The notes: generated by a model from the sequence alone, not told the origin. Numbered from the stretch's first letter, positions 1 through 64,000 are shown. The stretch is DNA of 64,000 nt from an uncultured Akkermansia sp. (GCA_947631435.1 CANRLM010000002.1:6522-70521); one strand, 5' to 3'. Numbers and translations are program-made.

Positions 1-11
1 ATGAACGTCTG

Positions 12-515
12 GTGGATGACACAGTGACTCTTATTGAGCAATATCAGGATCAGATGCAACGGGACACCGTGCAGAATATGATTGATGCCGCACGCGAAGG
101 AGATCCGGAAGCCGAGTGGAAAATCGGTAATTTGATGGTATTGATCTGGACTTACAAGGAAGCGAATGAAGAAGTCCGTGAACTCGCGAACAAGTGGCTG
201 AGAAAGGCGGCCAAAGATGGTAGTGCATACGCCATGCTGGATTTAGCAAAGAATGTAAATGGGCTCATCGAACTTACAGAACAACAGCGCATGATTTACG
301 CGAAGGAGGGGATTCATGTCATTCAAAACAAGACGGAAAAGAATGATTTGGACGCGACCTATTTAAGTACGTGTTATGCCGAGGGAGTAGGTGTGGAGCG
401 AAATATCGAGGAGGCATATAAATGGTTCATTACATCGCTTGATTTAAAAAATGTGCCCGAACAGGAAAGGAAGTTCCTTATCGATCAATGGAGGAAGTCA
501 TATCTTTCTGAATAA
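12..515 (+). CDS. Sel1/TPR-like repeat protein
   Basis: 167-aa ORF with Sel1-type motifs (AAREGDPEAEWKIG; YLSTCYAEGVGVERNIEEAYKWF). The true start could lie upstream of the window. Confidence 0.7.
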   Translation: MDDTVTLIEQYQDQMQRDTVQNMIDAAREGDPEAEWKIGNLMVLIWTYKEANEEVRELANKWLRKAAKDGSAYAMLDLAKNVNGLIELTEQQRMIYAKEGIHVIQNKTEKNDLDATYLSTCYAEGVGVERNIEEAYKWFITSLDLKNVPEQERKFLIDQWRKSYLSE

Positions 516-520
516 AAGTC

Positions 521-567
521 TGAATTGTAAAGACAAATGCACCGGGAGGAACAAGAGAAGCTATGAC
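521..567 (+). repeat. Post-stop dispersed repeat, copy 1 (TGAATTGTAAAGACAAATGCACCGGGAGGAACAAGAGAAGCTATGAC)
   Basis: Ungapped 37/47 identity to 2318-2364 by manual alignment; starts 5 nt after the stop at 515. Confidence 0.75.
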
Positions 568-723
568 ACCGTACGACAGACTCCTTCCTGTACAAAGGCA
601 CACAGCACGATTTCCGCTATGCCTATCTGCCGAGCGAAAACCTGCTGCAACCGCTTATCATGTTTTGTGGGAAGCACCTGCTACGCAAGTATGACCGGAA
701 GTCTAAGTGAATAGATTAGAAAT

Positions 724-1791
724 ATGCGTAAGCGATACGAGATAAGATGCAATGAGAACGTGCTGGATGAATACGCATCCGCATGGCGGGGGATTTTGTT
801 CAAGATATTCAAAAAAAAGACATTAAAATATGGGGCCTTGTGGGGGCTCTTCTTCATTGCCTCATTCTATTATTGGGGAAAAGATGGATACGCAGCTGTT
901 CTTTTCGTTATTTGGCTCGCAGGTGCGGATATGTACATGAATATTAAAATGGTCAATATCCGGAGCAAAGAAATGACAAGGCATATCACTTGGGGAATGG
1001 ACTCGATGGAGATAACGGAATGGGGTGTTCATTATTGGAGAAGAGGGACGCCCAATTTTCGAATATGCTATATCTTACCAATGTACGATCATTGTTTTGC
1101 GGTGTGCAGTTCGATTGCACTCTTATTTAGAAAGAGAAAAAAGTATAAGAGAGACGCGTTGATTATAGCTTCACCGGAAGCGGTTGATGAAGTGGAGAAA
1201 CTGTTCAAGAGCGGTTCCAAGCAGGAGACAGTAGAATCTCCAGGGCTTTCTCCTAGCTATACCTATAGAGGGGAACGTTCTCCTTGCATCGCGGAGAGGT
1301 GGCTCATTCCCTCTATGAATTTGTCCAATTTTTGGCCGTATATTCTCATCGTTTTATGGAGTATACTGTGCATGATGGGGATTGAATTCCTCGTTCCAGA
1401 CACGTACTTTGCGAGTGCTGGTCTCATTGCGGGAACATTTGGTGCCAACTATATGCTTTTTGCAGATTGGGTAAACCGGTATGATCGTACCGCTGTTACA
1501 TTAGGATACTCGCTGCGGAAGCGAGCAATTATTATACGATCGTCGGATGGCTGGTTAGCTGTTATACCGTACTCGCAGATAGAAAGAATGCACGAGGGGA
1601 GGAAATACTGCCTCCTTGAGACAAAAAACGGACACTATATACCATGCCCACCGCAAGTGATGACCGGTCAATTGAAAGAGGTTCCTCGCAAAGCCTACCA
1701 CTCGGGAAAAATGATATGGGCGATAACATTTACCCTGACGATGGTTGTTGTATTCGAAGCTATAGATGCCGTAGTGAGAATTATGATGTAG
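724..1791 (+). CDS. Membrane protein with two TM-pair plus YcxB/PH-like modules
   Basis: 355 aa; two hydrophobic helix pairs, each followed by a beta-rich segment (e.g. AIIIRSSDGWLAVIPYSQIERMHEGRKYCLLETKNG), plus a C-terminal TM. Confidence 0.6.
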   Translation: MRKRYEIRCNENVLDEYASAWRGILFKIFKKKTLKYGALWGLFFIASFYYWGKDGYAAVLFVIWLAGADMYMNIKMVNIRSKEMTRHITWGMDSMEITEWGVHYWRRGTPNFRICYILPMYDHCFAVCSSIALLFRKRKKYKRDALIIASPEAVDEVEKLFKSGSKQETVESPGLSPSYTYRGERSPCIAERWLIPSMNLSNFWPYILIVLWSILCMMGIEFLVPDTYFASAGLIAGTFGANYMLFADWVNRYDRTAVTLGYSLRKRAIIIRSSDGWLAVIPYSQIERMHEGRKYCLLETKNGHYIPCPPQVMTGQLKEVPRKAYHSGKMIWAITFTLTMVVVFEAIDAVVRIMM

Positions 1792-1809
1792 AAACAGCGA
1801 CAGAAAAAC

Positions 1810-2313
1810 ATGATGAAAGCATACGAAAAAAGAGGAACGTTGATTGTGATACTAACGCTTATTCTGCTCGGAGTAGTCCGATACTGCGATGATTCGATCG
1901 TGGTTCGTAATCAGCCGAGAAAAGAATTCGCACCAATGAAGAAAAATGAGACGAAATCTGTTGGTTTGGAGGAGTACATAGATTTGGCGCAAGAAAGAAT
2001 TGAGGCTTTGAAAGAACAGAATTCTTTAGCCGCAATGGTTTGTGATAGGGAAAGCGCGCGTGCATTCATGAAGTACCTGGAGAAGTCAAGTTGCCTCTCC
2101 TTTTCCGTTGACCTATCTTCGTTGGATATTCAACAGAAGAAAGTCGTCGAAAAATGGGAAGACGAGATGTTTCTTGTTAATGCAGCGACTTTCATCCTTA
2201 TGAGAAAAGCCTGCAAAAAGGTTGTGGATGCCGATGGATACGGGGATGATGACGTGCGTTGTTATTATACCGAAAAATGGAATGAAATTAAAAACGGGGT
2301 TCCTGTAAAATAG
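1810..2313 (+). CDS. Hypothetical exported or membrane-anchored protein
   Basis: 167 aa; N-terminal hydrophobic stretch LIVILTLILLGVV, then a polar domain; co-oriented in the array. Confidence 0.6.
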   Translation: MMKAYEKRGTLIVILTLILLGVVRYCDDSIVVRNQPRKEFAPMKKNETKSVGLEEYIDLAQERIEALKEQNSLAAMVCDRESARAFMKYLEKSSCLSFSVDLSSLDIQQKKVVEKWEDEMFLVNAATFILMRKACKKVVDADGYGDDDVRCYYTEKWNEIKNGVPVK

Positions 2314-2317
2314 AGTG

Positions 2318-2364
2318 TGAATTGCAAGGTCGAAAACACCAGGAGGAACAACAGAAACCATGAC
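2318..2364 (+). repeat. Post-stop dispersed repeat, copy 2
   Basis: TGAATTGCAAGGTCGAAAACACCAGGAGGAACAACAGAAACCATGAC; starts 4 nt after the stop at 2313. Confidence 0.75.
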
Positions 2365-2598
2365 CACGTGCCGCACAACAGACAGGATGATTTCCACTGA
2401 TCCGACGGATCTGATAGGTAGGGATGTGATGCGTTTGGAGAGTGACTCCGACACGGGGTGGGAGCTTCGCAAGATTACTCCGCCATTGGCACGGTAGAAC
2501 AGACCTTCGCGTACGATGTGCCGGGAATCCGACGTTGGTGACTGATTCAGCGGAGATCTGAAGGTTGTAAATGGGAAAAATGTAAATAAAGAATATAT

Positions 2599-3459
2599 AT
2601 GAAGCAATTACGATATCGTGACGTAGTTTGGCTCTATCTTGCCTACATCATCATCACAACGGCACTTGTAGCGAGTGATCCCCCAGTGGGGAAGCATAAC
2701 CCTTTCGAGGTTATTGCTCGTTTATTTGTATGGCCATGGGCTGCTGAGAGAATTTTTAAGTTCTCGATCCTTATGATTTTACCCATGATGTTTGGGTGTT
2801 TCATATCGCGTCATCTGAAGAAGGGTCGTAGAATTTCTTTGGCAGTCGTTTCATGTGCAGGGTTCATAACGCTCTATTTCCTGCCGGATCCTTTTTGCGG
2901 AATAGAGATATTATTTCTAAAGAGTAAAACTTTCACTTTATGTAGTTTTTTGCTCTCCTCTGCGCTGTACGAAAAAGGACTTTCATACGCAGGACGTATA
3001 AAGGAGAAGTGGTTGCAATGGGAACGCCTCGGACGCGAGGACGTTGGCTACCGTGATTTAAGATATTATTTGATCATGGGTGTTATATTTCAGATGCTCG
3101 TGATAATCCTTGTAGAAAAGGGGATTCGAGAGTCATTAGTAGATATCGATTTTCTTTCTGATCCTCTGGAAATATTCTTTGGACCTCTGACAACATTCTT
3201 GGCGTTTTGTTTCCCCTTGATCATATCCACCTTTTTTTGTTACATTATACGGCTAGGGAAAGGAACAACACGTAAGATGAATTTGACAATTTGCTCATTG
3301 TTCGGCTTTTGCCTTTTTGCTATCACCTTTATGGTATGGAATATAGGAGGATGGCGACTATGGAGGATGCCTCTTGAAGTGGGGGCGGGCTGCATGTGCT
3401 CGTTTGCACTAACGATGGCAAGGATACTCCGGCAAGAGAAACAGTGTGAACGTCGGTAA
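2599..3459 (+). CDS. Polytopic membrane protein with an apparent internal duplication
   Basis: 286 aa, about 7-8 hydrophobic segments; both halves begin with YRD and share a P-hydrophobic-K/R-GF pattern. Confidence 0.65.
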   Translation: MKQLRYRDVVWLYLAYIIITTALVASDPPVGKHNPFEVIARLFVWPWAAERIFKFSILMILPMMFGCFISRHLKKGRRISLAVVSCAGFITLYFLPDPFCGIEILFLKSKTFTLCSFLLSSALYEKGLSYAGRIKEKWLQWERLGREDVGYRDLRYYLIMGVIFQMLVIILVEKGIRESLVDIDFLSDPLEIFFGPLTTFLAFCFPLIISTFFCYIIRLGKGTTRKMNLTICSLFGFCLFAITFMVWNIGGWRLWRMPLEVGAGCMCSFALTMARILRQEKQCERR

Positions 3460-3486
3460 TATTCATGAGGAGTCGCAAAACAATGC

Positions 3487-4149
3487 TTGCTTATGGAAGA
3501 GTTGTCACAAATAAAGAAGAGGCAAAAAGGAAAGAATAAGTTTGCCTTAGCATACCCTGTTTTGGGTTTCGCGTTTTATATAGGCACAGCTTATGGGGTA
3601 TCTTGCATAACCGGGGACGACATTGGGGTGAGGCTGTATGCTTTTTTCTATTATCTTTTCTTCTTGGTGCCTTCGATCGCGGTCGTTTTTACCGCAGAAA
3701 TCAATAAGCCAAAATGGAGATTGGCAGCAACAGTTTCTGTAATGGGTCTGGCGCTCGTTTATAGTATTGTGTTTCTGGCTGGCTTCGCGGGTCCTCTCGA
3801 TTGGAATCATCTCTTTTCATTTCCATATGTATGGATCAATATCCTGAGTACTTCAATATACACCTTTCTTGCCCTTAAATATATTCATCCTCAACAAGAT
3901 GTGCCCTTAGGCAATGAGGATTTGAGCAGTCTCTCATCCAAACGGCGTCTTATCTACATACTTTTAGCTCTCTTTTTAGGTTATTTTGGCATCCACAATT
4001 TCTATGCGGGCTACATCAGGCGAGGCCTGGCGCAGTTTATCACTCTCCTTGTGTCGGTGCTGACAATGTATTTTTTTGTGTCCTGGTTATGGGCTCTCAT
4101 CGAGGCATGTACCGTCACGCGCGATGCAAATAATCGCCCTATGATATAA
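3487..4149 (+). CDS. Membrane protein with a C-terminal TM2 domain
   Basis: C-terminal KRRLIYILLALFLGYFGIHNFYAGYIRRGLAQ is the typical TM2 signature. Start is TTG 3487 or ATG 3493. Confidence 0.7.
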   Translation: MLMEELSQIKKRQKGKNKFALAYPVLGFAFYIGTAYGVSCITGDDIGVRLYAFFYYLFFLVPSIAVVFTAEINKPKWRLAATVSVMGLALVYSIVFLAGFAGPLDWNHLFSFPYVWINILSTSIYTFLALKYIHPQQDVPLGNEDLSSLSSKRRLIYILLALFLGYFGIHNFYAGYIRRGLAQFITLLVSVLTMYFFVSWLWALIEACTVTRDANNRPMI

Positions 4150-4150
4150 T

Positions 4151-4167
4151 TGAATTGCAAGGACAAA
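4151..4167 (+). repeat. Post-stop dispersed repeat, copy 3 (partial)
   Basis: TGAATTGCAAGGACAAA: 15/17 identity to copy 1, first 12 nt identical to copy 2; starts 1 nt after the stop at 4149. Confidence 0.6.
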
Positions 4168-4461
4168 GCAACAGAGGACAAAGAAAAGATCTACTTCAGC
4201 TTTGCCGGTGAGGCGAGAAATATCGATGAAGAATGGGTGTTTTTCTCCATGGCGGAAATTTCCCGCTGTCCCCTTTCTCAGATGAGAAAATCCTTGCTTA
4301 GAGCGCGGGTGAAGCGCTCTGTGCTCCAATGGTTCCACTTAACTTCCGGTTCATCTTCTGTGAGGTGGGACACGTAAGGGCTCGTTTCTACTATAATTTG
4401 GGTCTTTCGAACGATTTGCGCTTGACGCCACAGGCGGGCATACGCTATAAGGAGGCTTGGT

Positions 4462-5145
4462 ATGCGTGGGCTGACGCTGTTACTGGTGCTGTCTCTTGCC
4501 GGGTTGACATCTTGTCAAACCGAGCGGACGGTTTATGATGAATTCGGACGCGTCGTGCCGCAGGATAAGAAGAGCCCCGGGGGAGAGCGTAGTTTTGAGA
4601 GCTATCTGGAGGAAAATTATGACAGAAATGTGCAGGAGAAGAAGACGGAGAGCGGGGTGCCCCAGACTTTCTCTAACAAGGTGAGCAGCTTTCAGAGCAA
4701 GCTTGATGCCTCAAAGAGGCTCGATAAAAATTATCTTACCAAGGAGTACGGCGTATCAGGGGAAGAGAGTTCCGACAGGAAGGAGTTTGTCGGCGGCGGG
4801 AAGTCCGCGTACGCCGATCGTCGGTTTTACGGCGAGACACGAGAAAAAAGCGTTGATCGTGAGCTCCACCCAGCTTTTGCAACGGGTTCGCGCGGGGTTT
4901 ATGCGACAGAGGATACCTATGCCGGACGCAAGGACGACACTGCCATCTCCGGCAAAAAGAGCGCCATGGAGGGAGAATTCCCAACGGGGGAGACTGCGGT
5001 ATTCTCTCGCGATGCCCGAAGTGGGTATTTTGAGACGCGTTCCGACAATATGCCACAGCCGCCCATTTATACGCGAGACGAGTATTACAGCAAAACCATT
5101 CGCGACACGCGCGCACTGCTTGGACGGGATAAGGCCGAGGAATAG
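4462..5145 (+). CDS. Hypothetical lipoprotein
   Basis: Signal peptide ending in lipobox-like LAGLTSC; GGAGG at 4451-4455. Confidence 0.7.
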   Translation: MRGLTLLLVLSLAGLTSCQTERTVYDEFGRVVPQDKKSPGGERSFESYLEENYDRNVQEKKTESGVPQTFSNKVSSFQSKLDASKRLDKNYLTKEYGVSGEESSDRKEFVGGGKSAYADRRFYGETREKSVDRELHPAFATGSRGVYATEDTYAGRKDDTAISGKKSAMEGEFPTGETAVFSRDARSGYFETRSDNMPQPPIYTRDEYYSKTIRDTRALLGRDKAEE

Positions 5146-5265
5146 CATTGTGGCGGAAAGAGGGAAGTGAGCAATGCTGTGAGCAAAGAGCAGCGCTTTG
5201 AGTCGGATACGGAGCTGCCGAAAGATTGCTTTTCCTCTCCATCAGACATATCCATTTCAATGAGA

Positions 5266-5294
5266 TTGCACAGCGGAGAAAAATGTGGTAGGCT
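5266..5294 (+). promoter_or_regulatory. Sigma70-type promoter of the methyltransferase gene (leaderless candidate)
   Basis: TTGCAC-17 bp-TAGGCT with TGn extension; ATG 6 nt after the -10 box. Confidence 0.5.
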
Positions 5295-5300
5295 GAAGGC

Positions 5301-6485
5301 ATGGGAGGACTTGTCATAGCACCCAAGGCGCGGATATTTCACGGGCATGAATGGGTATATGGGACGGAGGTGCGGGCGGTGTACGGCGACCCGCGACCCG
5401 GGGAGGTGGTGGCGCTGAAAGATCAGCGTGATCGCTTTCTGGGCTCAGCAATATACAATCCGCATTCGCAGATTATAGCACGGCGTTTTTCGCGACGGAA
5501 ACAAGAGCTGGACACAGACTTTTTCCGCCGCCGGATAGGTCAGGCGGTTGAATTCCGTGAACGACGCATGCCTGGGGAGGAGCTGCAAAGGCTGGTGTGG
5601 AGTGAAAGCGATGGATTGCCGGGGCTTATTGTGGATCGCTACGGGGCGGTGTTGGTGGTGCAGACACTGACCCTGGCGATGCAGCAGCATTTGGAGGAGA
5701 TTGTGGGGGTGCTGCGAGAGCTATTGGATCCGGGGTGCATTTACGTGAGGAATGACGCGCCTGTGTTGACGGCGGAAGGGATAGAGGCATCGTGTTATGT
5801 AGCGTATGGTCAGATGCCGGAATCGTTTGTGGCAGAGGCGAGCGGCATTAAGTTCCGGGTGGATCCGTCACAGGGGCAGAAGACGGGCCTTTACCTCGAC
5901 CAGCTGGGCAATTATGCAGAGGTTGCCCGGCTGGCGAAAGAGCGCCACGTGCTGGATTGCTTCTGCAATCAGGGAGGATTCGCCCTCGCATGCGCCCGGG
6001 CAGGTGCGGAGAGCGTCGATGCGGTGGATATTTCCGAGTCGGCTGTAGAGAGTGTGAGGGCGAATGCGGAGCTCAACGGGGTGAGAGTGAACGCGGTGGC
6101 TGAGAACGCCTTTGATCTGCTGGCGAGAGAGAGTGAAGCGAAGCGGAACGGAGGAGACGCCAAGTGGGATTTCATCATCCTGGATCCTCCGAGCTTCACG
6201 CGCAACAAGAAGGGGCTGAACGGGGCTCTGCGCGGGTACAAGGAGATCCACCTGAGGGCGATGCAGCTGCTGCCGGTCGGCGGAGTTTTGTCCACTTTCT
6301 GCTGCTCGCACCATATCAGCCGCGAGCTGTACCTGCAGGTGATCGCTGAGGCGGCGGTGGATGCCCATTGCACACTGCGGCTCATCACTGAGCACGGGCA
6401 GCGCGCGGATCACCCGGTATTGCTCAATCTCCCGGAAACACGCTATTTGCGCGGCTTTTCTTTCGAACTTGTCGCAGGGCGTTAA
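5301..6485 (+). CDS. Class I SAM-dependent rRNA methyltransferase, RlmI-like (PUA plus MTase)
   Basis: 394 aa; GHEWVY PUA start, SESDGLPGLIVDRY, GQKTGLYLDQ, VLDCFCNQGGF, IILDPPSF. Confidence 0.85.
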   Translation: MGGLVIAPKARIFHGHEWVYGTEVRAVYGDPRPGEVVALKDQRDRFLGSAIYNPHSQIIARRFSRRKQELDTDFFRRRIGQAVEFRERRMPGEELQRLVWSESDGLPGLIVDRYGAVLVVQTLTLAMQQHLEEIVGVLRELLDPGCIYVRNDAPVLTAEGIEASCYVAYGQMPESFVAEASGIKFRVDPSQGQKTGLYLDQLGNYAEVARLAKERHVLDCFCNQGGFALACARAGAESVDAVDISESAVESVRANAELNGVRVNAVAENAFDLLARESEAKRNGGDAKWDFIILDPPSFTRNKKGLNGALRGYKEIHLRAMQLLPVGGVLSTFCCSHHISRELYLQVIAEAAVDAHCTLRLITEHGQRADHPVLLNLPETRYLRGFSFELVAGR

Positions 6486-6498
6486 AACTCGTTTGCGC

Positions 6499-6526
6499 TT
6501 GCAATGGGGCGCGGATGCGCTACAAT
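6499..6526 (+). promoter_or_regulatory. Sigma70-type promoter of glyQS
   Basis: TTGCAA-16 bp-TACAAT; ATG 10 nt downstream, no SD. Confidence 0.45.
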
Positions 6527-6536
6527 AAGCGGCGCT

Positions 6537-8126
6537 ATGGCAGACCGCAATCAAACAGACCCCGAGCGCATGGAAAAAATCGTGAGCCTCTGTAAGCGTC
6601 GAGGCTTGATCTTTCAGTCTGCAGAAATATACGGTGGACTGAACGGATGCTGGGATTACGGTCCACTTGGGGTGGAGCTCAAGAAGAACGTGAAGGACTA
6701 CTGGTGGCAGGTGAATGTGCGCGAGAGACCGGATATTGTGGGGATGGACGGGTCGATACTCACGCACAACTCGGTGCTGGTGGCGAGCGGTCATGTGAGT
6801 GGCTTTACCGACCCGCTATGCGACTGCCTGCTGAGCAAGGAGCGTCTGCGTGCCGACCAGATTCCCGCGCAGAGCGGGGTGGCGTACTGGTGGAGCGGGG
6901 CGCAGCTGGAGGATGGATCATGGAGCACGAAGAAAGAATTCTCCATGCTGGTGTCGAGTGACAGCGAGAAGGATGCCAGGACAGCGCGCAAGGGAGCTCA
7001 GCAGTACTACAGTCAACTGCTTGGGAAGAGTGACAAGAGCGCGGAGCTACAACTCATAGGGGAGCGAACGGAGCAGGTGACGGAAAGCACTCGCTACAAT
7101 CCTGCGAATGGTTCATTGGTGACAGCGCCCCGGTCGTTCAACCTCATGTTTCGCACGACGATCGGGGCGGCGTCTGATGAGAAGGATCCGGCGAGTACGG
7201 GGTGGCTGCGACCGGAGACGGCGCAGAGCATTTTCTGCCAGTACAAAAATATCCTGGATTCCTCTCGCATGAAGATACCCTTTGGCATTGCGCAGATCGG
7301 CAAATCATTCCGCAACGAAATCAATCCGCGCAACTTCACCTTCCGCTCCCGCGAGTTTGAGCAGATGGAGGTGGAATACTTCTGCCGCGAGGAGGACGGT
7401 CTGCGCCTCACCGATGAGTGGCTGGAAATTTGCCTGCGTTTTTACGAAAACATCGGGATTCCGCGTGAGAAGATCCATATCCTGGATGTGCCGGACGGCG
7501 AGCGCGCGTTCTACTCCAAAAAGACGTATGATCTGGAGTACGCCTTCCCCTTCGGCATGCAGGAGTTGCAGGGAATCGCTTACCGCACAAATTACGATCT
7601 TTCCCGTCACCAGGAGGGATCCGGCAAGCCGATGGAGTACTTTGATGAGGCGACGCGCGAGAGGTTCATCCCGCACGTGGTGGAGCCCTCGGCGGGCTGT
7701 GATCGCACGGTGCTTGCGGTGATCTGTGAGGCTTACGACGAGGAGGAGCTGGGAACAGACGGCAAGAGCGATGTTCGCGTGGTGATGCATTTCCATCCGC
7801 GTGTGGCGCCGATCAAGGCGGCTATTTTCCCCCTGCTCAAGAAAAACGAGGAGCAGGTGCGTATCTCTCACGAAATTGAGGAGACTCTGCGCCCGTTCAT
7901 GAATGTGTTTTACGATGAAGCCGGGGCGGTGGGACGCCGCTATCGCCGACAGGATGAGATCGGCACTCCCTTCTGCATCACCGTCGATTTTGAGACGCTG
8001 GGCGAGGGTGAAGGCCAGGATCCTGCGCTGAGGGGAACGGTCACCGTGCGCCACCGCGACTCTATGCAGCAGGAGCGTGTCGCCATCCCGGATCTCCTGC
8101 ACTGGCTGCTCAAACGAATTCGCTGA
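6537..8126 (+). CDS. glyQS: Glycine--tRNA ligase, alpha2 (eukaryote/archaea-like) type
   Basis: CKRRGLIFQSAEIYGG, WDYGPLGVELK, LRPETAQ, FRNEINPRNFTFRSREFEQMEVEYF, EPSAG, GRRYRRQDEIGTPFCITVD anticodon domain. Start placed at ATG 6537 because the upstream ATG lies within the promoter. Confidence 0.95.
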   Translation: MADRNQTDPERMEKIVSLCKRRGLIFQSAEIYGGLNGCWDYGPLGVELKKNVKDYWWQVNVRERPDIVGMDGSILTHNSVLVASGHVSGFTDPLCDCLLSKERLRADQIPAQSGVAYWWSGAQLEDGSWSTKKEFSMLVSSDSEKDARTARKGAQQYYSQLLGKSDKSAELQLIGERTEQVTESTRYNPANGSLVTAPRSFNLMFRTTIGAASDEKDPASTGWLRPETAQSIFCQYKNILDSSRMKIPFGIAQIGKSFRNEINPRNFTFRSREFEQMEVEYFCREEDGLRLTDEWLEICLRFYENIGIPREKIHILDVPDGERAFYSKKTYDLEYAFPFGMQELQGIAYRTNYDLSRHQEGSGKPMEYFDEATRERFIPHVVEPSAGCDRTVLAVICEAYDEEELGTDGKSDVRVVMHFHPRVAPIKAAIFPLLKKNEEQVRISHEIEETLRPFMNVFYDEAGAVGRRYRRQDEIGTPFCITVDFETLGEGEGQDPALRGTVTVRHRDSMQQERVAIPDLLHWLLKRIR

Positions 8127-8131
8127 AGCCT

Positions 8132-8157
8132 GCGCTTTGCGCGTGGCTGCAGAGCGC
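8132..8157. terminator. Possible bidirectional hairpin between convergent genes
   Basis: GCGCTTTGC...GCAGAGCGC stem with one G-U pair; no clear U-tract. Confidence 0.3.
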
Positions 8158-8162
8158 TGCTG

Positions 8163-9413
8163 TCATTCGCCGATTTTGACGGAAGATTTTTTCGTCTCCC
8201 CTTGCTGAGGAGTAAAGGCTCTGTCCAATGCTGTCTGCAGCTGCATATCCGGGTAGCCGGTAAACAGAATGCGGCAGGAAGGGCTGAGCAACACGGCGTG
8301 CGGAAGCTGCCGTACCCGGTAGGCGGTGGCAGCCGTGCCTTTTGGGTCGTCTGCGTAGCTCACGGCGATTTCCTGCTCCCTGAGCATGGCGCTCAGTTGC
8401 TCGGGCTCCATGTGTTGCACGATGGGACAGACGACGAGGTTCGGGTAGCGCTTCAAGAGAGCCTGCTGTTTTTGCATCACAGTGAGCCCCACGTCTTCCG
8501 TCGGACTCCAGAAAAAGAGCAGGGTGTGTTTTCCGGGGGATGGGAAGACACTGGGCGTGCCATCCGGGGCTGTGAGGGTGACCTGCGGCGGAATGGCGCC
8601 GACGGAGAGGCGGCGGATGCGGTAAATTTGCTCCTGCGCGACCTCGGTGAGGGAGGCGTTGCCGAAAGATGCATCCTCCGGGGATGTATTGAGAGCCTGG
8701 CGGATGAGGAAGATGCGTTTGGCGCGGATCTGCGCCTGCCCTCCCTCTTCTGCGGCGAGGCTTGGGTTGGAGAGCATGATGCTCATCGCGAGAGCCGCAG
8801 CCCCCCTGGCGGTCGGATCCTCATTCTTCTCGTAGATTTTTTTTATCACGTCATAAACCTGCTCGTCGGTGTTTTCCGCGAAGCGTGGGCAAAGTTCAGC
8901 GACGAGCGGAGAAGAGTAGTGCTTGTTGAGCACGGAATCCAGCAGGTTGTGCGCGGTATGAGCCAGCTTTTGCGGGGCATCCGGAAACAGCCTGGCAAGC
9001 GCGTCCGGATGGCTGAGCAGCCACACGACAGCCGGGGCAGCCCAATCCTCTTCGAACTCATACGTGGGCGCCTGACGGGTGGCGGAAGGCTTGGTGTTTT
9101 CGGCTTTGCGGAGTGAAGCAGGGGGCGTTACGGGTACCTCCTTCGTGCCGGTTTTGGTACGCACAGATTTCCAGAGGGCTGCCGCCGCTTCATCCGTGGA
9201 CGGGGGGATAATGGCGGCTCGCTGTTCATCCGTGGTGGCCAGACTGAGAGCGGCGCGATATTCCGCCTCCTGCTGTGAGATGCGGGCGAGGGCGGCGCGC
9301 ATCTCCTGCTCGTCGGCAAAGGCCGGAGAAAGTGAGGCGGCGAGAAATGCGATGAACCCTGTGCAGAGGATGCACGGATGACAAAGCAGACGAGCTGTGC
9401 GGGTGGTACTCAT
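8163..9413 (-). CDS. Exported protein with helical N-terminal region and C-terminal TlpA/thioredoxin-like fold lacking CxxC
   Basis: Signal peptide ending PAFA-DE; C-terminus VTLTAPDG...KHTLLFFWSPTED...AYRVRQLPHAVLLSPSCRILFTG matches the Trx-like pattern. Confidence 0.7.
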   Translation of the reverse strand: MSTTRTARLLCHPCILCTGFIAFLAASLSPAFADEQEMRAALARISQQEAEYRAALSLATTDEQRAAIIPPSTDEAAAALWKSVRTKTGTKEVPVTPPASLRKAENTKPSATRQAPTYEFEEDWAAPAVVWLLSHPDALARLFPDAPQKLAHTAHNLLDSVLNKHYSSPLVAELCPRFAENTDEQVYDVIKKIYEKNEDPTARGAAALAMSIMLSNPSLAAEEGGQAQIRAKRIFLIRQALNTSPEDASFGNASLTEVAQEQIYRIRRLSVGAIPPQVTLTAPDGTPSVFPSPGKHTLLFFWSPTEDVGLTVMQKQQALLKRYPNLVVCPIVQHMEPEQLSAMLREQEIAVSYADDPKGTAATAYRVRQLPHAVLLSPSCRILFTGYPDMQLQTALDRAFTPQQGETKKSSVKIGE

Positions 9414-9435
9414 GGCACAGAGGGCACAGGAGAGC

Positions 9436-10929
9436 TTACTTCTCTTCGATGTGCACGTCGTATTCCTTCCCCATGATGTTGAGTTTCATATCGTGCCCGG
9501 AGATAGCGGCAGCCACGCCCACGGAGGTGAGAGCAACGGGGGCGCCGTAATTCTCCTGCTTCTTGGCGGTGGGAGGCTCAGGGCGCTTGCCGGCGTAGTA
9601 ATCCTCCAGCTGCTGGGGGAACATGGCATAAATCACACAGTTCTCGTCCGTAGTGGGAATGCCTTTTTCTGCAAGTTTGGCGCGCAGGTTTTCCATGTCC
9701 GGCTTGATGAGGTCTGCCGGGCGGCAGGTGATGGGATCCTTGCCTGCCTTTTTGGCGCAAAGAGACTGAAGCTCCGGATCCACCGGGGCAGGGGTGTGCC
9801 CGTAATAGCCCAGCGCCACGTCTGCACACTGCGGGGTGATATTCTTCCAGCGACCGAATTTCACGTTCATCATAGCCTGTACGCCCACGATCTGCGAGGT
9901 CGGCGTGACGAGGGGAATCCAGCCCAACGCCTCACGCACCACGGGAATCTCGGCAAAGACCTCTTCAAACTTATCGCTCATATTCATTTCCTTGAGCTGG
10001 TTGCGGAAGTTGGAGAGCATACCGCCCGGCACCTGGTAGCGCAGCGTGTCGCTGTTCACAATCTCGTTTTTGTGGCTCGTGAAGCGACTGAGACTGTCGT
10101 AGATGGGCTGCAGCATCGTGGAAATCTGCGTGAGCTTCTCCTTGAAATCCGCCGCCACCACCGGGCAACGATCATACCCCTGCAACAGCGCCAGCATGCG
10201 CATGCAGTCCGGTTGCCCCGTGCCATTGGCAAACGGAGCAATGGAACAGTCCACCGCATCTGCTCCTGCTTTGATGCCCGCCACGTACGAAGCGGCGCCG
10301 AGACCGGCCGTCTCGTGCGTATGTATCCAGACGGGCAGACCGACTTTCGCCTTCAGCTCGCTCACGAGGGCTGCCGTCTCATGGGGGGGGATGAGCCCCG
10401 CCATGTCCTTGATGACGATGCCATCTGCTCCCATTTCAGCAATTTTCTTGCCGAGGGAGGCAAAATATTCGAGATTGTGGACGGGGGAAGTGGTGTAGCA
10501 GATGGTGCCGTGGGCGGTCGCGCCGGCCTCTTTTGCTGCGCGGATGGAGGTGCGCATGTTCTCCGGATCATTCAGGCAGTCAAAAATGCGGAAGATGTTC
10601 ATGCCGTGCTTCGCGCTGAGCTTCACGAAGGCTTCCACGACGTCGTCGGCGTAGTTCGTGTAGCCCACCATGTTCTGCCCACGCAGCAGCATCATATGCG
10701 GAGTGGTCGGCGCAAGTTTCTTGAGGGTATTGAGGCGTTCAAAAGGCAATTCTCCCAGGAAACGAAGCCCCGCATCGATAGAGGCGCCGCCCCATGTTTC
10801 GAGGGCCGAGAATCCCATGGTGTCAAGGATAGGGGCAATGGGCAGCATTTGCTCGGTGGACATACGGGTGGCGGCCAGCGATTGGTGACCGTCTCGCAAA
10901 ACAGTGCAGTTGAATGTAGCTGGTTTCAT
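9436..10929 (-). CDS. Carboxyltransferase subunit (pyruvate carboxylase subunit B / oxaloacetate decarboxylase alpha / transcarboxylase 5S family)
   Basis: RDGHQSL, ETWGGA, MLLRGQNMVGY, IKDMAG, HTH metal motif, QVPGGMLSN, PLVTPTSQIVG; no biotinyl (AMKM) domain. Confidence 0.9.
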   Translation of the reverse strand: MKPATFNCTVLRDGHQSLAATRMSTEQMLPIAPILDTMGFSALETWGGASIDAGLRFLGELPFERLNTLKKLAPTTPHMMLLRGQNMVGYTNYADDVVEAFVKLSAKHGMNIFRIFDCLNDPENMRTSIRAAKEAGATAHGTICYTTSPVHNLEYFASLGKKIAEMGADGIVIKDMAGLIPPHETAALVSELKAKVGLPVWIHTHETAGLGAASYVAGIKAGADAVDCSIAPFANGTGQPDCMRMLALLQGYDRCPVVAADFKEKLTQISTMLQPIYDSLSRFTSHKNEIVNSDTLRYQVPGGMLSNFRNQLKEMNMSDKFEEVFAEIPVVREALGWIPLVTPTSQIVGVQAMMNVKFGRWKNITPQCADVALGYYGHTPAPVDPELQSLCAKKAGKDPITCRPADLIKPDMENLRAKLAEKGIPTTDENCVIYAMFPQQLEDYYAGKRPEPPTAKKQENYGAPVALTSVGVAAAISGHDMKLNIMGKEYDVHIEEK

Positions 10930-10940
10930 AGTATGGGCTC

Positions 10941-10969
10941 ATACTACCACACCTTCCCGCGAAGAGCAA
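10941..10969 (-). promoter_or_regulatory. Sigma70-type promoter of the carboxyltransferase gene
   Basis: Minus strand TTGCTC-17 bp-TAGTAT with TGn; ATG 11 nt downstream. Confidence 0.45.
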
Positions 10970-11151
10970 GGAGATTCAGGGCAATACCGGAGCGAATGCA
11001 TTAGGAAGGCGTTTGTACTGAATGAGATATGAATCAACAAGTCAGTGAAACAACACCGCAGGTCACGTTCAGAGCGCTAAAATCCTGTTTTGTCGGTGAT
11101 TCTGTTTCTTCTTCTTGATTATAAATTATTAATGAGTGTTTTTGACTGCAT

Positions 11152-11170
11152 ATCTCTTTTTGAAAGAGAT
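11152..11170. promoter_or_regulatory. Palindromic operator copy 1: ATCTCTTT-TTG-AAAGAGAT
   Basis: Perfect 8-3-8 inverted repeat in the AT-rich region upstream of the autotransporter. Confidence 0.75.
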
Positions 11171-11376
11171 GAGCAAGTCTAGATGCATTTGTCTCCGCTT
11201 TTTTGAGGTAGAAATTATTTATAAATTATTGATGGTAAAACAATTAATTTTATTAAGAAGGAATGATGTTTTTCTCAGGCGATTGATCAAAATGGTAAGG
11301 TGCACTCGTCAAATCAACTTCGTCAAAACTCTGTAATGTGTTCAAAATCATAGGGAATTATTGTTCCTTGTGAGGC

Positions 11377-11395
11377 ATCTCTTTCAAAAAGATAT
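11377..11395. promoter_or_regulatory. Palindromic operator copy 2: ATCTCTTT-CAA-AAAGATAT
   Basis: One mismatch to the consensus; overlaps TATAAT at 11393-11398; about 70 bp upstream of the ATG. Confidence 0.7.
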
Positions 11396-11466
11396 AATCA
11401 CTTCGTGCGCGCGGGACGCGCGCGAGTTTTTTTTGCCGATCATTGAATTCAACCCATTTTTTCGCC

Positions 11467-14400
11467 ATGAAACTTCATTTGCCTCTTGCTCTCCGAGCTG
11501 CTCTGCTGGCTGTCCTTTGCGCCACACAGGTTTGGGCAGAACGAACGCTGACCATTGATGGCAAAAGACAGAATAATTGGGATGGTGATGATGGTGTTAT
11601 TGAGTCGGCGATAAGTGGAGGAAACGTCTTCGAGATTACCTTATCGGGGGGTGATACCTCTAATGAGTTGGAGATAAAGGACGGAGGGATTATACCCTTC
11701 TACGGTCGAGCAACGATTACGGTGAATGATGGTGGCATATTCACGCAGAGCGGAGGGTATATGGGATACTACGACGGTCTAGCAACGATCGTAGTGAATA
11801 GTGGTGGCGAGTTTACGCAGAGTGGAGGGTATATAGCATACTACTACGACGCTCAAGCAACGATTACAGTGGATGGTGGCATATTCACGCAAAGCGGAGG
11901 GAAAATAGCCTACTTCCGAGACACTAAAGCGACGATTACAGTGAGTCATGGCGGCACCTTCACGAGTACTGAGAGCTATGTGGGAAGCTCTGGCACTGTG
12001 GCGATTATAGTGAATGATGATGGCAGTGCGTTTACGCAGAAAGGAGGGTATATAGGATACGATCACAGCAAGGTGACGATTGATGTGAAGGATGGTGGCG
12101 AGTTTACGCAGAGTGGGGATATAGCCTACTTCCCCGACTCCAGTGCAACGATTACAGTGGATGGTGGCATATTCACGCAGAGCGAAGGGTCTCTGGGACG
12201 CTCGAGCCAACACGTGACGATTGATGTGAAGGATGGTGATGTGAAGGATGGTGGCAAGTTTACGCAGAATGGGGGGTATATAGCCTATGGCAGTGGTTCC
12301 AGTGCAACGATTACGGTGAAGGATGGTGGCGAGTTTACACAGAGTGGAGGGTACATAGCCTATGGCAGTGGTTCCAGTGCAACGATTACAGTGGATAGCG
12401 ACGGCGAGTTCACGAGCACGGGAGGCGATTTGGGATACGAAGGTAGTGTGACGATTGATGTGAAAAAAGGCGGCAATTTTAGTAAAAGCGGTGGATACAT
12501 AAGGAACGGTACGATCACAGTGGAGGAGGGCGGCAAGTTTACGTTGAGCGAGAATGCAACCATAGCGAACTGGAAAACGATGACCGTCAATGGTGACTTT
12601 GTGCAGGAAGGGGGGACGATTGATAGTGGTCCGATTACCATCGGTGAAGGCGGTGTCTACGACATGTCAGGAGGGACGAATGGCGCATCTGTTACGGTGA
12701 AGGCGGGCGGCAATTATAACTACAGTGGCGGGACGATAGAGTCGTCGAGCTTCAACGTGGAGGACGGTGGGTACTTTAATTTGGTAGAGAACGCGAATTA
12801 TACGCACCAGACGACATTGCGTGGGGGCCTATATTTATCGCTTGGGAGCGGTCATATTACCGTGAATGACAGCGCGACCTATGACTTGGCTAACGAGAAG
12901 GGGACGCTGGACATCATCATGCGTGGTGGGAGGTTGACCAACGCGGGGAGCTACGAGAAGAACGTGAGGATCGACACGGGTGCGGACTACAGCGGGGAGG
13001 TGTCGCTGGGCGGGCTGGATGCAGCGCGCATTAAGAGCGTGAAGATAGCAAGAGCCGACACCCGCATCACCGGCATGGCGAGCGGGAGTACACTCACTTT
13101 TTCGGGAGAAAATTCCATCGCATGTGGAGAGGCAAGTAGAGATGCGGAGAAAGCCATATTGCAATTTGAAGGAGGGAAAGGCTCTTTATCCTTTGGTTGG
13201 ACTTCATCTTTGAACATCAAATTCAATTGGAAGGAGTTGACCCAAGATGTTGAATACTGGCTCACTAATGCCAGTGATGTAACCGGGTGGGAGAACGCAA
13301 TCCAAAGTTTGGGATTAGAAATTTCTCTTGAACAGGAGGAGGGAAAAGGATGGAAATTGACAGCATCGGGGGGGGATAAGCTCTGGATCGCCTCGTCCGA
13401 TGGGGTAAGTGTCAATGAAGCTTCACAATTGGGCAATTATACCTCCGGTGTGATTGTGGATCGGGCCATGACTTTAACCCTGTCCACTCCCGGCGCAACC
13501 AAGGCATATTACTTAACGGATGATGACACCGGGAGTGGTTTTCAGGTGAACGGCGCCGAGGGAGTGATTGTAGAATTGACCAATCCCCATGAATTCTCTC
13601 AATCAACGATGGCGGGCGATATAACGGTCACCGGCGGGGCAGAGTTGCGTAAAACGGGCGCCGGAGTTTTCACTTTCTCCGGCACTCTTTCCACTGATGG
13701 TGAGTTGGTGATTCAAGAGGGAAGGTTCAACCAGAGTGGAGGGTATATTGCCAGCGACTCCAGCGCAACGATTACAGTGGAAGGTGGCACATTCACGCAG
13801 AGTGGAGGGTATATTGCCAGCGACTCCAGCGCAACGATTACAGTGGAAGGTGGCACATTCACGCAGAGTGGAGGGTATATTGCCAGCGACTCCAGCGCAA
13901 CGATTACAGTGGAAGGTGGCGCATTCACGCAGAGTGGAGGGTATATTGCCTACAACAACGGCTCCAGCGCAACGATTACAGTGGAAGGTGGCACATTCAC
14001 GCAGAGAAGCGGAGGGTATATTGCCTACGAGAAAGGTTCTAAAGCAACGATTACGGTGAATGGTGGCAAGTTCACGAGTACGGGAGGCGATTTGGGATAC
14101 GATGGTAGTGTGACGATTGATGTGAAGATAGACGGCAATTTTAGTAAGAGCGGTGGGTACATAAGGAATGGTACGATCACAGTGGAGGATGGAGGGAAGT
14201 TTACGTTGAGCGGGAGTGCAACCATATCGTACGGAAGAACGATGACCATCAAGGGCAACTTTGTGCAGGAGGGAGGAAAGTTTTACCAGTGGGACAGCAC
14301 AACAAAGCTTACCATTGAGGAAGGCGGCGTCTATGCCATGTCGGGTGGGACGTACAACGTGACAACTACGGTGAAGACGGGCGGCAATTATAACTACAGC

Positions 14401-17400
14401 GGCGGGACGATAGGGTCGTCAAGTTTCACCGTGGAGGACGGTGGATATTTTAATTTGGTGAAGAACGAGAACTATACGCACTCGACGGCATTGAAAGGGG
14501 CGGGGCATATTACCGTGAATGACCGTGCGACATATGACTTGAACGGCAGTAAGGGGACGCTGGACATCATCATGCGCGGCGGGAAGTTGACCAACGCGGG
14601 GAGCTACACGCACAACGCGAGGATCGACACGGGTGCGGACTACAGCGGGGAGGTGTCGCTGGGAGGGCTGAATGCAGCGCGGATTGAGAGCGTGACGATA
14701 GCGGGAGCCGCCACCAGCATCACCGGGATGGCGAGCGGGAGTACGCTCAGCTTCCACAAGGGGGACAGCATCACCGTGGGCAGCGGGCATATGAGTGATG
14801 CAGGTGAGGAGGCGAGCGACGGGTATATTCTGAACTTTACGGGCGACAGTGGGAACGTAGCCTTTGTGGAGGATGGCGCGGTGGTGCTGAACTTTGCTGC
14901 CGGGGTATTTGATGATGTGATGGGTAAGGGAAACTTCAAGAAGAAGATATGGCTGACAAATGGAACCATCGATGGTGTGTCGACGGAAGATTTAGAGAGC
15001 AGGCTAAAAGAGCATTTTGTGCTGGGCGCCGGGTTGGAGGACTTGAGCCTGAAGTATATCGAAGATGTGGATGGTGGCAAGCTTCTTTTGTATGGCAATG
15101 CGGATGGCATCTGGATAGCTTCGCGCAACGGGCAGGAGGTGACAAGCGTCACGCGCCTCGACAAGTTCAACCAGGTGCAGGCGGATGTGGCTCTGACGCT
15201 GAAACCCGGGGAGGCGGGGACGATGCACGTGCGGCAGCTGCAGAGCGACGGAAGGAAGGGGGACCTGATCGTGGTGAGTGTGGCGGGACTGACGGTGCAG
15301 CTGGAGAATGAGCACACGGATGAGACCGGGATCAACGGGGACACGGTTTTCGGTGGGGATATCCGCGTGAAGGAAGGGGGCGGAGCGACAGCCATTCTGG
15401 AGAAGACCGGGAGCGCATCGCTCACGGTGAGTGGCAACGTGACCACGGGCGGTGTGGTGCAGGTGAGCGCAGGGACGCTTGCGCTGGAGGGGGCAGGGAA
15501 CAGTATCGGATCACTGGCTATGGGCGGCACGGATGAGGACGGAAATGAGACGAGCGGTACATTGCAGGTGGACGGAACGCTCACCCTGACGGGGACGAGC
15601 GTTATGACGGAGGAGAGCCAAGGGAGCATCACCGGCACGGGCGATCTGAAGATGGGCACGGGTGCGAGCCTTACACTGGACGGGTCGGTGAGCTACAGCG
15701 TGAGCAACACGACGCTGGAAGGGGAAGCGGCGTTCACGAACAACAGCAGCAGCGCGATGCAGGGGGACTTCCGGTTGCAGGACAGCGCGCGGCTGGGCAT
15801 CGGCAGCGCGGGGGCGAGCGGCAGCGTTTCCCTGCAAGATAAGGCTGTGCTGGACCTGGGCAACGCGGGGGCGAGCGGACTGACCGTGACGATGCAGGGT
15901 GGGCAGCTGGCGAATGGCGGGAGTTTTCAGGGGCATGTGGCGGTGCAGACGGGGAGCTCGTACAGCGGGGAGATCAAGTTGGGCGGGGTGGATGCCGCGT
16001 GCATCACGAGCATTAACACGCAGGGGAGCGGCACGTACCTCTCGGGTCTGAAAGCGGGAAGTACACTGACCCTGAGCGGCGAGAACAGCATGGCGGTGAG
16101 TACGGACAACTTGAATTATGCGGGGTCGAGCAACACCTGTCTCATCCAATTTGAAGGGAGCAGTGGCACGATTGCCTTTGCGGAGGGGAAGGACAATAAC
16201 GTAGGGTTCCTGCTGAACTTGGATGCGGAGGTGATAGCTGCACTGCGCAAGCAGGAGAAGGGCGTGGAGCTCTACTTCACCAACGGGCAGATCACGGGCG
16301 CACCGGATGAGGAGGATGCGCAGGAATGGAGGGACTGGGTGGCGCAGCATATCCACTTCACAGAGACGCTGGAGAACCTCGGCTACGCTGTGGTGGGTAT
16401 CGATGGAGGTAAGTTGCTCATCAGCGGCAGCACGAAGGACGTGTATTTCGTGAGGGCAGAGGGAGCTCTGGTGGATAGACCGCTGAGGCTCGGACGCTAC
16501 GACGCCGTAGTGGTGGATGAGACTCTCACTCTGGACTTCAATGTGGCTGAAGAGCCGGCAGAGAACAGCGTGATCCACAACCTGCGCAGCGAGGCTTCGG
16601 ATGCATCCGGTGACCTGATCGTCAACAAATCGGGCGAGGAGGCGCTGACCCTCGAGCTGAACAACACGGAGGACAGCAATTTTCTTGCAGCGTCGTCCGG
16701 CGGGGGAGGCAACCTGACGGTGACGGTGGGGTCGGGTGCCGGAGCCCTGACCCTGATCAAGACAGGGGCGAATAAATTGACGGTGGGGGGCAACCTGACG
16801 ACTCCCGGTGCGCTGGAGGTGCAGGAAGGCGCACTGGAACTAGGGAGTGCGGCGAGCAGCGTGGGGTCGCTGGGGGTGAAGGATGGTGCGGAGCTTGTGT
16901 TGTCGAGCGATGCGAAATTGTACATGGGGAACGACGCATTGGCGACGGGCAGCATCAGCGGACCGGGTGAGCTAGATTGGGACGGTGAGCTTTCGCTGTC
17001 CGGTACGGTTAAACTGGACGGGGTGAAGCTGGATATGGAAGATGGGGAGAGTCTGAAAATAAACGGCGTGACCGTGAGGATGGGCAATGGGCAGATAGGC
17101 GGGACGGAGCTTACGGAAGTGAACGTGACGAACGGAGGCGAGTTTGAGCTGAAAGAAGGCAACATCGACAGAGCAGGGACGAGGGTGAGCGTGGATGGCG
17201 CCGACTTCACGCAGAGCGGAGGGTACATCGGGGAAGGAGCGCAATTCGAGCTCAAGAACAAGGCGACCCTGACCCAGAGTGGGGGACAGATCGCGGGCGG
17301 GACCTTCTCCCTGAGCGGCGGGACGACCATGCGTCAGGGAGGTGCCATCACCGGCGGGACTTTCACGTTGAGCGGCACGGGAACGGGCATTACGCAGACG

Positions 17401-20400
17401 GGAGGCACGATCAGCGGGAAGGCGGCGTTCACCCTGAACGCCGGGACGACGATGACGCAGAGCGGGGGAGAGATCCAGAACGGGAGCTTCTCCCTCAACG
17501 GCGCCGGCCTCACGCAGGAAACGGACGGCAGGATCTCCGGCGGTGAATTTACGCTGAGTGAGGGAGTCACGATGAGCCAGTCGGGAAGCATCACGGGCGG
17601 CACGTACGGATTGAGCGGCGGGACGATCATGAGTCAGGGAGGCGACATCTCCGGCGGGACTTTCACGCTGAGCGGCACGGGAACGAGCGTTACGCAGGCG
17701 GAAGGTGCGATCAGCGGGGAGGCGTCGTTCACCCTGAACGCCGGGACGGCAATGACGCAGAACGGAGGTGAAATTCAAAGCGGAAGCTTTTCTCTCAGCG
17801 GCGCCAGCCTCACGCAGAGAGCAAGCGGCATCATCTCTGGCGGAGCCTTTACGCTGAGTGGGGGTGCAACGATGACGGCGAGTGGCAGCATCACGGGCGG
17901 GAGCATGGAGCTGAGCGGGACGGGGACGAGCTTCACGCAGAGCGCGGGAAGTATCAGTGAAGGTGTAGAGATCACGCTCAAGAACGGAGCGAAGCTCGCC
18001 CTGAGCGGAGGGAGCATGGGCGGCAGCGTGACCCTGGAGGGCACAGCGAGCAGCTACAACATGGGAGGTCAGGCGGCAGGTGGCAGCGTGTTGATGAAGG
18101 GTGGGAAACTGGAGAACGCCGGAGCATTTGCGGGCAAGCTGAGCATTGAAACCGGGGACACGTACACGGAAGCCCTGGATCTGGGCGGGGTGGATGCCGC
18201 GCGCATCACCAAGGTCGTGATGGGTTCCTCTCAGACCGAGCTGCATGGGTTGAAGAGTGGCAGCACGCTCACCTTCAGTGAGAGTGCGAGCAAGATGGTG
18301 GTGGGCAGCGAACACATCGCGCAAGGGGACGCGACCGGGACAGCCATGGTGCAGTTTGAGGGAGAGTCCGGCAACATCGCCTTTACGAACGAAGGCGAGC
18401 TGCTGCTGCATCTGGAGAGCGAGGTGCTGGAGGGCATCGAGGGGCAGAAAGAAATTGTCTTTACCAACGGCAGCTTCAGCGGAATGCCCGGGGGGCAGGA
18501 GAAGTTGGAAGAGTGGTTGGCGAAGCATTTCGTGCTGGAGACCGGGATGGAGGGGATCAAGATCGAGGTGCTGCTGCTGGATGACGTGCACGGTGGGCGT
18601 CTGGTACTCACGGGCAGCACGAGCGGGATATGGCTCACATCCCGCAATGGGCAGAGCGTGGATGTGGTGGATCGGCTGAATCACTACAGCGCGGTGGTGG
18701 TGGACAAGGATTTGACCCTCAAACTGCCCGACACAGCGGAGGAGAATCCCACCATCGTGAAGCAGCTGCAGAACCGTGAGGGTCAGGGTGACTTTATCAT
18801 ACAGACGGAGGGGGGAGCCACAGCCAATCACACCGTGCAGCTGAACAATGTCCACACGGACGAGGAGACGCAGAATGGCGACACGGACTTCTACGGAAAT
18901 ATCCGCGTGGATGGGACGGGTCTGGAAGCCGCTGCCCTCGAGAAAACGGGCAATGCTCAGTTGACCATGCATGGGGACGTGACCACCGGCGGTGTGGTGC
19001 AGCTGAGTGAAGGTACGCTGAAGCTGGCGGGGGCGGGGAACGGCATCGGCGCTCTCGCCATGAACGGTGGCGAGCTGGACGTGGCAGGTACGCTCGAGTT
19101 GACCGGAAGCACGGCGATGACGGGGGCGAGTACGGGCACCATCACGGGCGAGGGCACGGTGGAGATGGGGAGCGGGGCGAGTCTCACTCTGGCGGGGGCG
19201 GTGAGCTACACGGTGCAGAACACGGGACTCACCGGCGGCGCGCAGATGAGGCAGCAAGAGGGTAGTTCGATCATCACAGGAGGGAGCTTCCTATTGAGCG
19301 GGACGGGGACGGTATTCGTGCAAGAGGGCGGTAGCATCAGCGAGACGAATTTTACGCTGAAGGATGGAGCCAACATGCAGGTGGGTGGGGAGATCGTCGA
19401 CGGCACCTTCACGCTGAATGCCGGGACGACGATGACGGCGAGTGGCAGCATCACGGGTGGGAGCATGGAGCTGAGCGGCTCGGGGACGATCTTCACGCAG
19501 AGCGAGGGCAGCATGGATGAGAAAACCACATTTTCGCTGAAGGACGGGGCAAAGCTCGTCCTGGCCGGCGGGAGTATGGCGGGCAGCGTGACCCTGGAGG
19601 GCGCGGCGAGCGTTTACGACATGGGAGGACAGACGGCGGGAGGCAACGTGGTGATGAAGGGCGGGAGACTGGAGAACGCCGGGGAATTTGCCGGGAAGTT
19701 GTCCATTCAGACGGCGGAGAGCTACAGCGGGGAGATCAAACTGGGTGGAGTGGATGCGGCACGCATCACGAACATTCGGCTTGGGGCAGCCGGTACGTAT
19801 CTCACGGAGCTGAAGGAGGGCAGCACGCTGACCTTGCGCGGGGAGAACAGCCTGGTGGTGGATTGCAACCAGTTCAATTATACCGACACCTCGCCCTCAT
19901 ACCTCATCCGGTTTGAGAATGAAAGCGGCAGCGTAACCTTCGCGGAGGATGTGGAAGGAGGCAGCGTGGGTGTGTGGCTCAAGCTCAGCGCCAAGGAGAT
20001 AGCCACTCTGCGGCAGCTCGGCGGCGCGGCGGAATTCTACTTCACCAACGGGCAGATTACGGGTGCGCCGGATGAGGTGGATTCGCCGCAATGGAGGGAG
20101 TGGGTAGCGAGCCATTTCCACTTCACCAAAACGCTGGAGAGTCTCGGCTTTGCTGTGGTGGGTATTGATGGAGGTAAGTTGCTCATCAGCGGCAGCACGG
20201 CGGATATCTATATCGTCACTGCCCATGGACGGGAGCCCGTGACGAGTCCGCTGCAGCTCGGGCGCTATGCCGCTGTGGTGGTGGATGATGACCTCACTCT
20301 GGATTTCGACGTGGATGAAGAGCCGGCAGAGAATAGCGTGATCCACAACCTGAGCAGCGGAGCCGAGAATGAAACCGGTGACCTGATCGTCAGCAAATCG

Positions 20401-23400
20401 GGCAGGTACGCACTGACCCTCGAATTGAACAATACCACGGATAGCGCGTTGAATCCGCACGGCAACATCGGCGGCAACCTGAAGGTGACGGTGGAGGAGG
20501 GTGCGGGAGAGCTAAGACTGATTAAGACAGGGGAGAAAAAACTGACGGTGGGAGGCAACTTGACGACTCCCGGTTCGCTGGAGGTGCAGGAAGGCACGCT
20601 GGAGATAGGGGGTGCGGACAGCAGCGTGGGGTCGCTGGAGGTGGAGGAAGGTGCGGGACTTGTCTTGTCGGACGAGGCGAAATTGCACATGGGGAATCAT
20701 CAACTGACGACGGGAAGCATCAGCGGCGCGGGTGAGCTGGATTGGGACGGAGAGCTTTCGCTGTCCGGTACAGTTAAACTGGACGGCGTGAAGCTGGATA
20801 TGGAGGAGGGGGAGAGTCTGAAGATAACCGGCGTGAGCGTGAGCATGGGGGACGGACAGATCGGCGGAGGGAAATCGCCTGTGAGCATCGCGGTGGAAAA
20901 GAAGGGCGAAACCAAGGGCAGCTTCACCCTGGGGGGCGGATCCCTGGGCAGCGGGGAGGACGGCGGCGTCGCTAAGCTGGATGTGAAAGGCTCGGAATTC
21001 GTGCAGGCGGGCGGCGTGATTCAGCAAGGGGCGGAGGTCACCCTTTCCGAAGGATCGACGATGGAGCAAAACGGGGGAAGGATCAAGGGCGGAACGATCA
21101 CCTTGCAAGGAGCTACCACGAGCCTCACGCAGGGCGAACAGGGGGGCATCTGTGGGGGCTCCTTCACCTTGGGGAACGGCGCCTCCTTCTCTCAGAGCGG
21201 TGTCATCTCCGACGGCACGTTCTCCCTGAGGGGTACGGACACCAAGATGCTTGTGGAGAGTCAAGGCAGCATTATTGGCGGGAATTTCTCCCTCGGCGAT
21301 GGGGCAGAAATAGGTGTGAGCGAAGGCATGATCCGGGGCGGTACCTTTACGCTTTCCGGAAAAGGAGTCATTGTGGATTGTGAGAAAGGAGTCATCTCCG
21401 GCGGCGACTTTACGCTGAGCGAGGGAGCCACGATGGTAGCGCAGAGCGCCGGGAGCATCACAAATGGCACCTTCACTCTGAGTGGGGGCGCTACCATCCG
21501 GAACGCAGGCGGGATTTCCGGTGGCACTTTCTCCCTGAGTGGGAGCGGTACAAAGATGGAGGGTGCGGGAGACATCAGCAACGGCGATTTCACACTGGAC
21601 GGGGGTGCGACGATGAGCCAGAGCGGCAGCATCACGGGTGGCACGTACGGATTGAGCGGGGAGGGAACGAGCTTCACGCAGACGAACGGCAGCATCTCGG
21701 GTGTGGAGTTCACCATGAGCGGGGGAGCGACGTTGACGCAGAGCGCCGGGAGCATCACAGGTGGCACTTTCACGTTGAGTGGAACTGCCTCCCTCCGGAA
21801 CGGCGGTAAGATTTCCGGCGGCTCTTTCTCCCTGAGTGGGAGCGGTGCGAAAATGGAGGGTGCGGGAGAAATCAACGGCGGCGACTTTACGTTGAGCGAG
21901 GGAGCTACGATGAGCCAGAGCGGCAGCATCACGGGGGGCACATACGGATTGAGCGGGGAGAGAACGGGCTTCACGCAGACGGACGGCAGCATCTCGGGGG
22001 TGGAGTTTAGCTTGAGTGAAGGAGCGACGTTGACGCAAAACGGGGGAGTAATCCAAAACGGGACCTTCTCCCTCAACGGCGCCGGACTCACGCAGGGAAC
22101 GGGCGGCAGTATCTCCGGCGGCTCCTTCACCCTGAGCAACGGCGCCACGATGGAGACGAGTGGCAGCATCGCGGGCGGAGCCTTTACTTTGAGCGGGACT
22201 GGGACGAGCTTCACGCAGAGCGAGGGAAGTATCGGTGAGGATGTACAGATCATGCTCAAGGAAGGAGCAGGAATCACCCTGAGCGGAGGGAGCATGAGCG
22301 GCAGCGTGACCATGGAGGGAGCGGCGAGCAGCTACGACATGGGGAACCGTGCGGCGGGAGGCAGCGTGGTGATGAAGGGTGGGAGGTTGGAGAATGCCGG
22401 GGCGTTTGCGGGTAAGTTGAGCCTTGAAACGGCGAAGGAATACACGGCAGCGTTGGAGCTGGGCGGAGTGGATGCCGTGCGCATCAACAGGGTCGTAACG
22501 GGTTCCTCCCGGACGGAGCTGCACGATTTGATGAGCGGCAGCACGCTCACCTTCCGCGACGGGGAGAGCAAGATGGTGGTGGGAGCCGAACACGTGTACC
22601 GGGAAGGACAGGAGGTGAGCTCGATGGTGCAATTCCGGAAGGGCAGTGGGCAGATCGCGTTTGAAGGGAACGGGGCGTTGCAACTGCATTTGAACTCGGA
22701 GGTGCTGGAAGGCATCGATGGGAACGGCATAGAAGGGCAGATGGAAATCCTCTTCACCAACGGCAGCTTCAGCGGGATGCCTGAGGGACAGGAGGAGTCG
22801 GAAGCGTGGTTGAAAGAGCACTTCGTGTTGGAAGCCGGGATGGAGGGGATCAAGGTATTGTTGCTGGATGATGTGCACGGCGGACGTCTGGTGCTCACAG
22901 GCAGCACGAGCGGGATATGGATCACGTCCCGCAATGGTCAGAGCGTGGATGTGGCGGATCTGTTGAACCGATACAGCGCAGTGATTGTGGATGAAGGGTT
23001 GACGCTCACGCTGCCAACCACGCCGGAGGAGATGCCCACCATCATCCATCAGTTGCGAAATGAGAGTGATGAGCACGGCGACTTGCTCGTGCAAACGGAG
23101 GCTGGAGCCACAGCCAATCACACCGTGCAGCTGCACAATGCCCACACCAACGAGCATCAAAACAACGGCGACACTCATTTCTTCGGGAACATCCGTGTGG
23201 ATGGGACGGGTCTGGAAGCCGCTACCCTTGAGAAAACGGGCAATGCTCAGTTGAATGTGCATGGGGACGTGACCACCGGCGGCACCGTGCAGCTGAGTGA
23301 AGGTACGCTGAAGTTGGCGGGAGCAGGGAACGGCATCGGCGCTCTCGCCATGAACGGCGGCAAGCTGGACGTGGCAGGCAAGCTCCGGTTGACCGGAAGC

Positions 23401-26400
23401 ACGGCGATGACCGAGACGAGTACGGGAAGCATCACGGGCGAGGGCACGGTGGAGCTGGGGAGCGGAGCAAGTCTCACTCTGGCGGGGGCGGTGAGCTACA
23501 CGGTTCAGAACACGGAACTCGCTGGAGGAGCGCAGATGAGACAAGAAAGGGGAAGTTCGATCACAGGGGGAAGTTTCCAATTGAGTGGGACGGGAACGAC
23601 AATGGTGCAGGAGGGCGGCAGCATCAGCAAGACGGATTTCTCCCTGACGGAAGGAGCCGCCATGGAAGCAGGAGGAAGCGTGACGGGAGGGAGCTTTGTC
23701 CTGAGAGGAGAGGACGCCAAGTTCACGCAGACGGGAGGAAGTCTTTCCGGGGTGAAGTTCGAGCTGAGCGAGGGGGCGACGATGGAGACGAGAGGCAGCA
23801 TCACGGGCGGAGGTTTTGAGCTGAGCGGAGCGGGGACGATCTTCACGCAGAGCGGGGGCAGCATGGATGAGAAAACCACAATCTCGCTGCAGGGCGGGGC
23901 AAAGCTCGTCCTGGCCGGCGGGAGCATGGCGGGCAGCGTGACCCTGGAGGGCGCGGCGAGCGTCTACAACATGGGAGGGCAGACGGCGGGAGGCAGCGTG
24001 GTGATGAAGGGCGGCAAGCTGGAGCATGCGGGGGAATTTGCCGGGAAGTTGTCCATTCAGACAGCGGAGAACTACAGCGGGGAGATCAAGCTGGGAGGAG
24101 TGGATGCGGCACGCATCACGAACATCCAACTTGGGGCGGTCGACACGTACCTCACGGAGCTGAAGGAGGGCAGCACCCTGACCTTGAGCGGGGAGAACAG
24201 CTTGGTGGTGGATTGCAACCAGTTCAATTATACCGACACCACGCCCACATACCTCATCCGGTTTGAGAATGAAAGCGGCAGCGTAACCTTCGCGGAGGAG
24301 GATGGGGGTGGCAGCGTGGGTGTGTTGCTCAAGCTCAGCGCCAAGGAGATAGCCACTCTGCGGCAGCTCGGCGGCGAGGCGGAGTTCTACTTCACCAACG
24401 GGGATATAACGGGTGCGCCGGGTGAGGAGGATTCGCCGGAATGGAGGGAGTGGGTAGCGAGCCATTTCCACTTCACCAAGACGCTGGAGAGTCTCGGTTT
24501 CGCCGTGGTGGGTATCGATGGAGGCAAGTTGCTCATCAGCGGCAGCACGGCGGATGTGTATCTCGTGAGCGTGGAGGATGATCGGGTGGATAGTCCGCTG
24601 CGGCTCGGACGCTACGAGGCCGTGGTGGTGGATACTGACCTCACTTTGGACTTCCATGTGGATGAAGAGCCGGAGGAGAACAGCGTGATCCACAACCTGC
24701 GCAGCGGAGCCGAGGATGAAACCGGTGACCTGCTCGTCAAGAAATCGGGCGAGTACGCGCTGACCTTGGAACTGAACAACATCACGGACAGCGCGTTGAA
24801 TCCGTACGGCAGCACGGGAGGCAATTTAACGGTGACAGTGGAGGCGGATGCGGGAGAGCTAAGCCTGATTAAGACAGGTGAGGGGAAGTTGACGGTGGGA
24901 GGCAACCTGACGACTCCCGGTTCGCTGGAGGTGCAGGAAGGCACGCTGGAGGTAGTGGGAGCGGACAGCAGCGTGGGGTCGCTGGAGGTGAGGGAAGGAG
25001 CGGGACTTGTCTTGTCGGGAGGTGCGAAATTGCACATGGGGAACAACGCGTTGGCGACGGGCAGCATCAGCGGACCGGGTGAGCTGGACTGGGACGGCGA
25101 ACTCTCGCTGTCCGGTACGGTTGAACTGGGCGACGTGAAGCTGGATATGGAGGAGGGGGAGAGTCTGAAAATAGACGGCGTGAGCGTGAGGATGGGGGAT
25201 GGACAGATCGGCGGAGGGGAGTCGCCTGTAAGCATCGCGGTGGAAACCAATGGCAGCTTCACCCTGGAGGGCGGATCCCTGGGCAGCGGGGAGGACGGCG
25301 CCGTCGCCACGCTGGATGTGAAAGGCTCGAAATTCGTGCAGGAAGGAGGCGTGATTCAGCAGGGGGCGGAGGTCACCCTTTCCGAAGGATCGACGATGGA
25401 ACAAAGCGGGGGAAGGATCAAGGGCGGAACGATCACTTTGGAAGGGGATACCACCGGCCTCACGCAGGGCGAACAAGGGCGCATCTGTGGGGGTTCCTTC
25501 ACTTTGGGGAACGGCGCTTCCCTCCGGAATGACGGCAAGATTTCCGGCGGTTCTTTCTCTCTGAGAGGAAGCGGTACGAAGATGGAGGGTGCGGGAGACA
25601 TCAGCAACGGCGATTTCACACTGGACGGGGGTGCGACGATGAGCCAGAGCGGCATCATCACGGGGGGCACCTACGGATTGAGCGGTGAGGGAACGGGCTT
25701 CACGCAGGCGGACGGTAGCATTTCGGGGGTGGAGTTCACCATGAGCGAGGGAGCTATGTTGACGCAGAGCGCCGGGAGCATCACAGATGGAACCTTCACG
25801 TTGAGTGGAACTGCCTCCCTCCGGAACGGCGATAAGATTTCCGGCGGCAGTTTCTCCCTGAGTGGGAGCGGTGCGAAGATGGAGGGTGCGGGAGAAATCA
25901 ACGGCGGCTCCTTCACGCTGGACGGGGGTGCGACGATGAGCCAGAGCGGCAGCATCACGGGGGGCACATACGGATTGAGCGGGGAGGGGACGAGTTTCAC
26001 GCAGGAGGGGGGCAGCATCTCGGGGGTGGAGTTTAGCTTGAGGGAGGGGGCGGCGTTGACGCAGAGCGCCGGGAGCATCACAGATGGCACCTTCTCCCTC
26101 AACGGCGCCGGGCTCACGCAGGGAACGGGAGGCAACATCAGCGGAGGCAGTTTCACGCTGAGCGAGGGTGCCACGATGAGCCAGAGCGGCAGCATCACGG
26201 GAGGCACGTACGAACTGAGCGGGGAGGGGACGAGCTTCACGCAGGCGGACGGCAGCATCTCGGGGGTGGAGTTTAGCTTGAGTGAAGGAGCGACGTTGAC
26301 GCAAAACGGGGGAGCAATCCAAAACGGGACCTTCTCCCTCAACGGCGCCGGACTCACGCAGGGAGCGGGAGGCAGCATCAGTGGGGGCGAATTCACCCTG

Positions 26401-29400
26401 AGCAACGGCGCCACGATGGAGACGAGTGGCAACGTCACGGGCGGGAGCATGGAGCTGAGCGGGGAGGGGACAGGTCTCACGCAGAGCGAGGGAAGTATCG
26501 GTGAGGATGTACAGATCATGCTCAAGGAAGGAGCAGGAATCACCCTGAGCGGAGGGAGCATGAGCGGCAGCGTGACCATGGAGGGAGCGGCGAGCAGCTA
26601 CGACATGGGGAACCGTGCGGCGGGAGGCAGCGTGGTGATGAAGGGTGGGAGGTTGGAGAATGCCGGGGCGTTTGCGGGTAAGTTGAGCCTTGAAACGGCG
26701 AAGGAATACACGGCAGCGTTGGAGCTGGGCGGAGTGGATGCCGTGCGCATCAACAGGGTCGTAACGGGTTCCTCCCGGACGGAGCTGCACGATTTGATGA
26801 GCGGCAGCACGCTCACCTTCCGCGACGGGGAGAGCAAGATGGTGGTGGGAGCCGAACACGTGTACCGGGAAGGACAGGAGGTGAGCTCGATGGTGCAATT
26901 CCGGAAGGGCAGTGGGCAGATCGCGTTTGAAGGGAACGGGGCGTTGCAACTGCATTTGAACTCGGAGGTGCTGGAAGGCATCGATGGGAACGGCATAGAA
27001 GGGCAGATGGAAATCCTCTTCACCAACGGCAGCTTCAGCGGGATGCCTGAGGGACAGGAGGAGTCGGAAGCGTGGTTGAAAGAGCACTTCGTGTTGGAAG
27101 CCGGGATGGAGGGGATCAAGGTGTTGCTGCTGGATGATGTACACGGCGGACGCTTGGTGCTCACGGGCAGCACGAGCGGGATATGGATTGCATCCCGCAA
27201 TGGGCAGAGCGTGGATGTGGCGGATCTGTTGAATCGATACAGCGCGGTGATTGTGGATGAAGGTCTGGCGCTCAAACTGCCAACCACGCCGGAGGAGACG
27301 CCCACCATCATCCATCAGCTGCAAAATGAGAGTGATGAGCACGGCGACTTGCTCGTGCAGACGGAGGCGGGAGCCACAGCTAATCACACCGTGCAGCTGC
27401 ACAATGCCCACACCAACGAACACCGGAACAACGGGGACACGGACTTCTACGGGAACATCAGTGTGGAAGGGGAGGGATTGGAGGCGGCCACGCTTGAGAA
27501 AACAGGCAACGCCGCGCTGAGCGTGCATGGGGACGTGACCAGCGATGGCACGGTGCGGCTGAGCGAAGGCACGCTGAAGCTGGCGGGAGCGGGGAATGGC
27601 ATCGATGCCCTGGATATGAACGGCGGCGAGCTGGACGTGGCAGGCAAGCTCCGGTTGACCGGAAGCACGGTGATGACCGGGACGAGTACGGGCGCCATCA
27701 CGGGCGAGGGCACGGTGGAGCTGGGAAGCGGCGCGAGTTTCATCCTGGCGGGGGCGGTGAGCTACACGGTGCAGAGCACGGAACTCACCGGCGGCGCACA
27801 GATGAGGCAGGAAGAGGGGAGTTCGATCACAGGCGGGAGTTTCCGACTGAGCGGAACGGGGACGGCGTTCGTGCAAGAAGGAGGCAGCATCAGCAGCACG
27901 GATTTCTCCCTGACGGAAGGAGCTACCATGGAAGCGGGCGGAAGCGTGACGGGCGGGAGCTTCGCCTTGAGCGGTGAGGGAGTCACGTTCACGCAGACGG
28001 GAGGGAGTCTCTCCGGGGTGGAGTTCACGCTCAGCGAGGGAGCTGCGATGGAGACGAGTGGCAACATCACGGGGGGAGGTTTTGAGTTGACCGGAGCGGG
28101 CACGAGCCTCACGCAGAACGAGGGCAGCATGGATAAGGGAACCACAATCTCGCTGCAGGGCGGGGCGAGGCTCGTCCTGGCCGGCGGGAGCATGGCGGGC
28201 AGCGTGACCCTGGAGGGCGCGGCGAGCGCCTACGACATGGGAGGTCAGGCGGCGGGAGGCAGCGTGGTGATGAAGGGGGGGAGGCTGGAGAACGCGGGGA
28301 ACTACACGGGGAGCCTGACCATCCAAACGGATGATGCGTACACGGGCGACCTGGAGCTGGGCGGAGTGGACGCCGCGCTCATCACCGATGTGCAGACGAA
28401 GGGAGAAGTGCGACTCACCCGGTTGAAGGAGGGAAGCACGTTGACCTTGCACGGCGACCACAGCATGCGCGTGGCTGTAAACAACACGAATTACGGTGAG
28501 CAGGAGGCGCAGGAGCTCATTGAATTCAACGGGACAGGAGGGTGCGTGGCTCTCGAGGACAACATGACGCTGCTGTTGGATTTGAGCGCAGATGTGTTGG
28601 CGGGATTGCGAAGGCAAGGAAACTTTGAACTGCTCTTCACCAACGGCAATTTTGTGATACCGGGAGAGAAGGACGCCCTGACCTGGGTGCAGGAGCATTT
28701 CACTTTCCGCGAGGAGTTGAAGAATCTGGGGTTCGTCGTGGAGTCCGTGGAGGGGGGCGCATTCATCATCAGCGGCAGCACGGAGGACGTGTATATTGTG
28801 GGAGAGGATGGGGGAGTGGTGCACAGTGCGTTGCTGCTGGGTCGTTACAAGGGAGTTATCGTGGATGAAGATTTGACGCTCGATTTGGACGTGCAGGAAG
28901 ATGCTGCGGAGAACAGCGTGCTCAGGAATGTGGATAGTCTGGGCAAGCAGACCGACCTCAATGTTGAAAAGAGCGGCGAGGGAAGGATCACGGTGGAGTT
29001 GCACAACGATGAGGACACCGACACGGAATTGGGCGGCGACCTCACGGTGAGCAAGGATGAGAAGGAAGGGACGGGGAGAGCTGATCTGCTCAAGAGCGGC
29101 AGCGGGAAATTGACCGTGGGAGGCAAGTTGCAGACGGAAGATAACCTGACCGTTGCCGACGGAACACTGGCTCTGGAGGGGCAAGGCAGCAGCGTGGGCT
29201 CACTGAATCTGGGAGGTGCAGACGAGGCGGGAAATGAGACGAGCGGAGAATTGCAGGTGGACGGGACGCTCACCCTCACCGGCGACTCCGATATGAGAGG
29301 TGATCGAGGCAGCATAACCGGCGGAGGAAGGCTGGTGGTGGACGGGGATGTGCAACTCGGTGAGGGAGTGAAGATGGATGGTCCCGCGCTGGATCTGGGG

Positions 29401-31482
29401 AGCGAGGGGAGTGTGACCGCATCCGGTGAACTCCGTTTGCAGGGAGTGAACGGGCAGGGAAGCCTCTCCGGAAGGGACGTCATCGTGCAGGGGAGTGGGG
29501 GAAGCTTCGGCGGCACGCTGGCCGGGAGTCTGACCGTGGCAGGGCGAGGGGCGCAGCAGACGCTCACGGGCGAAGCGCAGGGCAGAGAAGCCGAGTTGCA
29601 CGTGCAGGATGGAGGTATGCTGATGCTGCAGGGCGCGAGAGCGGCTCGTGCGGGAGAGGAACCGCTTCCGTCGGTGGGGGAACAGAGCTACGGGAGTGTA
29701 GAAAACGGGCAGGGAGGAACCTTGCGCATTGAGGCCGCCAGTGAGGAGGCGAACGGACGCGGCGGGGCGGGAATCCACGTGGAGGGAGACATCGTGTTCC
29801 GCGATGATTCGACCACGGAGCTTGTGTTTAACATGAACTCGGATCAGCTGTGGGATGAACACGATGCCACCATGCTGGAAACGGACAGAACCATCTACAT
29901 TGAGGACAACGCGCACTTTGTGTTGGAGAGTCTGGGAGAAGGCTTCTCTCCGAAGCGTGGAGACCTGGTGAATGTCAAGGTGATGCAGGGTAGCAAGGTT
30001 GTGCTGGGAGCCTACGCGGCGGACGATGAAAGAGTCGATACCGCAGGGGAGGAAGCTGGCGAGGCGGCGCTGTACAGCGAAGAAAACCGGGAAGTGGAGT
30101 TGGCGGCAGAGGTTTCTCCCGAAATCTCGCGTAACCTCGACGTGGTGGAGCTGCGCGGTCTCTTCCACGTGTACTTCACGGGGGCGTGGCTCGGGGTGGA
30201 TGAAAGAACCGGAACCGTGTACCTGAGCGGTAAGTACCGCACGGCGAGCCTCTTCAACAAAGTCGCTAACTCGCACAACTCGCACGCCGGCGCGAATCTG
30301 CTCTGGGAAACGTCGCAGGTGATTAACCTCTTTGCAGATGAGGGAGTCCTGAGCGCCATGTCGGCGCGCGTGGCCGATACCTTGGACAGCGACCCGGCAG
30401 AAGCGCGACGCATCATGGCTGCCGTGGCAGGCAGCACGGTGACCTCGCTGAGCGCGGCGCAGAGGGATGTGATGCGCAGCCGGATGCAGAGCGTGCGCAA
30501 CCACGCGCAGGCGGTGTCCGCCCCCTACGAGAGCATTGAACAAAAGACGCGTCCCTACCGTGTGATCCCGGTGAAGGGATGGAAGGACGGCGCGCGGGAA
30601 GAACCGATGCTCACGCGCCAAGACGTTCGTGGCCTGCATGCCTGGGTGGAGGGAGCCGGCGATTTCCACGAACAGCACACTCGCGGAGATGAGAGCGGAT
30701 ACCGCCTGAATGCCTGGGGCGGAGCAGCCGGAGCTGATCTGCGCCTCAGCGAGGAGACGGTGGTCGGTCTTTCTCTCTCTGCGCTCTACGGCGACCTCAC
30801 CGCCAACGCCTCCGACACCGCCAAGGGTGATTGGGACAGCTACACGGTGAGCCTGTGGGGGCGCACGAGGGATGACCGCTGGGCACACACCTTTGTCGTA
30901 TCCGCCGGGTTGAATGACGCCAAGTTGAACCGCACGGTGAATTACGGCGCCGGCAGTTACACCGCTCATGGCAAGACGGATGGTTATTCGCTGGGCGCGC
31001 TCTATGAACTCAGCTACGATGTGCCGCTGAACCGCGATTCCACGCGCGTGCTGCAACCCTTTGCCACGGCATCCGTGATGCACGGCGTGGTAAACGGTTA
31101 CGCGGAGAGTAGCCCGGATCGAACTGGGTTGAATGTGGGAGAGCAGGACCTGACGCTTGCCACCCTCGCACTCGGCACTCGCTGGTTGATGCTGACGAAT
31201 GCAAGCAAGGCGCTTAACCGCACGATTCGCACGGAGTTGCGCGCCGCAGTGGCGCAGGACTTCGGGGAGAGGCGAGCCAAGGCCGATGTGGCTCTGCAAG
31301 CCAACCCCGGCTATGCCACGGGAGTGTACGGCTCCCGAGCGGGCAGCACGGCTCTGCAATTCGGCGGCAACATGCTCATCCCGGTGACGGGGGACATGGA
31401 TATGACCCTGGATGCCAATGCCGACCTTCGCGCTCACAGCGTCGGTTGGAACGTTTCCGTGGGCGTGCGCTTCGGCTTCTGA
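11467..31482 (+). CDS. Giant classical autotransporter/adhesin (type Va), about 6,671 aa, repetitive beta-helical passenger
   Basis: Uninterrupted 20-kb ORF; signal MKLHLPLALRAALLAVLCATQVWA; Gly/Thr/Ser-rich repeats and repeated (L/I)xKTGxxxLT autotransporter-associated strands; C-terminal beta-barrel from about 30630 ending VSVGVRFGF. Confidence 0.95.
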   Translation: MKLHLPLALRAALLAVLCATQVWAERTLTIDGKRQNNWDGDDGVIESAISGGNVFEITLSGGDTSNELEIKDGGIIPFYGRATITVNDGGIFTQSGGYMGYYDGLATIVVNSGGEFTQSGGYIAYYYDAQATITVDGGIFTQSGGKIAYFRDTKATITVSHGGTFTSTESYVGSSGTVAIIVNDDGSAFTQKGGYIGYDHSKVTIDVKDGGEFTQSGDIAYFPDSSATITVDGGIFTQSEGSLGRSSQHVTIDVKDGDVKDGGKFTQNGGYIAYGSGSSATITVKDGGEFTQSGGYIAYGSGSSATITVDSDGEFTSTGGDLGYEGSVTIDVKKGGNFSKSGGYIRNGTITVEEGGKFTLSENATIANWKTMTVNGDFVQEGGTIDSGPITIGEGGVYDMSGGTNGASVTVKAGGNYNYSGGTIESSSFNVEDGGYFNLVENANYTHQTTLRGGLYLSLGSGHITVNDSATYDLANEKGTLDIIMRGGRLTNAGSYEKNVRIDTGADYSGEVSLGGLDAARIKSVKIARADTRITGMASGSTLTFSGENSIACGEASRDAEKAILQFEGGKGSLSFGWTSSLNIKFNWKELTQDVEYWLTNASDVTGWENAIQSLGLEISLEQEEGKGWKLTASGGDKLWIASSDGVSVNEASQLGNYTSGVIVDRAMTLTLSTPGATKAYYLTDDDTGSGFQVNGAEGVIVELTNPHEFSQSTMAGDITVTGGAELRKTGAGVFTFSGTLSTDGELVIQEGRFNQSGGYIASDSSATITVEGGTFTQSGGYIASDSSATITVEGGTFTQSGGYIASDSSATITVEGGAFTQSGGYIAYNNGSSATITVEGGTFTQRSGGYIAYEKGSKATITVNGGKFTSTGGDLGYDGSVTIDVKIDGNFSKSGGYIRNGTITVEDGGKFTLSGSATISYGRTMTIKGNFVQEGGKFYQWDSTTKLTIEEGGVYAMSGGTYNVTTTVKTGGNYNYSGGTIGSSSFTVEDGGYFNLVKNENYTHSTALKGAGHITVNDRATYDLNGSKGTLDIIMRGGKLTNAGSYTHNARIDTGADYSGEVSLGGLNAARIESVTIAGAATSITGMASGSTLSFHKGDSITVGSGHMSDAGEEASDGYILNFTGDSGNVAFVEDGAVVLNFAAGVFDDVMGKGNFKKKIWLTNGTIDGVSTEDLESRLKEHFVLGAGLEDLSLKYIEDVDGGKLLLYGNADGIWIASRNGQEVTSVTRLDKFNQVQADVALTLKPGEAGTMHVRQLQSDGRKGDLIVVSVAGLTVQLENEHTDETGINGDTVFGGDIRVKEGGGATAILEKTGSASLTVSGNVTTGGVVQVSAGTLALEGAGNSIGSLAMGGTDEDGNETSGTLQVDGTLTLTGTSVMTEESQGSITGTGDLKMGTGASLTLDGSVSYSVSNTTLEGEAAFTNNSSSAMQGDFRLQDSARLGIGSAGASGSVSLQDKAVLDLGNAGASGLTVTMQGGQLANGGSFQGHVAVQTGSSYSGEIKLGGVDAACITSINTQGSGTYLSGLKAGSTLTLSGENSMAVSTDNLNYAGSSNTCLIQFEGSSGTIAFAEGKDNNVGFLLNLDAEVIAALRKQEKGVELYFTNGQITGAPDEEDAQEWRDWVAQHIHFTETLENLGYAVVGIDGGKLLISGSTKDVYFVRAEGALVDRPLRLGRYDAVVVDETLTLDFNVAEEPAENSVIHNLRSEASDASGDLIVNKSGEEALTLELNNTEDSNFLAASSGGGGNLTVTVGSGAGALTLIKTGANKLTVGGNLTTPGALEVQEGALELGSAASSVGSLGVKDGAELVLSSDAKLYMGNDALATGSISGPGELDWDGELSLSGTVKLDGVKLDMEDGESLKINGVTVRMGNGQIGGTELTEVNVTNGGEFELKEGNIDRAGTRVSVDGADFTQSGGYIGEGAQFELKNKATLTQSGGQIAGGTFSLSGGTTMRQGGAITGGTFTLSGTGTGITQTGGTISGKAAFTLNAGTTMTQSGGEIQNGSFSLNGAGLTQETDGRISGGEFTLSEGVTMSQSGSITGGTYGLSGGTIMSQGGDISGGTFTLSGTGTSVTQAEGAISGEASFTLNAGTAMTQNGGEIQSGSFSLSGASLTQRASGIISGGAFTLSGGATMTASGSITGGSMELSGTGTSFTQSAGSISEGVEITLKNGAKLALSGGSMGGSVTLEGTASSYNMGGQAAGGSVLMKGGKLENAGAFAGKLSIETGDTYTEALDLGGVDAARITKVVMGSSQTELHGLKSGSTLTFSESASKMVVGSEHIAQGDATGTAMVQFEGESGNIAFTNEGELLLHLESEVLEGIEGQKEIVFTNGSFSGMPGGQEKLEEWLAKHFVLETGMEGIKIEVLLLDDVHGGRLVLTGSTSGIWLTSRNGQSVDVVDRLNHYSAVVVDKDLTLKLPDTAEENPTIVKQLQNREGQGDFIIQTEGGATANHTVQLNNVHTDEETQNGDTDFYGNIRVDGTGLEAAALEKTGNAQLTMHGDVTTGGVVQLSEGTLKLAGAGNGIGALAMNGGELDVAGTLELTGSTAMTGASTGTITGEGTVEMGSGASLTLAGAVSYTVQNTGLTGGAQMRQQEGSSIITGGSFLLSGTGTVFVQEGGSISETNFTLKDGANMQVGGEIVDGTFTLNAGTTMTASGSITGGSMELSGSGTIFTQSEGSMDEKTTFSLKDGAKLVLAGGSMAGSVTLEGAASVYDMGGQTAGGNVVMKGGRLENAGEFAGKLSIQTAESYSGEIKLGGVDAARITNIRLGAAGTYLTELKEGSTLTLRGENSLVVDCNQFNYTDTSPSYLIRFENESGSVTFAEDVEGGSVGVWLKLSAKEIATLRQLGGAAEFYFTNGQITGAPDEVDSPQWREWVASHFHFTKTLESLGFAVVGIDGGKLLISGSTADIYIVTAHGREPVTSPLQLGRYAAVVVDDDLTLDFDVDEEPAENSVIHNLSSGAENETGDLIVSKSGRYALTLELNNTTDSALNPHGNIGGNLKVTVEEGAGELRLIKTGEKKLTVGGNLTTPGSLEVQEGTLEIGGADSSVGSLEVEEGAGLVLSDEAKLHMGNHQLTTGSISGAGELDWDGELSLSGTVKLDGVKLDMEEGESLKITGVSVSMGDGQIGGGKSPVSIAVEKKGETKGSFTLGGGSLGSGEDGGVAKLDVKGSEFVQAGGVIQQGAEVTLSEGSTMEQNGGRIKGGTITLQGATTSLTQGEQGGICGGSFTLGNGASFSQSGVISDGTFSLRGTDTKMLVESQGSIIGGNFSLGDGAEIGVSEGMIRGGTFTLSGKGVIVDCEKGVISGGDFTLSEGATMVAQSAGSITNGTFTLSGGATIRNAGGISGGTFSLSGSGTKMEGAGDISNGDFTLDGGATMSQSGSITGGTYGLSGEGTSFTQTNGSISGVEFTMSGGATLTQSAGSITGGTFTLSGTASLRNGGKISGGSFSLSGSGAKMEGAGEINGGDFTLSEGATMSQSGSITGGTYGLSGERTGFTQTDGSISGVEFSLSEGATLTQNGGVIQNGTFSLNGAGLTQGTGGSISGGSFTLSNGATMETSGSIAGGAFTLSGTGTSFTQSEGSIGEDVQIMLKEGAGITLSGGSMSGSVTMEGAASSYDMGNRAAGGSVVMKGGRLENAGAFAGKLSLETAKEYTAALELGGVDAVRINRVVTGSSRTELHDLMSGSTLTFRDGESKMVVGAEHVYREGQEVSSMVQFRKGSGQIAFEGNGALQLHLNSEVLEGIDGNGIEGQMEILFTNGSFSGMPEGQEESEAWLKEHFVLEAGMEGIKVLLLDDVHGGRLVLTGSTSGIWITSRNGQSVDVADLLNRYSAVIVDEGLTLTLPTTPEEMPTIIHQLRNESDEHGDLLVQTEAGATANHTVQLHNAHTNEHQNNGDTHFFGNIRVDGTGLEAATLEKTGNAQLNVHGDVTTGGTVQLSEGTLKLAGAGNGIGALAMNGGKLDVAGKLRLTGSTAMTETSTGSITGEGTVELGSGASLTLAGAVSYTVQNTELAGGAQMRQERGSSITGGSFQLSGTGTTMVQEGGSISKTDFSLTEGAAMEAGGSVTGGSFVLRGEDAKFTQTGGSLSGVKFELSEGATMETRGSITGGGFELSGAGTIFTQSGGSMDEKTTISLQGGAKLVLAGGSMAGSVTLEGAASVYNMGGQTAGGSVVMKGGKLEHAGEFAGKLSIQTAENYSGEIKLGGVDAARITNIQLGAVDTYLTELKEGSTLTLSGENSLVVDCNQFNYTDTTPTYLIRFENESGSVTFAEEDGGGSVGVLLKLSAKEIATLRQLGGEAEFYFTNGDITGAPGEEDSPEWREWVASHFHFTKTLESLGFAVVGIDGGKLLISGSTADVYLVSVEDDRVDSPLRLGRYEAVVVDTDLTLDFHVDEEPEENSVIHNLRSGAEDETGDLLVKKSGEYALTLELNNITDSALNPYGSTGGNLTVTVEADAGELSLIKTGEGKLTVGGNLTTPGSLEVQEGTLEVVGADSSVGSLEVREGAGLVLSGGAKLHMGNNALATGSISGPGELDWDGELSLSGTVELGDVKLDMEEGESLKIDGVSVRMGDGQIGGGESPVSIAVETNGSFTLEGGSLGSGEDGAVATLDVKGSKFVQEGGVIQQGAEVTLSEGSTMEQSGGRIKGGTITLEGDTTGLTQGEQGRICGGSFTLGNGASLRNDGKISGGSFSLRGSGTKMEGAGDISNGDFTLDGGATMSQSGIITGGTYGLSGEGTGFTQADGSISGVEFTMSEGAMLTQSAGSITDGTFTLSGTASLRNGDKISGGSFSLSGSGAKMEGAGEINGGSFTLDGGATMSQSGSITGGTYGLSGEGTSFTQEGGSISGVEFSLREGAALTQSAGSITDGTFSLNGAGLTQGTGGNISGGSFTLSEGATMSQSGSITGGTYELSGEGTSFTQADGSISGVEFSLSEGATLTQNGGAIQNGTFSLNGAGLTQGAGGSISGGEFTLSNGATMETSGNVTGGSMELSGEGTGLTQSEGSIGEDVQIMLKEGAGITLSGGSMSGSVTMEGAASSYDMGNRAAGGSVVMKGGRLENAGAFAGKLSLETAKEYTAALELGGVDAVRINRVVTGSSRTELHDLMSGSTLTFRDGESKMVVGAEHVYREGQEVSSMVQFRKGSGQIAFEGNGALQLHLNSEVLEGIDGNGIEGQMEILFTNGSFSGMPEGQEESEAWLKEHFVLEAGMEGIKVLLLDDVHGGRLVLTGSTSGIWIASRNGQSVDVADLLNRYSAVIVDEGLALKLPTTPEETPTIIHQLQNESDEHGDLLVQTEAGATANHTVQLHNAHTNEHRNNGDTDFYGNISVEGEGLEAATLEKTGNAALSVHGDVTSDGTVRLSEGTLKLAGAGNGIDALDMNGGELDVAGKLRLTGSTVMTGTSTGAITGEGTVELGSGASFILAGAVSYTVQSTELTGGAQMRQEEGSSITGGSFRLSGTGTAFVQEGGSISSTDFSLTEGATMEAGGSVTGGSFALSGEGVTFTQTGGSLSGVEFTLSEGAAMETSGNITGGGFELTGAGTSLTQNEGSMDKGTTISLQGGARLVLAGGSMAGSVTLEGAASAYDMGGQAAGGSVVMKGGRLENAGNYTGSLTIQTDDAYTGDLELGGVDAALITDVQTKGEVRLTRLKEGSTLTLHGDHSMRVAVNNTNYGEQEAQELIEFNGTGGCVALEDNMTLLLDLSADVLAGLRRQGNFELLFTNGNFVIPGEKDALTWVQEHFTFREELKNLGFVVESVEGGAFIISGSTEDVYIVGEDGGVVHSALLLGRYKGVIVDEDLTLDLDVQEDAAENSVLRNVDSLGKQTDLNVEKSGEGRITVELHNDEDTDTELGGDLTVSKDEKEGTGRADLLKSGSGKLTVGGKLQTEDNLTVADGTLALEGQGSSVGSLNLGGADEAGNETSGELQVDGTLTLTGDSDMRGDRGSITGGGRLVVDGDVQLGEGVKMDGPALDLGSEGSVTASGELRLQGVNGQGSLSGRDVIVQGSGGSFGGTLAGSLTVAGRGAQQTLTGEAQGREAELHVQDGGMLMLQGARAARAGEEPLPSVGEQSYGSVENGQGGTLRIEAASEEANGRGGAGIHVEGDIVFRDDSTTELVFNMNSDQLWDEHDATMLETDRTIYIEDNAHFVLESLGEGFSPKRGDLVNVKVMQGSKVVLGAYAADDERVDTAGEEAGEAALYSEENREVELAAEVSPEISRNLDVVELRGLFHVYFTGAWLGVDERTGTVYLSGKYRTASLFNKVANSHNSHAGANLLWETSQVINLFADEGVLSAMSARVADTLDSDPAEARRIMAAVAGSTVTSLSAAQRDVMRSRMQSVRNHAQAVSAPYESIEQKTRPYRVIPVKGWKDGAREEPMLTRQDVRGLHAWVEGAGDFHEQHTRGDESGYRLNAWGGAAGADLRLSEETVVGLSLSALYGDLTANASDTAKGDWDSYTVSLWGRTRDDRWAHTFVVSAGLNDAKLNRTVNYGAGSYTAHGKTDGYSLGALYELSYDVPLNRDSTRVLQPFATASVMHGVVNGYAESSPDRTGLNVGEQDLTLATLALGTRWLMLTNASKALNRTIRTELRAAVAQDFGERRAKADVALQANPGYATGVYGSRAGSTALQFGGNMLIPVTGDMDMTLDANADLRAHSVGWNVSVGVRFGF
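11728..12420 (+). repeat. Intragenic ~22-25-aa repeats (GGxFTQSGGYIAY-variable-ATITV)
   Basis: About 10 imperfect units visible in the translation; includes an exact 15-bp duplication GATGTGAAGGATGGT at 12223-12252. Confidence 0.85.
13732..14001 (+). repeat. 66-bp coding tandem repeat (QSGGYIASDSSATITVEGGTFT)
   Basis: Units start at 13732, 13798, 13864 and 13930 (the fourth unit is 72 bp); the first three are near identical. Confidence 0.9.
22211..22856 (+). repeat. Long intragenic direct repeat, copy A (partner 26477-27122, offset 4266 bp)
   Basis: Sense translation identical over about 215 aa, and the antisense shadow ORFs are also identical, implying DNA-level identity. Confidence 0.85.
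26477..27122 (+). repeat. Long intragenic direct repeat, copy B
   Basis: See copy A; first visible mismatch at 22857/27123. Confidence 0.85.
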
Positions 31483-31581
31483 CGCCGGTGACGAGTGCCG
31501 AGTTGCAGACTTAGTTGTTCAGAAGAGAATTTTTGTTCTTTTTTTATCTTATTGCCTTGATGGTAATAAGTTAGGGTGTTC

Positions 31582-31600
31582 ATCTCTTTTCGAAAGAGAT
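31582..31600. promoter_or_regulatory. Palindromic operator copy 3: ATCTCTTT-TCG-AAAGAGAT
   Basis: Perfect 8-3-8 inverted repeat in the AT-rich spacer upstream of tssB. Confidence 0.75.
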
Positions 31601-31746
31601 ATCCAGTCTAAAATTTCAGAAAGACTAAAAAAAAGCGATTAAGGAAAGAACAAAAAGAAAAAACTAACAGAGCTCATAAGTAAAAAAATCGCGTCATACA
31701 ATTGCAACGTATTCTCTTCGAAGGTTCGAATAATCCGCGTCCGCGC

Positions 31747-31765
31747 ATCTCTTTCGAAAAGAGAT
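31747..31765. promoter_or_regulatory. Palindromic operator copy 4: ATCTCTTT-CGA-AAAGAGAT
   Basis: Perfect 8-3-8 inverted repeat about 70 bp upstream of the tssB ATG; abuts a -10-like TACACT (31765-31770). Confidence 0.75.
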
Positions 31766-31837
31766 ACACTAACTTTGTGTGGAAGTACCGTAGATGGGAG
31801 CTTTCAACGCGAAACGTACCACCAACCAACAACAAAT

Positions 31838-32356
31838 ATGCCAGGAAGTAGTCAAAAATTCATCGGGCGGAACAGGGCGCCGCGCGTACAGATTGAATAC
31901 GATGTTGAGTTATACGGAGCAGAGAAGAAAGTCGACTTGCCATTTGTCATGGGAGTGATTTCTGATTTATCAGGCAAGTCCAATGAGGAATTGCCGCCTG
32001 TTGCCGAACGTAGCTTTGTGGAGATAGATGGGGACAACTTCAATGAACGCATGGAGAGTATGAAGCCCCGGGTAGCGTTCTCGGTGCCGAACGTGATCGG
32101 CGATGAAGGGAATATTGGGGTGGATTTGACATTCAAGAGCATGGAGGATTTTAACCCTGATGCTGTCGCGGCGAAGATTCCGGGAGTATCGGATTTGCTG
32201 GAGGCTCGTAAACAACTTGCCGCGTTGGTATCCTACATGGACGGCAAGGCGGGAGCTGAGGAGCTGATAGGAAAGATTTTGAAAGATCCGAGTTTGCTGA
32301 AGGCTCTTTCCGAGCAGAAAGCCACTAAGAAAGACGAACCCCAGGAAAACGCATAA
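31838..32356 (+). CDS. tssB: T6SS contractile sheath small subunit
   Basis: SSQKFIGRNRAPRVQIEYDVELYGAEKKVDLPFVMGVISDLSG; LLEARKQLAALVSYMDGK. Confidence 0.97.
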   Translation: MPGSSQKFIGRNRAPRVQIEYDVELYGAEKKVDLPFVMGVISDLSGKSNEELPPVAERSFVEIDGDNFNERMESMKPRVAFSVPNVIGDEGNIGVDLTFKSMEDFNPDAVAAKIPGVSDLLEARKQLAALVSYMDGKAGAEELIGKILKDPSLLKALSEQKATKKDEPQENA

Positions 32357-32361
32357 AAGCC

Positions 32362-33849
32362 ATGGCGGAAACACAGACTAATACCCAGGCGGCAGCCACC
32401 GAAGTGGTGGAACTGAACGATTTTGAGGCGTTGCTTGATCGTGAATTCCGACCCAAGAGCGAGAAAGCCAAAAGCGCCGTGCAACAAGCTGTCGGGACGC
32501 TTGCCACGCAGGCTCTCGGCAAGGCTAATGTCATCTCGGACGATGTGATCTCCACCGTGGAGGGGATGATAGCGGAGTTGGACAAGAAGCTGAGCGCTCA
32601 GATCAATGCGGTGATTCACCATCCGGACTTTCAGAAACTGGAGAGTGCGTGGCGGGGACTGCACTACCTGGTGAGTAACTCCGAAACGGATTCACACCTC
32701 AAAATTCGGGTGCTCAATGTCTCCAAAGATGAACTTGCCAAGAGCATCAAGAAGTACAAAGGTGCAGCGTGGGATCAGGATCCCCTGTTCAAAAAGCTCT
32801 ATGAAAACGAGTTTGGCTCTCCCGGCGGAGAGCCGTATGGCGCCCTGATCGCCGACTATTACTTCAGCCATCAGCCCAAGGATGTGGAAATACTCAAGGG
32901 AATGGGACGTATCTGCGCAGCGGCGCACTGCCCCATGATATCTGCCGCCGATCCCGCCCTCATGAACATGGACAGCTGGCAGGAGCTTTCCAATCCGCGT
33001 GACCTGAGCAAGATCTTCCAGACGCCGGAATACGCGGCCTGGAGGAGCCTGCGCGAGACGGATGACAGCCGCTACATCGCGCTGACCATGCCGCGTGTGT
33101 TGGCTCGTTTGCCCTACGGCGCTAAGACAACTCCCGTTGAAGGGTTCGCGTTTGAGGAAGAGACCGGGGCCGGAGATAACTCGGCATACACGTGGATGAA
33201 CGCCGCCTATGCCATGGGAGCTAACATCAATCGCTCCTTCAAGAAGTACGGTTGGTGCGCGTCCATACGCGGGGTGGAATCAGGAGGCATGGTGGAGGCG
33301 TTGCCGTGCCATACATTCCCCACGGACGACGGGGGCGTGGCTATGAAGTGTCCCACCGAAATAGCCATTACGGACCGCCGGGAAGCGGAACTCTCGAAGA
33401 ACGGATTCCTGCCTATCTGCCACTGGAAGAATACGGACTACGCCGTATTCATGGGAGGGCAGACCTTGAATAATCCGACGGTATACGATGACCCGGATGC
33501 GACGTCCAACTCCCGCCTCTCGGCATGCCTGCCGTACATTTTTGCAACAAGCCGTTTCTCGCACTACCTCAAGTGCATCGTGAGAGACAAGGTGGGCTCT
33601 TTCAAGAGCAAGGATGACATGCAGAAGTGGCTTTCCAATTGGATAGCCGGCTATGTAACGGCTGACCCGAATGCGGATGAATCCGTGAAGGCTCGCTATC
33701 CGCTGGCGGCTGCAGATGTGGTGATGGAGGACGTAGAGGGTAACCCCGGTTACTATTCTGCCAAGTTCTATCTGCGCCCGCACTTCCAGCTGGAAGGACT
33801 AACAGCTTCCCTGCGCCTGGTGACCAAGTTGCCGAGCGAGAGAAAATAA
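32362..33849 (+). CDS. tssC: T6SS contractile sheath large subunit
   Basis: HHPDFQKLESAWRGLHYLV, YENEFGSPGGEPYG, PRVLARLPYG, GWCASIRGVESGG, CPTEIAITDRREAELS, LRPHFQLEGLTASLRLV. Confidence 0.97.
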   Translation: MAETQTNTQAAATEVVELNDFEALLDREFRPKSEKAKSAVQQAVGTLATQALGKANVISDDVISTVEGMIAELDKKLSAQINAVIHHPDFQKLESAWRGLHYLVSNSETDSHLKIRVLNVSKDELAKSIKKYKGAAWDQDPLFKKLYENEFGSPGGEPYGALIADYYFSHQPKDVEILKGMGRICAAAHCPMISAADPALMNMDSWQELSNPRDLSKIFQTPEYAAWRSLRETDDSRYIALTMPRVLARLPYGAKTTPVEGFAFEEETGAGDNSAYTWMNAAYAMGANINRSFKKYGWCASIRGVESGGMVEALPCHTFPTDDGGVAMKCPTEIAITDRREAELSKNGFLPICHWKNTDYAVFMGGQTLNNPTVYDDPDATSNSRLSACLPYIFATSRFSHYLKCIVRDKVGSFKSKDDMQKWLSNWIAGYVTADPNADESVKARYPLAAADVVMEDVEGNPGYYSAKFYLRPHFQLEGLTASLRLVTKLPSERK

Positions 33850-33884
33850 AAGTATTCAATTCTCACCCTAATTATCACTGAATT

Positions 33885-34415
33885 ATGGCATTCAATTCCT
33901 ACGTACAAATAGACGGTATCGAGGGGCAATCCACCGATACCGCGCACTCCAATTGGATCGACGTGATCTCGTTCTCCCATGGTTCGAGTCAGGAGACCCA
34001 ATTTGCCAACCAAACGAACGCAGCCGGGCGCGGCGTGCTGGCGCCGCTTGTTTTTGTCCATTTGCTGGACAAGGCAACCCCCAATCTGCAGAAAGCCTGC
34101 ATGAGCGGGCAAAACATCTCGAGCGTGAAACTGGAGGTTTGCGCGCAGATTGGAGGAGCAAAACAGAAGCTGTATGAGGTAGAGCTTACCAATGCTCGTG
34201 TCGTCGAGGCCAAGGTAGTAACGGTTGACGCTCCCGTGTGCACCGATACTCAACTGGCGGGAGTGGGACGTGATGCTGCTGCGCTGCGCCTTGTCGAGCA
34301 AGTGAGCATTGTGGCAGAAGAGTACAAGTGGACGACTCATACCTTTAAGACGACAGGAGAACTCGGTGGTGATGTGGCTGCCGGCTGGAACGTCGCAACA
34401 GATCAAGCCGTCTGA
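33885..34415 (+). CDS. hcp: T6SS tube protein Hcp (TssD)
   Basis: IDGIEGQSTDTAHSNWIDVISFSHG, LDKATPNL, GWNVATDQ; located right after tssC. Confidence 0.9.
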   Translation: MAFNSYVQIDGIEGQSTDTAHSNWIDVISFSHGSSQETQFANQTNAAGRGVLAPLVFVHLLDKATPNLQKACMSGQNISSVKLEVCAQIGGAKQKLYEVELTNARVVEAKVVTVDAPVCTDTQLAGVGRDAAALRLVEQVSIVAEEYKWTTHTFKTTGELGGDVAAGWNVATDQAV

Positions 34416-34430
34416 TCAAATCAATCAATC

Positions 34431-34479
34431 CGGAAGGGCTGACGGTATCCGCCGTGGCGGGTTCTGTCGGCCTTTTCCG
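34431..34479 (+). terminator. Long hairpin after hcp (attenuator or mRNA stabiliser)
   Basis: CGGAAGGGCTGACGG pairs with CTGTCGGCCTTTTCCG (with G-U pairs), enclosing a CCGCC/GGCGG stem; followed by TATAAT at 34482-34487. Confidence 0.5.
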
Positions 34480-34496
34480 CTTATAATGAGTTATTG

Positions 34497-35285
34497 ATGA
34501 ACATCGAGCAGTTATACAGCGCCGGAGATTTACAAGGGTTGCATCGAGCGGCTGCGGCTCAGGTGGCGGCGGCTCCCACCGATGCGTCGGCTCGTGCTCT
34601 GTTTGTGCAAGTGCTTTGCATGGAGTGTGAATGGGAGCGTGCCGCTCAGCAGGCTGATGCTCTCCTGAAACTCAACCCGGCATCCGCTATGTTCTGCACC
34701 ACGCTTACGGGGCTTATTGCCGCGGAGAAGCAACGTGAATCTTACTTTGCCGGGCAATCGCGTCCTGATTGGGTGGGCGCACCGCCGGCCTACGCCGAAA
34801 AGTTGGCGCAGGCTGTCGCCGCTTTTGCTGCCGGCAATGCTGTCTCCGGGTCGACAGCCTGCATGGAAGTGTTGGATGCACTACCGAGTATCGGAGTCAC
34901 GCTGACAGATGGGACCCATCGGGACTGGTTGTTAGATGGTGATGCGCGGTTGAGCGGAGTGCTGGAGTGCATCTGCGACGGACAGTACAAGCTTGTGGAT
35001 CAGGCGGAGGTGCAGAGTGTGGAGATAGCGACACCTACGCACCCCGTGGAGGTTGTGTGGCCGCACGTGAGACTGCGTTTCCGAGGGGGAGAGATTTTGG
35101 TCGGACGAATGCCCGGGCGCTACCCTCACGGTGGTGAGAGTGATGGCAAATTGCTCATGGCAAAAGAGACGGAGTGGCAGGAGTGTGCGGATGGACTCTA
35201 CGTGGGGAAGGGGCAGCGGTGTTGGAATTCGGATGATGGGCTGCACCCAATTTTCACTGAGAAGAGTCTCAAGTTTGATTCGTAA
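34497..35285 (+). CDS. tagJ: T6SS accessory protein TagJ/ImpE
   Basis: APTDASARALFVQVLCMECEWERAAQQ, WLLDGDARLSGVLE, ETEWQE...LYVGKGQR match the ImpE family pattern. Confidence 0.85.
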   Translation: MNIEQLYSAGDLQGLHRAAAAQVAAAPTDASARALFVQVLCMECEWERAAQQADALLKLNPASAMFCTTLTGLIAAEKQRESYFAGQSRPDWVGAPPAYAEKLAQAVAAFAAGNAVSGSTACMEVLDALPSIGVTLTDGTHRDWLLDGDARLSGVLECICDGQYKLVDQAEVQSVEIATPTHPVEVVWPHVRLRFRGGEILVGRMPGRYPHGGESDGKLLMAKETEWQECADGLYVGKGQRCWNSDDGLHPIFTEKSLKFDS

Positions 35286-35301
35286 GAGGTAAGGGGTAGA
35301 A

Positions 35302-35811
35302 ATGCCGGTTGCAACCAATCAGCCAAGCTCGCGGAAGTATTTGCCTTGTCTTCTCACGAGGCTCACGGATGAGCAGCCCTTTTCCGAGACGGATGAAGGG
35401 TATGATCATGTGTATTCTCCTGAACAACTCAAGAGCGACATCCTGTTGAATATGGAGATGCTGCTCAATTCTCATACGGCCCCTGCGGAAACCGAGTATC
35501 TCACAAAGAAATATCCGGAAGTCGCTGCATCCGGCTACCATTATGGCATTGATTCCTGCGCCGGAAATGTGGTGACAGCGGAGCGCTCCGAGATCATAGC
35601 GCAAAGGGTGCGCCGAGCTATCGAGCTTTTTGAACCCCGCCTGGACGCAGAGGAGACTCACGTGGTCGTGCGGGATGATTACTCAAAACATGATAAAACA
35701 GCGGTCCATCTGGATATCTTCAGCAGGTTGGCCGTACGACCACTGGATCAGGAGGTGTTTTTCCGCCTGCGTGTCGATGTGGAGACCGGTAAAACAACAA
35801 TGAATCCGTAG
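35302..35811 (+). CDS. tssE: T6SS baseplate gp25-like subunit
   Basis: PCLLTRLTDEQP, LLNS, RRAIELFEPRL. Confidence 0.85.
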   Translation: MPVATNQPSSRKYLPCLLTRLTDEQPFSETDEGYDHVYSPEQLKSDILLNMEMLLNSHTAPAETEYLTKKYPEVAASGYHYGIDSCAGNVVTAERSEIIAQRVRRAIELFEPRLDAEETHVVVRDDYSKHDKTAVHLDIFSRLAVRPLDQEVFFRLRVDVETGKTTMNP

Positions 35812-35826
35812 GGGTGCAGGTGAACG

Positions 35827-37572
35827 ATGGATGATGAGTTTCTCAGGTATTATGAGAATGAGCTCGACGATCTTCGCCGCGCGTCCAGGCGCTTTGCTGC
35901 AGAGTATCCTAAGGTAGCCCGGCGTTTGCAGCTTGGCGAGGGAGAAAGCCCCGACCCATATGTTGAACGCCTGCTGGAAGGGGTGGCTTTTCTGACGGCA
36001 CGTATTGCTCGCAAAATGGACGATGGGCTGGAGGAGTTCCCGGAAGAGATACTCAACCGCATTGCCCCGGAATACAACGCGCCGGTGGCTTCCCGAGCGG
36101 TCATTCAGATCACCCCGGATGCGGAAACTTCCCATTTGCCGACCGGCTTCGTATTCAAGGTGCCGACTTCATTGCCGGAAAAGACAGCATGCAGCTATGC
36201 CTTGCGTGAGGACGTGACGTTTAATGGACTCCAGGTCCTGAGGACGCGTTACACAGAGACCGAACTGCTGCCTGTTGCGCGCAGGCATGGAGTGGGGGCT
36301 GTCGGAGGCGTGGAACTGGTTCTGCAGTGCACGCATGGGAGTGGTGAAGATGTCCGGTTTTTCGTGAATCTTCCGGAATCTGCGGCAGGCGTTCTGATGC
36401 ATGCTTTGCTGACGGATTGTTCCGGTGTTCTCCTTCGATGCGGGGAAGAGGAACGCATTTTGCCGGCTTCCGTGCTCACGGAGGATCTGATGGAATCGCC
36501 GGACGGCGGGTTGTCCCCGATCGCTGAATATTTCCTTCTGCCTGAACAACAGGCGTTTTTGTCCATCCGTGGACTACGGAGTATGTTGCCGACTGCCGGA
36601 GAGTGTTCTGTCGTGTTTATGCTGCGCAAAGCCTTGCCGGAACGCCTGCGACTGCTGCTGCAGGAAGCCCCGGCTCTACAGACGAATTGTGCGCGAGTCA
36701 TCAATGCTTTCGAGCGGCGTATGGATCGCGTGATCTCGTCGTGGAGGGACGCAGAGCATCTGGTGGCAGATGCTACGGCAGCCTCGGATTACGAAGTTTT
36801 ACAGGTGTACAGGGGAGCCGCGTACACGGAGGAAAATGAAAAGCTTTTTGATATCTATCCTTTTTACACAACGAGTGATGAATCAATGCCCACCGGGGAA
36901 GAGCGACTCGACTATATGAGTTTGCACCGCGCGCGTTCCATTGCTCCGCCCCGCGGTCGCTTGAGTTCGTACGTCGGAAGTGAAGCCTATCTGCGCTTCT
37001 CCGGTCCTGGCTACACAAAATACCGTGATATGATTGGCAGTATCAGCGTGAGCGGTCTCTGCTCCAATCGAGATCTCCCGCTCTTCGTACGAAAAGATAG
37101 CACGCTGACAGCTCCCGGCGCTACAGCCAGGTTCCTGAGCGGTCCCACACCACCCCAGGGCACGCTACTCCGGGACGCGGCGCGCTGGGTGGGGCTGACT
37201 CTGGCGAGACTGAATCCCGGCACACTGGCCGCCTATGGCAGTGATGCTCTGCCGGGTGTTTTGCGCATGTTGCTGGAGCATCAGCATAGCGGTTTACAAG
37301 CTGCGCAGCAACTCATTCAAGGCATCGAAACGGCAAAAATAGACACGACAACGCGTACGGTGGCGGTGCAGGGCGATTTGTGCGTTGTGCGCGGGTGGCG
37401 TATCCACATAGGGCTTAATGATAAGGTGTACGGCGATAGCATGTACATGTTTGCCCGGAGTTTGGCAGCATGGTTGCTGGAGCTTTGTGAGCTGAATAGT
37501 TTTATCGAAGTGTGTATTAGTGCATCGACTCACCCCCTCCACTCATGGTTCCGACAAGCAGCAAAAGCGTGA
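35827..37572 (+). CDS. tssF: T6SS baseplate subunit
   Basis: FLRYYENELDDLR, FAAEYPKVARRL, DPYVERLLEGVAFLTARI, EYFLLPEQ, LCSNRDLP. Confidence 0.92.
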   Translation: MDDEFLRYYENELDDLRRASRRFAAEYPKVARRLQLGEGESPDPYVERLLEGVAFLTARIARKMDDGLEEFPEEILNRIAPEYNAPVASRAVIQITPDAETSHLPTGFVFKVPTSLPEKTACSYALREDVTFNGLQVLRTRYTETELLPVARRHGVGAVGGVELVLQCTHGSGEDVRFFVNLPESAAGVLMHALLTDCSGVLLRCGEEERILPASVLTEDLMESPDGGLSPIAEYFLLPEQQAFLSIRGLRSMLPTAGECSVVFMLRKALPERLRLLLQEAPALQTNCARVINAFERRMDRVISSWRDAEHLVADATAASDYEVLQVYRGAAYTEENEKLFDIYPFYTTSDESMPTGEERLDYMSLHRARSIAPPRGRLSSYVGSEAYLRFSGPGYTKYRDMIGSISVSGLCSNRDLPLFVRKDSTLTAPGATARFLSGPTPPQGTLLRDAARWVGLTLARLNPGTLAAYGSDALPGVLRMLLEHQHSGLQAAQQLIQGIETAKIDTTTRTVAVQGDLCVVRGWRIHIGLNDKVYGDSMYMFARSLAAWLLELCELNSFIEVCISASTHPLHSWFRQAAKA

Positions 37573-38546
37573 AGGGTGACTTCACGCGGGCACTGGCGTC
37601 CCGATCGGGCGCCTATTCATTCTACGCCGCGGTGCGTAGAATGGAGCAGTTGCTTCCCGACAGACCGCGCGTAGGCGAGCCTGTGGCCGGGCAGGAACCG
37701 GTTATGCGCTTTGCGCAGATTCCTCATCTCCAATTTCCTCCTTCAGAGATCTATGATGTCGTACTCGGAGGAGGGCAAGTGAGCACGATGCAGGTGTACT
37801 CCTTTGGTCTGTTTGGTCCCAATGGGGCCTTGCCGTTGGCTCTCACTGAGTACGCTTATGAGCGAAGCCGACATTTTTACGACTTATCCATGCAGCGTTT
37901 TCTGGACATATTCCATGATCGCCTTATTGCTCTTTTTTACCGCGGCGGCACACGAGCTCAGCCGGCAGTGAGCTATGACAACGCTCAACGAGATTTCCTG
38001 AGTCGTGCGGCAGAGAGGCTCTGCGGTATGCCTCGGGTCCGGACTTCTTCTCCCCTGCCGTCCCTGGCGTCTGTGGCGTATGCGAGGGAATTGGCGCACA
38101 AGGGGGAAGCGCGCAGCGTGTGCAAACTGCTGGAAAAGTTTTTCAAAGTGCCTGTGCGGTTGCGTCAATTTGTGCCGGGCTTCATGCGCATTGGCGAGGG
38201 AAGGCATTGCCGACTGGGGAAGCCGGGAGTCTGTGAGCTGGGTCATACCACCATACTTGGCAGTAAGCAGCGCAGCATCACGGATCGGGTAGACGTGGTG
38301 ATCGGTCCTGTCAGCTACACGCAGTTTCAGCGGCTGGCGCCCGGCGGCAAAAGCTATGCAAGGATGATCGCGTGGCTCAAGATGATGGGACAACGCCCTC
38401 TGCACTGGGAGCTGGTGTTCCAGGTGAAAACGGATGGGATGCCCCCATTAAGGCTGGGTCAGAATACCGGATTGGGTTGTGATACGCTCATGCCGACTGA
38501 ATCTTCTCATATGATGGAATGTCGCATCAAATGCGCTTTTTTATAA
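37569..38546 (+). CDS. tssG: T6SS baseplate subunit
   Basis: YSFYAAVRRME, FGLFGPNGALPL, RFLDIFHDRLIALFYR, FFKVPVRLRQFVP. GTG start overlaps the tssF TGA (alternative ATG at 37545). Confidence 0.9.
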   Translation: MKGDFTRALASRSGAYSFYAAVRRMEQLLPDRPRVGEPVAGQEPVMRFAQIPHLQFPPSEIYDVVLGGGQVSTMQVYSFGLFGPNGALPLALTEYAYERSRHFYDLSMQRFLDIFHDRLIALFYRGGTRAQPAVSYDNAQRDFLSRAAERLCGMPRVRTSSPLPSLASVAYARELAHKGEARSVCKLLEKFFKVPVRLRQFVPGFMRIGEGRHCRLGKPGVCELGHTTILGSKQRSITDRVDVVIGPVSYTQFQRLAPGGKSYARMIAWLKMMGQRPLHWELVFQVKTDGMPPLRLGQNTGLGCDTLMPTESSHMMECRIKCAFL

Positions 38547-38567
38547 ACCTGCAATACAATCAAAACC

Positions 38568-41222
38568 ATGGCTGAAATCAAACGCAGCGAACTGTTCGGA
38601 AAACTTGATGATGTCGCCTACAAGGCCATCGAGAGTGCCACCGTATTCTGCAAGATGAGGGGAAATCCCTATGTAGAACTCTTGCACTGGATCAACCAGA
38701 TCATTGCAACGGATGAGACGGATATCCACCTCATTCTTCGCCACTTTGAGGTGGACAACTCGCGCCTGGCTGCGGATCTGACGAAAGCCATGGAGGCTCT
38801 TCCGCGCGGTGCGACGAGTATCCGCGATTTCTCCCCGCAAATTGAGCTGGCCATCAAGGAAGCCTGGATGCTCGCTACGCTCATGTTCAAGCGGGGCGCC
38901 ATCCGCACGGGGGACCTGCTGCTCGCCTGCATGCGCACCGGAGAGCTGAAGCGCGCGTTGCTCGATATCTCGACACAGTTTTCCAAGGTGAAGGCCGAGG
39001 AGCTCTCCGATCATTTCTATTCCATCACCACCGGCAGCCGGGAGGAAAGCTCGAGTCCCGCGGACGGTTCGGGGCTGGCGACCTCTGAGGTGGGTACAGA
39101 AAACGGGGCCATGGCGCCCGCTGAGATGGGCAAACAACAAGCTCTCAAACAATACTGCACCGATCTCACTGAGGAAGCTCGCCAGGGTAGAATCGATCCC
39201 GTGGTGGGCAGGGATGCGGAGGTGCGGCGCATCATCGATATCCTGCTGCGCCGTCGACAGAACAATCCTATCCTCACCGGTGAAGCGGGCGTAGGGAAGA
39301 CTGCCGTGGTGGAAGGGTTGGCTCTGCGGATTGCCTCCGGCGATATCCCGGATATGCTCAAGAATGTGCGCCTGCTTTCGCTGGATTTGCAAGGGCTCCA
39401 AGCCGGCGCCTCCATGCGCGGAGAGTTTGAAAATCGCTTGAAGCAGGTGATTGATGAAGTGAAGGCATCGGACGTGCCCATCATCATGTTCATTGATGAG
39501 GCGCATAATCTGGTAGGGGCGGGCGGCACAGCGGGGCAGGGGGATGCAGCGAACCTGCTCAAACCCGCATTGGCACGCGGCTCTTTCCGCTGCATAGCCG
39601 CCACCACGTGGAGCGAGTACAAAAAATACTTCGAGAAGGATCCGGCCCTCACACGACGCTTCCAGAACATTCTCATTGAAGAGCCGGATGACGAGAAGGC
39701 TCACCTCATGATGATTGCGGTGGGACGCGTGATGGCGAAGCATCACAATATCCTGATTTTGGACGAAGCGTTGCGGGCTGCCGTGTCGCTTTCCCGACGC
39801 TACTTGCCCACGCGGCAGCTGCCGGATAAAGCTGTGAGCTTGCTTGATACTGCGGCAGCACGTGTTGCCTTCACGCAGAGCAGTGAACCGGCGGAGGTAG
39901 AAGATCTGCGCCGACAGTTGGAAGGGATCGATTCCCAGATTACCGTTCTGGAGAAGGAGTCCAAAGTAGGCATGGATCGTCAGGAGGCGCTCGCTGCCCT
40001 GCAACAAAAAAAGAAGGAACTCACAACACAGCATGATGCGCGTCTCGCAGATTGGAAGAAGGAGAAGGAACTGGTGGCTCGTGTGGTGGAGCTGCGAAAC
40101 AAACTGCAGGATGAGGAACTTCCGAAGAAGGATGCAACGTCTCTCCGTAAGGAACTCAAGGATGCAGAGGAGAAATTGGCTGCTCTCCAGGGAGAAACTC
40201 CGTTGGTGTTGCCCCAGGTGGATGCTCAGGCGATCGCTGCTATCATCAGCGAGTGGACAGGCATCCCGGCCGGGCGGATGGTGAGCAACGAGTTGGAAAA
40301 TGTTTTGCACCTCTCCGAGCACCTCGCAGAGCGCGTCGTTGGGCAGGATCATGGGCTGCGTATCATTGCGGACAGGATCCTGAGCGCGCGCGCTTCTCTG
40401 GCCGATCCGGAGAAGCCGATAGCCGTCCTCATGTTGGCAGGCCCCAGCGGTGTGGGCAAGACGGAAACGGCCCTCGCTCTCGCTGAAGCTCTCTACGGCG
40501 GCGAGCAAAACCTCATCACCATCAACATGAGCGAATTCCAGGAGGCGCACACGGTATCTACTCTGAAGGGAGCGCCTCCGGGGTATGTGGGCTATGGCGA
40601 GGGCGGTGTGCTTACCGAAGCCGTGCGTCGCAAACCGTACTCCGTGGTGCTTCTCGATGAAGTGGAGAAGGCTCATAAGGACGTGCACGAGATATTCTTC
40701 CAGGTGTTTGACAAGGGTCGTATGGAGGATGGAGAAGGACGCCTGATCGATTTCCGCAACACGATTATCCTGCTGACCACCAATGTCGGTACCGATGAGA
40801 TGATGAGCCTGTGCGCTGATCCGGAGCTGATGCCGAGCGCCGAAGCTGTGGAACAGGCCATGCACGAGGCCATGCTCAAGGTGTTCCCGCCGGCTCTGCT
40901 CGGGCGTATCGTCACCATTCCGTACTACCCGCTCTCTCAGGAGGTGATGAGCAAGATCATAGGCCTGAAACTCGGCAAGGTGGCCCGTCGTTTGAGGACA
41001 GGCTACGGGGCGGAACTCGTGTGGGGAGAGGACCTCACGCGCTACGTCATGGAACAGGCGAAACGGGCCGACGCCGGGGCGCGTATTATCGACAACATTA
41101 TCACGCATTCGATTCTTCCCCGTCTCAGCTCGCTCATGCTCCGCTCCGTTCTGGAACAGAAAAATTACGCGAAAGTTACCCTCACCATCAAAGACAACGC
41201 GATAGAAGTGCAGCCGTCTTAA
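38568..41222 (+). CDS. tssH: T6SS AAA+ ATPase ClpV
   Basis: ClpV N-terminus (LFGKLDDVAYKAIESATVFCKMRGNPYVEL); two Walker A motifs (GEAGVGKT, GPSGVGKT). Confidence 0.97.
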   Translation: MAEIKRSELFGKLDDVAYKAIESATVFCKMRGNPYVELLHWINQIIATDETDIHLILRHFEVDNSRLAADLTKAMEALPRGATSIRDFSPQIELAIKEAWMLATLMFKRGAIRTGDLLLACMRTGELKRALLDISTQFSKVKAEELSDHFYSITTGSREESSSPADGSGLATSEVGTENGAMAPAEMGKQQALKQYCTDLTEEARQGRIDPVVGRDAEVRRIIDILLRRRQNNPILTGEAGVGKTAVVEGLALRIASGDIPDMLKNVRLLSLDLQGLQAGASMRGEFENRLKQVIDEVKASDVPIIMFIDEAHNLVGAGGTAGQGDAANLLKPALARGSFRCIAATTWSEYKKYFEKDPALTRRFQNILIEEPDDEKAHLMMIAVGRVMAKHHNILILDEALRAAVSLSRRYLPTRQLPDKAVSLLDTAAARVAFTQSSEPAEVEDLRRQLEGIDSQITVLEKESKVGMDRQEALAALQQKKKELTTQHDARLADWKKEKELVARVVELRNKLQDEELPKKDATSLRKELKDAEEKLAALQGETPLVLPQVDAQAIAAIISEWTGIPAGRMVSNELENVLHLSEHLAERVVGQDHGLRIIADRILSARASLADPEKPIAVLMLAGPSGVGKTETALALAEALYGGEQNLITINMSEFQEAHTVSTLKGAPPGYVGYGEGGVLTEAVRRKPYSVVLLDEVEKAHKDVHEIFFQVFDKGRMEDGEGRLIDFRNTIILLTTNVGTDEMMSLCADPELMPSAEAVEQAMHEAMLKVFPPALLGRIVTIPYYPLSQEVMSKIIGLKLGKVARRLRTGYGAELVWGEDLTRYVMEQAKRADAGARIIDNIITHSILPRLSSLMLRSVLEQKNYAKVTLTIKDNAIEVQPS

Positions 41223-41295
41223 TTCTGAGCGGGAGGGATAACATCCCCCCACCGGTTCAGAGAACCCGGTATGACCGAAATGCCAAGCGAGAACC

Positions 41296-44200
41296 ATGAT
41301 ATACACGATAGAGATCAAACAGATTGATGGGAAAGACCCGGAGCCGACCCTTTCAGCCTTGCGCATCATTGAGGGGTGTGAGGAGATGTCTTCGCTGTAT
41401 CGCTATGAGGTGCTCATCCGGGATACATCTATGGGGGACGATAGTGAGGCTAAGATGCGGGAATACTTGGGCAAGAGAGTCTTGCTGGTCGTGTCGTCCG
41501 CCAAGGACAAAATCGACAAGGCTTCCGCTCAGGAAATTCAACGCGTGGCAGGCGTTGTGATGTCGATCGAATCGACAACGGAAGCCACGACATTGTCCGA
41601 GAACGCCGCCTGGTATAAGTGGACGATACGTCCCGCGCTGGCATGCGCGTGTTACTCGAAGAACCGCCTCGTGTACACGAGGGAGTCACTTGAATTAGAT
41701 TCAAGCAATAAGGGTCAATCCCCCGTATTGGCATTTTTCCGGCGCCTCGGAGAATGCTGGGATACGGATGTGCAAGTGTCGGACAACGCCCAGAAGAGGC
41801 TTGCAGCGGATGCACGAATTCAATGGGTGCAAAATGATGAAAGCGACTACGATTTCATGAGTCGGTTGGCCTCCGCGTGGGGGCTGGCTTATGTGTGGGA
41901 AGTTCCGAAAGATGCAAAGAAGGAGCGGATGATTGTCTTTGATGCACTCAGCGAGTCCGACTCGCGATTGCAGGAAGGGAATCCTGTTCAAATTGGCATC
42001 AGCTCAGCGAAAACGCGCTTCTGGAGCAAACACTATGGGACGCAGGACTTTGCGAAAGATGAGCTCAAACTGCAACTGTACGGCGATGGGAATGAAGTGA
42101 CGAATTCCGTGAAGTTCAGTTCCTATGAGCTGGGGAACATCCTGATGAAAAAACTTACGAACGATGACCTGACTCATCGCGAGGCTGTTTTGCGCGCGGT
42201 TCATGATAACCGCGGTGGTTGCTTTGGCCTCTATTACCATGGAAACAGTGATTCTGCCCTCCCCGTGATCGGCAGGGAAGTGCATTTCAAGGTGGCCGCG
42301 AGGAAGGACGGCGGATTGCAATGCAGCCCATCCACCCGCTATATGCTCACCAAGATGAAAATTCAGGTGACGCAGAACACATGGCAGGCTGAGGTGGAGG
42401 GAACGCATATCGATGAAGCCCGACAGCCCAAGTGCCTCTGCCTGCTGCCACGTCCGGTGATTGTCAATAATCACGCACCCGGGACGGCAGATATGCTGAC
42501 ATCCGGGGAAAATGGACCGATGCCTAAGATGCGTCTGTTCGTGGCGCAGGTGGTGGATACCGCCCCCTTTTCGTACGAAGAAGAAAAGAAACGCGTCACC
42601 GAGAACACTTGCAAGGTACGGGAAATAGCTCCGTTGAAGTACACGGGTGCAGGACAAGAGTCCATCTCGTTTGCTAATGAAATTGTGGTGGAACTCGGTT
42701 CCCCCTTCGCGGACAAAAACAGCGGATTGCTCGCACGCCCGAGGGTCGGGAATGTGCTGGTGTGTCTCGACCGGGGTGATTTCAGTCTGCCCATTGCCAT
42801 CAGCTCCCTGTATCGCGACCAAAATGCGTCCCCCTTTGTCGAGCTCAAGACGATGGAGCGTCATACGCTCAAGGAACAGGATGATGTTGCTGATTACTCG
42901 GCTGTCACCCTGCGCAACCGCGTGCAGCTTCCGCCGCGCAAGTACCAGGGAGACACCAAGGAATCTCCGGCGCAGGATGCGGACCTCACCGATACCGAAA
43001 AGAACTCTGAACCCGCCGGAGTGACCCGTCCGCTCTCCGTGGATGAATTGGCCGAGGGTAAGTATCCCTTCCACCAGATCCAGATGGTCACGCGCGACAA
43101 CGGCGTGCGTCCCGTGCAGCAAAACAAGGACATCACCAACACCTACATCTCCAGCGATGTCATCGAAACGGCTGCCGGAGTTTTCTCTGAGGCCAATATG
43201 TCTTCCGGTTACACCATGGAATCGGTGGCTAACGACATCCAGCAGAATCTCAATGCCCCCGTTACGCGTCCCCATTTTGAAGGAGTGAATGTGTACTCCG
43301 CCAAGGATGTGCTGATACAGTCCGCCGACCACCAGATCGTGAACGCGGGAGGCGAAATCGTCCTCACATCGGCTCAGGCGATCACGTTCCGTGTGGGGCG
43401 CTCCTCCATCAAGATCACGGAGAGCGGCATTGAGATGACGAGTGCGTGCGGCAAGGTGCTCAACTCGGGGGCCTATGCGGCGTACAATCCTGAAGGAAAA
43501 CAGCAGACCGAGCACCTCATGGGCATTAAAACGGGGGGACTCCTGGGCGGCAGAATTCGCATCGACGGCAGCGGGGTGAACATCAAGGGCCCCTACATTA
43601 GCAATATGGCCACCAATGTCTTCATGGCGCAGACTTTCCTCGGTTCTACGCTCACGATCACGGATCTAAGTGCGAGTCTCGTGGCGCCGAAAACCACGGT
43701 AGTCGGCGGGGCGGCCATCCATGACTCCGTCTTCAATGGCGCCCTCAACTTAATCTTTTCAGGGGTTGATGCGAAGAGCCTCCTCGGCACCTCCCTCATC
43801 TACAGCGATGAATTGCAGGATGGCAACCGCGTGTACGGCATATCCAGCTCAGATTTGTTGGGCAGCGCCGCCGGCGGCATCGTCAAGACCATCACGACCG
43901 TTACTGGACTTGTCGGCAACATTCTGGACGGCGGCATAGCCAACCTCATGAAACCGACGGGAAGCATGGTGAAAATGGAACCTGCCACTCTCACCCTGTC
44001 ATCTGCAACCTGCGTGAACTATGCGAATGAGCATCTCACCGTCAATACCCCAATAGCCGGTTTTATTGCCATGGGCGAGCGAAGCAGCGTTTCCGGCGGG
44101 ATGAACACGTTCGCCAGTCTGACCTCAGATGTGGATAAGGTAGTAAGTGGGGTAGCAGCGGTGGGTGTACCACTGATTGCCGGAGGCGCAGGCGCGCTGA

Positions 44201-44772
44201 TAGGTTCGGCGCTCAAGGACAAACTCAACAAGGTGAACGAAACGGCAGACACCTACACAGAGCCTTTCGGCAATAAGAAGCCGAAAATGAAATGCCGAGA
44301 CTCGAAGAATGGCCGCACACCGATGCTTATCCTGGGTGGGGTTGGCGCCGCGTTAGGCACTGCCGTAGTGGTGACGCTGGGAATAGTCGTGGGAGGATTC
44401 ACAAAAATACTCTCAGGATTATCCAACATCTTGTTCCTGGGCAAAGAGCACAAAATCGTCGGCACCAAAACAGTACAACAACTGAACGAGAGAGTAACTA
44501 CCGTGGGACGTCAGACGACTGCCATTTCTTCAAGAAGACAGGCAATAAGAGCCAACGGCGCTGCTGCAGTACAAAATAACGCCGCCGTGAATGCCACCGG
44601 CAACTCCTTGCTGGAACAGGAGCAAATTATTCACAGCCAAGGTGAAATCGTCAGTGCTACGCATGCAGCAATCGGTATTCAAACTACGAATGGGTGTGAA
44701 ACCACCGTCAATGCACAAGTCAGTGGCACAAGTGCCGTGGATATACAGACCGGTGTGCATATACAAAACTAA
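41296..44772 (+). CDS. vgrG: Divergent VgrG spike protein (1158 aa) with a hydrophobic C-terminal extension
   Basis: EEMSSLYRYEV start, QNDESDYDFMSRLASAWGLAY (QYxESDxxFxxRL motif), PRVGNVLVCLDRGDFSLP (gp5-N OB motif), DUF2345-like TFRVGRSSIKITESGIEM. Confidence 0.8.
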   Translation: MIYTIEIKQIDGKDPEPTLSALRIIEGCEEMSSLYRYEVLIRDTSMGDDSEAKMREYLGKRVLLVVSSAKDKIDKASAQEIQRVAGVVMSIESTTEATTLSENAAWYKWTIRPALACACYSKNRLVYTRESLELDSSNKGQSPVLAFFRRLGECWDTDVQVSDNAQKRLAADARIQWVQNDESDYDFMSRLASAWGLAYVWEVPKDAKKERMIVFDALSESDSRLQEGNPVQIGISSAKTRFWSKHYGTQDFAKDELKLQLYGDGNEVTNSVKFSSYELGNILMKKLTNDDLTHREAVLRAVHDNRGGCFGLYYHGNSDSALPVIGREVHFKVAARKDGGLQCSPSTRYMLTKMKIQVTQNTWQAEVEGTHIDEARQPKCLCLLPRPVIVNNHAPGTADMLTSGENGPMPKMRLFVAQVVDTAPFSYEEEKKRVTENTCKVREIAPLKYTGAGQESISFANEIVVELGSPFADKNSGLLARPRVGNVLVCLDRGDFSLPIAISSLYRDQNASPFVELKTMERHTLKEQDDVADYSAVTLRNRVQLPPRKYQGDTKESPAQDADLTDTEKNSEPAGVTRPLSVDELAEGKYPFHQIQMVTRDNGVRPVQQNKDITNTYISSDVIETAAGVFSEANMSSGYTMESVANDIQQNLNAPVTRPHFEGVNVYSAKDVLIQSADHQIVNAGGEIVLTSAQAITFRVGRSSIKITESGIEMTSACGKVLNSGAYAAYNPEGKQQTEHLMGIKTGGLLGGRIRIDGSGVNIKGPYISNMATNVFMAQTFLGSTLTITDLSASLVAPKTTVVGGAAIHDSVFNGALNLIFSGVDAKSLLGTSLIYSDELQDGNRVYGISSSDLLGSAAGGIVKTITTVTGLVGNILDGGIANLMKPTGSMVKMEPATLTLSSATCVNYANEHLTVNTPIAGFIAMGERSSVSGGMNTFASLTSDVDKVVSGVAAVGVPLIAGGAGALIGSALKDKLNKVNETADTYTEPFGNKKPKMKCRDSKNGRTPMLILGGVGAALGTAVVVTLGIVVGGFTKILSGLSNILFLGKEHKIVGTKTVQQLNERVTTVGRQTTAISSRRQAIRANGAAAVQNNAAVNATGNSLLEQEQIIHSQGEIVSATHAAIGIQTTNGCETTVNAQVSGTSAVDIQTGVHIQN

Positions 44773-44787
44773 ACAACCGAAAAAACG

Positions 44788-46017
44788 ATGTCCTGGGACG
44801 GAAAACAATTTGGACGACCACTTGTCATGCTTCTGCGCGATGACATGGAGGAACTGTGCAAAGAGCGAGGCTACAAGATGGGGGCGGAGCTGGATGAGCT
44901 GCTGCCGAAGGAGCGGCGAGTAAGCGCTTCACTGGCATTGGCTTTACTGATGCACAACGGGAAATCGGAGGCGGCGGCAAACCTGCTAAGCTATGCCATT
45001 GTGCCGAGGGTGGGGGTGTGGTGGTGTTACCTATGCTACCGGCTGGTGGCAGAGGACATTGAGAAGGATAAGGCGAAGGATGGATTGACCCCCACGGAAA
45101 GATTCAAAAAAGAACAAGAGGAATTGATCAAAAGTCTTACGGACACATCGGACGTGGATGCCATGGTGGAGGCGCGAAAAAAGGAATTGGAGGCACAGGT
45201 GAAGGAGCTGGAAGCAGCTGCGCGTGAGCAAAAATACCTCAACCCGGTAGAACGCATCAAACTCAAGCTGGCGGTTTTGCAGCGGGAGTACGCTGAGTTC
45301 GAGCAGTCGCTGCCGCCCGGAAGCATGGGGAAACCCGGCGACCCCATAGCCATGGAATCGACCATCAACAGTATTTTGGAGCAGGCGAAAAGCAGCATGA
45401 ATGTGTACCTTGAAACGCTGCAGCGCGACCGACAAATGGTGGCAAATGCGGCTAAGGACGATGATCCCATCTTCCAGGCGATCGAGCAGAAAGTCGGCGC
45501 TGTGAAACCGAAGATCGACCAAGCCATGAACAAGTACTTCCCGCTCAAAATACCCGGATTGCCGGCGAGACCAACGGCAGCGGAAAAGGGGAAAGCGGTG
45601 GAAGCCGCACTGCGCTGGATACTCGTCCCGAGCGATGACAACGGGAAACTGGCCTGTGAGGCGGCTATGGCGGCGCAGGATGGTCCCGAAGCCATGCTTG
45701 CCTACTCCGCTTTCTGGAGCTCCACCAACCTCAAAACAGAAACCGGCATCGCCCCGACAAACATAGGACTTCCTCCTCTGGGTATCAGCAAAACGCTCAT
45801 GCAGATCGCCTTGATGGAAGGGGGAACCATGGACTACGACAAGCGCTACGAAGAGTTCTTGCGCCTGGGGATTGAGTGCGCGGACGGCACTTGCACGTGG
45901 GATGAATACGGCAACCCGGTGCGTGCTGCCGAAAAGGAAAAAAAGAGAGGCGCACCCGACGACAGCGTTTTTAAGTCGCGTTTTGGGTTCGGCAGGGAAG
46001 AACATTCGCAACCATGA
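44788..46017 (+). CDS. DUF6931-like T6SS-associated protein with a large helical insertion
   Basis: LSYAIVPRVGVWWCYLC and VEAALRWILVPSDDN...LAYSAFWS resemble, from recall, the DUF6931 motifs found next to vgrG/PAAR genes. Confidence 0.6.
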   Translation: MSWDGKQFGRPLVMLLRDDMEELCKERGYKMGAELDELLPKERRVSASLALALLMHNGKSEAAANLLSYAIVPRVGVWWCYLCYRLVAEDIEKDKAKDGLTPTERFKKEQEELIKSLTDTSDVDAMVEARKKELEAQVKELEAAAREQKYLNPVERIKLKLAVLQREYAEFEQSLPPGSMGKPGDPIAMESTINSILEQAKSSMNVYLETLQRDRQMVANAAKDDDPIFQAIEQKVGAVKPKIDQAMNKYFPLKIPGLPARPTAAEKGKAVEAALRWILVPSDDNGKLACEAAMAAQDGPEAMLAYSAFWSSTNLKTETGIAPTNIGLPPLGISKTLMQIALMEGGTMDYDKRYEEFLRLGIECADGTCTWDEYGNPVRAAEKEKKRGAPDDSVFKSRFGFGREEHSQP

Positions 46018-46532
46018 AGACAATCGTACACAGACTGAGCCTGCTTGCCCCGGCGGTTTTCCTGCTGGCGGGGTGCTCGTGGTTTGTCAGCAAGCCGCTG
46101 CCGATCTGTGTAATCGATGGGCGAAGCAAACCCGTGCGCGGTGATGTGGTCGATGTGTTCGCCGTGCGCGGTGAAAATGAACTGCTCCGCCAAACGGTCA
46201 CTCCGGTGGATGAATACTTCAGCACGTTGGGACGCGCTTCGCGTCCGTCCGTGATATGGCGCTGCTACATGGATGATGGCTTCCGACAAATTCTGTGGGA
46301 TGATTCGTGGGAAATGCGTACGTGGAGACGCTCCGGAGCTGACAGAGCCATCGCTGTGACTAAGCGTCCGCCACGCACCACGACCGATAGCGCAGATTCT
46401 CGTCGCACCACTTTCTCTCTGGCTAAAAAGGATTACCCGCGTGGCACGCAGAGCCTCATCTTGCATGTGACAGATGTCGGCCCGGTGGTTGAAGCCTCAC
46501 GCACCAAACTCATCAAACCGAAGAAAAAATAA
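46014..46532 (+). CDS. Lipoprotein, divergent paralog of the TssJ-like protein
   Basis: Lipobox LAGC; aligns by eye with 46827-47342. Confidence 0.7.
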   Translation: MKTIVHRLSLLAPAVFLLAGCSWFVSKPLPICVIDGRSKPVRGDVVDVFAVRGENELLRQTVTPVDEYFSTLGRASRPSVIWRCYMDDGFRQILWDDSWEMRTWRRSGADRAIAVTKRPPRTTTDSADSRRTTFSLAKKDYPRGTQSLILHVTDVGPVVEASRTKLIKPKKK

Positions 46533-46536
46533 AACC

Positions 46537-46824
46537 ATGCCGACCCCCATCATGATCACCACCGGAGTTTCTGCCACGGGAGACATCGTGACAGGTACAG
46601 CCGTCAACTTTTTGGTGCATGGGCTCCCGATTGCAACCCTGACCTCTCCCGTTGCCGGACCCATGTGCGCGGGTGTCCTCTCGGTCTCGACAGCTGTCAA
46701 CAAACTGGTGCATGGACTTCCCATGGCCAATATCACCTCGGTAGCGACGGGGGCGAACCCCATCACGGGGGTGCCGGTAACAACAGCGGCTGTTGTCACA
46801 ACAGGAATCAACTATATCTGCTAA
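46537..46824 (+). CDS. Divergent PAAR-like spike tip protein (95 aa)
   Basis: Two repeats NFLVHGLPIATLTS / NKLVHGLPMANITS corresponding to the V-x-I-x-G-x-PAAR motif; small, Gly/Thr/Val-rich; located in the vgrG cluster. Confidence 0.7.
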   Translation: MPTPIMITTGVSATGDIVTGTAVNFLVHGLPIATLTSPVAGPMCAGVLSVSTAVNKLVHGLPMANITSVATGANPITGVPVTTAAVVTTGINYIC

Positions 46825-46826
46825 TC

Positions 46827-47342
46827 ATGAAAAAAGCTATTCGAAAAGTAGGAGTTATCATGGGAGTACTGCTCGCGTTAACCGGGTGTAACTCAACTGC
46901 GCCGAAGAAGTTGGGAATCAACATAGCGTACGATCCGGTGACCATTGAGAGACTGCGCGTGTTCCCCACCGTGGAAGTGGATATCGTGGAAGCAAATGAA
47001 ACGATGCTCAAGCAATTGGAAGCCACTTCGATTGATGATTATTTTGACCCGGACAACATGCTGCGGGATTCCTTGCGGCGTAAGACTTTCTATTTCGGAG
47101 AGGAAGATAATGGAGCGAAAAAACTCGAGAAAAGCGACAAGATTTGGGACACATGGATTAACAAACACGGAGCAAGCCACGTGGTGCTGTTTGCTAATTT
47201 GGCTCGCGATGGAGCCAAAGGACCGGATATGCGCCGGCTTACTCTCCCCCTGGCTAAGAATCGTTGGAAGTCCGGCGAAATTAACGTGAGCATCATACCA
47301 GCCGGTTTGATGCTGCAAACCCCTATGAATCCTGAGGATTAA
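46827..47342 (+). CDS. tssJ: T6SS outer-membrane lipoprotein TssJ-like
   Basis: Lipobox LTGC, 171 aa, canonical position immediately upstream of tssK-tssL; sequence similarity to TssJ is weak. Confidence 0.6.
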   Translation: MKKAIRKVGVIMGVLLALTGCNSTAPKKLGINIAYDPVTIERLRVFPTVEVDIVEANETMLKQLEATSIDDYFDPDNMLRDSLRRKTFYFGEEDNGAKKLEKSDKIWDTWINKHGASHVVLFANLARDGAKGPDMRRLTLPLAKNRWKSGEINVSIIPAGLMLQTPMNPED

Positions 47343-47369
47343 TCGTATCACAATAATATACAAGCGACT

Positions 47370-48743
47370 ATGTACCAAAATTTGCCGAGTCTGAGTTGGA
47401 CGGAGGGATTGTTTCTGCGTCCGCACCATTTCCAGCAAGAACAACTTCAACATGCTGTAGCCCGTCGGAGCGATCGCGCTCTTGCTCTGCCGTACACCTA
47501 TGGGTTGATCAGCTTGGAGTTGGATAAGACCGCGTTGGAGAACGGTTGTTTCCGCGCAAAGAAACTTCAGGCAATTTTACCGGGCGGCGTGGAGGTGGAC
47601 ATGCCGGGGAACAGCCGGGCTGATGACTTGGACCTGACCACTGAAATGGGCCAAAGTTCCCACATCACGATCTACGCCGCGCTTCCCCCATTGCACGAAG
47701 GTGAGAGGAATGAGGATGATCAAGAGACGGAAGGAGTGCGTCGTTTTGAACCCTATTCCCGGGATTGCTATGATGAGAATGCCGGTGGAAATGAACAGCC
47801 TGTCATGTTCCGACGCATGCGGGTGCTGCTCTCCAGCAAGAGCGAGGAACTCCCCGGCTACGAAAAAATGCCCATACTCCGTTTGGAGTGTCGTCGAACC
47901 AGGGACGGTAAACCTTTTTTGACGCCGGATGCCCAGTACGTCCCGCCGGCGCTTTGTCTGTCGGCCGTGCCCATGCTGCACAGCCGGCTGGAGGCTTTAT
48001 GCACTCATCTTGACCAGGTGGCTCAGAGCATCGTGACGGCTCTGCGGCAGCGAGAACTGCAGGAGCAGCCCGCCCTTCGCCTTGAGAAGATGACCAAATG
48101 CGCGTTCGTGCGGGCAGCTGTTGCAGGATTGCGCGGGATGATGGCATGCGCGCATGTGACACCTGTAGCGCTCTACCTTGAGCTGGGGCGGTTGCTGATG
48201 CAGCTGTCCGCTTTTTCTCCGCAGGAGGATTGCACGACACCTCCGCCGTACCATCACGATGATTGTTTGCCTCAATTTGAGGCGGTGATAGATGGTATTT
48301 ACCGCTTGACGCGGACGGAAGCGACGGAGTGGTGTGTGCGTGTGGAACTCACCTATCAGGAAACCGATGCAGCGTGGCATGGCAGCATGCAGCCGGAGTG
48401 GCTCAACAGCGTCCGAGCAGCGTATGTGGGTGTGCGTAGCGAAGAGTCTCCCCGGCATGTTGCCGATTTGGTGGAGGCCGGCGACGTGTTTAAACTCACG
48501 GCCGGCTCACAGGCTACCAAGCGCGTGCGAGGAGTCCGTCTGATGGAGGAACGTCTTCCCTCTCCTCTTCTCCCACCCGGTGGGGATCGCCTGTGGTTCC
48601 GTACGGACAAACTGGGGAGTGACACTACGTGGCAGGATATCTGCGAGGAGAAGCAATGCGCCCTCACATGGAGTGAAAAAGCGCTTCCCCATACGCAAGC
48701 TGAACTTTATCTCATCCTTTCCAGCCTCAATAACGACAGATGA
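47370..48743 (+). CDS. tssK: T6SS baseplate subunit
   Basis: WTEGLFLRPHHFQQ signature; YHHDDCLPQF. Confidence 0.93.
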   Translation: MYQNLPSLSWTEGLFLRPHHFQQEQLQHAVARRSDRALALPYTYGLISLELDKTALENGCFRAKKLQAILPGGVEVDMPGNSRADDLDLTTEMGQSSHITIYAALPPLHEGERNEDDQETEGVRRFEPYSRDCYDENAGGNEQPVMFRRMRVLLSSKSEELPGYEKMPILRLECRRTRDGKPFLTPDAQYVPPALCLSAVPMLHSRLEALCTHLDQVAQSIVTALRQRELQEQPALRLEKMTKCAFVRAAVAGLRGMMACAHVTPVALYLELGRLLMQLSAFSPQEDCTTPPPYHHDDCLPQFEAVIDGIYRLTRTEATEWCVRVELTYQETDAAWHGSMQPEWLNSVRAAYVGVRSEESPRHVADLVEAGDVFKLTAGSQATKRVRGVRLMEERLPSPLLPPGGDRLWFRTDKLGSDTTWQDICEEKQCALTWSEKALPHTQAELYLILSSLNNDR

Positions 48744-49705
48744 CGCTCTACGAACTATTTCACCCTCTGGTCACGTACATGGTGGCAAGCCGTTATGAGG
48801 CAGCTTCCGGTAAAGGCCCTGAAATGGATGTGCTGCTCGGGCATATCATGCGCGAGCTTTCCACGATTCGTAAGACGGGAGCGGTCTCAGCCGATTTGGC
48901 AGAAGGAATGGAGGATGCGTGCAGGTACACGGCGTTTTACATCGATTACATGGTGCACGAGGGGAATTTCCCGTACGCGCGGGAGTGGCAGGATCTCGGG
49001 CGCAGCCTTTACAATGAACTGGCAGGGGATGAAAAGTTCTTTGATTATATGAGGCAGTGGTTGGCAGAGGATACGCCCCTTGCGCGAGATCACCTGCGGT
49101 TGATGCATGCGATGATCGCCAGCGGCTTTTCCGGAGCGTTGGAGCGGCGCAGCGTGCAACTCGAGGAACTCTTACGGAGTGCGGCTGAGAAAATCAACTT
49201 GCCCGGTGAAGAACAGGCCAAGCATTCTTTGCTGGAATCTCAAGGGGAAAAGTCGTTGATGAAGCCTCGCAGGCCTGTCTTGGTAGCGGGGTTGGTAACC
49301 TGCGCCTGTGCGGTGATACTCGTTGCGTCTGTCCTCTTTTACATCCACACATACAGGGGGGCAACCGTAGCGCTTTGGCAGGTACTCGACAAAACAGGGG
49401 AGTATATAAGAATGGAGGCTGTTCTTCATGCCCAGAATTCTGACAGCATGGTCGTGAAGGGGGTGAACCTGGACAGGAAGCATGCAGAGTCTGCCGACGC
49501 TGTACAGGAAAAGGAGGCAGAGTCTTCTCCTCCACCTGTGGAGCACACGAATCCTGCCGATGCCCCCGGAGAGGGAACGTCTATCGCTCCCGGATCGGGC
49601 GATGCATCGGAACATACGTCGTGCGCGCCTGAGGAAGAACCGCGCCAACTTCCTGAGTTGCCGCAAGAATACACGGAACAGCTTGGAGAGGAGGGAAAAG
49701 AGTGA
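48740..49705 (+). CDS. tssL: T6SS membrane subunit, DotU/TssL family
   Basis: YTAFYIDYMV...W...NELAGDEKFFDY, SGFSG, single TM (VLVAGLVTCACAVILVASVLFY), acidic tail. Confidence 0.8.
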   Translation: MTLYELFHPLVTYMVASRYEAASGKGPEMDVLLGHIMRELSTIRKTGAVSADLAEGMEDACRYTAFYIDYMVHEGNFPYAREWQDLGRSLYNELAGDEKFFDYMRQWLAEDTPLARDHLRLMHAMIASGFSGALERRSVQLEELLRSAAEKINLPGEEQAKHSLLESQGEKSLMKPRRPVLVAGLVTCACAVILVASVLFYIHTYRGATVALWQVLDKTGEYIRMEAVLHAQNSDSMVVKGVNLDRKHAESADAVQEKEAESSPPPVEHTNPADAPGEGTSIAPGSGDASEHTSCAPEEEPRQLPELPQEYTEQLGEEGKE

Positions 49706-52700
49706 TGAATATGCCGTTTGAACCATATTGTGCCGTAGCCAACGTCGTCCCGCCGACCCTGAATGATGCATCAGATGTGTCTGGCTCTCGACTGAGTTCG
49801 GCGCAGGACTCCATGATGCCGGGATGGCTGAGTGAGATGACGATGATGGACTGGGTGGTCGTGGCATTGGTGGCGCTTGCCGCGCTCATCTTGATATACG
49901 TGCTGGTCCGTGTGCTGCGCAGGAGGGCTCAATTGCGCAGCATGGTGAACACCATGCGCGAGGATCTGTTGCTGCGCCGGGAGCTGGCAGCCATGGCGGC
50001 CGGCAAGGATCTGAAGGCACAACAGCGCGAGCAGTACCTGCGCACGGAAAATATCCGCATGGATTTGGCCGCCGCCAAACATACGATGGAGGAGCGGGGG
50101 TTGTCCCCCCGCAATACAGGGTCATGGTTCTTACTCGGTGAACCGGGCTCCGGCAAGAGCCGCCTCATGGAGTACGGCGGTATTCGCTATCCGGCCGGCA
50201 TCAATGATTTCTCCCTCGCGAGTGAACCTACGTCCACGTTCAACATGTGGCTGGCGGATAAAGGGATGGTTTGGGATATCGGAGGACGCCTTTTCCTGAG
50301 TCGTTGGGGAGGACGTCAGGACCACGAATGGCAGACTTTCCTCGATGGTTACAAGAAAATTTTTAAGAACAATTTAGTCAGAGGGGTGATCCTGACGATC
50401 CCGGCGGATGCACTTCTGCTTGACTCCTCAGAATTACGAGATCGCAAGGTATCGCTCATTGCCGAGGAGATGCGGGCTTTCAATCGTACATGCGGGGTGT
50501 ATTGTCCGGTATGGGTCGTGATTACGAAGTGCGATCAGTTGGATGGATTTTCGGAGTTCTTTTCCCTTCTTCACGAGAAGGACTGTGAAAAACCCCTCGG
50601 TTGGCAAAATCCGGAACCGGATCAACCTTTTGACCCTGTCATTGCCGACAGAGGATTTGATGAGTTGATGGAAAATCTCAGGACGCTTCGCGCCTCTTTT
50701 GCACTCAATGAGAGTGTGTGGGAAAAATGTGCCGCATCTGGCGGTCGACGTGATGATACGGCCATCCCCGTGTACATGCTGCCGGAGGCTTTTGCGCGAA
50801 TGAAGGAAAACCTGAAGCGGTATTTGGCAGGCATTTTCACTCACGTGGAGAATAAGGGGAACGCTCGGGGTCTCTTCCAGTTCATGGGTGTTTGGTTCAC
50901 GGCGACCCTGGACAAACCGGTGACGACCATGGAGCGGGTGATGTTCCACAAGGATGGCGATCGTCTCAGTCCCGTCGTCCTCCCGAACAGTGCCGTAGAG
51001 ACTCCTGCCGCACCTGCTGAGCAACTCGGGGGTGATGCTGTTGCGGATCTTGTTTCCGTGCGCGAGAAGATACTCTCCCTTGCTTCCCCGCGTCATTATT
51101 TTACGTCGCATCTTTTGCAGCACCTTGTATTGGGAGTCGGCAATCGGAGCGATTACACGTATGCTGCTGCGCGCAGAATGCGTCGGCCGTACTGGATCGG
51201 CGCCGTTTCTTTGCTCGCCCTGGCGTTGCCGCTGGTCATATGGGCGGCCGTCCATCGCGAAGAACTCAAGCGCCTGGCTGATCGTCACGTGGCTTTTTGG
51301 ACGAAGACGCACCAACTCTTCGTAGGAGGAGCCATTCATAATGCTCCCCTGATTGCGGCAGAGAAGGGAAAACAAATTTCGTTCACGGATGTTCCGGTCC
51401 CCGGCACACAGATTTCCAGACGGGAGTATCTGTACAATCTGGACAACATGGCTACGCTTTCTACGGATCTGCCGGTGTTTTGGCGAGCAGCGTCCTGGGT
51501 GACAGACGGTGAGGCGTCAGGTATTCTGCTGGAAAAGCACAAGAAATTCATTGATAAGGCCGCCGTAGTTTGCATGCTCGTACAACCTGTTGTCGATTCT
51601 GCCAGAGCTGTGTTTACCTATCGGGCGGAACATTACCAGGCAGGGCAGAATCCATGGAGTTCGGATGATACAAAATCTCTGGCAACGCTCATGCGCATCA
51701 CCAACTACGGGATTCATCTGATGAATGGCGAGCGCATGTTGGATGATATCGTGTATGCCGATTTGGTGAACCTGGGAAGCTCCCCCAGCCATGAGGCCGC
51801 CATTAAATCCTTCTGGAGCGCCAGCACTGCAGGCAACAAGACCATCATGGAGATGAGCATACTCAATGGCTATCTCAAGCCCGTGTCCATGGAGGCTGCT
51901 CAAGCTATCAGTTCCGGTGCAGCTCTCTATACTGCGGCTCTCGATACCATGGAGATATACCCGCAGTACAATTATCTGGCGATGCGGCGTTTTTTGGAGA
52001 GATTGAGCCGTATGCGGAAGCTGCAGGCCGATATGAAGCAACGCGAGGAAATGTTCTGCGATGCCGTGCGCAGAGAGGATTCGGAGCGTATGCATGCGTG
52101 CCGGGATGAGTGGAAGGGAATCTATGAAGAGGCCTTGAAACTGCAACAAAATCTCCTGGAAGATGAGCGCCTTCTGGGAATTGATTCGCAGAACTCACTG
52201 CGTGAGTGTGTGGAGAAGTTGCACTCCCGCATTCATGCCGAGATGGAAAAAGATATCCATCGATTTGATGATTTGGGAAAATATCTGGGTGATTCAGAAA
52301 ACGCTGAATTCCTTCGAAACCAGGTGATTGCCCTTCACAAGGCAATTGGTGACAAAATTCCCCGGATAGCCCAGGAGTGTGATTCTCTGCCCGAGGATAT
52401 ATGCAGCTTGTGGGATCGACGCAAGGAAGACGCCTCTGAACTTCGTCCCTGGCAGCGCTTTATGGCGTATGCCAAATCTCTCTACGACGTTTTATACTAC
52501 CCGCTGCCGGCCGGAGAACAGGGGGAGTCCTTCCATCGTCGCATTGCGCGGGTGAAGGAGATCAAGAAGCGCTATGATGAGGCGGTCTCTGCGCTCGCTC
52601 AACAAGGCGGCGTTGATTTGGGCGCTTCCTGTTGGGAGCAAAACTGGCTTATTCTCACCAATCGCGTAATCCTGGATTGGCTCCGCACCGTGCCTTTGAG

Positions 52701-54810
52701 CAATACCGATATCATCCCCGAGGAGATGCTGAAAAAAACGCTACGGAAACTCCCTGCCATCCCGTACACGCGCGCCGGCAAATATACGCTTAATCCCTGC
52801 TATGACCCGAACACGGTCAACATGCGCATCACAGACCTCAACGAGCTTTCTGCGTTCGTGCATGAACACCTGACCACGAGTAAATCTCGCGATGATGAGC
52901 AGATAACCCACCTGGTTAAGCTGTTGGATGATGCGTGTCGCCATTTCCTTGTGGATTATGTGATGTATTGGACAGACGAGATACCCGCCCACTATAAAAT
53001 TCAGGGCATACGCAGTTGGGCGCAGTTTGTTGAGAGTGGGGACGTGTTTTTCACGGCTGATGTGTCCGGCATGCTCTACGAGATCAATGAGTTGATGTAT
53101 AAGGCTCTTTCTATCCCCTGTCTGCAGGATAAAGAGCTGTTCCCAGAGGTGGCTTCCCGACTTGAAGAAATTAACCGCGCTCAGAAAGGACTCAATTCGG
53201 AGGCGCGGCGCAGTTTCCTGCATTCAGCGGATTTCATCAGCCGCCTGGATACTTCCCCTTCCAAGGCCTGGCAGACGCTCGTGAGGATGCCGGTTGAGGA
53301 TCTCTTCAAGCAGTTCTGGGGCTCATGGTACGCCGACGAGTCTGACGCGACCTTCCTCTGGTGGAATGATTACCTGAGTAATGGGATGCGCCTGCTCAAA
53401 AAAGAAGCGGCCGATGAACTAAGCGAGAGTGTGCGTGGATGCCTGCCGCTCGCATCCATGTTCCCGCTGTGTAACACCCCGCTGCGACGACCGGAGGAAA
53501 TTCTCTCCTCTTATGACCTGGAGAATCTGCAGGAACGCCTGGAAGGACTCTCCGGTCTGTCGGATGAGGGACAGGAGGCGGAAATCGCCAAGCAGGCAGG
53601 TTTGCGTAACATCCCGGAGGAGAATGCCACGCTTCGTCTGCCGATGAACGGACAGCGCGAGAAGGCCTGGGCTAAGGTGTCGGATGTCGTGCAGTTACTG
53701 GCCGATCCAGAGTTGCCGCTCACGGCCGCGATAGTTCTGCCCCCGGCTGAGGCGAGAACTGCTTCTGTCAGCGGAGAGGACGGGAAGAGCCGTCTGCTGC
53801 CTGTGGGAAGACGCTACCCGTATTTCCGTGTGGCTCGTGATGGTGAGGCTCTCTCCTCCCTCGTGAATCTTAATCGTGAAAACAAGGAGGATATGCCGCT
53901 GACGTCCGGTCCGATACCGGCAGACGCGGGAAATCTCCAATTCCAATTTTTCCGCAGAGCGGATGACCCGTCACCCGGCTGCACCGTGAACATTTCCGGC
54001 GGCTGGAGTGCGATTAACCTTTACCTTCGCTCAGGGGTTGTACTGGGCGATGACAAAAAAACGGCGTATGTGCCCCTTATTTTCCGTGATAAGGAAGGTT
54101 ATAGTTGCCTGTTCTGGGTGGGCGTGCGCTTCAATCGTGATATGATTTCTCCCGGCGATTGGCTCGGTGCGACTGCGTTTGATGAGAGCCCGAACGTTCA
54201 GGGAGATGCTGCAGCTTCTGCGGAGAAAGAATTGCGCAAAGCATTTCGCCAAGCTTTCCTCACGGAGCGTAGCTTGCCGCGTGCCGTCTCGTCGGCTGAT
54301 CGCGAGGAGTTGCGTCGCTCCGTCCAGTCATTGCTGGGTAAGACGTACTCAATAGCTTTTGAGGTCGTGCTTCCAAGCGCTGTGGCAGAACCCCAGGAGG
54401 AGCGCTTGCGTACCGCTGCTCTTTATCCATATTTCGCCGTGGGATCTGCCAATGGCAGTTCGGGGAAGCTGCGTGCCGTCCCGGATGCTACGCAAAGCGC
54501 ACCATCGCTTATCCCGGGCAAAGAGAAGCTGCTCTTGCGCCTTTATCGCCACGCGCAAGATGAGTTTTCCGCCATGTACGTCCAGCAGCGGGAACCTCTC
54601 CTGGATTACGTTATCACCCACGCTACGGAGTATTCGCCTGTTCCCGGCTATTTGACAGTGCCCGTATCTGTTTCGTCCGGCAGGGGCTCTATGGTATACA
54701 CGCTTTACCTGCGCCCCGTAATCAAGGTATATGCCGATGATGGACTGCTGCCGGAGGATGGATCCGGCGGGTTGCATGTTGACTATCCTGATGAAGATCT
54801 TCCTCTTTAA
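49702..54810 (+). CDS. tssM: T6SS membrane subunit IcmF/TssM, extended (1702 aa)
   Basis: WFLLGEPGSGKS Walker A, NMWLADKGMVWDIGGR, RGVILTIPAD, PVWVVITKCDQLDGFSEFF, TM at YWIGAVSLLALALPLVIWA. Confidence 0.85.
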   Translation: MMNMPFEPYCAVANVVPPTLNDASDVSGSRLSSAQDSMMPGWLSEMTMMDWVVVALVALAALILIYVLVRVLRRRAQLRSMVNTMREDLLLRRELAAMAAGKDLKAQQREQYLRTENIRMDLAAAKHTMEERGLSPRNTGSWFLLGEPGSGKSRLMEYGGIRYPAGINDFSLASEPTSTFNMWLADKGMVWDIGGRLFLSRWGGRQDHEWQTFLDGYKKIFKNNLVRGVILTIPADALLLDSSELRDRKVSLIAEEMRAFNRTCGVYCPVWVVITKCDQLDGFSEFFSLLHEKDCEKPLGWQNPEPDQPFDPVIADRGFDELMENLRTLRASFALNESVWEKCAASGGRRDDTAIPVYMLPEAFARMKENLKRYLAGIFTHVENKGNARGLFQFMGVWFTATLDKPVTTMERVMFHKDGDRLSPVVLPNSAVETPAAPAEQLGGDAVADLVSVREKILSLASPRHYFTSHLLQHLVLGVGNRSDYTYAAARRMRRPYWIGAVSLLALALPLVIWAAVHREELKRLADRHVAFWTKTHQLFVGGAIHNAPLIAAEKGKQISFTDVPVPGTQISRREYLYNLDNMATLSTDLPVFWRAASWVTDGEASGILLEKHKKFIDKAAVVCMLVQPVVDSARAVFTYRAEHYQAGQNPWSSDDTKSLATLMRITNYGIHLMNGERMLDDIVYADLVNLGSSPSHEAAIKSFWSASTAGNKTIMEMSILNGYLKPVSMEAAQAISSGAALYTAALDTMEIYPQYNYLAMRRFLERLSRMRKLQADMKQREEMFCDAVRREDSERMHACRDEWKGIYEEALKLQQNLLEDERLLGIDSQNSLRECVEKLHSRIHAEMEKDIHRFDDLGKYLGDSENAEFLRNQVIALHKAIGDKIPRIAQECDSLPEDICSLWDRRKEDASELRPWQRFMAYAKSLYDVLYYPLPAGEQGESFHRRIARVKEIKKRYDEAVSALAQQGGVDLGASCWEQNWLILTNRVILDWLRTVPLSNTDIIPEEMLKKTLRKLPAIPYTRAGKYTLNPCYDPNTVNMRITDLNELSAFVHEHLTTSKSRDDEQITHLVKLLDDACRHFLVDYVMYWTDEIPAHYKIQGIRSWAQFVESGDVFFTADVSGMLYEINELMYKALSIPCLQDKELFPEVASRLEEINRAQKGLNSEARRSFLHSADFISRLDTSPSKAWQTLVRMPVEDLFKQFWGSWYADESDATFLWWNDYLSNGMRLLKKEAADELSESVRGCLPLASMFPLCNTPLRRPEEILSSYDLENLQERLEGLSGLSDEGQEAEIAKQAGLRNIPEENATLRLPMNGQREKAWAKVSDVVQLLADPELPLTAAIVLPPAEARTASVSGEDGKSRLLPVGRRYPYFRVARDGEALSSLVNLNRENKEDMPLTSGPIPADAGNLQFQFFRRADDPSPGCTVNISGGWSAINLYLRSGVVLGDDKKTAYVPLIFRDKEGYSCLFWVGVRFNRDMISPGDWLGATAFDESPNVQGDAAASAEKELRKAFRQAFLTERSLPRAVSSADREELRRSVQSLLGKTYSIAFEVVLPSAVAEPQEERLRTAALYPYFAVGSANGSSGKLRAVPDATQSAPSLIPGKEKLLLRLYRHAQDEFSAMYVQQREPLLDYVITHATEYSPVPGYLTVPVSVSSGRGSMVYTLYLRPVIKVYADDGLLPEDGSGGLHVDYPDEDLPL

Positions 54811-54843
54811 TTCTCAACCCCGAAACTTAGCACTCACACGACT

Positions 54844-63546: not shown

Positions 63547-64000
63547 ATGGAGGGAGATTTGCACAGGGAAGCTCGTCGTTGCGAGTGGGTGGATGCGCGT
63601 ACACTGGAACTTGAGCTTCCGGTTGCGCGCTTACGTCTCTCTTTCCTTGAGGAGGATATTGTGCGCTGCCGCTATGTGACGGGGGCTGTTTTCGAGGCGA
63701 TACCGAGCTATGGCGTGGCAGCGTCTTTCCGGCCGGCGCCGGATCTGGCGTTGGAAGAAGAAGCCGCGGTGGAGGGTTTCCTGAGTATCGTGCGCACCCC
63801 GTCGCTGGAGGTGCGAGTGCGCAGCGCTGATGGTGGATTGGAATTTTATCGCATGCCGCGAGTGCCGGGAGAGGATAAGACGTTGCTTTGTGCGGATGCC
63901 GAAGGCATGGGCCACCGTTTGCAGGAGCGTACCGGGGACGATTTAGTCTGGGTGCTTAAGCAGATGCCGGAGAAGGCACATTTTTTCGGCCTGGGGGATA
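63547..64000 (+). CDS. Probable GH31 alpha-glucosidase, N-terminal part (runs off the window)
   Basis: Own translation: MEGDLHREARR...EDIVRCRY...KQMPEKAHFFGLGD; open to the window end; the HFFGLG motif is typical of GH31 N-terminal domains. Confidence 0.65.
   Translation, partial: MEGDLHREARRCEWVDARTLELELPVARLRLSFLEEDIVRCRYVTGAVFEAIPSYGVAASFRPAPDLALEEEAAVEGFLSIVRTPSLEVRVRSADGGLEFYRMPRVPGEDKTLLCADAEGMGHRLQERTGDDLVWVLKQMPEKAHFFGLGD

What the first reader, a model, noticed from the sequence alone, without database searches (positions are those of the whole stretch)
43440..44772. VgrG carries membrane-like helices inside its needle, then resumes a beta-repeat tail
Seen: after the DUF2345-like segment come Gly/Ala-rich hydrophobic stretches (VVSGVAAVGVPLIAGGAGALIGSAL near 44140; MLILGGVGAALGTAVVVTLGIVVGGF near 44323), then about 100 aa of short alternating beta-like repeats ending GVHIQN. 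Known: evolved VgrGs usually append a toxin at the extreme C-terminus, and TM-bearing effectors need chaperones. Inference: a spike with a built-in pore-forming or translocation hairpin that can still be capped by the PAAR-like protein. It is the only effector candidate in the locus.
Basis: partly seen in the sequence, partly recalled or inferred. Interest (0 to 1): 0.7.

Follow-up and report, generated by a model that had tools for sequence, protein, structure and literature searches.

The report
Akkermansia T6SS spike with swappable hydrophobic tip
A rabbit-gut Akkermansia has a type VI secretion spike protein (VgrG) whose far end carries two membrane-like helices and a fibrous tail; this end differs sharply between otherwise near-identical strains, so it is probably a membrane-attacking tip of a kind not yet described, though its activity is untested.

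Summary
VgrG (41296-44772, 1158 aa) has two uncharged Gly/Ala-rich hydrophobic stretches at the stated coordinates (res 949-973 and 1010-1035). They are kept in position in relatives down to about 40% identity.

They lie after the beta-helix (about res 663-804) and a conserved neck, not inside the needle. The tail is not a resumed beta-helix. About 55 residues are heptad-periodic and modelled as helix at low confidence. Only the last 45 residues alternate like beta strands, and that alternation is not conserved.

The C-terminal domain matches no Pfam, PHROG or PDB entry. An exhaustive profile search of 1.84 billion proteins found 30 clusters, and every named one is from Akkermansia. Shorter relatives lack the roughly 100-aa hydrophobic insert.

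Residues 936-1154 form a polymorphic cassette. Identity to the nearest strain is 52-61%, against 89-98% for neighbouring genes. dN/dS is about 0.5-0.66 against 0.11. Reads from an independent study show other alleles in the same samples, diverging at the same boundaries. No co-varying immunity gene was found.

Best reading (0.45): an evolved VgrG with a membrane-inserting tip. Its target and activity are unknown, and PAAR capping is untested. It is a new variant of a known kind.

The parts
41296..44772 (+). VgrG (TssI) spike gene, 1158 aa
   Evidence: ORF. Pfam Phage_GPD 50.6 bits, above the 30.1 cut-off. The AF2 model matches VgrG1 and VgrS structures, Foldseek E about 1e-21. It lies between clpV and tssK in a complete T6SS cluster.
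43282..43707 (+). gp5-like beta-helix (res 663-804), including the weak DUF2345 match
   Evidence: Runs of short beta strands in the AF2 model, pLDDT 45-57. DUF2345 E=0.0022, below the cut-off. NAGGEIVLT..ITLRVG is invariant across the family.
43708..44100 (+). Conserved neck of the C-terminal domain (res 805-935), with motifs TGSMVKMEP..TLSS and NTPIAGFIAMGER
   Evidence: Conserved in both long and short family members. The AF2 model gives two helices and a hairpin at low confidence. The variable cassette starts at its 3' end.
44140..44214 (+). Hydrophobic segment 1 (res 949-973), Gly/Ala-rich, marginally hydrophobic
   Evidence: KD19 maximum 1.80, no charged residue. Hessa sum +3.9 kcal/mol, GxxxG at 966. 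Its position is conserved in the closer long forms.
44215..44322 (+). Charged loop (res 974-1009) with the conserved [DE]D[TSA][FY]T motif (ADTYTEP)
   Evidence: D985, T986, T988 and P996 are invariant in A1. A related motif, with substitutions at positions 1-3 in some members, recurs across the long forms. Its function is unknown.
44323..44439 (+). Hydrophobic segment 2 (res 1010-1035) plus an amphipathic continuation to res 1048
   Evidence: KD19 maximum 2.15. Hessa sum +0.2 kcal/mol, GxxxG at 1017 and 1029. An equivalent segment scoring -0.2 to +2.7 kcal/mol is present in most long forms, weaker (+3.9 and +4.2) in P0010 and P0011, and absent from short forms.
44461..44634 (+). Heptad-periodic tail (res 1056-1113): V/I/L at position a, Q/N/T at position d
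   Evidence: Period 7 power 84 against shuffle 95th percentile 54. Period 7.0-7.2 in most relatives. Modelled as helix at pLDDT 50-62. No proline in the last 100 residues of 25 of 27 relatives.
44635..44769 (+). Terminal 45 residues (res 1114-1158) with period-2 alternation, ending GVHIQN
   Evidence: Period 2 power 93 against shuffle 95th percentile 48.5. It is significant in only 2 of 27 relatives. A semi-conserved G-x-H/E-x-x-x end motif appears across the family.
44100..44756 (+). Polymorphic cassette (res 936-1154)
   Evidence: Nucleotide-identity valley against L005 and L011. Amino-acid identity 52-61% against 89-98% for neighbouring genes. dN/dS 0.48-0.66 against 0.11. In independent metagenomes, depth falls to a single allele over 44139-44741 and other alleles branch off at 44099 and 44756.
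44788..46017 (+). DUF6931 protein (409 aa), the conserved downstream partner of these VgrGs
   Evidence: Pfam DUF6931 63.5 bits. Same position in L016, L019 and L021. No hydrophobic segment or signal peptide. Also present beside short-form VgrGs that lack the insert. Its first two thirds diverge along with the cassette in L011.
46014..46532 (+). Lipoprotein 1 (172 aa, lipobox LLAGC), TssJ-like candidate
   Evidence: Hydrophobic leader plus Cys. No Pfam hit. Synteny is conserved.
46537..46824 (+). PAAR-like protein (95 aa)
   Evidence: Pfam PAAR_motif E=0.0099, 16.5 bits, below the 27-bit cut-off. The orthologue in L016 gives E=0.017. Identity to other strains is 91-97% for the closer loci L005 and L011 and 66-73% for the distant L016 and L013, far more conserved than the VgrG tail.
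46827..47342 (+). Lipoprotein 2 (171 aa, lipobox ALTGC), TssJ-like candidate

Best explanation
This is an evolved (specialised) VgrG of an Akkermansia-restricted lineage.

Layout:
- An ordinary gp27/gp5-like hub and beta-helix (to about res 804).
- A family-specific neck (res 805-935).
- A strain-variable cassette (res 936-1154), built from two uncharged Gly/Ala-rich helices separated by a 36-residue charged loop, then a proline-free heptad tail.

Proposed mechanism:
- VgrG is a trimer, so the tail most likely forms a three-stranded fibrous stalk, probably a coiled coil with polar d layers.
- The six hydrophobic helices are probably packed and shielded until firing.
- When the sheath contracts, the spike carries the module into the target envelope.
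- There the glycine-zipper-like helices insert into a lipid bilayer and perturb it, by leak, depolarisation, or by helping the spike cross.
- The cytoplasmic DUF6931 protein is the likeliest partner that holds or loads this end.

Shown: the architecture, its conservation, the insert character, the restricted distribution and the polymorphism.

Inferred: trimeric packing, membrane insertion, any toxicity, the identity of the target, and the role of DUF6931.
For: - VgrG identity and complete T6SS context.
- Two charge-free hydrophobic stretches of 25-26 residues. The second has about 0 kcal/mol predicted insertion cost. There are three GxxxG motifs.
- Hydrophobic character is retained while the sequence diverges to 26-40% identity. 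That is how lipid-facing segments evolve.
- The hydrophobic module is a discrete insert of about 100 aa, present in long forms and absent from short forms that keep the neck and tail. This fits an added function rather than a core structural need.
- Strain-level hypervariability confined to res 936-1154, with raised dN/dS, and several alleles co-existing in the same gut samples. This is typical of parts that meet targets.
- No other effector candidate was recognised in the genome.
- Precedents in papers. Glycine-zipper segments of T6SS effectors permeabilise membranes (Tde1; the same paper discusses Tse4 and VasX; PMC10240207). A VgrG with a predicted transmembrane segment in its C-terminal domain is needed for membrane fusion (Burkholderia VgrG5; bioRxiv 10.1101/2023.02.09.527577).
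Against: - No activity data of any kind.
- Both AlphaFold2 models are of low confidence over the C-terminal domain (pLDDT below 50), so the helices are predictions.
- The first segment is only marginally hydrophobic (+3.9 kcal/mol).
- No transmembrane or co-varying immunity gene lies beside the cassette. DUF6931 is 94% identical between strains whose cassettes are 52-61% identical, and it has no membrane segment. Known antibacterial membrane toxins carry a cognate immunity gene (from established knowledge of Tse4, VasX, Ssp6 and Tme).
- Fast evolution could partly reflect weak constraint on low-complexity sequence.
- dN/dS stays below 1.
Confidence: 0.45

Rival explanations
1. Structural tip only. 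The neck, hydrophobic helices and heptad tail form a permanently folded trimeric extension: a six-helix apolar core plus a stalk. It lengthens or sharpens the spike, docks the PAAR-like cap, or fits the unusually long TssM channel. It has no membrane-damaging activity of its own.
For: - Neck and heptad tail are present in all family members, including short forms without the hydrophobic insert, so the extension is a lineage feature of the spike.
- The extreme C-terminus has a semi-conserved motif.
- TssM in these loci is about 1700 aa.
- No immunity gene was found.
- Gly/Ala-rich helices pack tightly in helical bundles (general knowledge).
Against: - A purely structural core would be expected to be conserved, yet this is the most variable stretch of the locus.
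- Short forms do without the insert.
- The segments are apolar on all faces, with no charged residue over 25-26 residues.
Confidence: 0.25
2. Eukaryote-directed pore or fusogen. The spike tip acts on host epithelial, protist or fungal membranes, as Burkholderia VgrG5 does in cell-cell fusion. The layout resembles class I viral fusion proteins: a trimer, a Gly/Ala-rich hydrophobic peptide and heptad repeats. No immunity would then be needed.
For: - Absence of an immunity gene.
- VgrG5 precedent: a predicted transmembrane segment in the C-terminal domain and a PAAR protein are both needed for fusion.
- The combination of hydrophobic segments and heptads.
- An ankyrin-repeat protein with a signal peptide lies next to the short-form VgrG island of related Akkermansia.
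Against: - No sequence relationship to anything outside Akkermansia in an exhaustive search.
- Akkermansia is known as an extracellular mucus dweller, not an intracellular one (general knowledge).
- The resemblance to fusion proteins is an analogy from memory, not a test.
Confidence: 0.15
3. Strain-identity determinant. The variable membrane-inserting cassette is delivered into sibling cells and read by a variable partner, as in Proteus IdsD-IdsE. It would then serve kin discrimination rather than killing as such.
For: - The cassette is polymorphic between co-resident strains.
- IdsD is a T6SS substrate with transmembrane helices and a variable region (from memory).
Against: - No co-varying membrane partner was found beside the gene.
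- DUF6931 co-diverges only in the more distant comparison and is cytoplasmic.
Confidence: 0.08

Closest known systems
Burkholderia pseudomallei-group VgrG5 (T6SS-5 spike with a fusogenic C-terminal domain)
   Same: - A VgrG with a long C-terminal domain that holds a predicted internal transmembrane segment.
- It works together with a small PAAR protein encoded in the cluster.
- No separate effector is known.
   Different: - No detectable sequence relationship. The exhaustive profile search with this C-terminal domain returned only Akkermansia-type VgrGs.
- Different phylum and lifestyle.
- VgrG5's domain is conserved among the fusogenic species, whereas this one is hypervariable between strains.
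- I did not fetch the VgrG5 sequence for a direct comparison.
Glycine-zipper and transmembrane T6SS effectors (Tse4, VasX/Tme family, N-terminus of Tde1)
   Same: Gly-rich apolar helices with GxxxG motifs that insert into and permeabilise target membranes, delivered on the spike (PMC10240207).
   Different: - Those are separate cargo proteins with adaptors and cognate immunity genes.
- Here the segments are fused in-line to VgrG, are followed by a heptad tail, and have no immunity gene beside them.
- There is no sequence similarity.
Other evolved VgrGs (V. cholerae VgrG1-ACD and VgrG3, P. aeruginosa VgrG2b)
   Same: An effector function appended to the C-terminus of the spike protein.
   Different: Those carry globular enzymatic domains with known folds. 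This one carries hydrophobic helices plus a fibrous tail with no Pfam, PHROG or PDB match.
Polymorphic toxin architecture (CdiA-CT, Rhs-CT)
   Same: A conserved body, a sharp boundary after a conserved motif (here P-x-AGF-x-AMGER...SGG), then a variable C-terminal cassette with several alleles in one community.
   Different: The cassette ends four codons before the stop and brings no co-varying immunity gene.
Trimeric fibrous needles and stalks with polar-core heptads (phage P22 gp26 tail needle, trimeric autotransporter stalks)
   Same: A heptad pattern with beta-branched residues at position a and Q/N/T at position d, on an obligate trimer (the comparison is from memory).
   Different: No homology was detected, and the fold is not established. 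AlphaFold2 confidence is only 50-62.

Membership tests
VgrG / TssI spike | gp27-like hub and gp5 OB-fold N-terminal region | tested here: met
   Pfam Phage_GPD 50.6 bits, above the 30.1 cut-off. The PDB profile search hits 2p5z and 6sjl. The AF2 N-terminus has pLDDT 65-90, and Foldseek gives E about 1e-21 to VgrG1 (4mtk, 7q5p) and VgrS.
VgrG / TssI spike | C-terminal gp5-like beta-helix (DUF2345) | tested here: inconclusive
   DUF2345 scores 18.3 bits, below the 30.7 cut-off. AF2 shows repeated short strands over res 663-804, but at pLDDT 45-57. Foldseek alignments of 776-843 columns reach into it.
VgrG / TssI spike | Scores above the NCBIfam VgrG models' cut-offs | tested here: not met
   TIGR03361 49 bits against a cut-off of 186. 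TIGR01646 35 bits against 122. It is a divergent lineage, not a typical proteobacterial VgrG.
VgrG / TssI spike | Encoded within a T6SS core gene cluster | tested here: met
   tssB, tssC, hcp, tssE, tssF, tssG, clpV, tssK, tssL, tssM and tssA all have Pfam hits above their cut-offs.
Evolved (specialised) VgrG effector | A C-terminal extension beyond the beta-helix | tested here: met
   About 350 residues follow the last predicted beta-helix strand.
Evolved (specialised) VgrG effector | The extension has effector activity on a target | not testable with these tools
Burkholderia VgrG5-type fusogenic C-terminal domain | Sequence homology of the C-terminal domain | tested here: not met
   The C-terminal profile against 1.84 billion representative proteins gave 30 clusters. 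All are VgrGs of this lineage, or fragments of them, apart from two low-complexity repeat proteins, and every named member is Akkermansia. No direct pairwise comparison was made.
Burkholderia VgrG5-type fusogenic C-terminal domain | Predicted transmembrane segment in the C-terminal domain that is needed for membrane fusion | tested here: inconclusive
   Predicted hydrophobic segments are present. Fusion activity is not testable here.
Glycine-zipper membrane-active T6SS toxins | Apolar helices with GxxxG motifs | tested here: met
   GxxxG at 966, 1017 and 1029, and 10 small-xxx-small pairs.
Glycine-zipper membrane-active T6SS toxins | Adjacent cognate (membrane) immunity gene | tested here: not met
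   The downstream genes are a cytoplasmic DUF6931 protein, two lipoproteins and a PAAR-like protein. None has an internal transmembrane segment, and none co-varies with the cassette in the L005 comparison.
Polymorphic toxin systems | Conserved body, demarcating motif and variable C-terminal cassette | tested here: met
   Boundaries at nt 44099/44100 and 44756 in locus comparisons and in metagenome contigs.
Polymorphic toxin systems | An immunity gene that travels with the cassette | tested here: not met
   Identity recovers to 91-95% from the start of the next gene in L005.
PAAR (the neighbouring 95-aa protein) | Pfam PAAR_motif above its cut-off | tested here: not met
   16.5 bits against a cut-off of 27, E=0.0099. 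Size, position and conservation fit a PAAR-like cap, but membership is not shown.

The most novel reading that the evidence does not exclude
The spike tip is a self-contained, strain-polymorphic membrane-fusion or pore device that needs no immunity protein. It would be a bacterial injection spike built on the same logic as class I viral fusion proteins: an obligate trimer, a Gly/Ala-rich hydrophobic peptide pair and a heptad stalk. Its alleles would be exchanged as cassettes among co-resident Akkermansia strains to change which membranes are attacked or recognised.
Probability: 0.15. Interest if true: 0.8.

Novelty: new variant of a known kind. Interest (0 to 1): 0.55.

Why it matters
- Akkermansia is one of the most studied gut commensals, yet I found no paper describing a T6SS or VgrG of its own.
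- Only 7 of 151 sampled Akkermansiaceae species carry the sheath gene, so this is an accessory weapon of some lineages.
- If the tip is membrane-active, it is a new effector family fused to the spike itself.
- Its cassette-like polymorphism without an obvious immunity partner would be an unusual case for how T6SS-armed strains coexist.
- It would also give a compact, chaperone-testable model for how hydrophobic segments are carried on a T6SS spike.

Tried and rejected
- **AlphaFold2 on the C-terminal 476 residues with 7 sequences.** Mean pLDDT 33.8, unusable beyond secondary-structure hints.
- **Full-length model with 26 sequences.** It improved only the N-terminal part, and the C-terminal domain stayed below 50. 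I therefore did not use Foldseek to interpret that domain. The PDB fold search only confirms the VgrG body.
- **Database searches of the C-terminal domain.** Pfam, PHROGs and PADLOC gave nothing meaningful. NCBIfam on the whole protein and the PDB profile search matched only the N-terminal VgrG region.
- **Gene order recalled from Burkholderia T6SS-5.** I suspected a relationship from memory. Every named relative turned out to be Akkermansia, so homology to VgrG5 is not supported and only the functional analogy remains.
- **DUF6931 as a chaperone specific for the hydrophobic helices.** Weakened, because it also accompanies short-form VgrGs that lack them.
- **Lipoprotein 1 as an immunity protein.** Its divergence is not clearly greater than that of core genes, so I dropped it as a firm candidate.
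- **Toesca et al. 2014 on VgrG5.** The paper is not held in the library.
Full report
**What is there**

The window carries a complete type VI secretion cluster on the + strand: tssB, tssC, hcp, an ImpE-family gene, tssE, tssF, tssG, clpV, vgrG, a DUF6931 gene, tssK, tssL, a 1702-aa tssM and tssA. All have Pfam hits above their cut-offs. Between the DUF6931 gene and tssK lie three genes without a firm family hit: a lipoprotein, a 95-aa PAAR-like gene and a second lipoprotein.

The finding lies in vgrG, 41296-44772, 1158 aa. Related loci come from rabbit-gut Akkermansia MAGs. The assembly is 2.43 Mb.

**Check of the observation**

- Both quoted hydrophobic stretches are at the stated coordinates: res 949-973 (nt 44140-44214) and res 1010-1035 (nt 44323-44400). 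The protein ends GVHIQN.
- Every 19-residue window with Kyte-Doolittle mean above 1.5 falls in these two stretches (maxima 1.80 and 2.15), and neither has a charged residue.
- A simplified Hessa sum rates the second as membrane-competent (+0.2 kcal/mol) and the first as marginal (+3.9). There are three GxxxG motifs.
- The gene is not an assembly artefact. Contigs from an independent study cover 44070-44813 without a single difference. Full-length relatives with the same layout occur in many assemblies.

**Where the segments sit**

- The N-terminal part is a bona fide VgrG. Phage_GPD is above its cut-off. The AlphaFold2 N-terminus is confident, and Foldseek gives E about 1e-21 to VgrG1 and VgrS structures over about 780-840 aligned columns.
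- Predicted beta-helix strands run from res 663 to 804.
- A neck (res 805-935) follows. It is conserved across the whole family and carries the motifs TGSMVKMEP..TLSS and NTPIAGFIAMGER.
- Only after that come the hydrophobic segments.
- So they are not inside the needle. They are part of a C-terminal extension of about 350 residues.

**The tail**

- Res 1056-1113 has a 7-residue hydrophobic period, with power 84 against a shuffle 95th percentile of 54.
- V/I/L occupy one position of the repeat and Q/N/T sit three residues later.
- Only the last 45 residues alternate with period 2 (93 against 48.5).
- Across the 23 relatives tested, the 7.0-7.2 period is the strongest signal in most. In one search the alternation beats the shuffles in only 2 of 27 family members. 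Proline is absent from the last 100 residues in 25 of 27.
- AlphaFold2 draws res 1064-1146 as one helix at pLDDT 50-62.
A beta-like terminal segment in this particular allele is not excluded.

**Relatives and modularity**

- A word-seeded search of 5.8 billion proteins found six relatives.
- An exhaustive HMMER profile search with res 683-1158 against 1.84 billion representatives found 30 clusters. All are VgrGs of this lineage, or fragments of them, apart from two low-complexity repeat proteins.
- Every member that carries a source name is from Akkermansia.
- The C-terminal domain has no match in Pfam, PHROGs or PADLOC. NCBIfam on the whole protein and a PDB profile search of the full-length family alignment matched only the N-terminal VgrG region.
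- The family splits into two forms:
  - Long forms (1120-1311 aa) carry an insert of about 100 aa. It consists of the first hydrophobic segment (clear only in the closer relatives), a charged loop with a conserved [DE]D[TSA][FY]T motif, and the second hydrophobic segment. That segment scores -0.2 to +2.7 kcal/mol in most long forms and is weaker in P0010 and P0011.
  - Short forms (976-1057 aa) pass straight from the P-x-AGF motif to the tail.
- The hydrophobic module is thus an add-on to a lineage-specific spike extension.

**Polymorphism**

| Region or gene | Identity to L005 | Identity to L011 |
|---|---|---|
| Neighbouring genes | 89-98% | 83-98% |
| VgrG res 1-682 | 95% | 88% |
| VgrG res 683-930 | 88% | 71% |
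| Hydrophobic module (res 931-1055) | 61% | 40% |
| Tail (res 1056-1158) | 52% | 20% |
| DUF6931 | 94% | 73% |

- The nucleotide-identity valley runs from about 44095 to 44700 against L005. Against L011 it extends into the first two thirds of the DUF6931 gene.
- Against L005, dN/dS is 0.11 for the N-terminal part, 0.66 for the module and 0.48 for the tail. dS is also raised there, which fits imported divergent alleles.
- In three metagenomes of an independent study, several strain variants cover the flanks. Between 44139 and 44741 only the window's allele remains, at lower depth, and unmatched sequence branches off at 44099 and 44756.
- Res 936-1154 therefore behaves as a swappable cassette. 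It is bounded by the conserved AMGER..SGG motif and the last four codons.

**Partners**

- The DUF6931 gene follows the VgrG in all loci examined.
- It has no hydrophobic segment or signal peptide.
- It also accompanies short-form VgrGs. It is therefore a general spike partner, not a chaperone specific to the hydrophobic helices.
- The PAAR-like protein matches Pfam PAAR_motif only weakly (E=0.0099). It is far more conserved than the VgrG tail.
- No neighbouring gene has an internal transmembrane segment or co-varies with the cassette in the close comparison.
- The genome has one VgrG, one Hcp and no Rhs. The C-terminal domain is therefore the only recognisable effector candidate, although unrecognised cargo effectors cannot be excluded.

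**Interpretation**

The most economical reading is an evolved VgrG whose tip carries glycine-zipper-like helices that enter a target membrane. A trimeric fibrous tail would hold them.

Two precedents are documented:
- Glycine-zipper segments of T6SS effectors permeabilise membranes (PMC10240207).
- Burkholderia VgrG5 has a predicted transmembrane segment in its C-terminal domain, which is needed for cell fusion together with its PAAR (bioRxiv 10.1101/2023.02.09.527577 and 10.1101/2022.02.24.481536).

Membership in either family is not supported, because there is no homology. This is an analogy of mechanism.

The missing immunity gene weakens a classical antibacterial toxin model. It keeps three alternatives alive: a purely structural tip, a eukaryote-directed device, and a strain-identity determinant. 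I put the membrane-inserting effector tip at 0.45.

**Novelty**

- Evolved VgrGs and membrane-active T6SS effectors are both known.
- New here are the domain family, the in-line fusion of hydrophobic helices plus a heptad tail to the spike, the cassette polymorphism without a visible immunity partner, and the host genus.
- I found no paper on an Akkermansia T6SS or VgrG, and one paper that merely mentions DUF6931.
- The sheath gene occurs in 7 of 151 sampled Akkermansiaceae species.

Noticed in passing
L013:4902-13474: A more distant Akkermansia locus has two VgrG paralogues around a single DUF6931 gene. The first (1246-aa frame) has one strong hydrophobic segment. The second has two Gly/Ala-rich ones.
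   Followed up: partly
L021:1385-14237: Short-form lineage: an island away from the core cluster with VgrG (1025 aa), DUF6931, VgrG (1026 aa) and VgrG (997 aa). It is followed by a 477-aa ankyrin-repeat protein with a signal-peptide-like leader and a 321-aa protein with no Pfam hit.
   Followed up: partly
window 44215-44322: The loop between the hydrophobic segments holds a conserved [DE]D[TSA][FY]T motif (ADTYTEP here), followed by a Pro-containing polar stretch. A related motif recurs across the long forms. No function is known. A processing or recognition site is possible.
   Followed up: no
window 44788-45600: The first two thirds of the DUF6931 gene drop to 61-70% nucleotide identity against L011 along with the VgrG cassette, but stay at 91-95% against L005. 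This is either a longer recombination tract or co-evolution with the spike end.
   Followed up: partly
window 49702-54810: TssM is 1702 aa, and about 1690-1720 aa in related loci. Only the N-terminal IcmF-related domain is recognised. An extended membrane complex might go with the extended spike.
   Followed up: no
window 11443-31482: A giant 6679-aa ORF with strongly positive GC skew lies directly upstream of the T6SS cluster. It is presumably a repeat-rich surface protein.
   Followed up: no
window 1-4200: A low-GC stretch (43-44% against about 55%) holds short ORFs without family hits, apart from a TM2-domain protein at 3487-4149. These could be foreign DNA, and cargo or immunity genes are not excluded.
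   Followed up: no
L011:9980-13540: The VgrG of this strain has a tandem KDTKETQ repeat inserted in the linker before the beta-helix. It is absent from the window's protein.
   Followed up: no
whole family (genome search): The T6SS sheath gene is found in only 7 of 151 sampled Akkermansiaceae species and 3 of 20 genera. The VgrG of this type is found in 3 of 25 genomes sampled from the genus.
   Followed up: partly
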